A DNA stretch of 64,000 bases from Thermodesulfobacteriota bacterium (GTDB taxonomy: Bacteria > Desulfobacterota > Desulfobacteria > Desulfobacterales > C00003060). The stretch spans positions 1 to 64,000 of the forward strand of contig JAXHVD010000011.1 in the NCBI GenBank assembly GCA_034189385.1. The letters are read 5' to 3'. The stretch's first letter is position 1. The number at the start of each line of letters is the position of its first letter. Under the pieces are notes generated by a model. It did not search any database and was not told the DNA's origin. It worked only from the letters and a program-made list of their open reading frames with translations. Shown here piece by piece: positions 1 to 64,000 of this stretch. Made by a program: the position numbers and the translations under genes.

Positions 1-2
1 AT

Positions 3-1538
3 CAGAATATCATCAAGAAGGTCTGTGAGTCTGCCTGGGAGGAAATCGTTTGGCTCGAAAGACACGGGATGCACTTTAGCCGAACGGAGAACGGCCGGAT
101 TGCCAAGAGGCCCTTTGGCGGGCACATGCTCAATTTTGGAGAGGTCATTGCCTTTCGGTCCTGCTATGAAGCAGACCGAACCGGCAAGGGGATCATGGAC
201 ACCGTATGGGCCGAATCTCTGAAACACGGGGCTGTGTTCCTAAACCAGAGTGTGGCCACGGAATTGCTTTTCAGAAACGGGCGCTGTGTAGGAGCCGTTG
301 TGTTCATGGAACAAAATGGGAAGTTCGCCGCCATCCTTGCCAAGGCCACTGTCATGGCCACAGGCGGCAAGACCCGGATGTACCAGGTGAGCACCAATTG
401 TAGACAGAATACAGGCGATGGCCTGGCCCTGGTCCTACAGGCAGGGCTGCCGGTCATGGACTTAGAGGCCGTACAGTTTCATCCCACCGGCATCGTGGGC
501 CCGGGCATCCTAGCCAGCGAGGCCCTGCGGGGCGAAGGGGCCATCTTGCGCAACAAGGACGAAGAACCCTTTATGGAACGTTATGCCCCGACGGCCAAGG
601 ATCTTGCTCCAAGGGATCTTGTGTCACGGTGCATCTTGACGGAGATCCGCGAGGGACGGGGACTCGTGCACCCGGACCACAAGCTTCCTCATGTCTGGCT
701 GGACTTGAGACACCTTCCAGAGCACGTTCACAAGACAAAGATCCAGGAGGTGAGTGGGTTTTTTCGCAAGTTTGTGGGCGTAGATCCGCAACGCGAGCTA
801 TGTCCCGTCACCCCAACGGCGCACTATCAAATGGGCGGGGCCCCCACTAACGAGTTCGGCGAGGTCTGTAAGGACCGGCAGCAGATCGTTCCTGGACTCT
901 ATGCCTGTGGGGAATTTGCTGCGGCCAGTCTGCACGGTCACAATCGCCTTGGCACGAATTCGCTCCTTGAGCTCATCACCATGGGCAAAGTCGTGGGGGA
1001 ACGGGTGACGGCCTATATTGACGAAGCTGACGATCCGGGCGATCTTCCTGAAGACACGGGAAACCACGTCTTTGGCCAGTTTTCTGGGTACCTGGAAGCC
1101 CAGGGGGAAGATCGCTATGCTGAGGTCCGTGATGCCCTGCGGGTCCTCATGATGGACAAGGTAGGTGTTTTCCGAGACGAAAAAGGGCTCACCGAGGCGA
1201 TTGAAGGGCTCAAAGAACTGAAAGAGAGGACAACAAAGATAAAGCTCTCCAGCCGGTCTTTGATCATGAACCAGGACCTTATACAACTGTGGGAGCTCGA
1301 TCACCTCCTAGACGTTTCCATGGTCATTGCCCAATCTGCCTTGGCCAGAAAAGAGTCTCGCGGCGGGCACTGTCGTGAAGACTATCCCGAAAGAAGCCCT
1401 GATTTTCACTACCACACCCTTGCCTGCATGAAGGAGTATGGCGATGTGAGACTCGACCAGCGTCCTATTGACATGAGCCTTTTTGAAGCAAAAGGAGAGC
1501 ATTACGAGAGATTTGGGATGATAGAAAGGAAATACTAG
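3..1538 (+). CDS. sdhA: Succinate dehydrogenase/fumarate reductase flavoprotein subunit (5'-partial)
   Basis: Frame is open from position 3 (QNIIKKVCESAWEEIVWLERHGMHFSR). Motifs RPFGG, ATGG, QFHPTG, SEALRGEG, HYQMGG, HGHNRLGTNSL, RKESRGGH, C-terminal ERKY. sdh vs frd direction cannot be determined. Confidence 0.92.
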   Translation, partial: QNIIKKVCESAWEEIVWLERHGMHFSRTENGRIAKRPFGGHMLNFGEVIAFRSCYEADRTGKGIMDTVWAESLKHGAVFLNQSVATELLFRNGRCVGAVVFMEQNGKFAAILAKATVMATGGKTRMYQVSTNCRQNTGDGLALVLQAGLPVMDLEAVQFHPTGIVGPGILASEALRGEGAILRNKDEEPFMERYAPTAKDLAPRDLVSRCILTEIREGRGLVHPDHKLPHVWLDLRHLPEHVHKTKIQEVSGFFRKFVGVDPQRELCPVTPTAHYQMGGAPTNEFGEVCKDRQQIVPGLYACGEFAAASLHGHNRLGTNSLLELITMGKVVGERVTAYIDEADDPGDLPEDTGNHVFGQFSGYLEAQGEDRYAEVRDALRVLMMDKVGVFRDEKGLTEAIEGLKELKERTTKIKLSSRSLIMNQDLIQLWELDHLLDVSMVIAQSALARKESRGGHCREDYPERSPDFHYHTLACMKEYGDVRLDQRPIDMSLFEAKGEHYERFGMIERKY

Positions 1539-1570
1539 GATCCGAGATGTGATTTTGCTGTTCAGATGCC

Positions 1571-1756
1571 GGCGTAAGGCATAAGGCTCAAGGCGTACAG
1601 GAAGGCTTTTCCCGAGAGACCTTTTTGCCTCGCGACCTATGTCCTGCGAATGTATGAGCTTCTGAGAAGCTGGTACAAAGCGTACGGCTCAAGGTGTAAG
1701 GGGATGCCGATCTCCTTGCTGAAAATCCCTGCGCCCTGCGCCTTAGGCCTTGCGCC
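1571..1756. repeat. Degenerate 7-bp tandem repeats in inverted arrangement between sdhA and sdhB
   Basis: ggcgtaaggcataaggctcaaggcgtacagg (1571-1601) and ccctgcgccctgcgccttaggccttgcgcc (1727-1756) are imperfect reverse complements with a 7-nt period. A partial run also lies near 1680-1700. Confidence 0.7.
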
Positions 1757-1798
1757 AGCAATTCTTCCGAGCAGATATCCGCAGGAGAAGAGGAAACC

Positions 1799-2506
1799 AT
1801 GCCACAAGAATATAATATCACTCTTAAGATTAGCCGCTATGATCCGGATACGGGACGCTCCTGGGTGCAGGATTACGACTTGAAGGCCGGCCGCATACTC
1901 CGTTTTGTGGATCTTTTTCGAATGATCAACGATGAACAGGACCCCACCCTGGCATGGAGTTCTTCCTGCGAGCACGGGCAGTGCGGGTCATGCGGCATGA
2001 GGGTCAACGGCAAGCCGGTGCTCACCTGCGAACTGCTCGTATACCAGGCAGTGGAGCTCTTCCAGACCCATATCTTTACGGTGGAACCCCTGACAGTGGC
2101 ACCGGTGATACGGGACCTTGTGGTAGACCTGGAAAAGGCCTATGAACGTGTCCACTCTGTAAAGCCCTACCTTATCGCCCCTGCCCCACCGCACCCTGAG
2201 GGAGGCGAATACCGGATCTCACCTCGTGTGTTAGAGACCTATGTGGAGGCCACGCGATGTATTAATTGCTTTTGCTGCGCCACGGCTTGCGTGACGCAGA
2301 AGAACTACCTTGGGCCAAACGCGTTACTTGCCAATATTGTGCGCATCATGGATCCCCGAGAAACGGCCAAACAGGAAAGGCTGGAGGTTCTCTATAGTGA
2401 GGGAGGAGCGCCCAGGTGCAGAACAGCCCAGGCATGCAGCTTTGTCTGTCCCAAGGAGATCGACATCGCCCATTTTATTGCGCTGGCCAAGGAAGGCGCC
2501 TTTTAA
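1799..2506 (+). CDS. sdhB: Succinate dehydrogenase/fumarate reductase iron-sulfur subunit
   Basis: SCEHGQCGSC...C [2Fe-2S], CINCFCCATAC and CRTAQACSFVCP motifs; PVIRDLVVD; RBS gagg upstream. Confidence 0.92.
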   Translation: MPQEYNITLKISRYDPDTGRSWVQDYDLKAGRILRFVDLFRMINDEQDPTLAWSSSCEHGQCGSCGMRVNGKPVLTCELLVYQAVELFQTHIFTVEPLTVAPVIRDLVVDLEKAYERVHSVKPYLIAPAPPHPEGGEYRISPRVLETYVEATRCINCFCCATACVTQKNYLGPNALLANIVRIMDPRETAKQERLEVLYSEGGAPRCRTAQACSFVCPKEIDIAHFIALAKEGAF

Positions 2507-2674
2507 CGGTTCACCGTCTTCCCTTGGCCGTTCACCGATGAACATAGCTCCGCAAGGGGAAGATATTCGCCGCAGCCATCCACCCAAGCAATCAGACTTC
2601 CACAAAAACTCTAGTGTTCCGGCTCTGTGCTTTCTTGGCAACAAAATCAACTCGGCAAGAAAGAGCCGAAAGCG

Positions 2675-2741
2675 GTCATTCCCCGGCTTGACTGGGGAAC
2701 CCAGAAAAAGAACTGGATGCCGGATCAAGTCCGGCACGACG
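2675..2741. repeat. REP-like palindromic element (GTCATT...GGATGCCGGATCAAGTCCGGCAyGAC type)
   Basis: gtcattccccggcttgactggggaacccag...ctggatgccggatcaagtccggcacgac forms two hairpins. A degenerate reverse-complement half occurs at about 30232-30257. Confidence 0.7.
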
Positions 2742-2878
2742 AAAATTGCAGAGCCATCGTGGAGGCACTGCCCTAGGCGAAGGGCAACTCGTTCCGAAAT
2801 AGACTGAAGACGTCCATGTTACCCCGGTCACTACGGACAACGGATAATCGTGAACGGCGAACGGTTACCCTTCTTTTC

Positions 2879-5107
2879 TTACGTGGTAAGGTCTGCCTCT
2901 CCTGACGAGTAAATCAGCAGCGTTGTAGGAAGCCCTTGTGTGAGCGCACTGTATCGCTTAGGCAAGGACTGCATGTCTGCTCCATCGGGTACTTGGAAGC
3001 CAAGAAAGACCACAGCAGCATCGTGAGAGTAGGCTTTTAATACCTCCTCAAAGGGTTGCTCTGACACCACGACCTCTACATCTGCAGGGATGCGAGCCAC
3101 GCTGCATAGTGCGTCCAGTGCCCGGGTGGCCGCTGCCCTGCCCGCTTCTTTTACCACCACTCGCAGGATACGGATGCGGGCATTTGTCCACTCCCCATTC
3201 AGGGTGAGCAGATAGGCCAATATGAGCATGAGGGAGCCATTCTGCAGTCCACGCCACCAAACATCTATTCGCTTCGATGGACGTACCCACGGAAGCTCGC
3301 GATCTAAGACGCAGACAATGCTCATGCCCAGGGCTTGGGCAGAGCGAAGAAGCTGTGTAAAGGGGCCCAAACGCTCAGGATCGCCCGGCCAGCCCAAGAG
3401 CATGATATTCGGCTTAATAGGCCCGATGGAGTGGCCTTGAAGCAGCACAATGGCCCCCTGGTCAAAATCGGGTGCGACAACCACTTCTGGGAAAGCTGCC
3501 ACGTCGTGCTCTTCAATGAAGGCCTGAAGTCTTCTTAGCGCTGCTTCACGCAACTGCGCCATGTCTTCAAGGTGTCCCGTAAAGATCTCCGCAAGGGTGA
3601 CAAGCCCCCGTTGACTTGCAAGCCACAGCGCGTAACGGACAAGGGCCAGTCGCGTCTCTGGGTTGCCCGAAAGGACCAGAACCGTAGGACGCCAGTTCTT
3701 GGCATCTGCGGGCCGGCCCGCTAGCCGAAGCAGTTCATTTCGCACCCGTGTGTAGTGGAACCCCCGACGGGCATCCCCAAAGGCCATGGAGAGCACGCGC
3801 CGACTCACGTGAAAGAAGATGGCTCCAATAATCACCACAGCGACGAGTGCAGCCTTTGGGTTGATCATCATGGCTGTGGCACTGCAACCCAATGCCCCCA
3901 AAAGGGCTGTTGCCCAATGAAAATACCTGAAACGGGGGCGAAAGGAAGGGTTTGCCGTTACAGATTCCACGAAAGCTGCCACGTTGATGATGCCATAGGT
4001 GTAGAGGAAGAACATGGTAATCACGGCTGCCACCGTATTTAATGCACCACCTCCCACGTCGTTGCCTACATGGAGGAGCGTAGCAATGGTGATCCCAAAG
4101 GTCACACAAAGGGCACGACGGGGTTCATTTCCCTTGTGCGCCCCCTTTGCGAATAGATCTAGAAATGTAAAGATGTGGTCCCGTGCCAGTGCCTGGAGGA
4201 TACGGGGGGCCCCCAGGAGTGAACCGATGGCGCTGGAAAGGGTAGCTGCAAAAACGCCGGCAATGACCATAAAACCCAAACCGAACAAGGCGTTTTCAAA
4301 CAAGACCTGAAAGGGGGTGCCCGTCAACTGCTCACGGCTATAGGCCCCTCCACAGATGAGGATCTGCACCACGTAGACCACGACCCCGGCACCGACGGCC
4401 GTGAGCGTGCCAAGGGGAATGGATCGAGCAGGATCCTTGAGGTCGCCTGACATGTTCACCCCGGCCATGATCCCTGTGACAGCAGGAAAATAGATGGCAA
4501 AAATGACCCAGAAGTCATAGTGCTCCGAGCTGTAATGCTGACCAAGATTTGATGCAAAGGTCGTAGTGTTCCACGCACCAAGGGCGCCGGCAAGAAAAGT
4601 GAAAATCGACAGGGCCATGACGGCAAGGATGACGTACTGCACCCGGATAGCCCAATCGGCACCAATGTAGGCAATGACAAAAAGCACCACGGCTGTGAAA
4701 AGGGTGATGAACAAAAAGTGGCCCTCAAGGATTGGAATGCTCCGCACAAGGGCCTCCACAAAGCCCAGAATGTAAAATGGGACAGAGAGGGCCTGGGCAA
4801 GAAAGAGGGTAAGTCCAATGGCCCCTCCGAATTCAGGCCCCAAAGAGCGGGAAATCAGGAAATAGGCGCCACCACCCCTTACTCGGCTGTTCGTGGAGAT
4901 GGCGCTCAGGGAGAGTCCTGTAAAAAGCGTAATGGACTTTCCGATGGCCAAAATAAGGAGTGCCGCGACGATACCCCCCTGCCCCACCACAAAGTTGGCG
5001 CGCATAAACAGGATCACGCCCAAGATGGTAAGGATAGAAGGGGTGAACACCCCGCCAAAGGTGCCGAACTGGTGCACCCTATTCTTGTGCCCTTTTTCCC
5101 GATTCAT
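2879..5107 (-). CDS. Cation-chloride cotransporter (SLC12/CCC-like amino acid permease family)
   Basis: FGTFGGVFTPSILTILGVILFMR, GGGAYFLISRSLGPEFGGAIG, FAIYFPAVTGIMAGVNMSGDL, PSFRPRFRY, KNWRP and IDVWW motifs; many TM helices plus a cytoplasmic C-terminal domain. Confidence 0.9.
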   Translation of the reverse strand: MNREKGHKNRVHQFGTFGGVFTPSILTILGVILFMRANFVVGQGGIVAALLILAIGKSITLFTGLSLSAISTNSRVRGGGAYFLISRSLGPEFGGAIGLTLFLAQALSVPFYILGFVEALVRSIPILEGHFLFITLFTAVVLFVIAYIGADWAIRVQYVILAVMALSIFTFLAGALGAWNTTTFASNLGQHYSSEHYDFWVIFAIYFPAVTGIMAGVNMSGDLKDPARSIPLGTLTAVGAGVVVYVVQILICGGAYSREQLTGTPFQVLFENALFGLGFMVIAGVFAATLSSAIGSLLGAPRILQALARDHIFTFLDLFAKGAHKGNEPRRALCVTFGITIATLLHVGNDVGGGALNTVAAVITMFFLYTYGIINVAAFVESVTANPSFRPRFRYFHWATALLGALGCSATAMMINPKAALVAVVIIGAIFFHVSRRVLSMAFGDARRGFHYTRVRNELLRLAGRPADAKNWRPTVLVLSGNPETRLALVRYALWLASQRGLVTLAEIFTGHLEDMAQLREAALRRLQAFIEEHDVAAFPEVVVAPDFDQGAIVLLQGHSIGPIKPNIMLLGWPGDPERLGPFTQLLRSAQALGMSIVCVLDRELPWVRPSKRIDVWWRGLQNGSLMLILAYLLTLNGEWTNARIRILRVVVKEAGRAAATRALDALCSVARIPADVEVVVSEQPFEEVLKAYSHDAAVVFLGFQVPDGADMQSLPKRYSALTQGLPTTLLIYSSGEADLTT

Positions 5108-5461
5108 CTGGGTCTCTCGCTTGGCGCCAGCCTACTTGCTGCCGCCACCCTTTTCAAGCTCAAACGAAACGCCCCCAGCAACCTGCAGAGGGTCAAGCAA
5201 AGGAGAGGGTTGGGTGTGATGTACAGGTGCCAGGAGACCTTGTGGAAGGAATTCTCAATGGAAACCGAAAAATGGGAGTGCAAAGGCTTTCTTAGTCAAA
5301 TATCAGGAGGTTAATAAACAGCCCCCTTCTTGCCTTCAGAACGGCAGGCCTCGGAAGGTCTAAAGAGAGAGTGTGTAATAGTCTACCAACTACATGCGCA
5401 ATGATTTGCCAATATGTGGAAAAAAATTACACAGAAAATGTGGGGCTTACAGGGGGAGGCC

Positions 5462-5836
5462 TTAAGAGGCGACCCCCACAGTATGGGTGTCTAGAAAATG
5501 GCTCAATTGAGCGCTCTTGTCCTCGGGAAGTTCTTTAAACTCGACCCCGCACTGCTTGGTTAGAAAGGGTTGAAAAAAGATGCGATGCACGTCAGACCGT
5601 TGTACCGGGATGTCGTAAATCACCTTGCATGGCACCTTTGGCAAATGGAAGTCCTTGCCCGACACAAAGACATCTAACTGGGAATGGTCTTCGTCGCTCT
5701 CGCCATTAGTGATATACTCGAAAGCCAGACCTCCGGTGCTGATGTTCTTGACTCTGCCCACCCTGGTAAATCTGGACCCCAGGGCAGCAAATGCGTTATC
5801 CTGGGCTAATAACCTGATATGCTTTCTTTTTTCCAT
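5462..5836 (-). CDS. Stand-alone PilZ domain protein (c-di-GMP receptor)
   Basis: RKHIR (RxxxR) and NISTGG (D/NxSxxG) motifs; CGVEF near the C-terminus. Confidence 0.85.
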   Translation of the reverse strand: MEKRKHIRLLAQDNAFAALGSRFTRVGRVKNISTGGLAFEYITNGESDEDHSQLDVFVSGKDFHLPKVPCKVIYDIPVQRSDVHRIFFQPFLTKQCGVEFKELPEDKSAQLSHFLDTHTVGVAS

Positions 5837-5911
5837 TCGCTATGGGTTTCAGCTCCTATGGAATTGTTTGGAAATCGGCGCACTGTTTGCCACTGTTCTC
5901 GCATGTCTTTT

Positions 5912-5927
5912 TGCAAGCAGTGTGCCA
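5912..5927 (-). promoter_or_regulatory. Sigma54 -24/-12 promoter for the PilZ gene
   Basis: Minus strand TGGCACACTGCTTGCA, with GG-N10-GC, about 75 bp upstream of the ATG. Confidence 0.8.
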
Positions 5928-5982
5928 CCCTATCTGCCCTGCAAAAGATACCGGGAGGAGCGGACAAATAGAGATGTAACCG

Positions 5983-6025
5983 TTCTACGGTCACTGTTCT
6001 CCGTTTGTCCGGAGTGACCGTAGAA
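5983..6025. promoter_or_regulatory. Perfect 13-bp inverted repeat in the divergent pilZ/sat intergenic region
   Basis: ttctacggtcact (5983-5995) and agtgaccgtagaa (6013-6025), with a 17-nt spacer. Function unknown. Confidence 0.5.
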
Positions 6026-6126
6026 ACGGAAAACGGCGAACTTTTACGTTGACATTACTTTGATTTTGTAGAATATCCAGCGACCGAGAGTGCTCTAAAC
6101 TTTTATAGTCTGGACTATTTCAGATA

Positions 6127-7857
6127 GTGTCACAAGGCCCCATGGCCCGCATGAAGCCAACACATGATTATTCCGAAAGCCTTCTTGTCCATTTCAGACG
6201 GATCGAGAGTCTGAAAGAGGCCGCTATTGGCTATCCCTCCATCCTCCTAAACAAGAGACAGCTTTGCGACCTTGAACTTCTTTTGAACCGGGCCTTCTAT
6301 CCCCTTCAGGGTTATTTGAATCACGAAAACCATGAATCGGTTCTGGACAGGATGCGCCTTTCCGATGGAACGGTGTGGCCTATTCCCGTCAGCCTCGATG
6401 TAAACGATGAAGTGGCTTCATCCCTGGAAAAGGGCCAGCCCCTAGCCCTCAGAGACGAAGAAGGTTTTATGCTGGCCGTACTCACCGTCACGGATTTCTG
6501 GAAATCGGACAAGAAGAGGGAGGCCCAAGCCGTATTCGGCACCGAGGACCCTGAAAAACACCCTGGGGTGAGAAATCTCTACGAACATGTGGGGCCCTGG
6601 TACGTGGGAGGGTCGCTTGAAGGGCTTCATCTTCCCTTACATTACGATTTCAAAGAGTTGAGGCTGACCCCAGCGGAAACCCATAGGCAGTTTTCACAAA
6701 ATGGATGGCGCCACGTCATCGGCTTCCAGACGGAAAAACACCTTCACTGCGCTCACAAGGAGATGACACTCAGGGCCGCCCGCAGGGCCGGTGCCAGCAT
6801 CCTGCTCCAACCCGTCGTGGGGCTTACCCATCCAGGAGATCTGGACCACTACACTCAGGTGCGCTGCTACCAACAAATCGTGAAGAAATACCCCAAGAAT
6901 ATGATCATGCTCGGCCTGATTCCCCTGGCCATGCGCAGAGCAGGCCCCCGGGAAGCCCTGTGGCAGGCCATCATCCGGAAAAACTACGGGTGCAGCCACT
7001 TCATGGTGGCCGAGGATCACGGGGACCCCTTCGTCAGTAACGGTGAGGGAGGCAGATTCTATCCCCGCTATACTGCCCAAGAGATGGTGCAGGAGTATGA
7101 GGAAGAGACTGGGATAACCATGGTTCCTTTGAAGAAGATGGTCTACGTGGAGGACAAGGCCGAGTACATTCCGGAAGACGAGGTGGAGCCAGACATGAAT
7201 GTAAAACACATCTCTTCCAGCGAGCTCAGGCGGAGGCTGGAAAACGGCCTGGAGATACCGGAATGGTTTTCCTTCCCAGAGGTTGTGGCCGAGCTAAGAC
7301 AAGCCTATCCACCACGATCGAAGCAGGGATTCACCATCTTCATCACAGGGCTCTCGGGCGCAGGAAAGTCCACCCTGGCCAAGGTCCTCATGGTGAAATT
7401 TATGGAGATACGCGACAGACCGGTGACCCTCCTAGACGGGGACATCGTAAGAAGGAATCTTTCAAGTGAGTTGACTTTTTCTAAGGAGCACAGGAATCTC
7501 AACATTATCCGCATCGGCTTTGTGGCAAGCGAGATTACCAAAAATGGGGGAATCGCCATTTGTGCTCCCATTGCCCCCTACGAGGAATCAAGACGGCACA
7601 ACCGTGAGCTCATCAGCAACTGCGGTGGTTATATCGAGGTCTACCTGGCCACCCCCTTTGAAGTGTGCGAGCAACGAGACCGCAAGGGGCTCTATGCCAG
7701 GGCCAAGGCGGGAAAAATGAAGGGGGTCACGGGAGTGGACGATCCGTATATCCCGCCCTCTGATCCGGAAATCACCATAGACACGACAGATGTCACTCCA
7801 GACGAAGCCGCCCAAGAGGTCTTGCTCTATCTCGAAGAGCAGGGATATCTGCGATGA
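6127..7857 (+). CDS. Bifunctional sulfate adenylyltransferase / APS kinase fusion (sulfurylase motifs degenerate)
   Basis: N-terminal ATP sulfurylase domain (CDLELLL, MRLSDG, AGPREALWQAIIRKNYGCSHF). C-terminal CysC domain (GLSGAGKST, LLDGD, RDRKGLY, TGVDDPY). Start uncertain (6127, 6142 or 6151). Confidence 0.9.
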   Translation: MSQGPMARMKPTHDYSESLLVHFRRIESLKEAAIGYPSILLNKRQLCDLELLLNRAFYPLQGYLNHENHESVLDRMRLSDGTVWPIPVSLDVNDEVASSLEKGQPLALRDEEGFMLAVLTVTDFWKSDKKREAQAVFGTEDPEKHPGVRNLYEHVGPWYVGGSLEGLHLPLHYDFKELRLTPAETHRQFSQNGWRHVIGFQTEKHLHCAHKEMTLRAARRAGASILLQPVVGLTHPGDLDHYTQVRCYQQIVKKYPKNMIMLGLIPLAMRRAGPREALWQAIIRKNYGCSHFMVAEDHGDPFVSNGEGGRFYPRYTAQEMVQEYEEETGITMVPLKKMVYVEDKAEYIPEDEVEPDMNVKHISSSELRRRLENGLEIPEWFSFPEVVAELRQAYPPRSKQGFTIFITGLSGAGKSTLAKVLMVKFMEIRDRPVTLLDGDIVRRNLSSELTFSKEHRNLNIIRIGFVASEITKNGGIAICAPIAPYEESRRHNRELISNCGGYIEVYLATPFEVCEQRDRKGLYARAKAGKMKGVTGVDDPYIPPSDPEITIDTTDVTPDEAAQEVLLYLEEQGYLR

Positions 7858-7919
7858 TGGACAGCCCGTGCCTTCTAGTCCACGCCCGTAATCAAGGGAC
7901 AATCGTCGCAAGCCCATCA

Positions 7920-7972
7920 ATTGAAGCTCCCCGCAGCAAGCTCCAGGGAATGTGTTCCCATTGCCAGTTCAA
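7920..7972 (+). repeat. Short copy of the ATTGAA..TTCAA palindromic MITE-like repeat
   Basis: attgaagctccccgcagcaagctccagggaatgtgttcccattgccagttcaa matches both ends of the full copy at 17418-17538. Confidence 0.65.
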
Positions 7973-8047
7973 CGGTCTTGGCGTGACAGGGCTTCAATGA
8001 GACAACAACGTCTCACCATCCTGCTGAGGCGCATCTGAGGAAGCAAC

Positions 8048-9061
8048 ATGCACATTCTTGTTACAGGGGCAGCCGGCTTCATCGGATTCCATGTAAGCAG
8101 ACGTCTTCTGGAGGAAGGCCATGAGGTAACCGGCCTAGACAACCTAAACGCCTACTATGATGTCCAGCTCAAAGAGGATCGCCTTAAGCAATTGACCCCT
8201 TTTGAGCTGTTTTCCTTTTGCCGTTTAGACCTGGGCGACCGAAGGGGGATGGAAGCGCTCTTTGCCAGCCATCGATTTCATCGTGTGATCCACTTGGCCG
8301 CCCAGGCCGGGGTGAGATATAGCCTGATCAATCCCCATGAATACGTTGACAGCAACGTGAAGGGGTTTCTTCATATCTTGGAAGGGTGTCGGCACACCAA
8401 AGTTCCCCACCTGGTCTTTGCTTCAAGCAGTTCGGTCTACGGTTTGAACACCAAGATGCCTTTTTCCATCCACGATAACGTGGACCACCCCGTCAGTCTC
8501 TACGCTGCCACAAAGAAGGCCAACGAACTCATGGCCCACACGTACAGCCACCTTTACGGCCTGCCCACAACAGGGCTGCGCTTCTTTACGGTCTACGGCC
8601 CGTGGGGGCGTCCCGACATGGCCCTTTTTCTCTTCACCGAGGCCATTGTCAAAGGAAAACCCATACAGGTCTTCAACCACGGGAAGATGGAAAGAGATTT
8701 TACTTACATAGACGACATTGTTGAGGGTGTGGTGCGGGTCATGGACGATCTCCCCCAGCCCGATCCAATGTGGAGTGGGAAAGCGCCTGATCCAGGGTCA
8801 AGTCCTGCACCTTACCGCCTTTACAATATCGGCAACAACAGCCCTGTCCAGCTTATGGACTTCATTCGCACCATTGAGGCGGCACTGGGCAAGGAAGCCA
8901 GAAAGGAATTCATGCCCATGCAACCGGGAGACGTCCCTGCCACCTATGCTGATGTGGAAGACCTCACCCAGGCCGTGGGCTTTAAGCCTTACACGCCCTT
9001 GAGCGATGGGATTGGCCATTTCACAGCTTGGTACCTTGAGTATTACGCCCAACGCCATTAG
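8048..9061 (+). CDS. NAD-dependent epimerase, UDP-glucuronate 4-epimerase type
   Basis: [44 protein letters not shown]. Confidence 0.93.
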
Positions 9062-9118
9062 TCACCTCAACCTGTCGTCCTGTAATGCCAGGGGGTATTC
9101 ATGCGAGGGGTCCTCCTC

Positions 9119-9157
9119 TTGAAGCTTACGGGCAATGCGCTCGCCTATGCGGTTCAA
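9119..9157 (+). repeat. Internally deleted copy of the same MITE-like repeat
   Basis: ttgaagct...aatgcgctcgcctatgcggttcaa matches the right end of 17418-17538. Confidence 0.6.
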
Positions 9158-9219
9158 ACCAGATCCCACGAAAGACCGCTCGGGGATCCAGCAATGATAC
9201 TTGCGCACGCCTGCTTCTG

Positions 9220-9465
9220 CTACAGGCGAGGATCAACGTGTCCCGGTCCCCCACATTCAGGGGTGTAGCAGGTTACATTTAAAAAATCACATTTTTCTCC
9301 ACAGTCCGGGCAAGTATCTGGCGGCGTTCCAGCCGTAATTAGAAAACCGCACTTGGCGCATTTCCAGTAGGTCAGGTTGCACTGGGGACAGATATCTCCT
9401 ACAAACCTTCCATCAGCCGTGTAACCACAGTGGGCGCACACCCAGTTGCCTTGTTTCTCTGCCAT
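9220..9465 (-). CDS. Small Cys-rich protein with two tandem rubredoxin-like/zinc-ribbon domains
   Basis: WVCAHCGY..CPQC then WKCAKCGF..CPDC, followed by the tail CDFLNVTCYTPECGGPG; strong RBS (ggagggag). Confidence 0.8.
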   Translation of the reverse strand: MAEKQGNWVCAHCGYTADGRFVGDICPQCNLTYWKCAKCGFLITAGTPPDTCPDCGEKCDFLNVTCYTPECGGPGHVDPRL

Positions 9466-9577
9466 TTTCTCTCCCTCCTTTTTATGATATCTCTACCCAT
9501 CCAGTGGGTTATCAGACCCCATTTAAACGGTGTTGTCACAACCCTATCTATCTGTTGTCTGACCTTCACCTTTACAT

Positions 9578-10591
9578 TTACATGCCGACCCCTTCAATGC
9601 TTGTCCCGCATTCGGGGCACTTGCCATCCCGCAATCGATTTTGTCTGAGGGTTAAACCATACCGCTCAATGAGCATGGCCCCACAAGCATAACAGTGCGT
9701 GTTTTCGCCCCCCTCACCCGGCACGTTGCCCTCGTAGACATAGCGAAGGCCTTCTTCCATACCGATCTCACGGGCGCGGCGTAGCGCAGCCACCGGCGTC
9801 ATTGGTCGGTCCATGAGCTTATATGCAGGATGAAACTGGCTCACGTGCCATGGCACCTCAGCCCCAACGCCTTTTATGAACCGAGCGATGTCCCGAAGTT
9901 CTTCCTCCCCGTCATTTAAGCCAGGAATAATAAGTGTTGTTACTTCTACCCAGACGTGAAGCTCTCTCATGAGTTCGATGGTTTGAAGTACCGGCTTGAG
10001 ACGCGCCCCGCAAACCTCCTTGTAAGTTTTGTCGTTAAAGCTCTTCAAGTCGATGTTGATGGCATCCAAACTTGGTGCAATGTGCCGAGCGGCGTCGCTG
10101 GCCATATACCCATTACTCACGAATACGTTTCTTAATCCCTCCTTTTGAGCGAGAAGGGCCGTCTCAAAAGCAAATTCGTAAAAAACTGTGGGCTCGTTGT
10201 AAGTGTATGCGATCGATTTGCAGCCGGCAGACTTTGCAGTCGCCACAATCTGCTCGGGAGTGCGATCTTGTCCAATGATCTCTCCTGGATGTTCCTGGGG
10301 ATACTGAGAGATATGGGAATTCTGGCAGTGCTTGCATTGAAAATTGCAACCTACCGTCCCAATGGAAAAAGCGTCTGAGCCCGGCAAAAAGTGGAAGAAA
10401 GGCTTTTTCTCTACCGGATCGATATGTTCGGCAACAATCTTACCATAAACAAGGCTATAAAGCTGTCCATCGCGGTTTTGCCTCACGCCGCAAATACCCG
10501 TCTTCCCCTCTTTGATCTTGCATCGGTGATTGCAGAGATGACACCGAATGTCGCCTTCCGCGAGAGGTCGGCAGAACATGGCCTCTTTCAT
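9578..10591 (-). CDS. amrS: AmmeMemoRadiSam system radical SAM enzyme
   Basis: CHLCNHRC..GICGVR, DPVEKKP, GCNFQCKHCQN (CxxxCxxC), YTYNEP, C-terminal CYAC/CPEC. Confidence 0.92.
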   Translation of the reverse strand: MKEAMFCRPLAEGDIRCHLCNHRCKIKEGKTGICGVRQNRDGQLYSLVYGKIVAEHIDPVEKKPFFHFLPGSDAFSIGTVGCNFQCKHCQNSHISQYPQEHPGEIIGQDRTPEQIVATAKSAGCKSIAYTYNEPTVFYEFAFETALLAQKEGLRNVFVSNGYMASDAARHIAPSLDAINIDLKSFNDKTYKEVCGARLKPVLQTIELMRELHVWVEVTTLIIPGLNDGEEELRDIARFIKGVGAEVPWHVSQFHPAYKLMDRPMTPVAALRRAREIGMEEGLRYVYEGNVPGEGGENTHCYACGAMLIERYGLTLRQNRLRDGKCPECGTSIEGVGM

Positions 10592-10695
10592 CTAGGCCCC
10601 TCTTTCCAGTCATGGCAAACACTTCCAAAAGGCCAAACACGACATAGCCGAACGTCAGGCCCACATTCTTGTCTTTTCACAGCAGTGCCACCGTT

Positions 10696-10904
10696 TCAGA
10701 ATCCTGCCCATTTTTCTTGTGCTTCATGGAGTTCGTCAAAAGACTGCAGATAGCTGGAACTCGAAAGTTTCCTTTCAAAGATGATCCGGCAACCCTCTCT
10801 GGTGAGGGACCCATCACAGATTTCGGGAATAACTTCAGAGAAAAACTCTCCTTTTTAGCATCGTTTAATTCTTCAACAGCCTTTTTGATCGTTTCAAGCT
10901 TCAT
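10696..10904 (-). pseudogene. Possible small gene split by a 1-bp frameshift
   Basis: ATG at 10904 gives MKLETIKKAVEELNDAKK. Shifting -1 at an A-run gives EFFSEVIPEICDGSLTREGCRIIFERKLSSSSYLQSFDELHEAQEKWAGF*, which fills the sor-amrS gap. No homolog recognised. Confidence 0.3.
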
Positions 10905-10963
10905 CGTCCATCTCCCACCACATTCAGAAAGCTCCCACGTAAAATTACTGAAACAAAAACGAG

Positions 10964-11320
10964 CTATTTTTCGACCTCCACTGATCCACCCCACAGCCCG
11001 TGGATATTGCAGTAGGCTAAGGCATAGAAAGATCTGAAATCCTCCATGTGGTTGATCTGGAACCGACTGTTTGGATTGGAGTAAACGGGAGCACAGGAAG
11101 CGCGTCCGAGGTTAATCACCTGGTTGTTGTCCTTTCTCACGCCGTAAAGCTCCATCCAGACAATATGATGCTCCGGCGTGTTGGGATGAGCAGCCTCGTG
11201 GCCCACAACGACGCGGATGATGTCTTGTCCCGACTTGTGTCCCTTATCAATCTCAATGTGGGGGACATGTTTCTCCTTTCCTTCGTCTTCTTCTGTCCTG
11301 ATGAGTTCTCCCGGATTCAT
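10964..11320 (-). CDS. sor: Superoxide reductase (1Fe-SOR/neelaredoxin-type, class II SORL)
   Basis: EKHVP, HPNTPEHHI and YCNIHGLW iron-ligand motifs. Confidence 0.9.
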   Translation of the reverse strand: MNPGELIRTEEDEGKEKHVPHIEIDKGHKSGQDIIRVVVGHEAAHPNTPEHHIVWMELYGVRKDNNQVINLGRASCAPVYSNPNSRFQINHMEDFRSFYALAYCNIHGLWGGSVEVEK

Positions 11321-11358
11321 ACGGCTCTCCTTTCTATCCTTTCTTCCCTGTCATTGGA

Positions 11359-12240
11359 TCACGCCACGGCTGCCCTTCTCTCTTCTCCTCCCATGATAGT
11401 TGCAACAATCTGGTCAAAGGCCTTTGTCAACTCTGCCTCCGGGTACTTTTCCATGTAAGATTCTCCTGCGTCAGCGCATGTTACCATCCTAGCATCCAGC
11501 GGGATTCGACCCAAGAAGCGGATATCCATGGCCTTCGCAGTTTTTAGACCGCCTCCCGTACCGAAGACATCAATCGCCTTGCCACAGTGAGGGCACACAA
11601 AACCGCTCATGTTTTCTATGAGTCCCAAGACTTCCATGTTGACGGTTTTGCAGAAATTGATCGATTTTCTCACGTCACCCAGGGACATCTCCTGGGGCAT
11701 GGTCACGATGATCGCCTTGGCATCAGGGATGTTTTGAGCCACCGTGAGGGGCTCATCTCCCGTTCCGGGCGGTGAATCGATAACAAGATAGTCCAGCATG
11801 CCCCAGTGCACATCGGAGATGAACCGGCGGATGACTTGCAGTTTCAAAGGGCCCCGCCAGATCACGGCCTTATCCGGGTCTCCGGCCATTGATCCAACGG
11901 AGACCACCTCCAGGTTCTCTGAGTAAGGCTTAGGCGCAATCCGCCCATCAACACTCGCCTCAAGCACCCCGCTGAGGCCCAGTATTCTGGGAATGTCGGG
12001 GCCGTGGAGGTCCACATCCATCAGGCCCACCCTGGCCCCCCGCCTTGAAAGGGCCATGGCCAAATTAGCAGCCACACTTGTCTTGCCAACACCCCCTTTG
12101 CCGCTCATGACGATGTATTTGTGTTTCACTAGGGACAAGGCGTCCTTGATGATCTGATCCTGTGCGGCCATGGCCGCCTCCCTTTCAGCTAAAGGGATCT
12201 CTCTTTTCCTGCTTTTGCGAATACGCACCTTCTTGGTCAT
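11359..12240 (-). CDS. Mrp/NBP35 (ApbC) Fe-S cluster carrier ATPase
   Basis: SGKGGVGKTS, WRGP, DSPPGTGD, ENMSGFVCPHC. Confidence 0.92.
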   Translation of the reverse strand: MTKKVRIRKSRKREIPLAEREAAMAAQDQIIKDALSLVKHKYIVMSGKGGVGKTSVAANLAMALSRRGARVGLMDVDLHGPDIPRILGLSGVLEASVDGRIAPKPYSENLEVVSVGSMAGDPDKAVIWRGPLKLQVIRRFISDVHWGMLDYLVIDSPPGTGDEPLTVAQNIPDAKAIIVTMPQEMSLGDVRKSINFCKTVNMEVLGLIENMSGFVCPHCGKAIDVFGTGGGLKTAKAMDIRFLGRIPLDARMVTCADAGESYMEKYPEAELTKAFDQIVATIMGGEERRAAVA

Positions 12241-12493
12241 GTGAACACCTCCTGATCACGGGGCTATTGGGCCCACCAGAACCCTGTCCTGTTTTGGAAA
12301 TTTCGGACCACACCGACGGCAATAGGGCCCTCCTTTCTGCTGGCAACATGGAGGACCGATACTTACCGCCCCGTGCCTTTTTCATCCCTTTGCCTCAAAG
12401 ATCCACATCTATCACAACCGGCGACTCTGTTTTTCAAATTTCACAGGCCCTGGCCGTGGCAAGGCAAAAACAGCGCCAACGTGAGCAACCCCT

Positions 12494-13414
12494 TTATGCT
12501 GAATCATAGATTTTCAAGGCTCCTTTCACGGTCGCATCTGCTACGGTAATGGCATAAATGGCATTACACATTCCGATGGCTTCTTCTAAAGACTTTTGGT
12601 GGATGTTTCTGCCTGTAGCATTTCCTGAAGCGCCGCTGATAAATATTTGATCATGGAGGCGTTGTAAAAAGGCTTTCACATCTACACTTGAGCCGCCTGC
12701 GCAAACGACCTTGGTGCGACCTGCTGCCAAAACAGCCTCCTTGAAGAGCTCTTTTGATTCATGGCCTTCCTTCTTCGGGTAGTTCACCTTAACAAAATCG
12801 CTGCCCAGGCATGCGGCAACCCCTGTGGCGCCTGCAATCAGGTGGGGATCTTTTTCATCAGCCACGGCCTTGCCGCGGGGATAGACCCACAGCACCGTGA
12901 TCAACCCATGTTGGTGTGCATTAAATACCATTTGGGCTGCCTGGTGGAGCATCTCTGCCTCATATTCACTTCCCAGATAGATCGTGTAGCCCACGGCCAG
13001 TATCTTCAGCCCGCTGCTGGCACGAAAATCTACCACCTTTTGGACATCGATCCACTGGTTGCTGAAAGGGTCTGATTGAGCTGTCTTGACAAGATTTGTC
13101 TTGGAGTTCAGTTTTACCAGATAAGGGACATCAGGATAATCCACACCGTATCTGGCAATTAGACCGAGTTGGGTAGCAAAGACCCCTATCTTTGCCCGAC
13201 TTGCGATCCTAAATAGATGCTCCGGATCACCGTCATCCGAGTGAATGCCTGCACCATAAAAATCGTCATTTAAGTGCTCAACCTTTTGATCGCCTGCAAA
13301 GAGCATCAACCTGCCGCTGTTTTTCGTAACAGCTAGGTAGTCCTTGATATAATTCTCCCGCACGGCCTTTGGGACATCTAATGGTACGATGACCGCATGT
13401 TTTTTATTGCCCAT
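12494..13414 (-). CDS. Class I (DhnA-type) aldolase, probable fructose-bisphosphate aldolase
   Basis: FAGDQKVEH, YLVKLNSKTN, WVYPRG, FVKVNYP (Schiff-base Lys), CAGG, GRNIHQ; RBS ggagga before the ATG at 13414. Confidence 0.85.
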   Translation of the reverse strand: MGNKKHAVIVPLDVPKAVRENYIKDYLAVTKNSGRLMLFAGDQKVEHLNDDFYGAGIHSDDGDPEHLFRIASRAKIGVFATQLGLIARYGVDYPDVPYLVKLNSKTNLVKTAQSDPFSNQWIDVQKVVDFRASSGLKILAVGYTIYLGSEYEAEMLHQAAQMVFNAHQHGLITVLWVYPRGKAVADEKDPHLIAGATGVAACLGSDFVKVNYPKKEGHESKELFKEAVLAAGRTKVVCAGGSSVDVKAFLQRLHDQIFISGASGNATGRNIHQKSLEEAIGMCNAIYAITVADATVKGALKIYDSA

Positions 13415-13689
13415 ACGTATGTCCTCCTTGTATACTTTTTTCAGCAATCACTGTGCCAAGAAACGAGATGATCAAAAAGTGTGATAAATAGCTAAAAAGC
13501 CGCAGTATTACTTTTAAGCAGAGCTCGCTCCAAATGACCTCGACGGGACGGCCCTGTCAGCATTTTTTACAAGGTGTAAAGGAATGGAGAGAACCCATCT
13601 CGCACCGCTTCACCAAGATCTCAGAAGGGTTCTTCGGCACTGGCCTTAGAGTCTCAATGCTATTCGGCGACTCTGTTGACAGGCCCTGG

Positions 13690-13884
13690 TCAGGTTGTTC
13701 CCTTGAAGGCATCGCAGAGATGAACCGTGGCCACAGAAAACCCTGAAAGCCATCTGTAAATGAGTGTTTGATACCATTTGCACATGGACATGGAGCGTTT
13801 GGTATTCAATCCCCTTTCCACCAGTCGGCAATAGAGATGAAGCGGGTTGAGACGATGTTGAATGATGAGCATTAATTCTCGCAA
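13690..13884 (-). CDS. Small hypothetical protein (QHxLNPLHxYCRL motif)
   Basis: The motif IQHRLNPLHLYCRL resembles a small conserved deltaproteobacterial family (recalled, not searched). TTG start, co-oriented after the kinase. Confidence 0.55.
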   Translation of the reverse strand: MRELMLIIQHRLNPLHLYCRLVERGLNTKRSMSMCKWYQTLIYRWLSGFSVATVHLCDAFKGTT

Positions 13885-14013
13885 AGTTGATTCCCTTCAC
13901 TGGTAAGTGGCACCCGCGCGCGTCTGTGCCGGGAAAGTAATAGTCTCTCCCCAGTCGCACATACCGGTTCTTTGAACCATCATATAAGGCCCCCACTCAT
14001 GTTGCTTCATGTC

Positions 14014-16035
14014 CTACGTCACACACTTTACTGGCAATATAATACTACAGGCTGTGCCGTCTCCAGGCTTGGTTTCGATACTGATCCGGCCCTCATGATC
14101 CTCTACGATCTTTCTGGAAATAGCCAGGCCCAGCCCTGTCCCTTTTGGCTTCGTCGTGACAAAGGGGTCAAAAATAGTCTTCAAGTCTTCAGGGGTGACC
14201 CCTTTTCCTGTGTCGGTGATGCGAAGCTCTGCGTTACCTCCCTGCAGCTGGGTCCTAACAGATAGGCGCCCTCCCTCTGGCATAGCTTCTACAGCATTTT
14301 TCATGATGTTTAACAGCACCTGCTTCATCTGTTTGGGATCAGCAAATATCTCAGGGATTTCAGGGTCAAGGGACTTCTGAAAAATGACGTGACGTGTCTT
14401 GAGTTCCTCCTGCAAGAATGTTGAGACTTCTTCTACCAGCCCATTGATGCCAGTCATCATCTTTTTAGGTTTTGACGGCTTCGTAATATCTGTGACTTCT
14501 GAAAGGAATTCTTCCAGTCTTGCAACTTCTTTGATGATGATGTTGAGTTTTTCCTTGTTTTTCTCCTTTTGATCTAGCTTCCGCAGCACTTGTTGCGCAA
14601 AGCCACCAATAACCATGAGTGGATTCTTGATTTCATGGGAGATATAGGATACCCCTTGGCCAATCGTTGCCAATCTTTCTGACTCCAACACCTTCTTCTC
14701 CAGCCTCTTTCTTTCGCTCAAGTCTCTAAAGAAACCGACGGCGCCGACAGCTTGTTCGTTCTCATAGATGACGCTTGCAGACAGCCACACCGGTATCTCT
14801 TTCCCCCCTTTGTTCAGAATCGCGGTTTCATAGTCCATTAACTTGCCCGGCCCCCCGTGGCCGTGGCCATAAAGGGCCTCTTCCACGTTCTTTGCACGGC
14901 CAGCAGGATAGAGGTCTGCGACGCCCCTCTTACGGATCACTTCCTCGCTTGCATACCCAAAGATCCTCTCAGCGCCTTCGTTGAATATAACGATGTTTCC
15001 TTTGTTGTCCGTCGCAATAATACCGTCGATAGAGCCTCTTATAAGATTCTGCTGGAAATCGTGGGCCCTCCTGAGCTCTTCACTATATGCTCGCAAGTTA
15101 CCGGTCATGTGGCAGAGGGCGTCTGAAAGTTGGACGACCTCGTCTCCACTGTGCATCTTGTACACCTTGCATCTACGGCACTGTTCAATCTTTTCTGGAA
15201 AGGTTCCCCTGGCCCCCCCCGCGAAAAGTGTGCCGTCAATGTACCAGCAGCAAGCCTCGACCTTCCCGTAAGCAGGACAGCCCGTTTTTTCACAGTTCAG
15301 GATCTCCCAACATTTGACTGCCTTGCCATCATCAACTGTGGCCTCCAAATTGCCACGGCTCACCTGGTTGGCTAAACCGGTGAGTTGGACAACGGGACGT
15401 GTAACAGATCTGGAGACCCACTTGATGAGAAAAAAACCGACGATGGATATGGAGACTATACCCAAGAGGATCTGGCGATTTCGAAGTACGGCGACCCTGG
15501 TCTCCACAGGACCCCATGGAATCCCCACAGTCACTACCCCTAGGACTTCCTTTTCTCTTCCGTGACACTTGAAGCATGGCCTCTCATTTAATACAGGTAC
15601 GGCATAATGGAGGACCCGTTTTCCTTCATGTTCCTGAAGCTCTTTGACCGTTGTTTGGGTGTCCAAAGCCTCTCTGGGAACCTCAGATCCTGAAATCATC
15701 CCTATGTTGTCTGGGTGGCCGCTGTATCTGATGACCTGCATTGGATCGTGGAGATTCACAAAGGCAAGATCGGTCATTGAAGCAAGGCTTTCCAGTGTGG
15801 CCTGGACGTCCTCCATTTCGCCATCAAGCATAGGGTATTCGATGCTCTTTCTTACCATCTTACTAAACTCCAAGGCCTTGGTCTCCTCCCGGGATAGGTG
15901 AAATCCTACTCGGCCAATCATGTCCCAATAGGTAAATACACCCATGACCGTTATAAGGATAATAATGACCCCCAGAATGACTTTTGCCCTCAAGTTCCTT
16001 GAAATATCTGCCCGTAGACTTATCCAAAATGACAT
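14014..16035 (-). CDS. Membrane sensor histidine kinase: periplasmic heme-c domain, HAMP with Cys-rich two-CW insert, PAS, HisKA/HATPase
   Basis: Two TM helices flank CFKCH; CWEILNC..CPAY..CCWY..CRRC insert; PAS (DGIIATDNKGNIVIFNEGAERIFGY); HEIKNPL, KNAVEA, DTGKG, GTGLGL. Confidence 0.92.
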   Translation of the reverse strand: MSFWISLRADISRNLRAKVILGVIIILITVMGVFTYWDMIGRVGFHLSREETKALEFSKMVRKSIEYPMLDGEMEDVQATLESLASMTDLAFVNLHDPMQVIRYSGHPDNIGMISGSEVPREALDTQTTVKELQEHEGKRVLHYAVPVLNERPCFKCHGREKEVLGVVTVGIPWGPVETRVAVLRNRQILLGIVSISIVGFFLIKWVSRSVTRPVVQLTGLANQVSRGNLEATVDDGKAVKCWEILNCEKTGCPAYGKVEACCWYIDGTLFAGGARGTFPEKIEQCRRCKVYKMHSGDEVVQLSDALCHMTGNLRAYSEELRRAHDFQQNLIRGSIDGIIATDNKGNIVIFNEGAERIFGYASEEVIRKRGVADLYPAGRAKNVEEALYGHGHGGPGKLMDYETAILNKGGKEIPVWLSASVIYENEQAVGAVGFFRDLSERKRLEKKVLESERLATIGQGVSYISHEIKNPLMVIGGFAQQVLRKLDQKEKNKEKLNIIIKEVARLEEFLSEVTDITKPSKPKKMMTGINGLVEEVSTFLQEELKTRHVIFQKSLDPEIPEIFADPKQMKQVLLNIMKNAVEAMPEGGRLSVRTQLQGGNAELRITDTGKGVTPEDLKTIFDPFVTTKPKGTGLGLAISRKIVEDHEGRISIETKPGDGTACSIILPVKCVT

Positions 16036-16065
16036 GTGAGTTACCCCTTCCGCCTCTTTGATACG

Positions 16066-16860
16066 TCATTTTTCGTCGGGCCTGCCGGGCTTGTAGTAGC
16101 ACTGCCGAAGGCTTTGTTGCATCTCTCGAAAGGCATCAGTCAATGCCCCGACTTCATCCTTTGATCGGCTGGCCGGTATTTCCTGGGTGACATCACCTGT
16201 GGCGATAGCCCTTGCAGCCTTGGTCAGCATTCCCAGCGGAACGATGATCATCCGGTGCAGAAGCGCTATGATGAAGGCGACAAGAAATCCAAGACAGATC
16301 CCAAACTGTACAAGGATCTTGTTTCGGCGCTCCCTGAGCTTTTGGCTGGTCGGCTCCCACACGAATCCCACAGTGAGAGCCCCCAATATCCTTTTCGCCA
16401 CGCCATGGCACTTATGACACGCTTTGTCATTCACGACCGGCATGGCATAGCGAAATATCTGTTGACCTTCCCGAACCTCCAGCCCCTTGACCAATGATCG
16501 AGTTCTTAAGGTTTCTGTCGTGATTTCTGATTGGGTGACTTTGCCAACCGTTCTTCGCTTGCCGCTGTACTTGATCAACCCGTCTGGATCACACAGATGA
16601 GCCACCTCCAGGTCTCTTAAGGCGTTTACCCTTTCAAGGATTTCTTGGACATCTCCCATTTCACCGTCGAGCATTGGATATTCTATGCTCTTCATGACCG
16701 TATCGCTGATATCAAAAGCCTTCTTCTTCTGTTCATTTAGGAAGGCCCTGTCATGATAGGTAATATCCATGTAGGCAAACACGCCCATTGTCACAATGAG
16801 AACCAGAGCGATTGCTAGTATTAACTTGGACCCCAGGCCATAGAAGGGCGCCCAACTCAT
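16066..16860 (-). CDS. Membrane-bound heme-c sensor domain plus HAMP, no output domain
   Basis: Two TM helices, CHKCH, HAMP (PLGMLT..IATGD..DEVGALTDAFREM). Shares KSIEYPMLDGEMxDVQ with the downstream kinase. Confidence 0.85.
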   Translation of the reverse strand: MSWAPFYGLGSKLILAIALVLIVTMGVFAYMDITYHDRAFLNEQKKKAFDISDTVMKSIEYPMLDGEMGDVQEILERVNALRDLEVAHLCDPDGLIKYSGKRRTVGKVTQSEITTETLRTRSLVKGLEVREGQQIFRYAMPVVNDKACHKCHGVAKRILGALTVGFVWEPTSQKLRERRNKILVQFGICLGFLVAFIIALLHRMIIVPLGMLTKAARAIATGDVTQEIPASRSKDEVGALTDAFREMQQSLRQCYYKPGRPDEK

Positions 16861-16864
16861 CGTG

Positions 16865-17320
16865 TTACAACTCCCTGTGCCCGTGTTGGGTATGGCATTG
16901 AGTACAGATGTTTCTCGGAATCTTCAATGTTTCCTTTTTCTTGGCCCTGGTTGTCGCCTTTATATGAAGGCTTGCTGGGCCGTGGCAAACCTCACATTGG
17001 ACATTGGTCAGATGTGGCGTTTTTTCTATACTTACAAATCCGCCGGGCTCCCCATATCCAGTTGTGTGGCAGGGGAGACATTGTTGATCGTGTTCCCTGG
17101 TCCTCATTTCCAGTATCCTAAAGTTCCGAGAACGCTTGAATCCGCGATATGCTTCTACGAGTGAAGCATGACAAACCTTACATTTTTCCCAACCCACATA
17201 GACTGCCTGTTCTTCCTTTTTGTCGGAAGAGGTGTCGACGGTTGGAAACCCCACACTGCAAAACAAAATGACTACGCTGGCTGCCAGCAAAACTGCATAT
17301 GCGTATATTGCCTTCTTCAT
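16865..17320 (-). CDS. Tetraheme cytochrome c (c554-like family)
   Basis: N-terminal hydrophobic signal/anchor; four CxxCH (CKVCH, CLPCH, CEVCH, CTQCH); YVG..C and CHTTGYGEPGGF motifs; RBS ggggagga before 17320. Confidence 0.88.
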   Translation of the reverse strand: MKKAIYAYAVLLAASVVILFCSVGFPTVDTSSDKKEEQAVYVGWEKCKVCHASLVEAYRGFKRSRNFRILEMRTREHDQQCLPCHTTGYGEPGGFVSIEKTPHLTNVQCEVCHGPASLHIKATTRAKKKETLKIPRNICTQCHTQHGHREL

Positions 17321-17417
17321 TTCCTCCCCCTTTTGACGACTATCGGCAGCTTTGTTGCGCCTTAGAAGCTGTGGCCGCCTATGATGGAATGTGTCCGGCA
17401 TTCAACCATGATTCAAT

Positions 17418-17538
17418 ATTGAACCCTCCCCGCGGCAAGCCACGGGGAATCTTCACCGCAAGGATGTTGTCATTTTAACTATACACTCGCTAACCCCGCC
17501 GCAAGCAGCGGGGAATGCGCTCGCTTATTCGGTTCAAT
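17418..17538. repeat. Full-length ~120-bp MITE/REP-like element with terminal inverted repeats and two GCAA hairpins
   Basis: ATTGAAC...GTTCAAT ends; internal ccccgcggcaagccacgggg and ccccgccgcaagcagcgggg hairpins, each followed by aat. Confidence 0.8.
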
Positions 17539-17590
17539 GGAGCCCAAAAAGGCGCTTTTCCCATGAATCGCTGAATCGCAACGACATGTC

Positions 17591-18520
17591 TTATGCAACC
17601 ACCCAAAGAGCTGGGCTGGCGATCTTTTGCACCAGCCGCATGGCAATGCGCCCCGTAAACACCGCTTCTCTCTCGCCGCGTCGTCCGATCACCACGGTAT
17701 CGTATTCTTGGGATCTTGCTTCATCAAGGATCGCCGTGGAAACGTCATGACTCCCAGTATTCGTCTTGATCTTGATCTGGCTTTTCTTAACTCCCGCTGC
17801 GGTGAGCATCGTCTCCGCTCTCCTATAGAAAACCTCCATGCGCTTGCTGTCTTCCTCCTGAACCACGCTTTGAAGTGCTGGGTTCTGGTGCTCAAAATCA
17901 ATGGAGTAGTAATGTCTCAAAAACGGAATCACGTGAAACAAGGTCAGCTGCAGCTGGCGATTATTTCCAACCATGTCGACCAGGTGACTCAACTGGCGGA
18001 GGGAGCTTTCGGACCCATCAACAGCGATGAGAATGTTCATAGAAGTCTTTTCTCCACCTACAATCCACACAGGGATCTCTAATGCATGTTCCACTACCTT
18101 TGCAGCCGTCGTGCCGATAAAGAAATCTGGACTGGGAGTAAGCCCCCTCCGTGCGAGGACAATAGCCTTGTAGGCACCTTGTTCAGCGTGGCGCAAAATG
18201 TCCTTTGCCATTCCGGCCTCAAGAGGTGCAGCTACCACCTCGACGCGCCTTTCAGATATCCCTTCTTCAACAATAAGATCCTTCAACGCACCAACAACAC
18301 GCTGGGCGTTTTCAGCGTTCTTTTGAATAAGCTTGTTGACTTCAGACCTCACCTTGGGATCTATCTTGGCCCCTGCAATAAACATTTTGGGAACAGGAAG
18401 CTGCACGTTAAACAGTGTATATTTTAGATCCTTCGCCGCCGATGATGTTTTGGCAACGTATTTAACGGCCTTCTGTGAATAGACACAGTCGCCGACAGCG
18501 ACCAGAATCTTCTTTTCCAT
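17591..18520 (-). CDS. Universal stress protein (tandem USP domains)
   Basis: KKILVAV.. and NILIAVDGSESS domain starts; IVLARRG..FFIGTTAAKVV and VVIGRRG..FTGRIAMRLV. Confidence 0.9.
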   Translation of the reverse strand: MEKKILVAVGDCVYSQKAVKYVAKTSSAAKDLKYTLFNVQLPVPKMFIAGAKIDPKVRSEVNKLIQKNAENAQRVVGALKDLIVEEGISERRVEVVAAPLEAGMAKDILRHAEQGAYKAIVLARRGLTPSPDFFIGTTAAKVVEHALEIPVWIVGGEKTSMNILIAVDGSESSLRQLSHLVDMVGNNRQLQLTLFHVIPFLRHYYSIDFEHQNPALQSVVQEEDSKRMEVFYRRAETMLTAAGVKKSQIKIKTNTGSHDVSTAILDEARSQEYDTVVIGRRGEREAVFTGRIAMRLVQKIASPALWVVA

Positions 18521-18640
18521 TGCTAGCTGCCTTTCTCATAAGCTTCTACGATTATGCTCAACCCTCTCGAAGCAATGTACCGTGTGGACATGTTTTCTTG
18601 GAACTCGCCTATTGAGACTTTCATTTGGCATGAATTCCCG

Positions 18641-18877
18641 CTATCTTTCGTCATCAGGCTTTTTTCTCAACAGGATGCGATAGCAAGCTGTATCATCCTC
18701 GGAGCTCACTAGCTCGTAATGGGGTGCTTCCAAAATCTTGAAAAGGTCCTGGCGCGTTTGCCCGTCAGTGCCCACTATTTCCAGTGTTTGTCCGGGATCT
18801 AGTCCCCTGAAGGCTTCTGTCACCTTCAGAAGCGTAATGGGCGCTATCATTCCACGAAGATCAAGTTGATAAACCAT
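18641..18877 (-). CDS. TusA-family protein lacking the persulfide Cys
   Basis: LDLRGMIAPITLLK..LDPGQTLEIVGTD..DL..YRILLRK fits the TusA/SirA pattern, but CPxP is replaced by APIT. Confidence 0.75.
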   Translation of the reverse strand: MVYQLDLRGMIAPITLLKVTEAFRGLDPGQTLEIVGTDGQTRQDLFKILEAPHYELVSSEDDTACYRILLRKKPDDER

Positions 18878-18926
18878 ATCCTGATCCAAGCCTGCCCCCC
18901 TTGGTGTCTTTTTACTCATTACTAGG

Positions 18927-18942
18927 GCAAAAACCTTGCCAA
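18927..18942 (-). promoter_or_regulatory. Sigma54 -24/-12 promoter for the tusA-like/usp genes
   Basis: Minus strand TTGGCAAGGTTTTTGC, with GG-N10-GC, 50 bp upstream of the ATG. Confidence 0.8.
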
Positions 18943-19370
18943 CTTTTAGGGATATAGGCCTTGATCCGCAAACCTGACGATGGCAGGCTGATTTACAAAC
19001 CCACACCAGCGCCCGCTTCCTTCTTTGCCGCTCCTGGGTAGGTACGAAACTAGCTTCTTCTTGGCGGATAAGTGTTAAATTGTTAAGAAGGATAACTAAA
19101 CAGGTGCTAAATCTTAACGGGTTATCCCCGTGCCTGAACAAGACAGTTCAAACGATCACAAGAAACAACACAAAGGGGTTGATGGGAAAACCGTGTGCTC
19201 TTCTAATGAAAAGAAGAGCTTGACCCGGAGGCCCATCAAAAGACTCAGGCACAAGGCGGGGCCGCCTCCTGTACTGGATAGGTTGGGCAACAAGGGCTTG
19301 GGGGATCACCTTCGGCAAGGCGATGACATGAGCCAGCTGGAAGTCGTCTATTGGGCTAGCAAATGCCGTC

Positions 19371-20372
19371 CTATCCTAGGACAATAAAAACGAGGCCGAC
19401 CACAGCCATAGCATTGGCAATAACCCAATAGCTCATGGGAATTTGGGTAATTTTTAGTCTTGCGGTAGCTGTCCTCGGCAACGTCACCATAAGTATTACA
19501 ACCAGAAAAAGCTTCACAAAAAAGAAGCAAAAATCCAGAGCCAAAGCGTCACGTCCTTCTATGCCAATGATGGGACAGATATCGTAGGGAAAGAATAAAG
19601 CGATCGTTAGAGTGCCTACGGCCACCGTCTTGACAGCATCAGAAAGATAGAACAGGGCGAAATTCCGGCCTGAGTAATCTGTCAGCGCGCCTTCTGCGAT
19701 TTCTGAGCTTGCCTCACAAACATCAAAGGGTATGGTCCCTGCCTGACCGGGAGTCACCACCATCAAGGACATAAGGAGTAAGAGCATCCCTATATTACCC
19801 AAGAGGCCCATTTCACCCCACAATGGATGGGAGGAAATGAATCCAAGGCTAAAAACACTTTGTAATGGATAAAGCTGATTTAGCTTCCAGGCAATAGAGA
19901 TGATGACGACAGCTAGGGGGAATTCATATGACATCATCGTTATCATCTTGCGCTGCGCCCCGACCGTGGCCAGTCGGGAAGATGAGGCAAACCCTCCAAG
20001 GGTCACAGACAATCCAGGAATGAGTAGAATGTACAAAACCAAAATAACGTCACCCTGTCCAGAAAGCACAGGAGTAAAGGGCACGTTGCCAAAAGGCAGG
20101 TACAGAAGCAAGGTTATAACGGAGGCAAGAGATATGATCGGTGCACCATTATAGAGCCATGACATTGCTCTTTCCGGCTGAACGGTGTCCTTAATCATGA
20201 ACTTGCTTACATCCCGAAAGGGCTGTATGATGGGCGGGCCCACCCTGCGCTGCATGTGAGCAGCAATTTTTCGATCAAAGCCTTTCAGCAGTAGACCGCA
20301 AAAGACGACAAAGAGGCCAAGACCGATGGGCCCTATGACTGCTCCTAAGATAACGTCCAAGGGAACCTTCAT
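19371..20372 (-). CDS. NuoH/MbhM-like membrane subunit
   Basis: DRKIAAHMQRRVGPPIIQPFRDVSK, SYEFPL, PFD..EASSEIAEG..DYSG, RTATARLK. Confidence 0.92.
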   Translation of the reverse strand: MKVPLDVILGAVIGPIGLGLFVVFCGLLLKGFDRKIAAHMQRRVGPPIIQPFRDVSKFMIKDTVQPERAMSWLYNGAPIISLASVITLLLYLPFGNVPFTPVLSGQGDVILVLYILLIPGLSVTLGGFASSSRLATVGAQRKMITMMSYEFPLAVVIISIAWKLNQLYPLQSVFSLGFISSHPLWGEMGLLGNIGMLLLLMSLMVVTPGQAGTIPFDVCEASSEIAEGALTDYSGRNFALFYLSDAVKTVAVGTLTIALFFPYDICPIIGIEGRDALALDFCFFFVKLFLVVILMVTLPRTATARLKITQIPMSYWVIANAMAVVGLVFIVLG

Positions 20373-20434
20373 TGTGCGCTATCGTAACATCGACGGCTCA
20401 AATAACAGTGCAACTCCTGTATGATCCTCAACGC

Positions 20435-20818
20435 CTACCCTCTTTCTAGTCTTGCCATGGGATGCTTCATCAGTGAACCAGGATCAGGTGTGGCAAGAAA
20501 AACGTTATTTGTCATGTTCAGACATCTCTTCGGACATATATCCTGACAAAGGGCACAAAAACAACACTTTCTGAGGTCTATTCTAGGGTACGCCTTTGGA
20601 TATTTCTGTGTATATGGTTCAGGTAGCTTCACCATCTCTATAGCCTTGTTTGGGCATACCTCTTGGCAAAGACCGCAACTTATGCATCTATGAAGATCAA
20701 GTTCCTGTTCTCCGCGGTAACCGGCGGGCATTGGAATAGCTTCATGAGGAAACTGAATCGTCATGGGCCGTGAAAACAGCCCCTTGACTAATACCCACAC
20801 GGTTCCAACCATACTCAT
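20435..20818 (-). CDS. NuoI/MbhN-like 2x[4Fe-4S] subunit
   Basis: TIQFP..YRG; CISCGLCQEVCP and CCFCALCQDICP. Confidence 0.92.
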   Translation of the reverse strand: MSMVGTVWVLVKGLFSRPMTIQFPHEAIPMPAGYRGEQELDLHRCISCGLCQEVCPNKAIEMVKLPEPYTQKYPKAYPRIDLRKCCFCALCQDICPKRCLNMTNNVFLATPDPGSLMKHPMARLERG

Positions 20819-20828
20819 CTTTTGTGGC

Positions 20829-21992
20829 CTATCTGTCCATGTCTGCTGGACAAATATTCAGACTCCAGTAGATTGCCGGCACATCGGCCAGCTCACAACC
20901 CTTTAGTAAATGTTCCAGGACGGGTATCATGTGGAGGAAATCAGGCCCCCTCACCTTCACCCGGTAAGGTCCAGTTTCCCCCACGCTCCTCATATAAATA
21001 CATGCTTCGCCTCTGGCAACTTCATTACGCACATAGACCTCGCCCTCAGGGATCTTTATGCGGGAAGGCCGTTTCAGTTTTGAGGGATTTCTTGTTTTGC
21101 CCTCGGGCATTCTATCTAGGACTTGTCTTATGATCTTTATGGATTGTTCCATCTCCAGATCTCTAATGGTGCAGCGTGCATTGGCATCTCCCTCTTTTCC
21201 AGTAGGAACATCAAAGTCAAGTCCGCTATATATTTCATAAGGATCATCCTTCCTCACATCTGTTTTCATTCCAGACGCCCTCAGCACGGGCCCTGTGGCC
21301 CCCAGTCGAATAGCGTCTTCTAAATTCAAAACGCCAACCCCTTTTGTCCTCTTGGCAAAAAAGAGATTATCGAAGGACTTCATCTGGTCCATGAATTCCT
21401 TTATCTTGTCCAAAAGTTCTCTTATCCTTTTCCCATAGCCTTCGGGCAAATCTCTTCTCACTCCTCCGTCACAGATATATCCCGCTGGATAGACTCTGCC
21501 TCCTGTGATGAGCTCGAATATATCCAGTATGTAGTCCCTATGGCCAAAGGCCAGCCTAAAACCGGTATCAAAACCAAGGGCGAGGCTCATGACCCCGTAC
21601 CATATCATATGGGATTGCAGTCTCGAGAGCTCGGCCATTAACACCCTGATGTATCTGGCCCGCTCGGGCACTTCGATGCCGGTGAGCTCGTCCACTGCCT
21701 CGGCATGCACCAGATTCCAATTAAGAGGTTCAAGCACGCAGAGTCTGTCCGACAACACGGCATTTTGAATCGGTATCCTGTATTCCATCAATTTTTCAAA
21801 GCCACGGTGCAGATATCCAGGATCGGCACGGGCAGACAAAACCCTTTCTCCGTCTAATCTTAGCTTTACCCCGAAGTTTCCAGAGCCGGAATGGGCAGGC
21901 CCAAAATAGAAATCATACTCTGTGCCATCGTCCGTGTCAGGTGGTCTCTGGTCATTGCCAGTAGGGCTTTTCCCGTTCCTCTGATTTGTCAT
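20829..21992 (-). CDS. NuoD/MbhL-family large subunit without NiFe motifs (MbsL/MbxL-like)
   Basis: FGPAH, GYLHRGFEKL, RLCVLEP at the L1 position, ELSRLQSH, GGVRRD, TGPVLRASG..DVRKDDPY, C-terminal SLNICPADMDR at the L2 position. Confidence 0.9.
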   Translation of the reverse strand: MTNQRNGKSPTGNDQRPPDTDDGTEYDFYFGPAHSGSGNFGVKLRLDGERVLSARADPGYLHRGFEKLMEYRIPIQNAVLSDRLCVLEPLNWNLVHAEAVDELTGIEVPERARYIRVLMAELSRLQSHMIWYGVMSLALGFDTGFRLAFGHRDYILDIFELITGGRVYPAGYICDGGVRRDLPEGYGKRIRELLDKIKEFMDQMKSFDNLFFAKRTKGVGVLNLEDAIRLGATGPVLRASGMKTDVRKDDPYEIYSGLDFDVPTGKEGDANARCTIRDLEMEQSIKIIRQVLDRMPEGKTRNPSKLKRPSRIKIPEGEVYVRNEVARGEACIYMRSVGETGPYRVKVRGPDFLHMIPVLEHLLKGCELADVPAIYWSLNICPADMDR

Positions 21993-22470
21993 AACATCTC
22001 TGCCTCACATAATCTCTCCAATTGAAATCTTTCCTAAACGGCGGAGGCCCATGCCAGTCCTCCAGGAAGAGTGGGGCTACGTCGGGATTGCCTCTAAATT
22101 TCACACCGAACAGCTCGTGTAGCTCCCTTTCATGTATCTGTGCATTTTCGTGGAATATGGGCATGGCAGAGTCCATTTGGGGATCTGCCCTTTTTGTTTT
22201 TGTCTTTACAGTGAGTAGAATTTTTAACGAGTATGACCAGAGATGATACGTAAGCTCAAAAGTTCCGTCCTTGGGCCAATCGGTAACAGAGATTGCTGAA
22301 AGATGGTCAAAGCCTAATCCCCTGGCAAAGCGACACAGGGAAACCAACTCGTTTTTTGGCACCGTCGTCCACACCCGTCGATCTCTTTGGACGGTGGCCT
22401 CAATCTCGAACACCGCTCTTAACAGTTGAGCAAGTTTGTCTTCTTTGCTTTGCTGTGAAATCTCGGCCAT
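21952..22470 (-). CDS. NuoC/MbhK-like subunit
   Basis: GFDHLSAISVTD, HERELHELFGVKFRGNP, LEDW..PPFRKDF. Confidence 0.9.
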   Translation of the reverse strand: MAEISQQSKEDKLAQLLRAVFEIEATVQRDRRVWTTVPKNELVSLCRFARGLGFDHLSAISVTDWPKDGTFELTYHLWSYSLKILLTVKTKTKRADPQMDSAMPIFHENAQIHERELHELFGVKFRGNPDVAPLFLEDWHGPPPFRKDFNWRDYVRQRCYDKSEEREKPYWQ

Positions 22471-22895
22471 TACTGCATTGCTCTCACATGTTCAAATATT
22501 TTCTCACAAGCCTCAAATACCGCCTCCGGCCTGGGTGGACAGCCAGGGACGTATATATTGACCGGAATATAGTCTGACACCCTTTTGACGGTATTGTATG
22601 AATCCCAGTACATTCCGCCACTCATCGTACATGCGCCAAGGGCAATGACCGCCTTTGGATCAGGCATTTGCTCGTAGACTCTTTGAGCTCTTTTCATGGA
22701 CTTAAAAGTCTGATATCCGGCAACGAACAAAACGTCGGCGTGCCTGGGAGTCCCCGTGATGATCATCCCGAATCTTTCCATATCCCATCTTGAGCCAACG
22801 ACTGGAACCAGCTCTGCGAATCCGCATGAGTTGAACCAATTGAACACCCATATAGCCCGTATTAATCGCTTCATCTTTATTGCTTGTTCAACCAC
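22470..22895 (-). CDS. NuoB/MbhJ-like small Fe-S subunit (MbsJ-like)
   Basis: SCGFAE, RWDMERFG, PRHADVL, YEQMPDPK, GACTMSGGMYWDSYN, PGCPPRPE. Confidence 0.92.
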   Translation of the reverse strand: MVEQAIKMKRLIRAIWVFNWFNSCGFAELVPVVGSRWDMERFGMIITGTPRHADVLFVAGYQTFKSMKRAQRVYEQMPDPKAVIALGACTMSGGMYWDSYNTVKRVSDYIPVNIYVPGCPPRPEAVFEACEKIFEHVRAMQ

Positions 22896-23231
22896 TTATA
22901 ACAGCTCCAACGCAAAGACTACGATCAAGGTTATGGAAAGAAAAGTCAAAAACCAGATGATATAGTCATTGACTATTCCTGTATGCATCGTTGTGGCCTG
23001 TGCATAGTATCTTTTGAGCCCTTGGAAAAACCCCCAGTATATATTGTGTGCCCTCACATGGCTCCTGTGTTCGGGTAACATTTTATTTCCCATCAGGAAC
23101 GCTTCGCCCTGCACGCCCCTTTTGTGTCCTTTTTGCCCCCTCGTTCGAATAAGACAGGCCATAACAACAGATACAACGGTGGCGATGATCCACGGTACAG
23201 GTCCCCAACATCCTGAAGGGCTTGCCATCAT
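22896..23231 (-). CDS. MbhI-like membrane subunit
   Basis: N-terminal TM, FLMGN, NIYWGF, amphipathic segment, HTGIVNDY, C-terminal TM; sits between the H- and J-like genes. Confidence 0.8.
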   Translation of the reverse strand: MMASPSGCWGPVPWIIATVVSVVMACLIRTRGQKGHKRGVQGEAFLMGNKMLPEHRSHVRAHNIYWGFFQGLKRYYAQATTMHTGIVNDYIIWFLTFLSITLIVVFALELL

Positions 23232-24796
23232 GACATGCCTCCCATGATTCCATTCATGTATGTACCCTGGTTTATTAACGCCTCTACAGCCGGCTCAACG
23301 ATCTGGTCCATAATGAGCCCGGGAAATAGGCTAAAAAAAACAATGATGGCGGCCAAGATACCCATACCGCCCAGCATTGGCTTTGGCACTTCTTTTACAG
23401 CCCTAACGTGTGGTGAGATCGGTCCGGTAAACGCTGACTGGAAGACCTTGACAAAAGAGGCCAACGTCATGATCGAGACCATCATGGCAACGACGGAAAG
23501 CATGGGATTGAATTGATATACAGATTCATAGATCAACAGCTTTGAAGCAAATCCGTTGAAAGGGGGAATGCCAGAAATCGCCAGGGCTCCGATCATAAAA
23601 AACACGCAGGTATATCTCATGTTGCCACCTATCCCCCCCATCTTATTGAGATCTCTGGTGCCTAGGGCGTAAAATAACGCTTCTGCCGTCAGAAATAACA
23701 GCCCCTTGTACATAGCGTTGTTGATGATGTGGAATATACCCCCGCCCATGGCTTGTCTCCCATAGGTGGACAAGGCCTGTGAGTCACTTAAAACTGCCAA
23801 GCCTACCCCTACGCCAAGCAGCATATACCCGCTCTGGGAGACGGCGTGATAGGCCATGAGGCGTTTGATATCAGATTGGTACACAGCCATGGTGACCCCC
23901 ACGAACATGCTCAACAGCCCTATCCCTATGACGATCCACCCAATGGTAAGGGTATTCAACGTTACTCCATACAGAGTAAAGCAGACACGGAACAAGGCAT
24001 ACATGCATGCTTGGCTGGCAACATAGATCATGGGCGTGGTGCCTGCCGGAGCAACACTATAGGTGTCAGGGGCCCACATGTGCAGTGGCACCCCAGCTAG
24101 CTTCATGATAAACGCCATGATCAGCAAGGCCAGGGCTATCTTATCAAGGGTCGTGTATTGTATGGCTTGGGCCAGGGCAGCGATGTTGAGCAGATTATAC
24201 TGCCCGTAGAAAATGCCTACAGCAAATAGAATCATCAGTGATGCAACGGCGGATATGAACATATACTTGAATCCGCCTTCCAGGGCATCTACAAAGCCAG
24301 TCCTAAAGGAAGCTAGCGCTGCCCCGGAGAGAGAAAGTATTTCCAGGAATATAAATAGATTGAACATGTCTCCGGTGAATTCCAGCCCCATCATGCCTGC
24401 CGTGAGCAGAAGAAGGAGGGTGTAAAACTTGTCTTTTCCCGTGTCCCTTCTCATAAAGGAAACAGAGTAGATGGCGGCCGCCAAAGAGACCGTAGCGGAT
24501 ATGAAACCCATAAGAATAGACATGGCATCTACTTCCAGCACGATGCGCACAGGTGCCATGTGATGTTCAGGCCTGGCCAACAGGGGTGAAGAGGCGCCGA
24601 GTGCATATATGTGTAAACCGCCTAGGTAAATATCCACAGCCAAAATGATGACGAGAAACTCCACAAAAACCAGGGTGGCTATGACCAGCACATCCCGCCC
24701 CTTGTCACTCACCCTACTGATTAAGGGTGTCAAGAATGCGCCCAGCAGGGGAATGGCGATGATGAGTACAGGAGAGTGGGCGAGCAGGACGTCCAA
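23228..24796 (-). CDS. MrpD/MbhH-like antiporter-type subunit
   Basis: TGDMFNLFIFLEI, KLAGVPLHMWAPDTY, DIKRLMAY, GIPPFNGFASK; highly hydrophobic. Confidence 0.92.
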   Translation of the reverse strand: MDVLLAHSPVLIIAIPLLGAFLTPLISRVSDKGRDVLVIATLVFVEFLVIILAVDIYLGGLHIYALGASSPLLARPEHHMAPVRIVLEVDAMSILMGFISATVSLAAAIYSVSFMRRDTGKDKFYTLLLLLTAGMMGLEFTGDMFNLFIFLEILSLSGAALASFRTGFVDALEGGFKYMFISAVASLMILFAVGIFYGQYNLLNIAALAQAIQYTTLDKIALALLIMAFIMKLAGVPLHMWAPDTYSVAPAGTTPMIYVASQACMYALFRVCFTLYGVTLNTLTIGWIVIGIGLLSMFVGVTMAVYQSDIKRLMAYHAVSQSGYMLLGVGVGLAVLSDSQALSTYGRQAMGGGIFHIINNAMYKGLLFLTAEALFYALGTRDLNKMGGIGGNMRYTCVFFMIGALAISGIPPFNGFASKLLIYESVYQFNPMLSVVAMMVSIMTLASFVKVFQSAFTGPISPHVRAVKEVPKPMLGGMGILAAIIVFFSLFPGLIMDQIVEPAVEALINQGTYMNGIMGGMS

Positions 24797-24800
24797 TCGA

Positions 24801-25154
24801 TTATCCTTTCAATGTCCTCGATCTTTTTGCATCTATATGGCCTGTATGGCGGTAAATAACCATGATCATGGAAAGCATAAACGCTGTAATGGCCACACCG
24901 ATAACAATGCTGGTGAGGGTCAAAGCCTGAGGCACAGGCAAGACCATATTTGTATGGCAAGCATTGGTGTAGATTGGAACGCCCCCATCTTGCCTATATC
25001 CCAAACCAACGAGGAATAGGTTCACCCCAGCCTCCAAGACAGTAATACCCATGACCAACTTAATTAAGTTTCTGTTGAATACAATGATGGATAATCCAGT
25101 GCCGATCAATGCTGCTACCGCCAAAAAGGGGATGTTTGAGATACATTGTGTCAT
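24801..25154 (-). CDS. MrpC/MbhG-like subunit
   Basis: NLIKLVMG..LEAGVNLFL, PVPQALTLTSIVIG; ATGA overlap with the upstream gene. Confidence 0.9.
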   Translation of the reverse strand: MTQCISNIPFLAVAALIGTGLSIIVFNRNLIKLVMGITVLEAGVNLFLVGLGYRQDGGVPIYTNACHTNMVLPVPQALTLTSIVIGVAITAFMLSMIMVIYRHTGHIDAKRSRTLKG

Positions 25155-25612
25155 TGTTCTGATCGTCCTTTTCCAACGGCTAAAGCCATGACGAAAACAA
25201 TGAGCGACAGGCCGGCAATCACTTTCAGTCCAACAGCCATATTCATCAAGGGGATGGTTCCGCCCGTCCACATATCTCCACGATTGGGGCCAAAGGCGGG
25301 GATATGGCCGAAAACCGACGAGCCAACAAGGAAATTGTAAAAAAATCCAACGGCCACTCCCCCTAACGCCAAGCCGATGAATGCCAGTGCCCCGGTGCTT
25401 TCCAGCACGGAAAGGGTGGATGCTCTTAATCTTTTCTCCACTTTCTCAGCACCAAAAGCCACCACAAGCAGGGTCATGCCCGAGGCAAAGACAGCACCTC
25501 CCTGAAAGCCTCCTCCCGGTGTCACGTGCCCATGCATGATCATGTATAGACCAAAGGTAAAAACAAAAGCCATTAGAAGCTCGGAGACAGTTCGGACAAT
25601 CTTGGACATCAC
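25151..25612 (-). CDS. MrpB/MbhF-like subunit
   Basis: HGHVTPGGGFQGG, GGTIPLMN..VGLKV. Confidence 0.9.
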   Translation of the reverse strand: MMSKIVRTVSELLMAFVFTFGLYMIMHGHVTPGGGFQGGAVFASGMTLLVVAFGAEKVEKRLRASTLSVLESTGALAFIGLALGGVAVGFFYNFLVGSSVFGHIPAFGPNRGDMWTGGTIPLMNMAVGLKVIAGLSLIVFVMALAVGKGRSEQ

Positions 25613-25884
25613 CTCGTTGTCTGTCCTTTCCTTGTTCTGAATAGCATGACGACTCCAGTCACCGCCGTAAAGAGAATCGTAGCTTCGCCTAAGGTATCAA
25701 GCCCCCTATAATCGAAAACAACAGCGGTTACAGCATTGTTGGCCCCTGTTTCACGCTGCGTATGCTTGATGATATACTCATCCATTTGAGCTGGGGGATC
25801 TCCAAAAGGGTGGACAAGCAAGGCGCTCACTGCAAGAAAGACAATCACGATTGCCAAAGATATATTTGCGGCAAAGCATCTCAC
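25609..25884 (-). CDS. MbhE-like subunit
   Basis: TGANNAVTAVVFDYRGLDTLGEATILF. Confidence 0.9.
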   Translation of the reverse strand: MRCFAANISLAIVIVFLAVSALLVHPFGDPPAQMDEYIIKHTQRETGANNAVTAVVFDYRGLDTLGEATILFTAVTGVVMLFRTRKGQTTR

Positions 25885-26135
25885 TCTCTCTCCTCCATGC
25901 GTTTTGTTGCTTTGATAGCAATAACAAATATGGCTGTGGTGATGGCTGCTCCTATACCGGCCTCTGCAAGCGCCACATCAGGTGCTTTAAGCAGGTAAAA
26001 CTCCAAGGATAACAGAAGACTCATGGCAGCCAAAGCGATGGTGGCAGCGATCAAGTCCCTCACTGTTGCCACAAACAATGCACAAACAACAATGAGTATA
26101 GGTATGGCTATATGTAGGATTGCTAGCTCAATCAT
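25881..26135 (-). CDS. MbhD-like (DUF4040) subunit
   Basis: RDLIAA..LKAPDVALAEAGIGA. Confidence 0.88.
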   Translation of the reverse strand: MIELAILHIAIPILIVVCALFVATVRDLIAATIALAAMSLLLSLEFYLLKAPDVALAEAGIGAAITTAIFVIAIKATKRMEERE

Positions 26136-26490
26136 AGGGTGCGCCCTCAAGATCGTCTATGACCGCTAGGGCAGGTTTAATCCCGCTCCTATGGCCTGCC
26201 CTGGCAATGGCATGGGCTCCAGTTGGGTTGGTCATTAGAAGGGCAATCAGGGCAATAAAGGCGTGTATGCAAAGCACTGATTGAGGTGAGGTGAGGCCTC
26301 CTATGACCCAAGCCCTCAGTGAATGGATCATGACGGCCAGCACTAAAAAGATGGAGCCAAAGGTTGCGCATTTGGTTCCAGCATGAAGCCTGGTGTAGAA
26401 ATCCGGAAAACGATGAAGCCCGATCGTTGCCATGAGGTTAAAGAAACAGCCCATCGCTATGAAGGCATAAGTGGTAATATCAAGTGCCAC
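26128..26490 (-). CDS. MrpG/MbhC-like subunit
   Basis: RFPDFYTRLHAGTK, TNPTGAHAIARA. Confidence 0.92.
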   Translation of the reverse strand: MALDITTYAFIAMGCFFNLMATIGLHRFPDFYTRLHAGTKCATFGSIFLVLAVMIHSLRAWVIGGLTSPQSVLCIHAFIALIALLMTNPTGAHAIARAGHRSGIKPALAVIDDLEGAPYD

Positions 26491-26744
26491 TAGAATGAAC
26501 CTTTCTCGATATATTTGGCGATGAAAAGCGTGGTGACAAAAGAAAGTAAGGCATAAACAATGCCTACATCAATGAGTAAAACCTCTTCAAATGCTGCCCC
26601 CAGGATCACCATTGATACGACCACGATAGTATTGACCGTATCCAGGCCCACAATTCTGTCTGGAACGGTTGGGCCCAGGAGCACCCTGACGAGGGCTATC
26701 GTGATACATATGGCCAGGAACACAGCCACAAGAAGCCAGATCAT
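26490..26744 (-). CDS. MrpF/MbhB-like subunit
   Basis: RVLLGPTVPDRIVGLD, DVGIVYALLSFV..AKY; ATGA overlap. Confidence 0.92.
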   Translation of the reverse strand: MIWLLVAVFLAICITIALVRVLLGPTVPDRIVGLDTVNTIVVVSMVILGAAFEEVLLIDVGIVYALLSFVTTLFIAKYIEKGSF

Positions 26745-27271
26745 CCCGCTAACCTTCTTGCCCAAGCAGGGAATGTTCCACAGATGTCTTTGTAATCTCT
26801 AGGCATTGTCTTCAAGGTCTCTTTGTGCACATTGATCCAGTGGATATACAGGTCATTGGTTTGTTCATCGAGGTCCACGCTCAGGGTGCCTGGCGTAAGC
26901 GTAATGGAATTTGCCAGAAGCGTGAGACCTAAATCGGTCTTTAGGTTTGGGGAAATCTTGACGATGCCGGGATTTATCTTTCCGGTCACGACTCTATAAA
27001 CCAGATCAAGATTGGCTTTTGCCATGCCCCAGAAAAAAGGTCCTGCCAGGTATGCAAAAAACAGCGGCCACCTTATTGGGGTTAGGAGGAGGAGGCGTTT
27101 TTTCATAGCCAGCTTTGTTGTAAGTGCCCCTATGATCAGAGCGAAGATCGCCCCTATAATGAGTTCCGCTTTGCTCCACAGAAATAGGTTGCCCGAGGAT
27201 GTGGTCAGAAGTAGATAGAATACAAAGGCTGAGGCCGTGTGAACTAGAAAGGTCATGACACGAGGTCCCAA
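26741..27271 (-). CDS. MrpE/MbhA-like subunit
   Basis: KANLDL, INPGIV, LANSITLTPGTL, LYIHWI. Start is 27271 (TTG) or 27256 (ATG). Confidence 0.92.
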   Translation of the reverse strand: MGPRVMTFLVHTASAFVFYLLLTTSSGNLFLWSKAELIIGAIFALIIGALTTKLAMKKRLLLLTPIRWPLFFAYLAGPFFWGMAKANLDLVYRVVTGKINPGIVKISPNLKTDLGLTLLANSITLTPGTLSVDLDEQTNDLYIHWINVHKETLKTMPRDYKDICGTFPAWARRLAG

Positions 27272-27497
27272 AAACTGATTAGCTCATAAGGTGCTCCCGC
27301 CAAGACCGTGAAAAGGTCCCTTCGGGTTTGACGTTCGTTTCCCAGTATTTTCGGTGCCTCGCCTGGATCTAGCTTGTTGAAGACTTGCATCAGCTTCAGA
27401 AGCAAAATGGGAGCCACCATTCCGCGAAGATCGCATTGATAAGCAATGTCCCGTTACGAGTTGGCTAATGCCCCCGAGCTTTTCACCAGTGGCTCTC

Positions 27498-27513
27498 GCA
27501 AAATCCCTGCCAA
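27498..27513 (-). promoter_or_regulatory. Sigma54 -24/-12 promoter for the 14-gene membrane complex operon
   Basis: Minus strand TTGGCAGGGATTTTGC, with GG-N10-GC, about 230 bp upstream of the first gene. Confidence 0.78.
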
Positions 27514-27779
27514 CATTCCAGGCACATAGCTTGTAGCTTGACCTACCCAACCCTTGCTGACGGTCAATGCGCCCTGTATGCACTAAGGAAACAGGATAAT
27601 CGGTTTCTTCCATCTCCTGTTGGGGATCATCTATCTGGGAAAAACGCTTTTTCTGGAAAGCTACAATCGACAGAATGAAGCAAGCAGAGCTGCCAGTCAG
27701 CGAGCACCCGCTTTTGTCCTTGCTAAAAAACTGTTAAAATGTTAAAAGGGATGTCTAAACACATGTTCAATTTTAACGG

Positions 27780-29171
27780 GTGAGCCCCATGCTTGAGCAA
27801 GAATTGAATGCGTACTGGAAAACAGTTGTGGACACAATCCAAGACGGATTGATGGTGTTGGACAAAGCCGGGACCATCATCAGCGTGAACAAGGCCCTTG
27901 AAACCATAACAAAGTACAGTCGAAATGAATTGATTGGGAAACCATGTACTGTGCTGACGTGTGACATTTGTGAGATTGCCAGGGGGAAAAAAGGAAAGGA
28001 CTGGTGCCTCTTATTCCGTACGGGGAGTTTCAACATGCGAAAAGGCACCCTGATCCGCAAAGACGGAACCTCAGTTCATATTATCAAAAACGCATCGCTT
28101 CTTCGTGACGCCCATGGTCATGTAATAGGAGCCGTGGAGACGGTAACAGACGTCAGTGAAATGGTTGAGAAAGACACACAGATTGAAGCCTTCCGACGTG
28201 AGCTCAAATCGGAAGATAGTTTCCATGGAATCCTTGGGGGCTCTGCCAAGATGCAGAGTGTATTCGAGCTAGTTGGAAATGCCGCCCTGTCTGATGCACC
28301 CGTTCTCATTCTTGGTGAAAGCGGTACGGGCAAAGACCTGGTGGCCCAGGCCATTCACACCATAAGTCAGCGCAGACAGCGCCCGTTCGTGAGGGTCAGT
28401 TGTGCGGCATTGACAGAATCTCTCCTGGAAAGCGAGCTTTTTGGACATGTGAAAGGGGCCTATACAGGGGCCTATCGGAGCAGGAGAGGACGGTTTCAGG
28501 CGGCCGAAGGTGGCAGTATCTTTCTAGACGAGATTGGTGATCTTCCCTTGTCAACGCAAGTCAAGCTGCTTCGCGTTCTCGAAGAGAGTGTTGTTGAACG
28601 GGTGGGAGACAACACGTCTATCCATGTTGATGTGCGGGTTATCTCGGCAACCAATAAGGACCTCAAAGAGCACGTGAATCAGGGCGCTTTCAGAGACGAT
28701 CTCTTTTACAGGATCAATGTCATACCGATTTTTCTGCCACCTTTAAGGGAAAGGCGCGAGGACATCCCCCTGCTGGCGGAATCTTTTTTCCGAAAAATTA
28801 GGTTAAAAAGTGGAAGCAAGGCCAAAGGGATAAGTAATGAAACAATGCGCGTCTTCATGGAATATCCCTGGCCGGGAAATGTGAGGGAATTGAAAAGCGC
28901 CTTCGAATATGCACTGGTCTGTTGCGGGAATTCGTTAATTCGACGGCATCACCTACCGCCCAGGTTTCACCAGGCAAAAAAAGTCGAAAGTACGCCCCAG
29001 CAGGCCTCCATCAGTCGTGAAGAGACAAAAAAACTGGACCTTGTTAATGCCCTTGAGTTGGCAAGGGGTAACAAGTCGAAAGCTGCGAGAATATTAGGGG
29101 TTTCCCGAGTTACTGTCTGGAATCGCATGAAACGGTTTGGGATTGACATCAAGACTAAGATAGATAGCTAG
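27780..29171 (+). CDS. PAS-domain sigma54-dependent activator (NtrC/Fis family)
   Basis: PAS domain with Cys ([11 protein letters not shown]); [38 protein letters not shown]-terminal HTH ([21 protein letters not shown]). Confidence 0.93.
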
Positions 29172-29210
29172 TGCCCATCCACGAAGTCCCTACCAGGAAG
29201 TGGGCCCTGG
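29168..29210. repeat. CTAGtGCCCATCC short repeat, copy 1
   Basis: ctagtgcccatcc overlaps the activator stop codon. Similar copies start at 42243 and 43146. Confidence 0.5.
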
Positions 29211-29290
29211 CGTAAGTGTTCAAGAAAGAGCAGTTTAACGACAGACAAATCCTTGGAAGGACTATCTCCTCTTGGATCCAAGGGGCCAAG

Positions 29291-29330
29291 GGTCGAAGAT
29301 TCCCTAGCAGCTTGCTGCAGGGTCTTCAAT
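29291..29330 (-). repeat. Left-end copy of the ATTGAA MITE-like repeat
   Basis: Reverse complement attgaagaccctgcagcaagctgctagggaatcttcgacc matches the left end of 17418-17538. Confidence 0.65.
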
Positions 29331-29531
29331 CGTATTTGGGCCCCTTTAGTGGCAGAACACAGTCAGGCCTGTCTGCTGCCCATCAGTAAAATAGACCATG
29401 GAAGCCTCTTCTCCTCTCCCGATGGTCGATAGCTGCTTTGTTGTCCACTGTCTAGGCTGCTCTCCCTCACAAGCCCGGATCAGAGCAAGGGGGACGGCAA
29501 GCGATGGGACACAAAAAATATTTTTAAAAGG

Positions 29532-29547
29532 GCAACAAGTGTGCCAA
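29532..29547 (-). promoter_or_regulatory. Orphan sigma54 -24/-12 promoter
   Basis: Minus strand TTGGCACACTTGTTGC, near-consensus. Only a 17-codon ORF (29399-29346) with an RBS lies downstream. Confidence 0.7.
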
Positions 29548-30591
29548 GACAGCCGCAATGGAGTAAATGGATAACTGTTTGGTATATAGAGATAAACTTT
29601 CCCAAAAAGGCCGGAAGGGAATTCCCACTATAATAAAACGTGACAGTAGAATGGTTTTGGTGAGCCTTTTGCCGTAACATTTTTACACACCTTCATGCCG
29701 CTCCCGCATTGGAGTTCGAGATAGAGGTTTTGGCATTCCACCCCCGGCTGCGGCCCGTCCTGAAAGGAGCATCCACGAAGACGCCAAGAGTAAGGCGGGT
29801 ATTCCTAGACAGTTTCAGTCCTTTTTGTCAGGAATAAAGCCGCCTATTTCCCACAGCTTTTTGTGTCGGTGCATTCAGCTACGGAGTTCAGCATCACTTC
29901 AGGGGCTCAAGGTCTCGGATCAGGATGGGAAAAGATATGGCGCTGTCGGTTGAAGGCGTCTCCGCTGGCTGGAAACAGAAAAACGGAACAACGGGCCACA
30001 AGATAGGAGCTCAAAAAACAACATTTGAGATTCCTTGGCATCAGACCGAGCCCTTAGAGAAGTCACCAAGGCCGCTCTATTAAAAATCACCTATTTTACT
30101 TACTTCTCGAAACCGTCTTTCTGTCAAGAGCATATTTTCTATATGCAGCATGTTGTTAGTATACAATCTAGAGGGCGCCCCTTCAGGCATGTCACCAAGA
30201 TATTAACGCGGCGACAAATCATACCACACCCGTCATGCCGGACTTCATCCGTATCCCGTAACTGTTTGGATAGCGCTAACGGTTGCCCCTGGCGGCTTGA
30301 ACAGAGGCACTACGTCCCAGTCTTTCGTCGGAACGACAATACTGGGGCTGTTCGTTGCCAAATTGATAAATGGCCGTTACAGGGGGGATGTCGATGCAAT
30401 GTCAGACAGGCCAAGCCTCTCTCACCCCGGCCTTTACACACGACTTCTGACAGGTAGGCGCCGCTTTGTAAGGCCTTACGACGCTGCCCCCTTTGCTCAA
30501 AACGTAGGACTTGGAGCTTGACAGGACGCACAAATCACAGCTATTCGGACAAATCTTTACATATTTGGATCAGTTATGTTATTCTTAATCT

Positions 30592-31500
30592 ATGGAAGGT
30601 CGCGTCATCAAGCCCACGGCACTCTCCCCGGGCGACACCATCGGCATTGCTGCACCTGCCTCTCCTTTTGACCGGAAAGCCTTCGAGCAAGGGGTGGAGG
30701 TACTCGAGGCCATGGGGTTTAACGTAAAGATCCCGGACAATCTCTTTAAAAGGGAGGGCTACCTGGCAGGTTCGGATTCGGAGCGGGCAGCACTGCTCAT
30801 GGGCCTCTTCTCCGACGGCGAGGTTCGGGCTGTGTTGTGTGCTCGCGGCGGGTTCGGCTCCATGAGGCTCCTCCCTTTCCTGGACTTTGAAGCCATGGGC
30901 AACCATCCCAAAATTCTGGTGGGGTTCAGCGACGTAACCGCCTTGCTCGTTAGCCTTTACAGGAAGTGTGGCCTCGTTACCTTTCACGGCCCCATGATGA
31001 CGACGTTAGCAAAAGGCTCCCAAGCTACCTCTTCCGCACTGATGGCCGCCATTACAGCACACAGTCCTCTTGTCTTGACGCCCTCTCGACCGGTGGTCTT
31101 GAATCCAGGACACGCTGCAGGCCCTGTAATAGGGGGCAACCTTTCCACGCTCTCTCATCTTATGGGGACCCCCTTTGAACTGGTCTTTGGAGGGCACCTC
31201 CTTTTCTTGGAAGAGCGGGGAGAGGCGCCTTACCGCATTGATCGTATGCTTTCTCAGCTCCACCTGGGAGGCCGTCTGGATGGCGTGGCCGGAGTGATTC
31301 TCGGATCTTTCGAGGATTGCGGGGCCCTGGAAGAGGTGTACGACATTGTGAAAGGAGTCTTCCAGAACAGGCCCGTCCCGGTTCTGGCCGGTTTTGACAT
31401 AGGCCACGGCGAAGACAATGTGACGCTTCCTATGGGACTTTGGGCAGACCTTGACACAGAAAACGGCAACCTCCGATTCCTGGAGCATGCCGTCATATAG
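30592..31500 (+). CDS. ldcA: LD-carboxypeptidase (peptidase S66)
   Basis: ARGGFG, GFSDVT, HGP, GGNL, LEE..YRIDRML, IGHG. Confidence 0.92.
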   Translation: MEGRVIKPTALSPGDTIGIAAPASPFDRKAFEQGVEVLEAMGFNVKIPDNLFKREGYLAGSDSERAALLMGLFSDGEVRAVLCARGGFGSMRLLPFLDFEAMGNHPKILVGFSDVTALLVSLYRKCGLVTFHGPMMTTLAKGSQATSSALMAAITAHSPLVLTPSRPVVLNPGHAAGPVIGGNLSTLSHLMGTPFELVFGGHLLFLEERGEAPYRIDRMLSQLHLGGRLDGVAGVILGSFEDCGALEEVYDIVKGVFQNRPVPVLAGFDIGHGEDNVTLPMGLWADLDTENGNLRFLEHAVI

Positions 31501-31722
31501 GAGACCCTTGTACAACCTCTTCTCACTTGTTTCTATGAGCTTTTTGATCCCCACAGGGTCGGGACTTGCGCGCCAGCTGCTTAAAACGCTTCGCCTTAGG
31601 CGGATCAAACAGTCCAGGGTTTGCCCACTGACGTGGTCCGTTCACTTCACCCGGATGGGATGGCCTGGGAAACTCATCATGGTCGCTCAAAGCGGTCGTG
31701 CAAGGGTCTCAGAAAGTGACTG

Positions 31723-32811
31723 ATGAAAGCCATTCACGATCTGATGGCCCAGGCTGTTTACGAAGGGGTCTTTCCTGGCAGTGTGCTCCTTGTGGCAAAA
31801 CAGGAGCAAGTGGTCTTTCTTGAGGCCTTTGGCCATGCCAGATTCAGGCCCAAACGGGCTATGACAATAGATACGGTCTTTGACTTGGCCTCTTTGACCA
31901 AACCGCTAGCCACCACACTGGCCCTCATGATCCTAGTTCAGCAAGGGAGGCTCAGTCTGGATCAGACCTTGGGGACCGTAGCCCCTGAGTTCTTAGGAAC
32001 CCACAAGCAAGACATTACCATCGGCGAGCTCCTTTCTCACACCTCCGGCCTGCCTAACTATCGTCCTTACTATGAGACGTTGACCAAAGTCCCATTCCCT
32101 AAGCGGGAACAGGTGCTCCAAAACCTGCTTTTAGGCGAAGAGCTCATCTCTGAACCAGGAAGAGCTTGTCTGTACAGTGATATAGGGTTCATGATCCTAA
32201 AATGGGTTGTCGAGGTTGTCGCTAAGAAGACTCTTGATCGCTTTGTGGAAGAACATGTGTATGGGCCTCTTGGGCTTAAGAGCCTTTTCTTTGTTCCTTT
32301 AAGAGAGGGCCCCAATAGAGACGACCACGCCTGTGCCGCAACTGAAGCTTGTCCCTGGCGCGGGAGAATCCTGGAAGGCGAAGTGCACGATGAAAACGCA
32401 CACGCTCTCGGTGGTGTGGCAGGCCACGCTGGGCTGTTCGGCACCGCAGGGGACGTATCCACTCTGTTGCTGGAACTCTTGAAGACCTACCTGGGAAAGC
32501 CAAGCACCGGCCTATTTCATCACCCTGTTGTTCGCACCTTCTTCCAGCGTCACTCCCACCTGGGAAGCTATGCCCTTGGCTTCGACACGCCGTCACGACC
32601 TGATTCGAGCAGCGGCCGTTACTCCTCTGATCAAAGTGTTGGCCATCTTGGCTTTACCGGGACCTCTTTCTGGATGGACCTTGAGAAGGCGGTCATCGTG
32701 GTTCTTCTTACAAACAGAATTCATCCCACCAGGAAGAATGAAAGAATCACTGAGTTTCGCCCCCTGTTACATGACACAATCATGGACGCCCTGGGCTGGC
32801 GAGACCTATAG
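31723..32811 (+). CDS. Serine hydrolase, beta-lactamase class C/AmpC-related
   Basis: FDLASLTK (SxxK), LLSHTSG, YSD, VHDENA, GHAGLF, GHLGFTGTS. Confidence 0.9.
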   Translation: MKAIHDLMAQAVYEGVFPGSVLLVAKQEQVVFLEAFGHARFRPKRAMTIDTVFDLASLTKPLATTLALMILVQQGRLSLDQTLGTVAPEFLGTHKQDITIGELLSHTSGLPNYRPYYETLTKVPFPKREQVLQNLLLGEELISEPGRACLYSDIGFMILKWVVEVVAKKTLDRFVEEHVYGPLGLKSLFFVPLREGPNRDDHACAATEACPWRGRILEGEVHDENAHALGGVAGHAGLFGTAGDVSTLLLELLKTYLGKPSTGLFHHPVVRTFFQRHSHLGSYALGFDTPSRPDSSSGRYSSDQSVGHLGFTGTSFWMDLEKAVIVVLLTNRIHPTRKNERITEFRPLLHDTIMDALGWRDL

Positions 32812-32932
32812 TCCGGTCGGCTCATGCACACTGGACTCCTCTCCGGCCCCGGCGGCTCGAACAAAGATGGCCTGGCATCTCTCGTCGCCCTTTGACGGCA
32901 CTATCCATGGCGTCTGCCCTGCGGTTTGAAAA

Positions 32933-33868
32933 TCACAAACGGGACACCCAATTCTCGGCAAGCCATTTGTATGACTGCATTCTGCTGTACCCCAGGAAGA
33001 TGGAGTTTTCATCATGGCGCTCATAGACCTTCAAGGCTTTTTCCTTGTTCATATTGGCATAACAATAGACACAGCCGTGGGCGCAGGTGTCATAGGTGCC
33101 GATGTCCCTGCTTTCGGTGCATCCACACCCTTTCCTGGTGGGCCTTACCTTGAGGTTCACATCATGGGGGAAAAGCTCTCTGATGAGGTCACCGTCTACA
33201 CAGCGGGCTTTTTTGATCTTCTCATTCATCAGGAAGTCCCCGCAACAGGCGTGCATCTCAATGCCATAGTCCTTGGCGATTTCTGCCAGCTCGTTTGCCA
33301 AGGCCTTTTTTGTCTCGTCGTCCGGGTCCATGACGTGGACGCCCTTTTCTGCTTCAAGTCTTTCGAAGTTTCTTTTGACCTTGCCGTACATCTGAACGTA
33401 GCTAAAAAAACAGCGCTCCACAGAGCCTTCCAGTCTTGCGGCGAGCCTTTGGAAATTCTTCAGATGGAATGTTGCATTGGTGAGATCTGACATGATGATC
33501 GGGTCATACCTCCAAATGAGGTGCTTCGGGGAGTACCTCTGGCTCAGTTGCTTAAGCGTCTTGACGGCCGTTTCTGTTTCCACCAGATTGGGCTCAAAGG
33601 CCTTTGGCAACCCCGTGATGGTAAAATGGAACAGGGAGCCGTACCCCATAGCATCAATGACCTTCAGCGGTTCAAGGAAAGGCTGAAAGTTTTTGGACCA
33701 CAAGACAAAACATATTACATCTTCTGGTTTGAGCGAAACGATGTATCTTTTGTCTCCGGCAAAAGGGTTGACGTAGCCCACAAAACCGGCCTTCAGCCTG
33801 TTCAGGAACCAATCGGAGTAGAAGGCCGGTATGTCGGTCCTGCGGGATACTGAAATGATCCTTTTCAT
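32933..33868 (-). CDS. DUF1848 domain protein
   Basis: IISVSRRTDIPAFY, WSKN, WRYDPI, R..CGC..SRDIGTYDTCAHGCVYCYA. Confidence 0.9.
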   Translation of the reverse strand: MKRIISVSRRTDIPAFYSDWFLNRLKAGFVGYVNPFAGDKRYIVSLKPEDVICFVLWSKNFQPFLEPLKVIDAMGYGSLFHFTITGLPKAFEPNLVETETAVKTLKQLSQRYSPKHLIWRYDPIIMSDLTNATFHLKNFQRLAARLEGSVERCFFSYVQMYGKVKRNFERLEAEKGVHVMDPDDETKKALANELAEIAKDYGIEMHACCGDFLMNEKIKKARCVDGDLIRELFPHDVNLKVRPTRKGCGCTESRDIGTYDTCAHGCVYCYANMNKEKALKVYERHDENSIFLGYSRMQSYKWLAENWVSRL

Positions 33869-34052
33869 GGGCAGTTCTTCTTCAGGGTCGCCCCCAAAGG
33901 ACTTGACGTGATCCTGTCCGCCGCGCAAAGGGGCCAGGGATTGCGGCTTGCGCCTTAAGAAGATGCGAGGCTTCAAGTGCAGTGCCCAACAAAACCAAGC
34001 GCTCCTTCCAAGGGCATATCAAACCCATGTCCTCTGGACCAAGGTTGCTTAC

Positions 34053-34089
34053 AAAAAAACCCCTGACTCCATTACGGAATGTCAGGGGC
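34053..34089 (-). terminator. Rho-independent terminator after tRNA-Glu
   Basis: cccctgac...gtcagggg stem followed by a T-run on the minus strand. Confidence 0.75.
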
Positions 34090-34101
34090 TTACGATGGAT
34101 C

Positions 34102-34177
34102 TGGTAGTCCCAACGGGAATCGAACCCGTGTCTTCGGCGTGAGAGGCCGATATCCTAGACCGCTAGACGATGGGACC
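34102..34177 (-). tRNA. tRNA-Glu (anticodon CTC)
   Basis: GGTCCCATCGTCTAGCGGTCTAGGATATCGGC-CTCTCAC-GCCGAAGACACGGGTTCGATTCCCGTTGGGACTACCA: 76-nt cloverleaf with encoded CCA. Confidence 0.97.
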
Positions 34178-34212
34178 ACACAGCGGAATGTGTCACCTGT
34201 TGAATGCCCCGT

Positions 34213-34241
34213 AAGGTACCCAATAGGGGGCTTCTTGTCAA
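34213..34241 (-). promoter_or_regulatory. Sigma70 promoter for tRNA-Glu
   Basis: TTGACA-17 nt-TACCTT on the minus strand. Confidence 0.6.
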
Positions 34242-34327
34242 TCCCTTTTGTGGTGCCGCCCGTGGCCTGTGGCCCCCTTCACCCTTCACTCCACTGTGCG
34301 GTGTGCCCTAGTGGTGAGCAGAGAGGG

Positions 34328-35647
34328 CTATCCCTTTCGCGCCCAGGTCTTCTTGTTTTCGATAAGGGCCTGGACCGGCTCCATGCCCATGGCTTCGTTT
34401 TGCTCGATGGCCTTGAGGACAGCTCCCCCACCGGTGAAAAAGTAATAAAGCGCATCGTCTAGCACCGAGAGATAGAGCCCAGGGCAAAGGCTTTTGAATT
34501 CCTGGAGCGTATCTCCACCGCCATAAAACTTCCATGCTGTCTGGTTCTTATCGATAGTCCGATCAAGGGCCTCAGAGCCCTCTGTGTAATGGGGTGTAAA
34601 CCCCATGACGGCATTGACAAAGATAGTCTGGGCCGAACCGATGGTGTGTGCCACCTTTTCGTCGGAAAAAGACCTGGAATCGATATCTAACACGTAGCCA
34701 TAGGATTTGCTGGGGACAAGGTCCTTCACGGCAATCCGTCTGTATTTTCCCCGGACTTTCTTGCCCAGCGTCTCTGCTTCTACGATGTGGGGAAGCTCCA
34801 CGATCTTTTTCTTCTTCTTGTCCAGAGAGACTAGCTTTTGGGCGGCTGCGATGTCTTCATCGGAAACCCCGGCAATCCGAATCTTGTATTTTGCGCACAG
34901 ATAGGTGTTGTAGATGACTCCGCCCAGGATCAGGTAATCCACCCTTTTGTAAAGCTCATTCAAAGGGCCTATCTTGGTATCGTACTTGGCACCTGCCACC
35001 ACTGCCACAAAGGGGCGTTTGGGACGCAGGACCTGGTCCAGGTGCCGGATCTCTTCTTGCATGAGAAATCCCGCATAACCGGGAAGATACTCTGTAATGT
35101 CATAGGTCGAGGCATGGGGCTGCCATGAGCCAAAGGCATCGTTTACAAAGACGTCTGCAAGACCTGCCAGTTGACGGGTAAAAGAATCTCTCAGATCGCC
35201 CCTTGCCTCTTCCCCTTCAAACCACCGGGTATTGGGGAGATAAATGCCACCGATTCTGCGCTGCCTCAGGTCCCTGATGGCCAGGTTAAAAGAGGTGTCA
35301 ATGCCCAGAATGCCCCGCTTTTCTTCCGCCCGAAAAGTAGGCACGTGGATCCTGGTATGGAGCTTTCTTTCAATGTAGGCGGCAATCGCATCTGTAGAAG
35401 TGGCAGGATCGCACGTTATCTCCCCGGTCTTTTTGTCCTTGGGACGCCCCACGTGGGACATCAGGATGATCCGACCTCCCCTTTCAACGATGTTATATAG
35501 GGTCCCGATGGTGCGATCGATCCTGTAAGGATCCCGAATGACGCCTTCTTTCACCACATTGTGATCCACACGGACCAGGACTATTTTGTCGGCCAGGTCT
35601 GCATCCTGAATCACAGGGAGTCGGTTTTCTTTCAGCGACTTGCTCAT
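34328..35647 (-). CDS. pgk: Phosphoglycerate kinase (divergent type)
   Basis: VLVRVDHNV, MSHVGRP, FVNDAFG, GAKYDTKI, GGGDT, TGGGA. Confidence 0.88.
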   Translation of the reverse strand: MSKSLKENRLPVIQDADLADKIVLVRVDHNVVKEGVIRDPYRIDRTIGTLYNIVERGGRIILMSHVGRPKDKKTGEITCDPATSTDAIAAYIERKLHTRIHVPTFRAEEKRGILGIDTSFNLAIRDLRQRRIGGIYLPNTRWFEGEEARGDLRDSFTRQLAGLADVFVNDAFGSWQPHASTYDITEYLPGYAGFLMQEEIRHLDQVLRPKRPFVAVVAGAKYDTKIGPLNELYKRVDYLILGGVIYNTYLCAKYKIRIAGVSDEDIAAAQKLVSLDKKKKKIVELPHIVEAETLGKKVRGKYRRIAVKDLVPSKSYGYVLDIDSRSFSDEKVAHTIGSAQTIFVNAVMGFTPHYTEGSEALDRTIDKNQTAWKFYGGGDTLQEFKSLCPGLYLSVLDDALYYFFTGGGAVLKAIEQNEAMGMEPVQALIENKKTWARKG

Positions 35648-35948
35648 CTTAATCCCTCATACTTCAAGCTGTCCTTTCAGTAGAGACCTCTTTTGCCTTG
35701 TTCCTATAAGCTTCTTGACCCATCTGCGGCCTTGCTAACGAAATTGCAGAAACCCTTTGCACCGAAAGATCCATGATTTAAGGACTTGCCCAGTGATCTG
35801 GTCCTTTCACTTGGCCAAGAGGGGTGCCCCCAATAGCTTATCATGGTCCCTCAAGGGTGCTATACAAGGGCTTCCAACATTCATCTGATAGACCTCGGAC
35901 CATCTCCTACTGATTTACATGTGAAAACCACTGACACCAGTGGTTCTG

Positions 35949-36152
35949 TCAGCCCTGCTCAGGTTTTCTGGCCCCTTGCCTGCGCCCAAAGATGAGGTAA
36001 ACAGGTCCTCCAATGTATGGAACAAAAACCACGAAGACTCCCCAAAGGACCTTCTTCTTAAGGGAGCCTAGGTCGCGATGGGCAAGGTCCACGATGGCCC
36101 AGAAGGTAAAGATGATGGGAACAAAGAGTATAATGATCAGGGTATGGCTCAT
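35949..36152 (-). CDS. PLDc N-terminal domain membrane protein
   Basis: WAIVD..KVLW..VPYIGGPVYLIFGR. Confidence 0.8.
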   Translation of the reverse strand: MSHTLIIILFVPIIFTFWAIVDLAHRDLGSLKKKVLWGVFVVFVPYIGGPVYLIFGRRQGARKPEQG

Positions 36153-36160
36153 ATGAAATC

Positions 36161-37099
36161 CTATTCGGTCTCTGTTTTATCTCGGCCCACACTTCTTAAA
36201 CGCTCAGCCACCTTCAGGATGGTCTCTGCATAATAGGTACTGTGGTTATAACGAAGCAAGATGCGTAGCGACTCATCCCGTTCTTGCCCTGGTCTCCACC
36301 CGTGCTGGTTCAGGTAGTTGGCCACACTCTCAATGGCATCTGGGTGCTCGTGGAGGCGGACCTGGCCATCCCTATTTCCATCTCGGCCAAAGGTGAGTAT
36401 ACTGGAGGGCACAAATTGGGCAAAGCCCAAGGCCCCAGCGTACGAGCCACGAAGGGAAAAGGGATCTATGTTCTGGGCCTGCACATAGGTCAAATAGGCC
36501 TTGAGTTCCTGGTATGCCCAGTCCGATTTGCGCACGGCCCATCTGTCAAAGCGCCCCTTTGCCTCTTGTGCCTTGCCTTTCACATAGCCGTTCCAGAGCA
36601 TATCCCGCGCGGCTAGTTCACCAAGGGCCGCCAGGCTTGAAAGGGTATTGATGACACGGTGCTTTCCGATGAACGTGCCCAGCCTGGACTCCACTAGGAG
36701 GATAGCAGTGACCACCTCGCCTTCCACGCCATAGCGCCTCTCGGTCTCCTTCAGACTTTTTCCATGTTCATGGAGGTAGGCTATGGCCTGGTCAATGGAG
36801 GATGGCGTCAGGAACTGGTCGTAGTCCAATGTGGCTTCACGGTGGGAGAAATAGTCGGCAATTCCTTTTCGGTCAAAGGCGGCCTCCGATCTGGCATAGA
36901 TCCCTTCTATCAACTTCCTGTCAAATCCGTCTTCAATAAGTCGCTGTTGGAGAAAGATGAAAGGATTGGGCCTTGTTGATGGGTTGCCAAGGGCGGGATC
37001 GGTCCGGCTGGCCAGGCAGAGAACGGTCACGACTGCCATGGCCAGCCATCGTAACACCACATCCCGTGGTTCACACCGGTATGACAACATAGAACTCAT
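36161..37099 (-). CDS. mltB: Lytic murein transglycosylase B family
   Basis: YGV..AILLVESRLG, GSYAGALGFAQFVPSS, DGNRDG, SVANYL..HGW, YNHSTYY. Start uncertain. Confidence 0.88.
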   Translation of the reverse strand: MSSMLSYRCEPRDVVLRWLAMAVVTVLCLASRTDPALGNPSTRPNPFIFLQQRLIEDGFDRKLIEGIYARSEAAFDRKGIADYFSHREATLDYDQFLTPSSIDQAIAYLHEHGKSLKETERRYGVEGEVVTAILLVESRLGTFIGKHRVINTLSSLAALGELAARDMLWNGYVKGKAQEAKGRFDRWAVRKSDWAYQELKAYLTYVQAQNIDPFSLRGSYAGALGFAQFVPSSILTFGRDGNRDGQVRLHEHPDAIESVANYLNQHGWRPGQERDESLRILLRYNHSTYYAETILKVAERLRSVGRDKTETE

Positions 37100-38429
37100 T
37101 TCCCTGTTCTTGCGCTCTGTGGCCAACAATGCCTCCATGTACTTCAACCACATTCTTCACAAAATGGAGCCCGTGACCTGTTCCTCCTACTGACTCCCTT
37201 TCCGTCATGCGAAACCCTTCGTCAAAAATGTGGCTTGCATTCTCCTTATCAATGGGGGGGCCTGAGGAGTAGACATACAAGGTCACTCCATGCTGTCCCC
37301 GACCAAAAGAGTCTTTGATCAGTGAGGTCCTGCAGTCTACCCTCTTTACCGCTTTTCCTGATGGGTCCTTGACCGATCTAGCGTACTTCTCGACATTTGA
37401 AAAAAGATTAGCCACCACCTGCGCCATGAGCCCTTTGTCCACCTTGACCTTGATATCATCAGCTTCTTGATGGTCTTTGACAATAGGATCAATGGCCATG
37501 CCCTGCTGGAGAAAACGGGCTCTGTATCGTTGGAGCTGAGGCAGAACGATATCTTCCCATACATAACATGGGGTTTTCCTGAGCATGTATTCACCAAACA
37601 AGAAATGGTCCCGACGGAGCAGACTCTCCAGAAAAAGGCTGGCGTGCTTGTAATGCTCTTCGATCCTCCCTTGATCGCCGAACATGCCCCTGTTTATCAC
37701 CACCATCTGTTCCACTATCTCAGTGAGTTTGGAATACAGCTCCGAGTCCTTGGTCTTGACCCCTCCAAGAAGGCCGTCGAGTTCGTTTTCGATTTCCTTA
37801 TTCCTGTTCAAATACTTTCTAATTTTTCGGAAGTAATACTTGTAATGCAGGTTGGGCTCGATCACGTTGTGGTCTATGTCCGCTACTAGGTTATTGATGA
37901 ATTTAAGGTGCTGGATATTCTGTTCGGCCAGAAATTTATTGTAGAGATTATACCCTATGCGGTTGACATATTTTTGGATGAAAAAAACCTGAGCGTCTTT
38001 GAGATGATCTGCCCGGCCCACCTCAAATATCCCTATGATGTCTCCTAAGGCGTGAAGAAGAATACGGCTGGAAGGGGTTCTCTTGCCGTGGATGGGTACT
38101 ACATAGGCCTTGCCGCTCTGATAGGGGACATCGGTGATCCTGATGTGAGGGGGCTCGTCGTCCTCTGTGGAGCCAAGGTGGGGATGGCTGTTGGCCACCC
38201 ATGTAATGGCTTGGGTCTTGGAATCAATCATATGTAGATTGCACTGCAGTCCAAAAAAGACCCGGGGCACGGCCACGCTCACGGCGTAGAGATTTTCTAG
38301 GCTGTCGTATTCTTGGGCGAGATCGAAAAAGGTATTAAGGGCGGACATTTCAAGTTTTCTGAAACTATAGCTGGTATAATCTTTCCTCTTTTGCTCGACC
38401 CGCTTGAGGATGGCAGAAAACGTGTCCAT
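37071..38429 (-). CDS. Cytoplasmic sensor histidine kinase (atypical H-box)
   Basis: DIDHNVIEP; HATPase QVVANLFSNVEKY, IFDEGFR, GTGHGLHFVK..HGG. Confidence 0.8.
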   Translation of the reverse strand: MDTFSAILKRVEQKRKDYTSYSFRKLEMSALNTFFDLAQEYDSLENLYAVSVAVPRVFFGLQCNLHMIDSKTQAITWVANSHPHLGSTEDDEPPHIRITDVPYQSGKAYVVPIHGKRTPSSRILLHALGDIIGIFEVGRADHLKDAQVFFIQKYVNRIGYNLYNKFLAEQNIQHLKFINNLVADIDHNVIEPNLHYKYYFRKIRKYLNRNKEIENELDGLLGGVKTKDSELYSKLTEIVEQMVVINRGMFGDQGRIEEHYKHASLFLESLLRRDHFLFGEYMLRKTPCYVWEDIVLPQLQRYRARFLQQGMAIDPIVKDHQEADDIKVKVDKGLMAQVVANLFSNVEKYARSVKDPSGKAVKRVDCRTSLIKDSFGRGQHGVTLYVYSSGPPIDKENASHIFDEGFRMTERESVGGTGHGLHFVKNVVEVHGGIVGHRAQEQGNEFYVVIPV

Positions 38430-38757
38430 GATGGTCTAAGATGCCTTGATTATTCTGGCAGTCCGCAATATGCAAGAGGTTGAACCTGGCAGTAGGCCCC
38501 GTGGTGGCCCTCTCAACGGCAGGCCCTTGGTTCATCGCTAGATTATGCTGTCAGGCCCATGTTGTCAAACGAAACCTATCTCTTCATTCCTATCCCAGCT
38601 TGCAGTTCGTCACAGTGGCGGCGCAGGGGACCTTGCATTGACTCGCTCAGAATGATAATGATTTCAAGGACGGATGGGACAACAAAGGCCACATCCTGTG
38701 AAACCAGTGCCATAACACAGACGTAACAGAAGGTGTCCTCTATCCAAATAAAGGCCC

Positions 38758-40134
38758 ATGAAAGCTAACAAAGCGGGAAAGACGGTCTTCCTGTGCCAGA
38801 ATTGCGGTTACCAAGCCCCCAAATGGATGGGCAAATGTCCCGACTGTGGCGAATGGAACACTCTGACAGAGGAAAGGCCGGCGTTTGGGGGCGCCCTTTT
38901 GTCCGAGAGGCCTGCCATTTCACACTCAGCCTCCAGACCTGTTCCCATAGACACAGTAAAAACAGACCAGGTGAGGCGCCTGACCACCGGGATTCAGGAA
39001 TTTGACAGGGTCCTGGGGGGCGGTCTGGTCCCCGGGTCTCTTGTCCTGATAGGGGGGGACCCCGGCATCGGGAAATCAACTCTCATGCTGCAGGCCGCCC
39101 ACCGGCTCGCATCTGGTGATCATAAAGTCCTCTACATCTCGGGTGAAGAATCGATCCAGCAGATAAAGCTCAGAAGCAGCCGTCTCGGCACAGGGTCTAA
39201 GGCCCTGTGGGTCGTCTCTGAGACAGATCTGGAATCGATTGGACACATGGCAAATCAGGTAACACCGGATGTGATGGTCGTTGATTCCGTACAAACCATA
39301 TTTGCTCCTGAGCTGACCTCCGCGCCGGGGAGTGTGACCCAGGTTCGGGAAGCCACCATGCACCTCATGTTTCTGGCAAAGCAGACCGGTATTCCCATTT
39401 TTCTGGTGGGGCACGTGACCAAAGAGGGCGCCATTGCTGGTCCCAGGCTCTTGGAGCACATGGTGGACACGGTCCTCTATTTCGAGGGTGGTCAGAACAA
39501 TCTTTTTCGCATCCTTCGGGCAGTCAAGAATCGGTTTGGCTCGACCAATGAAATCGGCGTGTTTGAAATGAAGGACCATGGGCTTTGTGAAGTGGCCAAC
39601 CCTTCGTCTTTCTTTTTGCCCGAGCACCCCTGTCTTGCTCCCGGTTCTGTGGTTACAGCCAGTTTGGAGGGATCTAGACCCATCCTGCTTGAGATCCAGG
39701 GCTTGGTCACCAGATCCAGTCTTGGCACGCCTCGCAGAACCGTGCTTGGCGTGGACTATAACAGGGTTTCGCTTCTAGTGGCCATCATGGAAAAGAAACT
39801 CGGTTTGCAGCTAATGAACGAAGACATTTTTGTAAATGTGGCCGGAGGCGTGAAGGTCGATGAGCCCGCAGCGGATTTGGGCATTGTCTCAGTCATTGCC
39901 TCCAGTTTCTTTGACAACCCTGTCAAGGGACGGACGGTGTTGTTGGGTGAAATCGGCTTGACCGGAGAGGTCAGGGCCATCAGTCGGGTAGAGCCGAGGG
40001 TCCTTGAGGCGGCAAAGATGGGCTTTGAACGGTGCCTCCTTCCGAAAGACAACTTGAAAAATCTCAAGGGACCAGGCTCCATGGAACTCATCGGCCTTCG
40101 GAGGGTCTCGGAGGTGGTGGATCTGTTGTTTTGA
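38758..40134 (+). CDS. radA: DNA repair protein RadA/Sms
   Basis: CQNC..CPDC zinc finger, GDPGIGKST, KNRFG. Confidence 0.97.
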   Translation: MKANKAGKTVFLCQNCGYQAPKWMGKCPDCGEWNTLTEERPAFGGALLSERPAISHSASRPVPIDTVKTDQVRRLTTGIQEFDRVLGGGLVPGSLVLIGGDPGIGKSTLMLQAAHRLASGDHKVLYISGEESIQQIKLRSSRLGTGSKALWVVSETDLESIGHMANQVTPDVMVVDSVQTIFAPELTSAPGSVTQVREATMHLMFLAKQTGIPIFLVGHVTKEGAIAGPRLLEHMVDTVLYFEGGQNNLFRILRAVKNRFGSTNEIGVFEMKDHGLCEVANPSSFFLPEHPCLAPGSVVTASLEGSRPILLEIQGLVTRSSLGTPRRTVLGVDYNRVSLLVAIMEKKLGLQLMNEDIFVNVAGGVKVDEPAADLGIVSVIASSFFDNPVKGRTVLLGEIGLTGEVRAISRVEPRVLEAAKMGFERCLLPKDNLKNLKGPGSMELIGLRRVSEVVDLLF

Positions 40135-40160
40135 CTTGAAAAGGAGACGTTGGTTGCTGT

Positions 40161-40853
40161 ATGGTCAAACGGGCACGCCGGGTGAAACCTCATCCATGGC
40201 ACGATTCTTATACGTTAAGGGCCCGTAAAGAAGGATATCCAGCCCGATCTGTTTACAAACTTGAGGAAATCCAAAGGGCTTTTTGCGTCCTGAAAAAGAG
40301 TGGGGCTGTACTTGACTTAGGCTGTTTCCCTGGCTCTTGGCTCCTCTATGCTTCCGAGATAGTCGGAGGCAAAGGGAGAGTTGTCGGGGTAGACATTACC
40401 CCGATTTCCATTCAACTGCCTCCCAATGTTCGATTTTTGCAACACGATGTTCTTGCCTGGAATGGATCATTCTTGGAGGCCGCTGGAGGGCCCTTTGACA
40501 CGGTCTTGAGCGACATGGCACCTTCCAGCACGGGAAGCAAGTTTGTGGACGCCCAAAGGTCCCTTGAGCTGAGTGAATCCGCTTTGGCTGTTGCAGCGAC
40601 TGTGCTGCGAGCCAAAGGGGCTTTTGTGTGCAAGGTTTTTCACGGGTCTGGTTTTAAGGGCTTTTCGGATCGAGCCAAGACTATCTTTGAACGCGTTGCC
40701 CATGTGAAACCAAAAAGCAGCAGAAAGGCAAGCAAAGAGATCTTCGTGGTTGGCCTAGGAAAGAGAGGCGTGCCAAAGAAGGGGCAGAGGGAACAGACTA
40801 GCCAGAAAATGAGGGGGCAGTATGTCAGGACATTCCAAGTGGAGCACGATTAA
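40161..40853 (+). CDS. rlmE: 23S rRNA U2552 2'-O-methyltransferase
   Basis: [36 protein letters not shown]. Confidence 0.92.
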
Positions 40854-41574
40854 AAGAAAAAAGGGCGTCACTGATGCCAGGCGGGGCAAGGTTTTTACTA
40901 AGCTCATCAAGGAAATCACTGTAGCGGCACGCTTCGGGGGTGGTGATCCGGACGCTAATCCTCGCCTTCGCACTGCCATTGCCACGGCAAGGGCAGAGAA
41001 TATGCCAAAGGACAACATTGAAAGGGCTATAAAGAAAGGGACAGGTGAACTAGAGGGCGCCACGTACGAAGAGGTTTGCTACGAAGGATACGGTCCTGGC
41101 GGGGCAGCCGTGCTGGTGGAATCGCTAACCGACAATAAGAATCGCACAGTGGCAGACATCCGCCATGTTTTCAGCAAGTCAGGTGGAAGCCTCGGTGAGG
41201 CTGGATGCGTGGCCTGGATGTTTGACAAGAAGGGACTCTTTGTCCTTGAGAAAACCGGCATAGACGAAGAGACGCTCATGGAAGCCACGCTGGATGCCGG
41301 GGCAGAAGACATCCGGGATGAAGGAGAGACCTTTGAGGTGATTACCTCTCCGGCAGACTTCGAGGATGTGAAGAAGGCCTTGGAAGAAAAGGAGCTGCCT
41401 TATGTCCTCGCCGAGATCACTATGGTCCCCAACAGCACTATCAAACTGGAGAACAAAGAGGCCGAACAGATGCTTAGACTCATGGACATGCTGGAGGATT
41501 CAGATGATGTCCAAAAGGCCTATTCCAATTTTGACATATCTGAGAAGACCCTTGCAGAGTTAGGAAGTGTGTAG
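40822..41574 (+). CDS. yebC: YebC/PmpR family protein
   Basis: [34 protein letters not shown]. Confidence 0.96.
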
Positions 41575-41691
41575 ATTTTCTCAGCATGAGGGAGGCACGA
41601 TTTTTTTTGAAAGGGGTTTACAAACCGGGGGTTTCTGTTATGTAGAGATGCCGGTCGACAGAACAGCACCAAGGAGAAAGGTGACGCCGTC

Positions 41692-42084
41692 TTGTTAGTA
41701 CTGGACGATCTACGGTACTCGGAAGAGCATATCTGGATCCGCCGCGAGGGGGACCACACGGTGACCATTGGTGTCACCGATTACGCCCAACTAGAGTTGG
41801 GAGAGCTCAACTACGTGGAACTGCCCAACGAGGGTGATGAACTGGTTTACTGCGAGCCTTTCGGGAGTGTAGAATGCGCGCAGGTGGTCACTGATCTCTA
41901 CGCCCCTGTCTGCGGTCGCGTTTTGGAGGTCAATCAAGACGTCATTGACAATCCCACATTAATCAATGACTCTCCATACAAGCGGGGGTGGGTTATTCGG
42001 GCTAAGCTCTTTTCCGTAGAGGAAGTAGGGATGCTCATGTCGGCCGATGACTATGAGGAATACGTACTGACCATAAGCCCCTGA
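41692..42084 (+). CDS. Glycine cleavage H-like protein lacking the lipoyl-Lys
   Basis: YSEEHIW, IGVTDYAQ..LG, LYAPVCG, INDSPY..GW. The lipoylation motif reads VECAQV instead of VESVKA. Confidence 0.85.
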   Translation: MLVLDDLRYSEEHIWIRREGDHTVTIGVTDYAQLELGELNYVELPNEGDELVYCEPFGSVECAQVVTDLYAPVCGRVLEVNQDVIDNPTLINDSPYKRGWVIRAKLFSVEEVGMLMSADDYEEYVLTISP

Positions 42085-42301
42085 TCACAGTCTCCAACAG
42101 GAGCCTCCCCTTCCAATGTGTATGCCTCTCCCTCACCCCTCACGCTGGATGCTCAGGCGCTAAAGTAACGGGGCTGGGTGAGTCCAGAAGAAACATTGAA
42201 CATGGAATGTCGAAAGATGACGTTTCAAGCACGCTTATCCAGCTAGTGCCCATCCATAAACGCCCGAGAAAGAGAAGGGCGGGCCTCCGTCTCTTCCAGC
42301 A

Positions 42302-43018
42302 TCATCCCCCCTCCCCCTCCAGTTGCAGTACATCTGCGTCTTTGGGCACCTTGAAGATAAACAAGGAAGTGTCAAGGTCCTGATTGAATCGGAAATCTTC
42401 AAAGCGGATGCTTGTCTTGTCTCCAAAGAGATTGTACGTGACAGACCGGACAACATCAAAGGTGTCCTCTGAAACAAAAAGAAGTATCTTTGTTAGATTT
42501 GATACTCTCGTCTTTGGAAGAAGCTCCAAGACGAACTGGCCTTCTTCAGCAAACTCCTTGGCCGCAAAGTGCACAACAAACTCGTCGAGAAGCTTGTCAG
42601 GTTCGGCAAAAAACCCAGTCCATGTGGCGTCGCCAAGGTAGTCGGCAGTCTGGCCAACCATGACCTGGCCCTCCTCGGGCCGATAGATCCACACACGCTG
42701 GCCATCGGTCATGATCAGGTATTGCTCTGGTGTCTTGTAGTGCCAACGCATCATGGCCGGGGGTCGGAAGCATACATGCCCGCGGGCGGAGTCGACCATA
42801 TCCATGGCCTTTAGGTGAGACTCCTGGACAAAATCAGCCTCAAAATCGGTGACTGCATAGCGTTTCTGGACCCGCCTCAAGATCTCAGAGATCGACAGGC
42901 CATCTGAGGCCATACAAGCCCCGCAAGACAACATGGCAAGCCATATAAGAGATAAACCAGCACAGAGAGAGTGAAAAAGAGGGAAACAGCGTCTCCATTC
43001 AACGATCGTCTTCTTCAT
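42302..43018 (-). CDS. lolA: Outer-membrane lipoprotein carrier LolA family
   Basis: ADFVQ, RPPAMMRWHY..P, DGQRVWIY, FKVPKDADV; downstream of ftsK. Confidence 0.88.
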   Translation of the reverse strand: MKKTIVEWRRCFPLFHSLCAGLSLIWLAMLSCGACMASDGLSISEILRRVQKRYAVTDFEADFVQESHLKAMDMVDSARGHVCFRPPAMMRWHYKTPEQYLIMTDGQRVWIYRPEEGQVMVGQTADYLGDATWTGFFAEPDKLLDEFVVHFAAKEFAEEGQFVLELLPKTRVSNLTKILLFVSEDTFDVVRSVTYNLFGDKTSIRFEDFRFNQDLDTSLFIFKVPKDADVLQLEGEGG

Positions 43019-43194
43019 TTGATCAGTGTCCTTACCCTTGCCAGCTTAAGAATCCCGTGGACTCCCGCGGGGAGGCTTGTCCCCTGAAAGAATGCCACGA
43101 AACAAATCTCTTACACAAGATGGCAGTTGATTGCATTGTCCAGAACTAGGGCCCATCCGGAAACGGATCCCTGATGGGCGGACCGGAGTAGACA

Positions 43195-45369
43195 TCACTG
43201 GTTATAGCCTCTAACCAGTACTTCTCTGGGTCTGCTTCCTTCAGCAGAGCTGACGATGCCGTTGCGTTCCATTACTTCAATCATACGGGCAGCGCGATTA
43301 TACCCCACCCTGAGACGACGTTGAATCATGGAGATGGAGGCCTGGCCGGTCTCTGTCACTAAGGCCACTGCCTCATCGTATTTTTCATCATATTGATCCT
43401 CGTCCCCCCCTTCATCTTCCGGGCCGGCGTGCAGAATCTCCTCTTGATAGACCGGCTTCTTCTGCCTTCTCAAGAAGTCTATGATCTCTTGAATCTCCGG
43501 TTCCGAAACATAGGCCCCATGGATCCGCTGCAACTTGGCCGTGCCGGGAGGCAACAGGAGCATGTCGCCGTTTCCCAACAGATTCTCGGCGCCGTTGGCA
43601 TCCAAAATGGTCCTAGAATCCGTTCTAGAAGAAACCTGAAAGGAGATCCTAGTGGGAAAGTTCGCCTTGATAATGCCGGTTAAGATGTCCACCGAAGGCC
43701 GTTGTGTTGCAATCAAGAGGTGGATTCCCGCAGCACGAGCCATCTGGGCCAGTCGTGTGAGGGCAAATTCCACATCCCGAGAAGCCGCCAGCATGAGATC
43801 TGCCAGTTCGTCGATCACAATCAAGACAAGGGGCAGTGTCTCATGCATGCATTCCCCTTCCGATGCCCCTGTATTCCCAGATCTGGCCTGGCCTGTGTTG
43901 GTCTCTTTCTCCTTGATAATTTTCTGGTTGTACTGTTGCAAATTCCTGACGCCCTTTTCTGCCATGAGGGCATAGCGACGCTCCATCTCATGGACAGCCC
44001 AGTGTAACCCCCTCGTCGCTTTCTTGGCATCCATAACGACAGGCACAATCAGGTGAGGAATACCCTCATAGGCAGAGAGCTCAATACGCTTGGGATCCAT
44101 GAGCATCAGTTTCACCTCATCAGGGCTCGCCTTGTACAGCACACTGCAGATCATGCCATTTAAGGCCACACTCTTTCCAGATCCCGTGGCACCTGCAATC
44201 AGAAGGTGGGGCATTTTGGCCAAATCAGTGATGACCGGGTGTCCCATGATATCCTTGCCAAGGGCCAGGGTGAGCTTCGATTTGGATCTTTGAAAGACTT
44301 CGGAGGCGATGACATCTTTCAGGCGAACGGTCTCGCGCTGCTGGTTTGGGACCTCTATGCCAATGACAGACTTGCCCGGGATGGGGGCCACGATTCGGAT
44401 ACTCTCTGCCCGGAGGGCCAAGGCGAGATCATCTGTCAGGTTCACGATCTTATTGATCTTGACACCTGGTGCGGGCTCGTATTCGTACATGGTCACCACA
44501 GGCCCTGGGGAGACTGCCAGTACCTTTCCAGACACATCAAAATCGCTCAGTTTCTTCTCGAGAAGCCTGGATTGCATCTGAAGGGCTTCATGGTCTGCAG
44601 CCTTCACATCTGACCCAGACCCTTTCAACATCTTTAGTGAAGGGAGCCTAAATCCATGATCCCCAGGGATGAATCCAAAGGCTTCTTGCCTAAGGATCGG
44701 CCGTTCCTTGCCAGGCCTTGGCATTGGCTCTACGATTGTCACAGGGGTCTTCGGCTCTTGTGGTAGCTTCCGTTGTGTCTTGGACCGTTTCTTGGCTTTT
44801 TTACGGCGCTCCCTGAAGATGACCCAAACACGCTTCCCTTGGCCCCATACCCCTTTGCACAGAGTGGTCAGCCCACGGAGAATCCCTAAAAGGGACACGC
44901 GGGTCGCCATGACAAACCCAACGGCCCAAATAGTAAACAGAAAAATGAGCCCGCCCGTGGTGCTGATATAGTCTTTAACGATAGCGGCAAAAGTAATTCC
45001 CACAATCCCGCCGCTGGAGAAACGTTTTCCTAAAACCATATAATGGGTGTTTGCTAAAGATAAGAGCCCCCCAGTCGTGACCACTAACAACCCTCCGCCG
45101 ACGAGGGCAACAAGGATGACAATCCTCGGGGATCCCAGAAAGACATGGAAGGCCATCACCAATAGGACAACAGGTACCCAGAAAGCGCCAAGGCCAAAGA
45201 GGGCAATGAGAAAACCAGCTATGTGAGCGCCCAAGAGTCCGAAGAGATTCTGAACTTCGCCTGACGTTTGGCTATTAATGGACGGGTCTGTGGGATGGTA
45301 GGAAAGGAGACTTATGGCCGTGAGAATCAGGATGAACAAGAGAACAATGGCAAAAATTTCCTTTCGCAT
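43195..45369 (-). CDS. ftsK: DNA translocase FtsK
   Basis: N-terminal TMs, PHLLIAGATGSGKS, DPKRIEL, IDELADLM, ATQRPS, gamma domain (SISMIQRRLRVGYNRAAR). Confidence 0.96.
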   Translation of the reverse strand: MRKEIFAIVLLFILILTAISLLSYHPTDPSINSQTSGEVQNLFGLLGAHIAGFLIALFGLGAFWVPVVLLVMAFHVFLGSPRIVILVALVGGGLLVVTTGGLLSLANTHYMVLGKRFSSGGIVGITFAAIVKDYISTTGGLIFLFTIWAVGFVMATRVSLLGILRGLTTLCKGVWGQGKRVWVIFRERRKKAKKRSKTQRKLPQEPKTPVTIVEPMPRPGKERPILRQEAFGFIPGDHGFRLPSLKMLKGSGSDVKAADHEALQMQSRLLEKKLSDFDVSGKVLAVSPGPVVTMYEYEPAPGVKINKIVNLTDDLALALRAESIRIVAPIPGKSVIGIEVPNQQRETVRLKDVIASEVFQRSKSKLTLALGKDIMGHPVITDLAKMPHLLIAGATGSGKSVALNGMICSVLYKASPDEVKLMLMDPKRIELSAYEGIPHLIVPVVMDAKKATRGLHWAVHEMERRYALMAEKGVRNLQQYNQKIIKEKETNTGQARSGNTGASEGECMHETLPLVLIVIDELADLMLAASRDVEFALTRLAQMARAAGIHLLIATQRPSVDILTGIIKANFPTRISFQVSSRTDSRTILDANGAENLLGNGDMLLLPPGTAKLQRIHGAYVSEPEIQEIIDFLRRQKKPVYQEEILHAGPEDEGGDEDQYDEKYDEAVALVTETGQASISMIQRRLRVGYNRAARMIEVMERNGIVSSAEGSRPREVLVRGYNQ

Positions 45370-45469
45370 CTTGATACCTTCATTCCTCCGGCAAGACTTG
45401 GGATGGCCACTATCTAGACAGATTAGAAACACTCCCAGTGGTGCCGGGGTCAAGCACTTTCTGTAATTT

Positions 45470-46225
45470 CTAGCTAGGGGAATGCACTTTCAACTGTGTG
45501 AGACCCCATGGTCCGGTTTCCCTCAGCCGTTCAAGATCTTGTTTAATGATGGAGCGCACCGATTCCATGAGGTCCTTCTTGGCCTTACCCTTGTAATGAG
45601 CCGTGTCAATGGGCGGATGGATGCTGATACAAATGTGACCAGGTCTGATCCGAAGTTTTCCCTTGGGCATGACCTGCCGGGCCCCAGAGATGGCCACAGG
45701 CACAATGGGCCGCCCAGAACGGATGGCCAGATGAAACCCACCAGCCTTAAAGGGCATGACCCGGCCATCTGTACTTCGGCTTCCTTCAGGAAAGATGACC
45801 ACCGACACCCCTCCGGCAATCTTTTGAGCTGCTTCAAGGAGGCTTTTGTGGGCTGATCTTCGATCAGAACGGTCAATACTAATATATCCTGCGCGGGTCA
45901 TAGAATACCCAAAAACCGGGATCTGGAACAGTTCCTTCTTTGCCAACCACCGAAACTGGACAGGGAGATATGCCAGGAGACTGAAGATGTCGAACATGCT
46001 CTGGTGATTGGCCATATATAGATAGGGGACGCCGGGATCAATATGTTCTAGCCCCCTCACAGAGACCTTGACGCGACTCAGAAAAAGGATAGACTTGGCC
46101 CATAGCCGTCCCACCAGGTGGGCACCATTGCCTCCCTTTTTCCATAAGGATGCCCCTATGGCAAGCAAGGCACAAACCAAGGTGTCAAAGACAACACACA
46201 CTAAAACGACAGCGTCTTTCATCAT
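45470..46225 (-). CDS. plsC: 1-acyl-sn-glycerol-3-phosphate acyltransferase
   Basis: NHQSMFD, AKKEL, IDR, FPEGSRS. Confidence 0.9.
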   Translation of the reverse strand: MMKDAVVLVCVVFDTLVCALLAIGASLWKKGGNGAHLVGRLWAKSILFLSRVKVSVRGLEHIDPGVPYLYMANHQSMFDIFSLLAYLPVQFRWLAKKELFQIPVFGYSMTRAGYISIDRSDRRSAHKSLLEAAQKIAGGVSVVIFPEGSRSTDGRVMPFKAGGFHLAIRSGRPIVPVAISGARQVMPKGKLRIRPGHICISIHPPIDTAHYKGKAKKDLMESVRSIIKQDLERLRETGPWGLTQLKVHSPS

Positions 46226-46293
46226 TTTTTGGCAACCTGGACCTCAAATCAAGAAGTTCAAAAGAGACAGTAGGCCACTCGGCCCAAGAGGCG

Positions 46294-46626
46294 TCAGGTT
46301 AGAATCTTGAGAGTTTCAAACATCATATCGGCAAAGCGAATAATGCTTTCTCTTTGTTCGGCATTGGCATAGTGAATGCAGTCACAACGGATCCTGTTTC
46401 GCGACCGGATCAATAGTTCAAAGGAGATGGCTGTGGGTTTCAGCTCCACCGCAAAATAAAAAGGCTGACAGTCCCTATGGGCCGCCTGGACGACGTCCAG
46501 CAGTTTCTCCTCTAGGGGGACCCAGTAAAGACCTTCTACTTGGCAAGGGCCAAAACGCTCGTCAAGATAGGCCTCCATCTTCTCATAGTCCTCGGGCCGG
46601 AGCTCGTCAATACGATACTGTTTCAT
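46294..46626 (-). CDS. Conserved hypothetical protein
   Basis: 110-aa ORF co-oriented between dnaK and plsC; MKQYRIDELR..H..CQP..ELLIR..RCDCI.YA. Confidence 0.75.
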   Translation of the reverse strand: MKQYRIDELRPEDYEKMEAYLDERFGPCQVEGLYWVPLEEKLLDVVQAAHRDCQPFYFAVELKPTAISFELLIRSRNRIRCDCIHYANAEQRESIIRFADMMFETLKILT

Positions 46627-46818
46627 GCCCTACCATCCTTCAGCAGAATAGCTCAATTCCCTGCGCTTGCAGATCAAGGATCGATCTAGCCTGTGGTAAC
46701 ACCTTTGCTCCCGAAATGGGACAGACCTTGCGGGACACCAAGCTATAACATGTCTGAACCATCATAACAGACTGAGTGGATTTGTAAATTGTTAAATAGG
46801 GCCGCACCTCCAAAGCAA

Positions 46819-46851
46819 GAATCCCGCAGCACTCATGGCGCTGCGGGATTC
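46819..46851 (-). terminator. Hairpin downstream of dnaK
   Basis: gaatcccgcagc / gctgcgggattc 12-bp perfect stem; weak U-tract. Confidence 0.6.
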
Positions 46852-46881
46852 GTTACGATTACACACATGGGGTCGGGAAGA

Positions 46882-48810
46882 TTACTTGTTGTCTTTAACC
46901 TCCTCGAAATCTGCATCTACGACGTCTTCATCAGCAGAGGCCTTGGATTCCCCTTCCGCCGAAGCCTCTCCACCGGCAGCTTGCTCACCTGCCTCGGCGC
47001 CACCAGAGGCCTTCTGATACATGGCTTCAGCCAATTTGTGAGAATTTTGCATGAGCTCTTCACTCAAGCGTTTGATCTCTTCTGCATCGGTGCCTTCCAT
47101 GGCCTTCTTGAGTTTCTCAATGGCTTCTTCGATGTTCTCCTTCAGCGAGGCGTCTACCTTGTCTCCCAGCTCCTTTATGGACTTTTCGGTCTGGTAGATC
47201 AGACTGTCAGCATGGTTGCGGGCCTCAACAAGGTCCTTCTTCTTTTTGTCCTCCTCAGCATGCACCTCAGCCTCTTTAACAAGCTTCTCAATTTCCTCTT
47301 CTGAGAGTCCACTTGAAGCCGTGATTTGTATGGATTGCTCCTTACCGGTCCCCAAGTCTTTTGCCGAGACATGGACGATGCCATTGGCGTCAATGTCAAA
47401 TGAGACCTCAATTTGGGGAATACCCCGTGGTGCGGGAGGAATTCCAACAAGTTCGAATCGGCCCAGGGTCTTGTTATATTCAGCCATCTCTCGTTCCCCT
47501 TGGAGCACATGTATGGAAACAGCCGGCTGATTGTCAGCAGCAGTGGAAAAGATCTGACTCTTTTTGGTGGGAATGGTAGTATTCTTATCGATGAGTTTGG
47601 TAAAGACCCCGCCCAGGGTCTCAATCCCTAAAGAAAGGGGCGTCACGTCGAGCAGAAGCACGTCTTGGACATCACCCTTCAGGACCCCCGCCTGAATAGC
47701 TGCTCCTGCGGCCACCACTTCGTCGGGGTTAACCCCTTTGTGAGGTTCCTTGCCAAATATGGACTTCACCTTTTGCTGTACGGACGGCATACGCGTCATG
47801 CCGCCGACCAAAATGACCTCATTGATATCTGCGGGTTTTACCCCCGCATCCTTGAGGGCCATTTGGCAAGGCCCCACCAACTTGCCCAGCAGGTCGTCCA
47901 CCAAAGATTCCAGTTTTGCCCGAGTCAGCTTGATATTCAGGTGTTTCGGTCCGCTTGCATCGGCCGTGATAAAAGGAAGGTTGACATCTGTCTCCATGGC
48001 CGTGGAAAGCTCCATCTTAGCCTTTTCCGCGCCCTCTTTAAGACGCTGCAAGGCCATTTTATCATTGCGGATATCGATCCCCTGGTCCTTTCTAAACTCC
48101 TCGGCCAGGTAATCTATGATCCTTTGGTCAAAGTCTTCACCGCCCAAGTGGGTATCGCCATTCGTTGACTTCACCTCAAAGACACCCTCCCCTATTTCCA
48201 ATATAGAGACATCAAAGGTGCCGCCGCCCAGGTCGAAAACCGCGATTTTTTCATCCTTCTTCTTGTCCAGACCATAAGCAAGGGAAGCTGCCGTGGGCTC
48301 ATTGATAATGCGCAACACATTGAGTCCGGCAACCTTGCCGGCATCCTTGGTTGCCTGTCGCTGGCTATCATCGAAATACGCCGGTACGGTGATCACCGCT
48401 TCGGTGACGTTCTCACCCAGATATTCTTCGGCCGTCTTCTTCATGGCCTGCAGGACATGGGCGGAAATCTCTGCAGGGCTGTAAGCCTTGCCCTGAATCT
48501 CGACCTGCGCATCACCATTGCCCGCCTGAGAAATGGTGAAAGGAGAGATCTCCTTGTCCCGTTGGACCTCCTTAGAAGCATACTTGCGTCCGATAAGCCG
48601 CTTGACAGCAAACACCGTGTTCTCCGGATTGGTGATGGCCTGCCGCTTGGCCGTTTGGCCCACCAATCGCTCTCCACTGCTAGTCCAGGCAACCATGGAA
48701 GGGGTGGTCCTTGCCCCCTCAGGGTTCGTAATGACCTTGGGGTCCTTTCCTTCCATAAGGGCCACACAAGAGTTCGTCGTGCCCAGATCAATTCCTATGA
48801 CCTTGCTCAT
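46882..48810 (-). CDS. dnaK: Chaperone DnaK
   Basis: [33 protein letters not shown]. Confidence 0.98.
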
Positions 48811-48913
48811 GGGTCTCCTCCTTAGAATATATATTGAATATTATCGAGTTCGCCAAAATGGCAATAACGGGATATCAACTTTGAAGAAGCTGCATGGATA
48901 TGAAGACGTGGCA

Positions 48914-49573
48914 CTAGTGCGCTACAGTCTCTGCCTCCGGCCCATCTTCAGGAGACCTTGATTTCACGTCGACCCCGGTGTCTGGCTTTCTTGAGACAAC
49001 GACCATTGCGGGCCGAAGGAGTCTGTCTTGAAGCATATAGCCCTTTTGAAGTTCCTGGCACACGGTGTTTTCAGGGAATCTCTCAGTTTCTTCTTGGGAA
49101 ACCGCCTGGTGGAAATTGGGGTCAAAGGGCTTTTTCAGGGCATCTACAGGAACAACCCCAAACTTCTTGAGTCCGTCCATGAGCCCCTTCAAGGTCATTT
49201 CCACACCCTGACGCAGAGCTTCCAGGGCATCCTCGTTGCCTTTTTTCCCCGTGCAAATGGCCCGCTCCAGGTTGTCCACTATGGGCAACATTTCTTTGAC
49301 GAGGGATTCATTGGCAAATTTCCTAAAATCATTCATTTCCCGCTCAACACGCTTCTTATAGTTTTCAAAATCCGCCGTTACCCTCAGTACCCGCTCATAA
49401 TTTTCCTCAGCCTTGGCCTCTGCAGTCTTCAAGCGATCTCGGAGGCGCTCCTTTTTGGGCCCTTTCTTATCCCGCTTTTTCCCTGCATCTCCCTCGGGCT
49501 TTACCGCCGGTTCAGCCTCAGGAGATTCCGTGGATCTGGACCGCCCCTGATCGTCAGTCAAAATACCCTCCAT
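48914..49573 (-). CDS. grpE: Nucleotide exchange factor GrpE
   Basis: ADFENYKKR, DNLERA, FDPNFHQA, QKGY..RLLRPAMV. Start approximate. Confidence 0.93.
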   Translation of the reverse strand: MEGILTDDQGRSRSTESPEAEPAVKPEGDAGKKRDKKGPKKERLRDRLKTAEAKAEENYERVLRVTADFENYKKRVEREMNDFRKFANESLVKEMLPIVDNLERAICTGKKGNEDALEALRQGVEMTLKGLMDGLKKFGVVPVDALKKPFDPNFHQAVSQEETERFPENTVCQELQKGYMLQDRLLRPAMVVVSRKPDTGVDVKSRSPEDGPEAETVAH

Positions 49574-49926
49574 ACATCTACCTGATCTCGTTGCACCGGA
49601 CACCAAAACTGTGCCCACCTCAGGTTGTCTGCCTTGAGCACCATTCCATGGAAACCAGCTAAAATTGGTAAATAAGTAAGAACCACAGGGGAGTTTGTCA
49701 AGGGGGTGACCCGAATGGTGTGCTGCCCTGATCCCTTTCCCCTTGGCGATGAACCGCTTTTGCATCTGCCGATGAAAGACTGGGGCCTGTGTCAGGAATT
49801 GGCACTGATCGTTTCACAGGGCCCCTTCAAAAAAGGGCACGCCCTATCCTAACCCCATGCTTTGTCCACAACCATTTGGAATCATAGAGCTTACGCCTCG
49901 GCAAACACCATTCCATGGCAGAGCGA

Positions 49927-50853
49927 TTACCTTTTTGAATGTCTGAGAAGACACCCCTGACAAGAACCTTTTTTTGCCAATGCTTGTTGGATCAGGGCCA
50001 GGGTCTGTTGTTTATTTAGGGCCCATGTAGGCTCAAGAAGATCCGCCCGATCGGGGTCTCCCGTTAGGCGTTGCACGATGACGTCAGAAGAAAGATGTTC
50101 CAGGAAAGCCACGACCCAGTCCACGTATGTAGGCTGATCAAGGGTCTTGAAGCCCGTCGTCTGACAGACTCGCGCCAGCGGTGTATCCCTGACGACATAG
50201 AGGCTGTGAATCTTGACGCCCTCTATGCCCAGATCGGTGATAGCTTTGGCAGTACCCACGACATCCTCTTTGGATTCACCAGGAAGCCCCAAGATGACAT
50301 GGGCGCAGATCATGATGTTTCGGCCTTGAGTCATTCGAACGGCGTGGACAAAATCTTCATATGTGTGTCCCCGATTGATCTTTCGTAGGGTCTCATTGTG
50401 TATGGATTGCAGTCCATATTCCATCCAAACCATATGACCCGTTCCATAGCTTTCAATAAGGGAAAGCTTTTCCTCGTCAACACAATCAGGCCTGGTTCCG
50501 ATGGCAAGACCCACTATATCTGGATCCGTCAAGGCTTCGCCGTACCTGCTGGAAAGGACGTTACAGGGGGCATAAGTATTTGTAAAAGCTTGAAAATACG
50601 CTATAAATTTCTTGGCCTTATACCGGTCGGCCAGTCGGGCCTTTCCTCGTTGGATCTGATCCCAAATGGACTCCCCTCTCTCTGCCGCGCCGGTACCCGA
50701 ACCCTTGCTGTCACAGTAGATACACCCCTCAGATGACAGTGTGCCGTCTCGATTCGGACAGGAAAAACCGGCATCAATGGTGATCTTCTGGACCCGGCAG
50801 CCGAACCTCTTTTTGAGATAGCTACTGAGATCATTATACCGTTGAGCTGTCAT
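49927..50853 (-). CDS. TIGR01212 family radical SAM protein (YhcC-like)
   Basis: DAGFSCPNRDG..GCIYC, YFQAFTNTY, GTRPDC, INRGH, RLTGD. Confidence 0.92.
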   Translation of the reverse strand: MTAQRYNDLSSYLKKRFGCRVQKITIDAGFSCPNRDGTLSSEGCIYCDSKGSGTGAAERGESIWDQIQRGKARLADRYKAKKFIAYFQAFTNTYAPCNVLSSRYGEALTDPDIVGLAIGTRPDCVDEEKLSLIESYGTGHMVWMEYGLQSIHNETLRKINRGHTYEDFVHAVRMTQGRNIMICAHVILGLPGESKEDVVGTAKAITDLGIEGVKIHSLYVVRDTPLARVCQTTGFKTLDQPTYVDWVVAFLEHLSSDVIVQRLTGDPDRADLLEPTWALNKQQTLALIQQALAKKGSCQGCLLRHSKR

Positions 50854-50967
50854 AGATTCCCAACCCGGACAGGGTGAAACAGAACCTCCATGAAATCAGG
50901 AAAACAGGAAGGGTATAAAGAAGCATTCCCGGAAGGCAAAACAGTGGCAGTATCATCTAATGTTGAC

Positions 50968-51228
50968 TTGGCTGCGCACCCTTCGTCGAATCCTGTCCAC
51001 GGAACCGCAAGTTGTCATGTGTTGGTCGAAGACAGTCCACGACACGGGCTGCATTACTTACCGCTGCTTCCTCCCGGACCTGACGGGGTTCGTAACCGCC
51101 TGTTGCGTGGTGCCCGACCAGGAACAGCTTTTGGGACGAGGAGCCATGGACCCTCAAAAAGGGAATTCAGCCCCGCATAAGCGGATTTCGGGCTACAGGA
51201 CACCGCTAACTTCCCGCCTAGCGCAACC
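50968..51228 (-). ncRNA. ffs: Signal recognition particle RNA, large bacterial type with Alu domain
   Basis: Minus strand has the SRP helix-8 core GTCAGGTCCGGGAGGAAGCAGC, a 5' Alu-like region (GCTAGGCGGGAAGTTAGCGGTGTCCTGTAGCCCGAAATCCGC), and pairing ends GGTTGCGC/GCGCAGCC; about 260 nt. Confidence 0.93.
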
Positions 51229-51238
51229 AAGCCATCCC

Positions 51239-51267
51239 TTTATAACCCAAAGAGGGGTCCTTTGCAA
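51239..51267 (-). promoter_or_regulatory. Sigma70 promoter for SRP RNA
   Basis: TTGCAA-17 nt-TATAAA just upstream of the RNA 5' end. Confidence 0.55.
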
Positions 51268-51438
51268 TGGCAAAAGCATGGCGCCCCTCTTTTCTCTTGA
51301 CTTAACTGCCTTGAAAACTTTAATATTTTGGTTATGGGCTGGCAATTCTTAGCCCCTTGGCCACGGAGATTAGGGCCCCTTCCAGTAAGGAAATAGGCTA
51401 TAGGAAAATAGAGCCCTTCGACTCTTTGCGAGTTCATC

Positions 51439-52851
51439 ATGTCGGCAACATACGAAGAATTCTTGGCTGGGGTTGATGCTGCCATTGGGCGCTACGGGAT
51501 GCTGGCACCTGGCGACATGGTTGTCGTGGGGGTGTCAGGCGGACCGGACTCGGTGGCGCTTTTACACTGTCTTGTGGCCCTGAAAAAAAGGCGTCATCTG
51601 GACTTGGTAGTGGCCCACCTGAATCACCAACTCCGAGGAGCAACTGCAAGGCAGGAAGCTGTCTTTGTGGAAGGCCTGGCCTTGAGACTACGTGTGCCCT
51701 GCGAAATCAGCTCAAGGGACGTGGCGTCCTATGCAGGCAGGCACCGTTTGTCCATTCAAGAGGCAGCCAGAAAGGTCCGTTACGCCTTCTACAGGGAAGT
51801 GTCTCGCAAGTATGGCGCCACGAAGATTGCCCTGGGGCATCAAGCCAATGACAACGCCGAGTCCGTTCTCATTCACCTTCTTAGAGGAACAGGTCCCAGG
51901 GGCCTGGCAGGGATCCCTCCCGTGCGAGACGGATGCATCATAAGGCCCCTGATAGACATGCCCAGGGAACAGATACTCCAATTCTTGGACATAAGCGGAT
52001 TTGAATACGTTGAAGATCGCTCCAACCTCGATCCCAAGTATCTGCGAAACAGGATACGCCACAGATTGTTGCCTTCCCTGAGGGCTGACTACAACCCGAA
52101 GGCCATTTGGGCACTCAACCGCCTTGCCACCATTGCCCGTGAGGAGGAGGATTTCTGGAGCCGACAGGTTACCGGTGCCTTTCAAGAACTGGTGCTGGAA
52201 CAGACAGGGGGCCGGCTGGTCCTTTCTGCCCCCGGCCTTGCTCGTCTGCACCCCGCACTTTTGCGGCGTTTGGTGCGGCAGGCAGTGTTGTCCCTCAGAG
52301 GCAACCTGAGGAGACTGGGACACCAGCATGTGGAGGCGGTGGCCCACCTTGCCAAGAGGTCTTCTCCCTGCGGAAGGATCGATTTGCCTTGCGGTATGAT
52401 GGCAGTCCGTGATCGTGATGAACTAGTGTTTTTGTTGGGGACGCCAGAGAAAAGGCCTATATTCGAGTATCAGATATCGTCTGCCGGATATACCTTCGTG
52501 CCGGAAATCAGCACATGTCTCCACCTTTCTCTGTGCGAGGCAAAGGAAGTGGGGGACCCTGGAACATACCCTCCCACCACCGCCCTTATGGACCTGTCGG
52601 CGGTCTCTTTTCCGCTCACTGTTAGAAACCCCAAGAAAGGTGACAGATTCAGGCCGTTAGGCTTATCCGGGTCTCAGAAGGTCAAGGCATTCTTCATCAA
52701 TCTTAAGGTTCCCCGCTCAAAGAGGAGGCGGTGCCCTATCTTGCTGAGTGGCTCAAGGATTATATGGGTGGCAGGCTACCGCATTGATGACTCGGCCAAG
52801 GTGACAGCAGAAACCAGGCGGGTCTTGAAAGCCGAGCTTTTGGCGGGGTGA
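51439..52851 (+). CDS. tilS: tRNA(Ile)-lysidine synthetase
   Basis: SGGPDS, AHLNHQLR, GHQANDNAE, IRPL, RNRIR, C-terminal GDRFRPLG domain. Confidence 0.95.
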   Translation: MSATYEEFLAGVDAAIGRYGMLAPGDMVVVGVSGGPDSVALLHCLVALKKRRHLDLVVAHLNHQLRGATARQEAVFVEGLALRLRVPCEISSRDVASYAGRHRLSIQEAARKVRYAFYREVSRKYGATKIALGHQANDNAESVLIHLLRGTGPRGLAGIPPVRDGCIIRPLIDMPREQILQFLDISGFEYVEDRSNLDPKYLRNRIRHRLLPSLRADYNPKAIWALNRLATIAREEEDFWSRQVTGAFQELVLEQTGGRLVLSAPGLARLHPALLRRLVRQAVLSLRGNLRRLGHQHVEAVAHLAKRSSPCGRIDLPCGMMAVRDRDELVFLLGTPEKRPIFEYQISSAGYTFVPEISTCLHLSLCEAKEVGDPGTYPPTTALMDLSAVSFPLTVRNPKKGDRFRPLGLSGSQKVKAFFINLKVPRSKRRRCPILLSGSRIIWVAGYRIDDSAKVTAETRRVLKAELLAG

Positions 52852-52860
52852 TCAAAAAGA

Positions 52861-52889
52861 TTGAAAAGTCCTGCCTGTTGTATTATAGT
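52861..52889 (+). promoter_or_regulatory. Sigma70 promoter for ftsH
   Basis: TTGAAA-17 nt-TATAGT; RBS aaggagg downstream. Confidence 0.6.
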
Positions 52890-52940
52890 TAAAAATTGGA
52901 GTGTTAAAACAATAACCGGTAGTCAAGGAGGTTTCCCCTT

Positions 52941-54827
52941 TTGAATCCTTTTTATAAGAACCTGGCCTTATGGATGGTCATCAGTCTTGTCATGATCCTA
53001 CTCTTCAATATGTTTAACCAATCCAGGGTTCAGGAAAGAGAAACCAGTTATACAGAATTCATGGCCCGAGTGGAAAATGGGGCCGTGGCCCGCGTTGTCA
53101 TCCGCGGACAAGAGATTTCTGGAACCGACGTGGGTGGCATGCGCTTTAAGACCTTTGCCCCTCAGGACGGAGACCTCATCAAGACCTTGAGAAACCATGG
53201 GGTGACCATCGAGGCCAAGCCTCCTTCGGAATCCCCGTGGTATATGACTGTGCTTGTCTCCTGGTTTCCCATGATCCTGCTCATTGCCGTGTGGATCTTT
53301 TTTATGCGTCAGATGCAGGGGGGAGGAGGCAAAGCATTGTCCTTCGGCAAAAGCAGGGCCAGGCTTCTTTCGGACCAGTCTGCCAAGGTTACTTTTGAAG
53401 ATGTTGCGGGCATTGACGAGGCCAAGGAGGAGTTAAGTGAGATTATCGACTTTCTGAAAGATCCCAAAAAATTCACCCGCCTAGGAGGTAGGATTCCAAA
53501 GGGTGTTCTTCTCATGGGTGCCCCGGGCACGGGCAAGACCCTTTTGGCGCGTGCCATTGCCGGCGAAGCGGGTGTTCCCTTTTTCAGCATAAGCGGTTCG
53601 GATTTCGTAGAGATGTTTGTAGGGGTAGGAGCCTCCCGGGTCCGGGACCTGTTTGTGCAAGGTAAAAAGCATGCCCCCTGTATCATTTTCATCGATGAAA
53701 TTGATGCCGTGGGCCGACACAGGGGGGCCGGCCTTGGGGGAGGACACGACGAAAGAGAACAGACATTGAATCAACTCTTGGTTGAGATGGACGGCTTTGA
53801 GTCGAATGAAGGGGTGATTCTCATATCGGCCACGAACCGACCGGACATCTTAGATCCTGCCCTTACACGCCCTGGACGTTTTGATCGCCAGGTCGTGGTA
53901 CCAGTGCCTGATGTCAAGGGGAGAGAAGGTATCCTTCAGGTCCATAGCCGTAAAACACCGGTGGCAGAGGATGTTGATTTAGCGGTCCTTGCACGTGGCA
54001 CACCAGGTTTTTCCGGTGCCGATCTTGAAAATATGGTCAACGAAGCAGCACTTCTGGCGGCGCGCTCAGACAAGGATCTTTTGGAAATGGCTGATTTTGA
54101 GGAGGCCAAGGACAAAGTCCTCATGGGAACAGCTCGCAAGAGCATGATCATCAGTGAAGAAGAGAAGAGAAACACTGCATACCATGAGGGGGGCCATACC
54201 TTGGTTGCCAAGATGATACCAGGAACGGACCCGATTCACAAGGTCACCATTATACCCAGGGGGCGCGCCATGGGGCTCACCCAACAACTTCCCATGGATG
54301 AGAAGCATACCTATCCAAAGAAGTACCTTATTAACAACCTTGCTGTACTCATGGGGGGGCGAGCAGCTGAAGAACTGGTCTTAGACGAGTTGACGACCGG
54401 TGCGGGCAATGACATTGACCGGGCCACGGAGACGGCCCGCAAGATGGTCTGCGAATGGGGCATGAGTGAAGAACTGGGGCCCCTGAGTTTTGGCCAGAAA
54501 GAGGAGCAGATCTTCCTGGGCAGGGAGTTTGCTCAACACCGGGACTACAGTGAGAAGACAGCGGTGCTTATCGATAAGGAGATTAGAAACTTGGTTTCCG
54601 GAGCCCACCAAAGGGCGAAAACGATCCTGGAAGAAAACATGGATACCCTCCACGCCTTGGCACAGGCCCTGCTTGAGAGGGAAACCCTCACGGAAAAGGA
54701 CATCGATGCCATCATAGCAGGACATGTCCACGGGGCCCCTGACGCCACAGAAGAACAAGCCGAACCCAAAGCACAGGGTGGAGGCGAGGAACAGGCAACG
54801 CCACAACTCCGACCACTTCCCAGCTAG
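52941..54827 (+). CDS. ftsH: ATP-dependent zinc metalloprotease FtsH
   Basis: Two TMs, [27 protein letters not shown]. Confidence 0.98.
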
Positions 54828-54832
54828 ACTTC

Positions 54833-55711
54833 ATGGACAATGCTTCCGTTATGAATCTTCAATGTGGCCCTTTCAGGCTCACCGTGGGCAAGGACACGCT
54901 TGTGATGGGCATCGTGAACGTGACGCCCGATTCATTCTCAGATGGTGGGCTCTTTTTTGACAAGGAGGCTGCCATAGCCCACGGAGCCGCTCTGGCAGCC
55001 GAGGGAGCCGACATCATCGACGTGGGAGGAGAATCGACACGGCCCTTTTCAGAATCGGTGCCCGCAGCAGAGGAGATCCGACGGGTCGTTCCTGTGATTG
55101 AGGAGCTTGCTGGCCTCCTTTCCATTCCCCTGTCCATTGACACGAACAAGGCCGAAGTGGCAAGACATGCCATTGACGCCGGCGCCTCTATGGTAAACGA
55201 TGTGGGCGCCCTCAGGCTAGATCCGGACATGGCAGGTGTCGTTGCTGAGGCAGGTGTGCCTGTTGTCCTCATGCACATGAAGGGAAGCCCCAAGGCCATG
55301 CAGGTCGATCCCCATTATGAGGACGTGGTAGAGGAAGTGAGGTCTTATTTGGCCCGTGCCATTGAAAGGGCTGAGTCGGAAGGTATTGACCGCGGAAAGA
55401 TCATCGTGGATCCCGGTATCGGCTTTGGAAAAACAGTGACACATAATCTCCTTCTCATCAAAGATCTTTTAGCCTTTCGCACCCTGGGCACTCCGATTCT
55501 CATAGGGCCCTCACGGAAATCCTTTATCACCAAGATACTGGGCCCGGGTAATGAGCGCCGTGAGGTTGGAACACAGGCTGCGGTGGCTGCTGCCGTGCTA
55601 AAGGGGGCTGACATCGTCAGGGTTCACGATGTGGCGCATACAAAGCAGACCCTCAGACTGGTAGATGCTATCAAAGACCCGGCAACGAGCCCTGTAAGCA
55701 ACTGCCTCTAA
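54833..55711 (+). CDS. folP: Dihydropteroate synthase
   Basis: NVTPDSFSDGG, GGESTRP, DPGIGFGK, SRKS, RVHDV. Confidence 0.97.
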   Translation: MDNASVMNLQCGPFRLTVGKDTLVMGIVNVTPDSFSDGGLFFDKEAAIAHGAALAAEGADIIDVGGESTRPFSESVPAAEEIRRVVPVIEELAGLLSIPLSIDTNKAEVARHAIDAGASMVNDVGALRLDPDMAGVVAEAGVPVVLMHMKGSPKAMQVDPHYEDVVEEVRSYLARAIERAESEGIDRGKIIVDPGIGFGKTVTHNLLLIKDLLAFRTLGTPILIGPSRKSFITKILGPGNERREVGTQAAVAAAVLKGADIVRVHDVAHTKQTLRLVDAIKDPATSPVSNCL

Positions 55712-55716
55712 GTAGG

Positions 55717-56502
55717 ATGAAGACCGCCATGCTTCTGGTCATGGATGTAGGAAATACGAACAGCGTTATTGGAGTGTACGACGGAAAAGAGCTCGTTCAT
55801 CATTGGCGGGTGCGAACCGAAAAAGATGTAACCGAAGACGAGTTCCATGTATTGATCAACGGTCTCTTTTCATCTGAGGCCACCAGGCTCCATTTAGTCA
55901 CCGAAACCATCATTTCATGTGTGGTGCCACCCATGATCAGCATTCTGGAAAGTTTTTGTGCCAGATATCTTCATCACCAACCCCTCTGGGTAGATGCGTC
56001 AACATTCAAGGAGATGCCTATACTCTACGATAACCCAAAGGAAGTGGGGGCAGATCGCCTTGTCAATGCTGTGGCTGCCTTCTACAAATACCGCACGAGC
56101 CTCGTTGTGGTCGATTTCGGCACAGCCACTACGTTCGACTGCGTCTCCGCTGATGGGGCCTATCTTGGTGGCGCTATTAGCCCTGGCATTCTGGTCTCCT
56201 CGGAAGCCCTCTTCCAGAAGGCCTCCAAGCTGCCCAGGGTGGAGATATTCGGGCGGCCCACATGTGTCATTGCCAAGGACACCGTGAGCAGCATGAATGC
56301 AGGTATCATATTCGGTTATGCAGGGCTAGTGGATGGCATGGTGGGCCGGATCAAAAAGGAGATGAAACCCGAGCCCAAGGTCATTGCAACAGGTGGCTTG
56401 GCCGGGCTCATATCACAGGTATCAGATACCATTGAAGTCGTTGATCCCCATCTCGCTTTAGAAGGTCTTAGGATTGTTTACGACAACATGCAACAAAGAT
56501 AG
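55717..56502 (+). CDS. coaX: Type III pantothenate kinase
   Basis: DVGNTN, VGADR, DFGTATT, GGAISPG, ATGG. Confidence 0.95.
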   Translation: MKTAMLLVMDVGNTNSVIGVYDGKELVHHWRVRTEKDVTEDEFHVLINGLFSSEATRLHLVTETIISCVVPPMISILESFCARYLHHQPLWVDASTFKEMPILYDNPKEVGADRLVNAVAAFYKYRTSLVVVDFGTATTFDCVSADGAYLGGAISPGILVSSEALFQKASKLPRVEIFGRPTCVIAKDTVSSMNAGIIFGYAGLVDGMVGRIKKEMKPEPKVIATGGLAGLISQVSDTIEVVDPHLALEGLRIVYDNMQQR

Positions 56503-56514
56503 CCCTTCGGGGCT
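56501..56514. terminator. Short UUCG hairpin between convergent genes
   Basis: agccc-ttcg-gggct between the stop codons of coaX and the zinc-ribbon gene. Confidence 0.45.
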
Positions 56515-56515
56515 C

Positions 56516-57172
56516 CTATCTCCCAGCTTTTAATAGCTCCTTAAAGACTTGGTAGAACTCCTCATGCTGTGCCAAAGCGATTTGCAGAAGACTCTCCATG
56601 TCACCTATGCCTTGAACGTTCAACACAAGGTTTACACTCTTGTTGAAGGCCGTCATGTTGTCCATGGTTTTTAGGGCAGTTCCCACGAGGACGACAAACG
56701 TATTTCGCCGCACGTCCATAGGGAGCTGCGACAGATATTGAAGGACATAGTTTGACTCCGCACTGGCGGCCTCAAAGGTTTCATTTAGAACAACCAAGTC
56801 ATACGTGTGAAAGCGCATGTATTTCAGAGCAAGGCGAGCAGAAGGGGCTTCCACCACGTGATAATCCATACGTTCCAGGGTCTGACGGATCTCTTTTTTG
56901 ATCTTTTCGTCGTGCTCACACAGCAACGCCGCCTTCATCCCTGGCGGTATATAATCAAAGGGTTTTTCCGAGGCATCATAGGCGCCAGAGTCCACCTCAT
57001 CAACCACGCTTTTTAGGTTTGCGGACCCGGCCGATGCCCCCTTCTCAGCTCGCCCATCGATTTCTATCTTCCCCCCACATTTCGGACAGTTCATTGAAAA
57101 CTTGCGGCCGTGGGGAACTCTATCATCGGAAATCCTGAATCTACTTTGACACTTCTGGCAAGTTATTTCCAT
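56516..57172 (-). CDS. Zinc-ribbon (MJ0042-type) protein with degenerate receiver-like domain
   Basis: ITCQKC..FRI.D..CPKC; C-terminal alpha/beta region (YDLVVLNE). Confidence 0.8.
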   Translation of the reverse strand: MEITCQKCQSRFRISDDRVPHGRKFSMNCPKCGGKIEIDGRAEKGASAGSANLKSVVDEVDSGAYDASEKPFDYIPPGMKAALLCEHDEKIKKEIRQTLERMDYHVVEAPSARLALKYMRFHTYDLVVLNETFEAASAESNYVLQYLSQLPMDVRRNTFVVLVGTALKTMDNMTAFNKSVNLVLNVQGIGDMESLLQIALAQHEEFYQVFKELLKAGR

Positions 57173-57190
57173 GGGTCCCTATCTATCGGC

Positions 57191-58363
57191 TCACCTGCTC
57201 CTGTGCCGACCGTAGTGTAAATCAACTTCAAGGTCTTCAATATCTGTGGTCTTCTCTCCCCGGGCACTCTTTAAAGCATCAATTCCCCTAGCCACCACAG
57301 TCCTGCGGGATGAATATGCCAAGGCGGTTTCCTCCCTAATAAGACCGTCCTCATAGAGTTCGATGATATTCTTGTCAAAGGTGACCATGCCAAAGGCCTC
57401 ACCGGCCTCTATGATCTCGTAAAAGGTCTTCCCCTCTGACTCGCCATGTAAGATCGTGTCCTTTACCCTGAGACTTGTCCCCATGATTTCAAAGGCAGCT
57501 ATCCGACCACCTCCTACGCGGGGGATCAACCTTTGGGAGACGACCCAGCGGATACTGTCTGCCAAACGGATCCGGATTTGACGCTCCTCTTCCGTTCCGA
57601 ACATGCCGATAATGCGATGGACCGTTTGACCTGCATCCACTGTGTGCAGCGTCGTTAGCACAAGATGACCGGTCTCTGCTGCAGTCAGGCCGATCTCCAC
57701 GCTTTCCCTGTCGCGCATCTCACCCACCAGGATTACTTTTGGGGCTTGCCGCAGAGAAGCCCGGAGCCCCCTGGCAAAGCTGTCGAAGTTTGTGCCCAAT
57801 TCCCGTTGGTTGAACGTGGCCTTCTTGTGGGGATGCTCATATTCTATAGGGTCTTCCAAGGTTACGACATGAACCGCCCTTTTCTCATTCACTTCATCCA
57901 ATATGGCTGCCAGGGAAGTAGACTTACCCGTGCCTGTAGCCCCAGTAAAGATAATAAGACCGTTTTTTTCTTCAGCCAACTTTTGGAAAATGTCCGGAAG
58001 GTCCAGATCTTTGCATGTGGGAATCTTCGTCTCCAGTTTTCTCAATACGACGGAATAATGATTCTTTTGAGAAAATATGTTCACCCTGAAGCGAGCCTTG
58101 CCGGGAAGTTGATAGGACATGTCGCATGATCCTTCCCGCAAAAGGATCTCCGTGAGACGACGATCTCCCTTTAACAGATTCAGTGCAAAGATCTCTGCCT
58201 GAAAGGGCGTCAGCGCGTTAAAAGGCGGAACCAACTCTACTGGGTGCAAGACCCCGTCGCTTTCGACTTGAAATGGCTTCCCTACTGTAATGTTTAGATC
58301 CGACACATTGCTGTGGGAGTCAAGCATCTTGGTCATGATGTGCTCTGTTTCTTGGGCTCTCAT
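57191..58363 (-). CDS. PilT/PilU-family type IV pilus ATPase
   Basis: GATGTGKST, TLEDPIE, LVGEMRD, ETGHLVLTTLHT. Confidence 0.93.
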   Translation of the reverse strand: MRAQETEHIMTKMLDSHSNVSDLNITVGKPFQVESDGVLHPVELVPPFNALTPFQAEIFALNLLKGDRRLTEILLREGSCDMSYQLPGKARFRVNIFSQKNHYSVVLRKLETKIPTCKDLDLPDIFQKLAEEKNGLIIFTGATGTGKSTSLAAILDEVNEKRAVHVVTLEDPIEYEHPHKKATFNQRELGTNFDSFARGLRASLRQAPKVILVGEMRDRESVEIGLTAAETGHLVLTTLHTVDAGQTVHRIIGMFGTEEERQIRIRLADSIRWVVSQRLIPRVGGGRIAAFEIMGTSLRVKDTILHGESEGKTFYEIIEAGEAFGMVTFDKNIIELYEDGLIREETALAYSSRRTVVARGIDALKSARGEKTTDIEDLEVDLHYGRHRSR

Positions 58364-58406
58364 GGCATGCCTCCCTTTTCAAGAACAGAGAATCAAGGCC
58401 GTCGCA

Positions 58407-59489
58407 TTAGGCCTCGGTAAAATCCGTTGGCGGGGCCTTCAGAAAGGGACGAAAGTTCTTTTTGTCATCGCACTTGGCATAGGCCTCGTCTGCGCTGATC
58501 CATCCCTTCTTAAAAAGATCCATGATGGCATCATCCAGAAGCTGCATCCCGTATTTTTTCCCAGTCTGAATGATGGAAGCAATTTGATGTGTCTTGTTTT
58601 CTCGAATCAGGTTACGGACGGCTGGCGTGGCAATCATGATTTCCGGGGCCACGCACCGAGCCTTCTTATCCACCCGCCTAAAAAGCACCTGGGCCACCAC
58701 GGCACGCAAGCCGTCTGCCAGGTTTGACCGAACGTGTGCTTGTTGCTCTGCAGGAAAGACCTCGACCACACGGTCTATGGTGGCTATGGCACTTGTCGTG
58801 TGCACGGTAGCAAAGACCAGGTGTCCTGTGTTGGATGCCTCTATGGCCAAGGAAATCGTGTCTAGGTCCCTCATCTCCCCAACAAGGATGATGTCCGGAT
58901 CTTCACGAAGGGCCCCTCGAAGGGCTGCTGCAAAAGACTTGGTATGAATACCTACTTCTCGCTGATTGACGATACAGCCTTGACTCTCAAAAACGAATTC
59001 AATGGGGTCTTCAATGGTAATGATATGGTCTTTTCGACTTTGGTTGGCCTGATCAATGACCGCTGCTAAGGTGGTAGACTTCCCGCATCCCGTGGGGCCC
59101 GTTACGAGCACCAACCCGCGAGGAAGGGAGGCAAGTTTCGATACTACGGGCGGCAACCCCAGCTGGCGTACTGTCTTAATCTTGTCCGGGATCTCTCGAA
59201 AGACCGCGCCGATCCCATTTTTTTGCATGAAAAAATTCGCTCGGTAGCGGGCAACGCCAGGGATTTCGTATCCAAAATCCAAGTCACCGCACTCCTCAAA
59301 GCTCTTGATCTTGTCCTCAGGGGTAATTTCATAAAGCATAGCTCTAAGCTGGTCGTTGGTGAGTGGAGGATACTTGATCCGCTCAATGTCGCCCACAAGG
59401 CGGATCATGGGTGCTTGACCTGCTGCCAAGTGCAGATCAGAGGCCCCTTGTTCGTGCATCAACTTGAAAAACCCGTCTATCTTTGCCAT
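58407..59489 (-). CDS. pilT: Type IV pilus retraction ATPase PilT
   Basis: ASDLHL, GPTGCGKST, EDPIE, LREDPD, AVRNLIRE (AIRNLIRE box), GMQ. Confidence 0.95.
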   Translation of the reverse strand: MAKIDGFFKLMHEQGASDLHLAAGQAPMIRLVGDIERIKYPPLTNDQLRAMLYEITPEDKIKSFEECGDLDFGYEIPGVARYRANFFMQKNGIGAVFREIPDKIKTVRQLGLPPVVSKLASLPRGLVLVTGPTGCGKSTTLAAVIDQANQSRKDHIITIEDPIEFVFESQGCIVNQREVGIHTKSFAAALRGALREDPDIILVGEMRDLDTISLAIEASNTGHLVFATVHTTSAIATIDRVVEVFPAEQQAHVRSNLADGLRAVVAQVLFRRVDKKARCVAPEIMIATPAVRNLIRENKTHQIASIIQTGKKYGMQLLDDAIMDLFKKGWISADEAYAKCDDKKNFRPFLKAPPTDFTEA

Positions 59490-59536
59490 GGGATTCTTCT
59501 TCTAGGAGTTCACAAGGTGATTGTCTCTACGAGCGC

Positions 59537-59836
59537 CTACAGTAGTCTTCGCGCCAATTCCGATAAGCTATTTACCAAAAAGAGGCGCAAGAAAATAATA
59601 GCCAATAAGACAAACATAGGGGTAAAGTCAATGCCGCCAAACCCCACAGGCAATCGCTTTCGCACAGGGTACAATACAGGCTCTGTTACGTTATTGACAA
59701 AACGGACAATAGGGTTGTACGGATCAGGGCTCACCCAAGAAAGGACAGCACGGGCGACGATAATCCACATATATAAGAGTAGGGCATAGTCCAGAACCGT
59801 AGCCAATGCGTAGAGAAAGTTGCCAATGATAAACAT
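59537..59836 (-). CDS. yggT: YggT family membrane protein
   Basis: LSWVSPDPYNP..TEPVL.PVR..GIDFTP. Confidence 0.92.
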   Translation of the reverse strand: MFIIGNFLYALATVLDYALLLYMWIIVARAVLSWVSPDPYNPIVRFVNNVTEPVLYPVRKRLPVGFGGIDFTPMFVLLAIIFLRLFLVNSLSELARRLL

Positions 59837-60213
59837 GGTACTCCCTAAAAAGACGTGTCATTTCAGCCCGATGAAAGAAACGGGCGTGAACAGGCAGGAA
59901 CGGTGTCACCCCCCAACTGTCAACCCGTTGAACCTTCGTGGTTTCCAGAGGGGGACTCTGCAACGTACATGATTTGCAATAATTATTGACAATGGTCAGT
60001 CAAAAGTCAAGAAGTTTTGTGACGCGGCTTTGTTTCACTGAAAAAATGGGTCCCAAGGGCCAACTTATTGCCAACACAAGGATATAGGCACCGCTCCTTG
60101 AAAGGGGGGAGCAAAACTACACAAAGAGGAGACCCTTTCATGATTTTCCATTTGATCAGGCTCTTAACCAATGCCCATCCACGCAGGCCATGCAATGTAG
60201 AGCCTCAGTAAGT

Positions 60214-61140
60214 CTATTCTGTTATCTCTTGTTCCCGAATCCCGCGAGGGGTTGGGATCTCAGCACTAGCTTTGGTCCCTGTACCAGAGGCTCCTTCTGA
60301 ATCAGGCGACACCGCCTCGTGTCCCTCCACGCCAAGGTGAATGACATCGATCCTTTTCCCTAACCACAAAAGCTCGTCGCCTATGGACTTTATCTTCTCT
60401 TCAAGGAGAAGCATTTCTTCCTCATAACTTGCCCGCTCCTCCCCCAAGGAGTGATCGAGGGTTTCGTTGTCCACTTTGTTTTCTAGGAGGTGCCTAATGG
60501 CGGTTTCCTGTATTTGGGCCTCCTCTTGCATGGCCTCAATGCGTTCCATAAGGTGACCCATTTCTTTTGTCTGCCCCATGAGGTCGTTTTGCAACGCCGT
60601 CAGTATATTGCCATCTTCATTGAGCCTCCCTCCCAACTCCTTTTCCAGCTTATCGAGAGAATCCTTGTGTCCGGCCATATTTCCCTCCAGCAGTGAAAGG
60701 GCCTTTCCCACCGTTTCAGATGCTGTGGTGAGGGTCTCGATGTCTTGCTCATTCTTCTTCAGACCATCCCTGATCAAAGTGAATGATTCTTCAGTGGCTA
60801 CTAATGCCTTGGTGACGGACGAGTCTAGCGTTTCGTATTGGTAGGACAAGGACTCTATCTTATCAACAATATCTTCAGATAGACTCTCCACTTTCTTTGA
60901 CCCCGTGGTCTGGATCTGACTTACCCTATACCTTAGATCCAGATACCCAATGAGCAGGAGTGCACAAAGTACACACGGTACCAATATGGACAGCATCGTC
61001 ATTCGATGTCTCAGCCTTTCCAACTGCGCATCCCTTGTTCGATCGTCAAAAAGGGAATCAGGATAGTCCCCATCAATATCGATGTCTCTCTCTGGAGCAA
61101 TTCTCTCTTCTGAGTCTTCTCCGGTCGGCAAGTCTTTCAC
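60214..61140 (-). CDS. Membrane-anchored coiled-coil hypothetical protein
   Basis: Single TM (LSILVPCVLCALLLIGYL) followed by an acidic heptad-rich region; RBS gagg before GTG. Confidence 0.75.
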   Translation of the reverse strand: MKDLPTGEDSEERIAPERDIDIDGDYPDSLFDDRTRDAQLERLRHRMTMLSILVPCVLCALLLIGYLDLRYRVSQIQTTGSKKVESLSEDIVDKIESLSYQYETLDSSVTKALVATEESFTLIRDGLKKNEQDIETLTTASETVGKALSLLEGNMAGHKDSLDKLEKELGGRLNEDGNILTALQNDLMGQTKEMGHLMERIEAMQEEAQIQETAIRHLLENKVDNETLDHSLGEERASYEEEMLLLEEKIKSIGDELLWLGKRIDVIHLGVEGHEAVSPDSEGASGTGTKASAEIPTPRGIREQEITE

Positions 61141-61780
61141 ACCTCTTGCTCCTTACATAAGCCAAGCATTACACAAGCAGAAAACACTCCAGGTCCAAGA
61201 CGTCCCCTTCGACAGGCTCATGGTGGGGCTGTCCACTTGAAGCAGACGCCGAATCTCCTGCAATCTGCCTTGGTGACCTGTCATCGACCTTGCCCAAGGG
61301 CAAACAAAAATCCAAAAATAACAGTCAACCCAAGTATCGCAAGAAAGATTTCCTCCGATGGCGCCAGAGCTGGTTCAATAGGCCAGCAGTATTGCTCATT
61401 TATATATCAGGGGCAGTGTTTATGCAACCCTAATTGAAGAAAGGAGCGCACCCCAGATCCAAGGCTTCCCCCCTTACAGCCTTAGGGCGAGGCTGTCCCG
61501 ATTTAACGCGATGCCCAAGTCTTGACATGCCCCAGGGAGGGCATCATCGGCCCTCCAAAAAGATAAGCAAAACGAAAAGAAAGAAGAAACCCATTTTCCA
61601 CCCATAGAAGAGATATAAGAACGCAACCCTCATGAAGCGCGGTCTTTCTCCCCACTGTTGTCCAGGGCCTCTTCGTTTTGTTTACGCTCAATCAGGGTGC
61701 AGCACTAACATGATTTGATCTTAGAAAGTAAATCCACCGGACCCGTTCTTGTTTCGTGCTTCCATGCCTTTGGGGCGATC

Positions 61781-62872
61781 TTAACCTGTCTGTTTAATCG
61801 TAATATCTCGTTTGGGATAAGGAATTTCAATACCCTCTTTGTCAAAGCCCTCCTTCACACCGTCTGTCATATAGGATATGGTATCTATCCGCCTTCGGGC
61901 GTCCTTGATCCAGACCCGGAGTTCAAGATCCACAGAAGATTCCCCGAATTGTCTCACCACCACCTTGGGCGGTGGATCTTTCAAGACCCACTCGGCTCTT
62001 CTGGCCACCTCCAGGACGACCGACTTGGCCTTTTTGATGTCCGCATCGTATGAAACACCGATGGGAATTCGAACACGGATATCGGTGGAGATGGTCGTGT
62101 AGTTTACGATGTCGCGTTTCATGACCTCATTGTTTGGGATGACAATGACAATGTTGTCGGTGGTTCTGATCTTGGTGGCCCGAAGCCCTATCTCCATAAC
62201 GTCTCCCCAAGTGGCAGAATTTGTCGGCGCCGACCACACTTCGATGCGATCACCTACTTCAAAGGGTCGATCAATGATGAGTAAGACACCAGCGATAAGG
62301 TTAGATAGGGTATCTTTGGCCGCAAAACCAACGGCAATCCCAGCCACGCCAGCCCCGGCCACAAAAGGCATCACATTGATTCCCAGCACGTCAAGGGCAA
62401 GCAAAATGGCGATGGCATAGATGATCACGCCTGCGAACTTGTCTAGAAGTTCAAAGACAATGTCGTCAATCTTGCTTCGGGTCTTTTTGACAAGACTGGC
62501 CTCAAGATAGGTCAGCACAAGGAGCGTGAATTCCTTCACTGGAACAGCCACAAGGACGATTAGAATTGCATAAAGGATCTTCTCAAGAATAGGTATTTCA
62601 AACAGGTGTATCACATAAACGGCACACAGTAAGACCAAGGCGTACCAAACGGCCTTTTGAGCTAAACCAAAGACCTCGTCGTTGATACGCACGAACTCGT
62701 ATTTTTGTATCTTTTTTCTGGCGGTCTTCAACAGGCGTTTGAAAACAGCCCAGAACAAAAGGGCGCAGAATAGGACGAGGGCAACCTTGGCCAGGAGAAA
62801 AACAAGAGCCTCACCCCTGGCAACGGCACTGGCCTCGATCTGCTGATAGGCATGCTTCAGATAATCAAACAT
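61781..62872 (-). CDS. Small-conductance mechanosensitive channel (MscS family)
   Basis: GVAGIAVGFAAKDTLSNLIAG, RPFEVGD, IPN, GIEIPYP. Confidence 0.93.
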   Translation of the reverse strand: MFDYLKHAYQQIEASAVARGEALVFLLAKVALVLFCALLFWAVFKRLLKTARKKIQKYEFVRINDEVFGLAQKAVWYALVLLCAVYVIHLFEIPILEKILYAILIVLVAVPVKEFTLLVLTYLEASLVKKTRSKIDDIVFELLDKFAGVIIYAIAILLALDVLGINVMPFVAGAGVAGIAVGFAAKDTLSNLIAGVLLIIDRPFEVGDRIEVWSAPTNSATWGDVMEIGLRATKIRTTDNIVIVIPNNEVMKRDIVNYTTISTDIRVRIPIGVSYDADIKKAKSVVLEVARRAEWVLKDPPPKVVVRQFGESSVDLELRVWIKDARRRIDTISYMTDGVKEGFDKEGIEIPYPKRDITIKQTG

Positions 62873-62940
62873 GTACCAATCCTCCCCTGTCAATGGCTAT
62901 AACACCAACTCTTTTGGAGAGACTCGTCGCAAAAACACCA

Positions 62941-63678
62941 TCATTTACCTTCAAAAAATGCCATGGCCCTTTCTTGAAATAGATCTTTGTGTTCTCCACC
63001 GTGTACCCAATGACGGGCCCCTTCCACAAGCCACAGTTCGGAGTCCTTTATCCCCTGAGCAATCCTTTGGGCATGCCTTGGCTCAGCATACTCGTCTTCC
63101 GTCCCTTGAACAACCAATGTGGGACATTTGATGAGGCCTATCTTGTCTTCAATGGAAAAGGGGTTGAAATTCGGATGAAGCCATCGATCAAACCATGCCA
63201 TTTGGCTGCGGACCTGGGCTGTCTCCTTACCCCCTTTGTGCTGGAGTCGGTTTTCCAGGACGCGCTTTGCCCGAACAAGGCCCTTTAGTGCCTTCTCATC
63301 GGCATAAATGTGTGCCCCCGCACAAACCATAGCCCGGGTTCGCTCAGGGAAGGTGGCTGCAAAAATCAAGGCAATGGTACCGCCGTCGCTAAATGCACAG
63401 AGCAAAATAGGAGTAAGTAAGCCAAGGACATCCAAGAACACTGCCAGATCCTCTATGTCTTCCTGGAAAAAGTCCTCAGAAAAGTGATATCGCGGACTCG
63501 ATCCCCCATAGCCCCGCCTGTTATAGGCGATGACGTGATATCTCCTGGCAAAGTAATCGATACAGTCGCCCCACTCCTCGATGCTTCCTGTTCCGCCGTG
63601 CAACAAGATTAATGGGGTTCCCTTTCCGGCCTCCACGTATTCAATCGTTCCACTTGTTATTGAAACCCTTGGCATCAT
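62941..63678 (-). CDS. Alpha/beta hydrolase
   Basis: LLHGG, RRGYGGS, AFSDGG nucleophile elbow, QGTEDEY, ARHWVH. Confidence 0.88.
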   Translation of the reverse strand: MMPRVSITSGTIEYVEAGKGTPLILLHGGTGSIEEWGDCIDYFARRYHVIAYNRRGYGGSSPRYHFSEDFFQEDIEDLAVFLDVLGLLTPILLCAFSDGGTIALIFAATFPERTRAMVCAGAHIYADEKALKGLVRAKRVLENRLQHKGGKETAQVRSQMAWFDRWLHPNFNPFSIEDKIGLIKCPTLVVQGTEDEYAEPRHAQRIAQGIKDSELWLVEGARHWVHGGEHKDLFQERAMAFFEGK

Positions 63679-63783
63679 CTGTTCCTCTCACTTAGAAAAA
63701 TGCCCCAGGATGCAAAAGCCTGTTTATCTCCCTCAGACGCGTCCCGGCTCGTTGATCTCGCCTTGTCGCCGGCCAGCCCTGAC

Positions 63784-63999
63784 TCATCGCCCTTGGCCTT
63801 TTTCATCTTCCAGGATGGTGCTGTGCAGTCTTCGCCACTTTGTGAGTCTTTCCTTGATCGTTTTCTCATATCCCCTGTCTGAGGGGTTATAGAAGGCTTG
63901 ACCCCTGAGTTCTTCCGGCAAATACTCTTGCTGCGTGTAGGCACCTGGAAACTTGTGGGCATACTTGTACCCTTCCCCGTAACCGAGAGTCTTCATCAT
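63784..63999 (-). CDS. rarA: Replication-associated recombination protein A, C-terminal fragment (gene runs off the window)
   Basis: MKTLGYGEGYKYAH..QEYLPEEL..FYNPSDRGYE is the MgsA/RarA C-terminal motif. Confidence 0.88.
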   Translation of the reverse strand: MMKTLGYGEGYKYAHKFPGAYTQQEYLPEELRGQAFYNPSDRGYEKTIKERLTKWRRLHSTILEDEKGQGR

Positions 64000-64000
64000 C

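What the first reader, a model, noticed from the sequence alone, without database searches (positions are those of the whole stretch)
19371..27271. Hybrid respiratory complex in a bacterium: MBH-type 14-subunit architecture with a NiFe-less, MBS (sulfane reductase)-like catalytic head
Seen: 14 co-oriented, mostly abutting or overlapping genes in the order MrpE,F,G-like (A,B,C), D, E, F, G, one antiporter-like H, I, J, K, L, N, M. The large subunit has RLCVLEP and a terminal NICPADMDR, so each NiFe CxxC motif is reduced to one Cys (C85 and C381 of this ORF). It has no C-terminal maturation extension, and no hyp maturation genes are in the window. It also lacks the NuoD quinone-site Tyr (DRLDY becomes DRLCV). 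Established: Thermococcales MBH has separate E and F, one H plus I, and a NiFe site. MBS/Mbx has two antiporter-like subunits (H, H'), no I, and a NiFe-less L with two residual Cys (recalled as RICVPE and DNCPPDIDR). Inference: this locus pairs the MBH membrane arm with an MBS-type head, making a ferredoxin-driven, ion-translocating oxidoreductase that probably reduces a sulfane/polysulfide or another non-quinone, non-proton acceptor. It would be an intermediate architecture in the MBH-MBS-complex I series, in a Desulfobacterota-like host. I cannot tell whether this combination has already been reported.
Basis: partly seen in the sequence, partly recalled or inferred. Interest (0 to 1): 0.88.

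Follow-up and report, generated by a model that had tools for sequence, protein, structure and literature searches.

The report
Hydrogenase-type ion pump, sulfur-reductase head
A sediment bacterium carries a 14-gene respiratory complex that joins the ion-pumping membrane part of a hydrogen-making enzyme to the nickel-free catalytic head of a sulfur-reducing one, and related DNA shows that such heads are swapped on and off this pump in nature.

Summary
Window 27271-19371 (minus strand) holds 14 tightly packed genes, A-I, J, K, L, N, M.

- **Membrane arm:** H, I and M match the P. furiosus hydrogenase MBH best. The arm has one antiporter-like H, an MbhI homologue, and separate E and F.
- **Head:** J, K, L and N match the sulfane reductase MBS best. 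L keeps one Cys of each NiFe pair (C85/E88, C381/D384). It lacks the proton-donor Glu, the C-terminal extension and the quinone His/Tyr.
- **New here:** J has the short MBS-type loop and only the three Cys that hold the catalytic proximal [4Fe-4S] in MBS.
- **Evolution:** Trees put L in the NiFe-less MBS-like group, outside Nuo and MBH. H and M fall among true NiFe-MBH arms. This is not an evolutionary intermediate but a recombinant. Its arm nests among metagenome loci that carry one A-H arm and two heads (this head plus a NiFe head), or this JKLN cassette inserted inside an MBH operon.
- **Distribution:** MbhI was found in none of 400 other genomes of the phylum.
- **Function:** Ferredoxin-driven ion pumping with sulfane-sulfur reduction is inferred, not shown.
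- **Prior sightings:** This scan noted the same hybrid before in a CPR genome. I found no paper describing the architecture.

The parts
26741..27271 (-). A: MrpE/MbhA-like subunit. The true start is possibly the ATG six codons in.
   Evidence: Pfam MNHE 118.7 bits. NCBIfam PRK08383 198.5 bits, above its cut-off of 192.
26490..26765 (-). B: MrpF/MbhB-like subunit
   Evidence: Pfam MrpF_PhaF. NCBIfam NF009242 105.8 bits against a cut-off of 89.
26128..26490 (-). C: MrpG/MbhC-like subunit
   Evidence: Pfam PhaG_MnhG_YufB. NCBIfam PRK12672 150.8 bits against a cut-off of 122.
25881..26150 (-). D: MbhD-like subunit
   Evidence: Pfam MbhD 64.3 bits.
25609..25884 (-). E: MbhE-like subunit, a separate gene as in MBH
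   Evidence: Pfam MbhE 34.5 bits. In 33 loci with two H genes the E/F equivalent is one gene of 226-331 aa.
25151..25612 (-). F: MnhB/MbhF-like subunit, a separate gene
   Evidence: Pfam MnhB 97.1 bits. NCBIfam PRK08386 149.7 bits against a cut-off of 92.
24801..25154 (-). G: MrpC/NuoK-like subunit. The ORF is open to 25271, but the likely start is the ATG at 25154.
   Evidence: Pfam Oxidored_q2, matching residues 49-155 of the long ORF. ATGA overlap with the stop of F.
23228..24796 (-). H: the single antiporter-like subunit, MbhH type
   Evidence: PDB scores: 6cfw_H 347.9 bits, against MbsH 131.6 and MbsH' 131.2. E152, K232, the TM11 His/Lys and K419 are kept. The TM8 Lys is Ser-Gln, as it is in true MBH arms. 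Trees.
22896..23231 (-). I: MbhI-like two-helix subunit. By homology it supplies 'loop 1' at the head/arm junction.
   Evidence: NCBIfam MbhI 96.0 bits against a cut-off of 95. 6cfw_I is the only PDB match.
22470..22895 (-). J: NuoB/MbsJ-like small subunit with a three-Cys proximal [4Fe-4S] site (C24, C89, C119)
   Evidence: Best PDB match 6u8y_J, 132 bits. C24, C89 and C119 align with MbsJ C28, C93 and C123; MbsJ C25 aligns with F21. The loop is short, MBS type. MBS coordination is taken from PMC7684303.
21952..22470 (-). K: NuoC/MbsK-like subunit
   Evidence: Best PDB match 6u8y_K, 74.5 bits. The next match scores 47.4. MbhK is not among the 18 hits at E<=1e-8.
20829..21992 (-). L: NiFe-less large subunit, MbsL-like. 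It has C85/E88 and C381/D384, a clade-specific C174, and no C-terminal extension.
   Evidence: PDB scores: 6u8y_L 320.1 bits, Nqo4 245.1, MbhL 177.1. Motif tables. Tree.
20435..20818 (-). N: 2x[4Fe-4S] ferredoxin-like subunit (two CxxCxxCxxxCP motifs), the presumed ferredoxin entry point
   Evidence: Pfam Fer4 families. Within the complex I family: MbsN 75 bits, NdhI 59.6, MbhN 50.3.
19371..20372 (-). M: NuoH/MbhM-like membrane anchor of the head, placed after N
   Evidence: PDB scores: 6cfw_M 166 bits against 6u8y_M 84.1. The M tree groups hybrid and true-MBH M proteins (93) apart from MBS M (99).
27401..27416 (-). Putative sigma-54 -24/-12 element (TGGCTCCCATTTTGCT), about 130 nt upstream of A
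   Evidence: One mismatch to TGGCAC-N5-TTGCW. Only 6 sites in the 64-kb window, both strands, have one mismatch or fewer. The consensus is recalled. This is weak evidence.
27780..29171 (+). Divergent PAS / sigma-54 activator / HTH_8 regulator, a possible regulator of the operon
   Evidence: Pfam Sigma54_activat 235 bits, PAS_9 and HTH_8. The link to the operon rests on position only.

Best explanation
What is shown: this is a complete, self-contained 14-subunit member of the Mrp-linked complex-I superfamily, built from two modules of different ancestry.

- Module 1 is an MBH-type ion-translocating arm (A-H) with MBH-type junction subunits I and M.
- Module 2 is an MBS-type, nickel-free, all-iron-sulfur head (J, K, L, N).

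What is inferred from homology to P. furiosus MBH and MBS: reduced ferredoxin delivers electrons to N. They pass through the two clusters of N to the proximal [4Fe-4S] of J. Only three cysteines hold that cluster, so one iron is open. There an S-S bond of a sulfane-sulfur compound (polysulfide, organic polysulfane or persulfide) is reduced to sulfide. The redox change is passed through the I, L and M loops to H and the small subunits, which export H+ and exchange it for Na+. The arm would have two rather than MBS's three proton paths, so fewer ions per electron pair.

History: the operon reached this Desulfobacterales-like lineage by lateral transfer. It most likely descends from a two-head locus (one A-H arm, this head plus a NiFe hydrogenase head) that lost the hydrogenase head.
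For: Module identities, as PDB phmmer bit scores:
- L: MbsL 320 against MbhL 177 and Nqo4 245.
- J: MbsJ 132 against MbhJ 115.
- K: MbsK 74.5, with MbhK not listed.
- N: MbsN 75 against MbhN 50.
- H: MbhH 348 against MbsH and MbsH' about 131.
- M: MbhM 166 against MbsM 84.
- I: MbhI only.

Hallmarks of the MBS active site:
- L has the same Cys/Glu and Cys/Asp pattern as MbsL C85 and C385.
- J has exactly the three Cys that coordinate the catalytic cluster in MBS, on the short loop. True MBH J proteins (L089, L090) carry CxxC on a loop 3-4 residues longer (PMC7684303 passages).
- All 12 query-clade J proteins from genome contigs share FNSCGF.

Trees:
- L falls in a NiFe-less group (95) that excludes Nuo and MBH, in its own clade (99).
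- H and M fall with true MBH (100 and 93).

Same-genome control. An Atribacterota genome holds a true MBH operon whose arm is 52-58% identical to the window's for A-H (M 47%, I 34%), while its head subunits are 29-48% (J 48%, L 34%). It also holds a stand-alone JKLN whose J is 82% and L 63% identical to the window's.

Origin:
- The window's H nests (100) in a clade of 9, of which 7 come from two-head or nested loci.
- The nested order A-I j k [JKLN] l M would give A-I JKLN M on loss of j, k and l.
- No trace of a second head remains in the window.

Lateral transfer: MbhI was found in 1 of 401 genomes of the phylum, G000 only, and in 1 of 41 relatives.

Conservation: 54 full-length query-clade L proteins from metagenome contigs keep C85, E88, C174, C381 and D384; one has S at 174. 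The pump residues E152, K232 and K419 in H are kept.
Against: - No activity, expression or structure data exist for this clade. No RNA run holds the locus.
- The MBS chamber that admits hydrophobic polysulfide is partly built by MbsM, and it is described as wider than the MBH chamber (PMC7684303). Here M is MBH-type, so substrate access may differ.
- The query clade has its own invariant Cys (C174) that MbsL lacks. It is 42-49% identical in L to the canonical two-H MBS operons found, so its chemistry may have diverged.
- No conserved sulfur-metabolism gene accompanies the operon. The TusA-like ORF downstream lacks the active Cys and is not conserved elsewhere.
- The same head occurs without any arm, sometimes beside Hdr and ETF genes. 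That hints at other partners.
- The TM8 Lys of MbhH is absent, although it is equally absent in the true MBH arms examined.
- All trees used the 'quick' search with SH-aLRT support only. No Thermococcales, Fpo or Ehr reference sequences could be included.
Confidence: 0.55

Rival explanations
1. Same chimeric complex, but the head works on something other than free sulfane sulfur. It might exchange electrons with a soluble partner such as an Hdr-like, thiol/disulfide or persulfide carrier. Or it might run in reverse, using the ion gradient to reduce ferredoxin with sulfide or thiols.
For: - The same JKLN head is encoded with no arm within at least 2 kb on either side in 11 loci.
- In one Thermoplasmata locus it sits between ETF and HdrA-MvhD/CCG genes.
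- The clade-specific invariant C174 is absent from MbsL.
- M is MBH-type, so the chamber may be narrow (PMC7684303).
- Many canonical MBS-type operons found lie in sulfur-oxidising Gammaproteobacteria, where the reverse direction would make sense. This is inference.
Against: - The defining catalytic feature of MBS, the three-Cys proximal cluster on the short loop, is intact.
- No partner gene is conserved beside the one-head operons.
- No Hdr or ETF gene is near this operon.
Confidence: 0.25
2. It is a ferredoxin:menaquinone oxidoreductase, a complex I-like enzyme as the automatic 'NuoD' annotations imply.
For: - L passes the NCBIfam NuoD model PRK06075 at 381 bits against a cut-off of 360.
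- Public names for relatives are 'NADH-quinone oxidoreductase subunit D'.
- G000 has no other NuoD-family gene, at 90% completeness.
Against: - The quinone ligands H38 and Y87 of Nqo4 are S37 and V86.
- J lacks the tandem CC of NuoB, which real Nuo from relatives has: ACCAIEM in L093 and L094.
- L groups away from Nuo (95).
- The arm is Mrp/MBH type, with one antiporter-like subunit.
Confidence: 0.07
3. It is an H2-evolving MBH hydrogenase, as 14-gene A-N clusters are often annotated.
For: The subunit count and the arm are MBH-like. A paper on Thermoprofundales reports H2 evolution for an 'MbhL' from loci with split JKLN and ABCDEFGHIM clusters (PMC9585477, passages read). I could not see its sequences.
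Against: - Two of the four NiFe cysteines are Glu and Asp.
- The proton-donor Glu (MbhL E21) aligns with G38.
- There is no C-terminal maturation extension.
- No hyp or hycI gene is in the window.
- True NiFe L' genes in sister loci keep all of these features and sit beside HycI, HypA and a CobW/HypB/UreG-family gene.
Confidence: 0.03
4. It is an assembly chimera or a decaying relic with no function.
For: The genome is a 64-contig draft. The best DNA holder may be the source sample.
Against: - The same order occurs in 5 other loci from independent assemblies, plus 10 tandem loci.
- All 14 ORFs are intact with translational-coupling overlaps.
- J is 65-94% and L 60-89% identical across phyla.
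- A second study's contigs cover all 30 bins of the locus.
Confidence: 0.03

Closest known systems
MBS (formerly MBX), membrane-bound sulfane sulfur reductase of Pyrococcus furiosus (PDB 6U8Y; PMC7684303)
   Same: The head matches. J, K, L and N all match MBS best. L has one Cys per NiFe pair with Glu/Asp partners. J has the short loop and the three-Cys proximal cluster. Both have an Mrp-type Na+/H+ module and no NADH or other input module.
   Different: - One antiporter-like subunit instead of H plus H'.
- A separate MbhI instead of the H' C-terminal helices.
- E and F are split, not fused.
- M is MBH-type.
- Gene order is ...I J K L N M, not ...H H' M J K L N.
- L belongs to a distinct clade (CPAD, not CPP[DE]) with an extra invariant Cys174.
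- J lacks even the non-ligand Cys25.
MBH, membrane-bound [NiFe] hydrogenase of P. furiosus (PDB 6CFW) and its bacterial and archaeal relatives (here L089 Thermoplasmata, L090 Atribacterota)
   Same: Fourteen subunits A-N; a single H; MbhI; split E and F. H and M group inside the MBH clade. A-H are 52-58% identical to the Atribacterota MBH operon (M 47%, I 34%).
   Different: The head is not a hydrogenase. There is no NiFe site, no E21, no C-terminal extension and no four-Cys long-loop J. The order is JKLNM, not JKLMN. No hyp or hycI genes are nearby.
Canonical 13-gene MBS-type operons in bacteria (strain 3DAC, PMC10356935; about 33 two-H loci found here, such as Thiodiazotropha, Sedimenticola, Bacteroidales, Spirochaetes)
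   Same: NiFe-less L and an Mrp-linked arm, in bacteria.
   Different: Those have H plus H', a fused E/F gene (226-331 aa), M before J and no MbhI. Their L is only 42-49% identical to the window's.
[quoted passage not shown]
   Same: Group-4-hydrogenase relatives that lack the Ni/Fe ligands. A CPR 'Ehr' clade without the Cys was reported in 2020. One hybrid locus found here (L014) is labelled as a Saccharibacteria bin.
   Different: Ehr is an umbrella label without a defined subunit architecture. The passages I read describe only the large subunit, not an MBH-arm/MBS-head combination. The defining paper (Marreiros et al. 2013) is recalled and was not read.
Stand-alone MbsJKLN-like modules
   Same: The same head clade: J 65-82% and L 60-68% identical (77% over the partial L of L013). 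The motifs are the same, including C174.
   Different: Those have no adjacent membrane genes. Here the head is wired into a full arm with its own I and M.

Membership tests
MBS (P. furiosus type) | Large subunit keeps two of the four NiFe cysteines (MbsL C85, C385) and has no NiFe site | tested here: met
   C85/E88 and C381/D384 align with MbsL RICVPE and CPPD.
MBS (P. furiosus type) | Proximal [4Fe-4S] held by three Cys on a loop three residues shorter than in MBH | tested here: met
   C24, C89 and C119 align with MbsJ C28, C93 and C123. The loop length equals that of MBS. True MBH J proteins are longer (PMC7684303).
MBS (P. furiosus type) | Two antiporter-like subunits, H and H' | tested here: not met
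   Only one Proton_antipo_M gene. It groups with MbhH.
MBS (P. furiosus type) | No MbhI; loop 1 is supplied by the H' C-terminus | tested here: not met
   A separate MbhI homologue is present.
MBS (P. furiosus type) | Single fused MbsE in place of MbhE plus MbhF; 13 subunits | tested here: not met
   E (91 aa) and F (153 aa) are separate genes, giving 14 in all.
MBS (P. furiosus type) | Ferredoxin-dependent polysulfide/DMTS reduction | not testable with these tools
   This needs an enzyme assay.
MBH (group 4d [NiFe] hydrogenase) | Fourteen subunits with a single H, MbhI and split E/F | tested here: met
   The gene table in PMC2678158 gives the P. furiosus reference.
MBH (group 4d [NiFe] hydrogenase) | Large subunit with two CxxC motifs, the E21 proton donor and a C-terminal extension | tested here: not met
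   The window has CVLE and CPAD, G38 at the E21 position, and ends at ...DR. L089, L090 and 16 L' genes show the true pattern.
MBH (group 4d [NiFe] hydrogenase) | Small subunit with a four-Cys proximal cluster (CxxC on the long loop) | tested here: not met
   The window has FNSCGF, against SCNGCD in L089 and L090.
Complex I / Nuo | NuoD quinone ligands (Nqo4 H38, Y87) and the NuoB tandem Cys-Cys | tested here: not met
   S37 and V86. J has a single Cys where L093 and L094 Nuo have ACCA.
Complex I / Nuo | Three antiporter-like subunits (NuoL, M, N) plus NuoA and NuoJ | tested here: not met
   The arm is Mrp/MBH type with one antiporter-like subunit.
Ehr, broad sense | Group-4-related complex whose large subunit lacks the full set of Ni/Fe-binding residues and which has antiporter-like subunits | tested here: met
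   The definition is as worded in PMC6349859. The original definition (Marreiros 2013) was not read.

The most novel reading that the evidence does not exclude
The I-JKLN-M set is a plug-in catalytic cartridge for a shared Mrp/MBH ion pump. Some organisms encode one A-H arm with two cartridges, a NiFe hydrogenase and this nickel-free head, each with its own I and M. They could therefore pump ions with either protons or a second acceptor. The window is a lineage that kept only the nickel-free cartridge. In this head clade the invariant third cysteine, C174, may have turned the vestigial NiFe pocket, or the open iron of the proximal cluster, into a new active site. (C174 lies six residues after the position that I recall as the cluster-N2-adjacent His169 of Nqo4.) If so, its substrate is not the one MBS uses.
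Probability: 0.3. Interest if true: 0.8.

Novelty: new variant of a known kind. Interest (0 to 1): 0.6.

Why it matters
- **Evolutionary narrative.** The accepted story for complex I evolution is a stepwise line: MBH, then MBS, then complex I, with head and arm changing together (PMC7684303, PMC8165549). A widespread natural enzyme with an MBH arm and an MBS head shows that heads and arms are exchangeable modules. So do the loci with two heads on one arm, or with the head cassette inserted inside an MBH operon. Gene content alone therefore cannot order the steps.
- **Natural experiment.** The same catalytic head sits on a pump with two rather than three proton paths. That bears on how ion/electron stoichiometry is matched to driving force.
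- **Annotation.** These genes are named 'NADH-quinone oxidoreductase' or 'MBH' in public records. Sediment MAGs carrying them may be wrongly credited with complex I or with H2 production.
- **Host physiology.** For this sulfate-reducer-like host, which shows no Nuo, this may be its only complex-I-type coupling site.

Tried and rejected
- **TusA link.** The ORF 230 nt downstream (18641-19141) has a TusA domain. It lacks the CPxP cysteine, reading RGMIAPI (the motif is recalled). It has no counterpart near any other locus at E<=0.01. I dropped it as a sulfur link.
- **Conserved neighbours.** The flanks of L003 and L009 hold unrelated or unassigned genes.
- **RNA evidence.** No RNA holder was listed. 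The four DNA holders are marine or marine-sediment metagenomes from two studies.
- **Reference sequences of Thermococcales MBH and MBS.** These could not be fetched as sequences. The 14 control genomes did not ring for MbhI. I used PDB bit scores and newly found true MBH, Nuo and Ech loci as references instead.
- **Literature for the hybrid.** I ran nine full-text searches and read passages of 12 papers. None describes an MBH arm with an MBS head. PMC7507113 holds none of the terms I searched. Schut et al. 2016 (BBA) is not held. Marreiros et al. 2013 was not sought. Both could bear on novelty.
- **PMC9585477.** It describes Thermoprofundales 'MBH' with JKLN split from ABCDEFGHIM, and states that the NiFe Cys are conserved. 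I could not check its sequences or supplements. A Thermoplasmata genome here (G440) holds both a true NiFe MBH operon and a NiFe-less stand-alone JKLN.
- **Structure and complex prediction.** Not run. The tools return no coordinates, so the distance from C174 to the cluster could not be measured. A head-anchor docking job would pass by likeness to solved structures.
- **GC content.** The operon (0.48-0.49) is only slightly below its flanks (0.50-0.54). This is too weak to use.

Full report
**1. What is there**

On the minus strand, from 27271 to 19371, lie 14 intact, co-oriented ORFs. Pfam assigns 13 of them: MrpE, MrpF, MrpG, MbhD, MbhE, MnhB, NuoK-like, one Proton_antipo_M, NuoB, NuoC, NuoD, a 2x[4Fe-4S] protein and NuoH. 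The 111-aa ORF has no Pfam hit. It matches NCBIfam MbhI at 96.0 bits against a cut-off of 95. At E<=1 its only PDB match is chain 6cfw_I.

Neighbouring genes overlap by 1-41 nt, abut (I/J), or are 4, 10 and 62 nt apart. G most likely starts at the ATG at 25154, in an ATGA overlap with the stop of F. No other redox input module lies in or beside the operon, and no hyp or hycI gene is in the window.

The rest of the window is bacterial and diderm in character: LolA, FtsK, TilS, an SLT transglycosylase and a sigma-54 activator. The nearest copy of the operon, 71-91% identical per gene, is in a Desulfobacterales MAG (L003).

**2. Two modules of different kin**

phmmer against all PDB chains splits the subunits cleanly.

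| Subunit | Best match (bits) | Other matches (bits) |
|---|---|---|
| L | MbsL 320 | Nqo4 245; MbhL 177 |
| J | MbsJ 132 | MbhJ 115 |
| K | MbsK 74.5 | MbhK not among 18 hits at E<=1e-8 |
| N | MbsN 75 | MbhN 50 |
| H | MbhH 348 | MbsH 132; MbsH' 131 |
| M | MbhM 166 | MbsM 84 |
| I | MbhI 39 | none |

MBH has two MnhB-like genes, one MnhD-like gene and mbhI. MBS has one, two and none of these.

**3. The head carries the MBS catalytic hallmarks**

L aligns RLCVLEP and NICPADMDR with MbsL RICVPEP and DNCPPDIDR. C85 and C381 are kept, and Glu88 and Asp384 replace the second cysteines. The proton-donor Glu of MbhL (E21; PMC8679088) aligns with G38. L has no C-terminal extension. The quinone ligands of Nqo4, H38 and Y87, align with S37 and V86.

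In MBS the proximal [4Fe-4S] is held by only MbsJ C28, C93 and C123, on a loop three residues shorter than in MBH. It is proposed to be the site of S-S reduction. C25, C85 and C385 are dispensable (PMC7684303 passages).

The window's J has exactly C24, C89 and C119 at those three positions, Phe at the C25 position, and the short loop. All 12 query-clade J proteins from genome contigs read FNSCGF. Four of the 12 have an extra Cys three residues on. True MBH J proteins read SCNGCD on a longer loop.

**4. Wider family and references**

A scan of species-representative genomes with an L alignment kept 80 loci. These loci fall into the following groups.

- **Query clade.** L is at least 60% identical, with the motifs DR.C..E and CPAD and an extra invariant Cys at position 174. 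It occurs in Desulfobacterales, Altiarchaeales, Thermoplasmata, Dehalococcoidia, Atribacterota, Heimdallarchaeota and a Saccharibacteria-labelled bin.
- **Canonical MBS-type operons.** There are 33 loci with two H-like genes and a fused E/F gene of 226-331 aa, with M placed before J. L is 42-49% identical to the window's. Many lie in sulfur-oxidising Gammaproteobacteria, Bacteroidales and Spirochaetes.
- **A small intermediate group.**

Two genomes that hold a stand-alone JKLN of the query clade also hold a complete true MBH operon elsewhere, in the order A-I, J, K, L, M, N. Their L has RICGIC and DPCxxC motifs and a C-terminal tail (L089 Thermoplasmata, L090 Atribacterota).

Against the Atribacterota pair, the window's A-H are 52-58% identical to the true MBH operon (M 47%, I 34%). 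Its J and L are only 48% and 34% identical to that operon. They are 82% and 63% identical to the stand-alone JKLN of the same genome.

Relatives of the host supplied Nuo references (L093, L094) and Ech references (L095-L097).

**5. Trees**

All trees used IQ-TREE 'quick' searches with SH-aLRT support only.

- **L, rooted on Ech.** MBH branches first, then Nuo, then a NiFe-less group (95). That group holds the query clade (99), canonical MBS (99) and the intermediate group (99).
- **M.** Hybrid and true-MBH M proteins group together (93), apart from MBS M (99).
- **H.** Hybrid and true-MBH H proteins group together (100) and are interleaved. MBS H and H' form two separate clades (100 each).

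Fpo and classical Ehr references were not available.

**6. Origin: two-head and nested loci**

A metagenome scan with a J alignment kept 80 further loci. With the 13 genome loci, the 93 loci classify as follows.

| Arrangement | Loci |
|---|---|
| Tandem: A-I, JKLN, M followed at once by I' j k l M' n | 10 |
| Variant of the tandem type (L113) | 1 |
| Nested: A-H I j k [JKLN] l M | 12 |
| A-H I M JKLN | 6 |
| The window's order, with no second head in about 2-5 kb beyond M | 5 |
| I-JKL..., with the 3' end not reached | 4 |
| Stand-alone, at least 2 kb clear on both sides | 11 |
| No arm upstream, downstream flank short | 14 |
| Flanks too short to call | 30 |

The rows are the 80 best J matches to the query, so these shares are not prevalences.

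All 16 second-head L' genes have ER[VI]CGIC[NS]. The 14 that reach their C-terminus have DPC[MI]SCTNR and a tail. In the three tandem loci whose flanks I scanned, a HycI protease gene follows. In one of them HypA and a CobW/HypB/UreG-family gene precede. In L104 the two I proteins are 50% identical and the two M proteins 52%.

In an H tree labelled by architecture, the window and L003 nest (100) in a clade of nine. The other seven members are tandem or nested loci, and the nearest is the tandem locus L104. Holding all eight one-head arms as one clade is rejected, with a log-likelihood 203 lower and p-AU about 1e-54. I named that group after seeing an earlier tree, which weakens the test.

The simplest reading has three parts. 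The JKLN cassette joined MBH operons more than once. Each head keeps its own I and M. The window's A-I, JKLN, M order is what remains after the NiFe genes are lost. No remnant of those genes is left in the window, and G000 has no MbhL-type gene.

**7. Lateral acquisition**

MbhI was found in G000 alone among 41 relatives (24 genomes of the same genus, 16 of the same order) and among 401 genomes of the phylum. Absence in incomplete genomes is not proven. One genus-mate (G004) has a 69%-identical L in a different arrangement...M, JKLN.

**8. How it probably works**

The subunit set, the module kinship and the conserved ligands are shown. The following steps are inferred from MBH and MBS.

1. Reduced ferredoxin docks on N.
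2. Electrons pass along three clusters.
3. The open iron of the three-Cys proximal cluster reduces an S-S bond.
4. The I, L and M loops couple this to H and the small subunits. E152, K232, the TM11 His/Lys and K419 are kept. The TM8 Lys is Ser-Gln, as it is in the true MBH arms.
5. Na+/H+ exchange takes place in the Mrp-like distal part.

According to PMC8165549, MBH has two H+ paths and MBS three. This hybrid would therefore move fewer ions per electron pair than MBS.

The caveats are real. The anchor M that shapes the substrate chamber is MBH-type. The clade has its own invariant C174. The same head exists without any arm, and beside Hdr and ETF genes. I therefore give the sulfane-reductase mechanism about 0.55 and 'another acceptor, partner or direction' about 0.25.

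Regulation may involve the divergent PAS-sigma-54 activator and a one-mismatch -24/-12 element 130 nt upstream of A. This is weak evidence.

**9. Known or new**

Several related things are in print:

- MBS and MBH (PMC7684303, PMC8165549).
- Canonical MBS in a cultured bacterium (PMC10356935).
- Recombination of antiporter cassettes with divergent NuoBCD-like sets (PMC2678158).
- NiFe-less 'Ehr' large subunits in bacteria, including CPR (PMC6349859, PMC7304191).

Several notes described the stand-alone head.

I found no paper describing the MBH-arm/MBS-head architecture, or the two-head and nested loci. This rests on the nine searches listed under Tried and rejected. Subscription papers and supplements were not seen. 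I file the finding as a new variant of a known kind, with an interest of 0.6.

Noticed in passing
L102, L104-L110, L112, L115 (for example L105:5628-17617): Tandem 'two-head' loci. One A-H arm is followed by I-JKLN-M (NiFe-less) and then at once by I'-j-k-l-M'-n, whose L' is a true NiFe subunit. HycI follows in all three loci whose flanks I scanned (L104, L106, L110). HypA and a CobW/HypB/UreG-family gene precede in L110.
   Followed up: partly
L121, L127, L135, L137, L145, L148, L151, L154, L157, L158, L167, L119: Nested loci. The NiFe-less JKLN cassette sits inside a true MBH operon, between its K and L genes: A-H I j k [JKLN] l M.
   Followed up: partly
L024-L028, L031-L033, L035, L037, L041, L043, L046, L048-L051, L054, L056, L060, L062, L063, L067-L070: Canonical two-H MBS-type operons are common in sulfur-oxidising Gammaproteobacteria, including Thiodiazotropha and Sedimenticola symbionts, Thiomargarita and Chromatiales. 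L there reads PRICVPDP/CPPEVDR. A sulfur 'reductase' in sulfur oxidisers may run in reverse.
   Followed up: no
L016-L018, L021, L023, L040, L042, L045, L047, L055, L057, L061, L064, L066: A subgroup of canonical MBS-type L subunits has lost both residual cysteines (CRINVIEP ... LYVVAPEIDR). This fits the report that those Cys are dispensable in MBS.
   Followed up: no
L005:57-9403: In a Thermoplasmata MAG the stand-alone JKLN is flanked by an acyl-CoA ligase and ETF beta/alpha upstream, and by an HdrA-MvhD fusion and a CCG-domain protein downstream. The same genome has a separate true MBH operon (L089).
   Followed up: partly
L053, L073, L082: L-like ORFs of 660-671 aa with QRVCVLDG/CPADHDR motifs occur in Hecatellales, Heimdallarchaeota and an unclassified archaeon. 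They are possibly fusions with K or another domain.
   Followed up: no
G000 whole genome; L093-L098: The window's genome shows no Nuo-type NuoD and no Ech or Mbh large subunit, at 90% completeness. Some genus-mates and order-mates carry Nuo (L093, L094) or Ech-type NiFe hydrogenases (L095-L098).
   Followed up: partly
window 23228-24796; L089, L090 and hybrid H genes: The TM8 lysine of P. furiosus MbhH (K256) is Ser/Thr-Gln or another non-Lys residue in every MBH-type arm examined here, true MBH included.
   Followed up: partly
window 6127-7857: A fused ATP sulfurylase (PUA_2 + ATP-sulfurylase) and APS kinase gene of 576 aa.
   Followed up: no
window 14014-18520: Downstream, on the operon's strand, lie a tandem universal-stress protein, a small multihaem cytochrome c (c554/c7 type), a HAMP protein with an Mcp40H-20 sensor domain, and a PAS histidine kinase. 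No link to the operon was shown.
   Followed up: no
L104:13130-14839: Beside one tandem two-head locus is a 569-aa pyridine-nucleotide-disulfide oxidoreductase fused to a rhodanese domain, of the persulfide/CoA-disulfide-reductase type. It was seen in 1 of the 3 tandem loci whose flanks were scanned.
   Followed up: no
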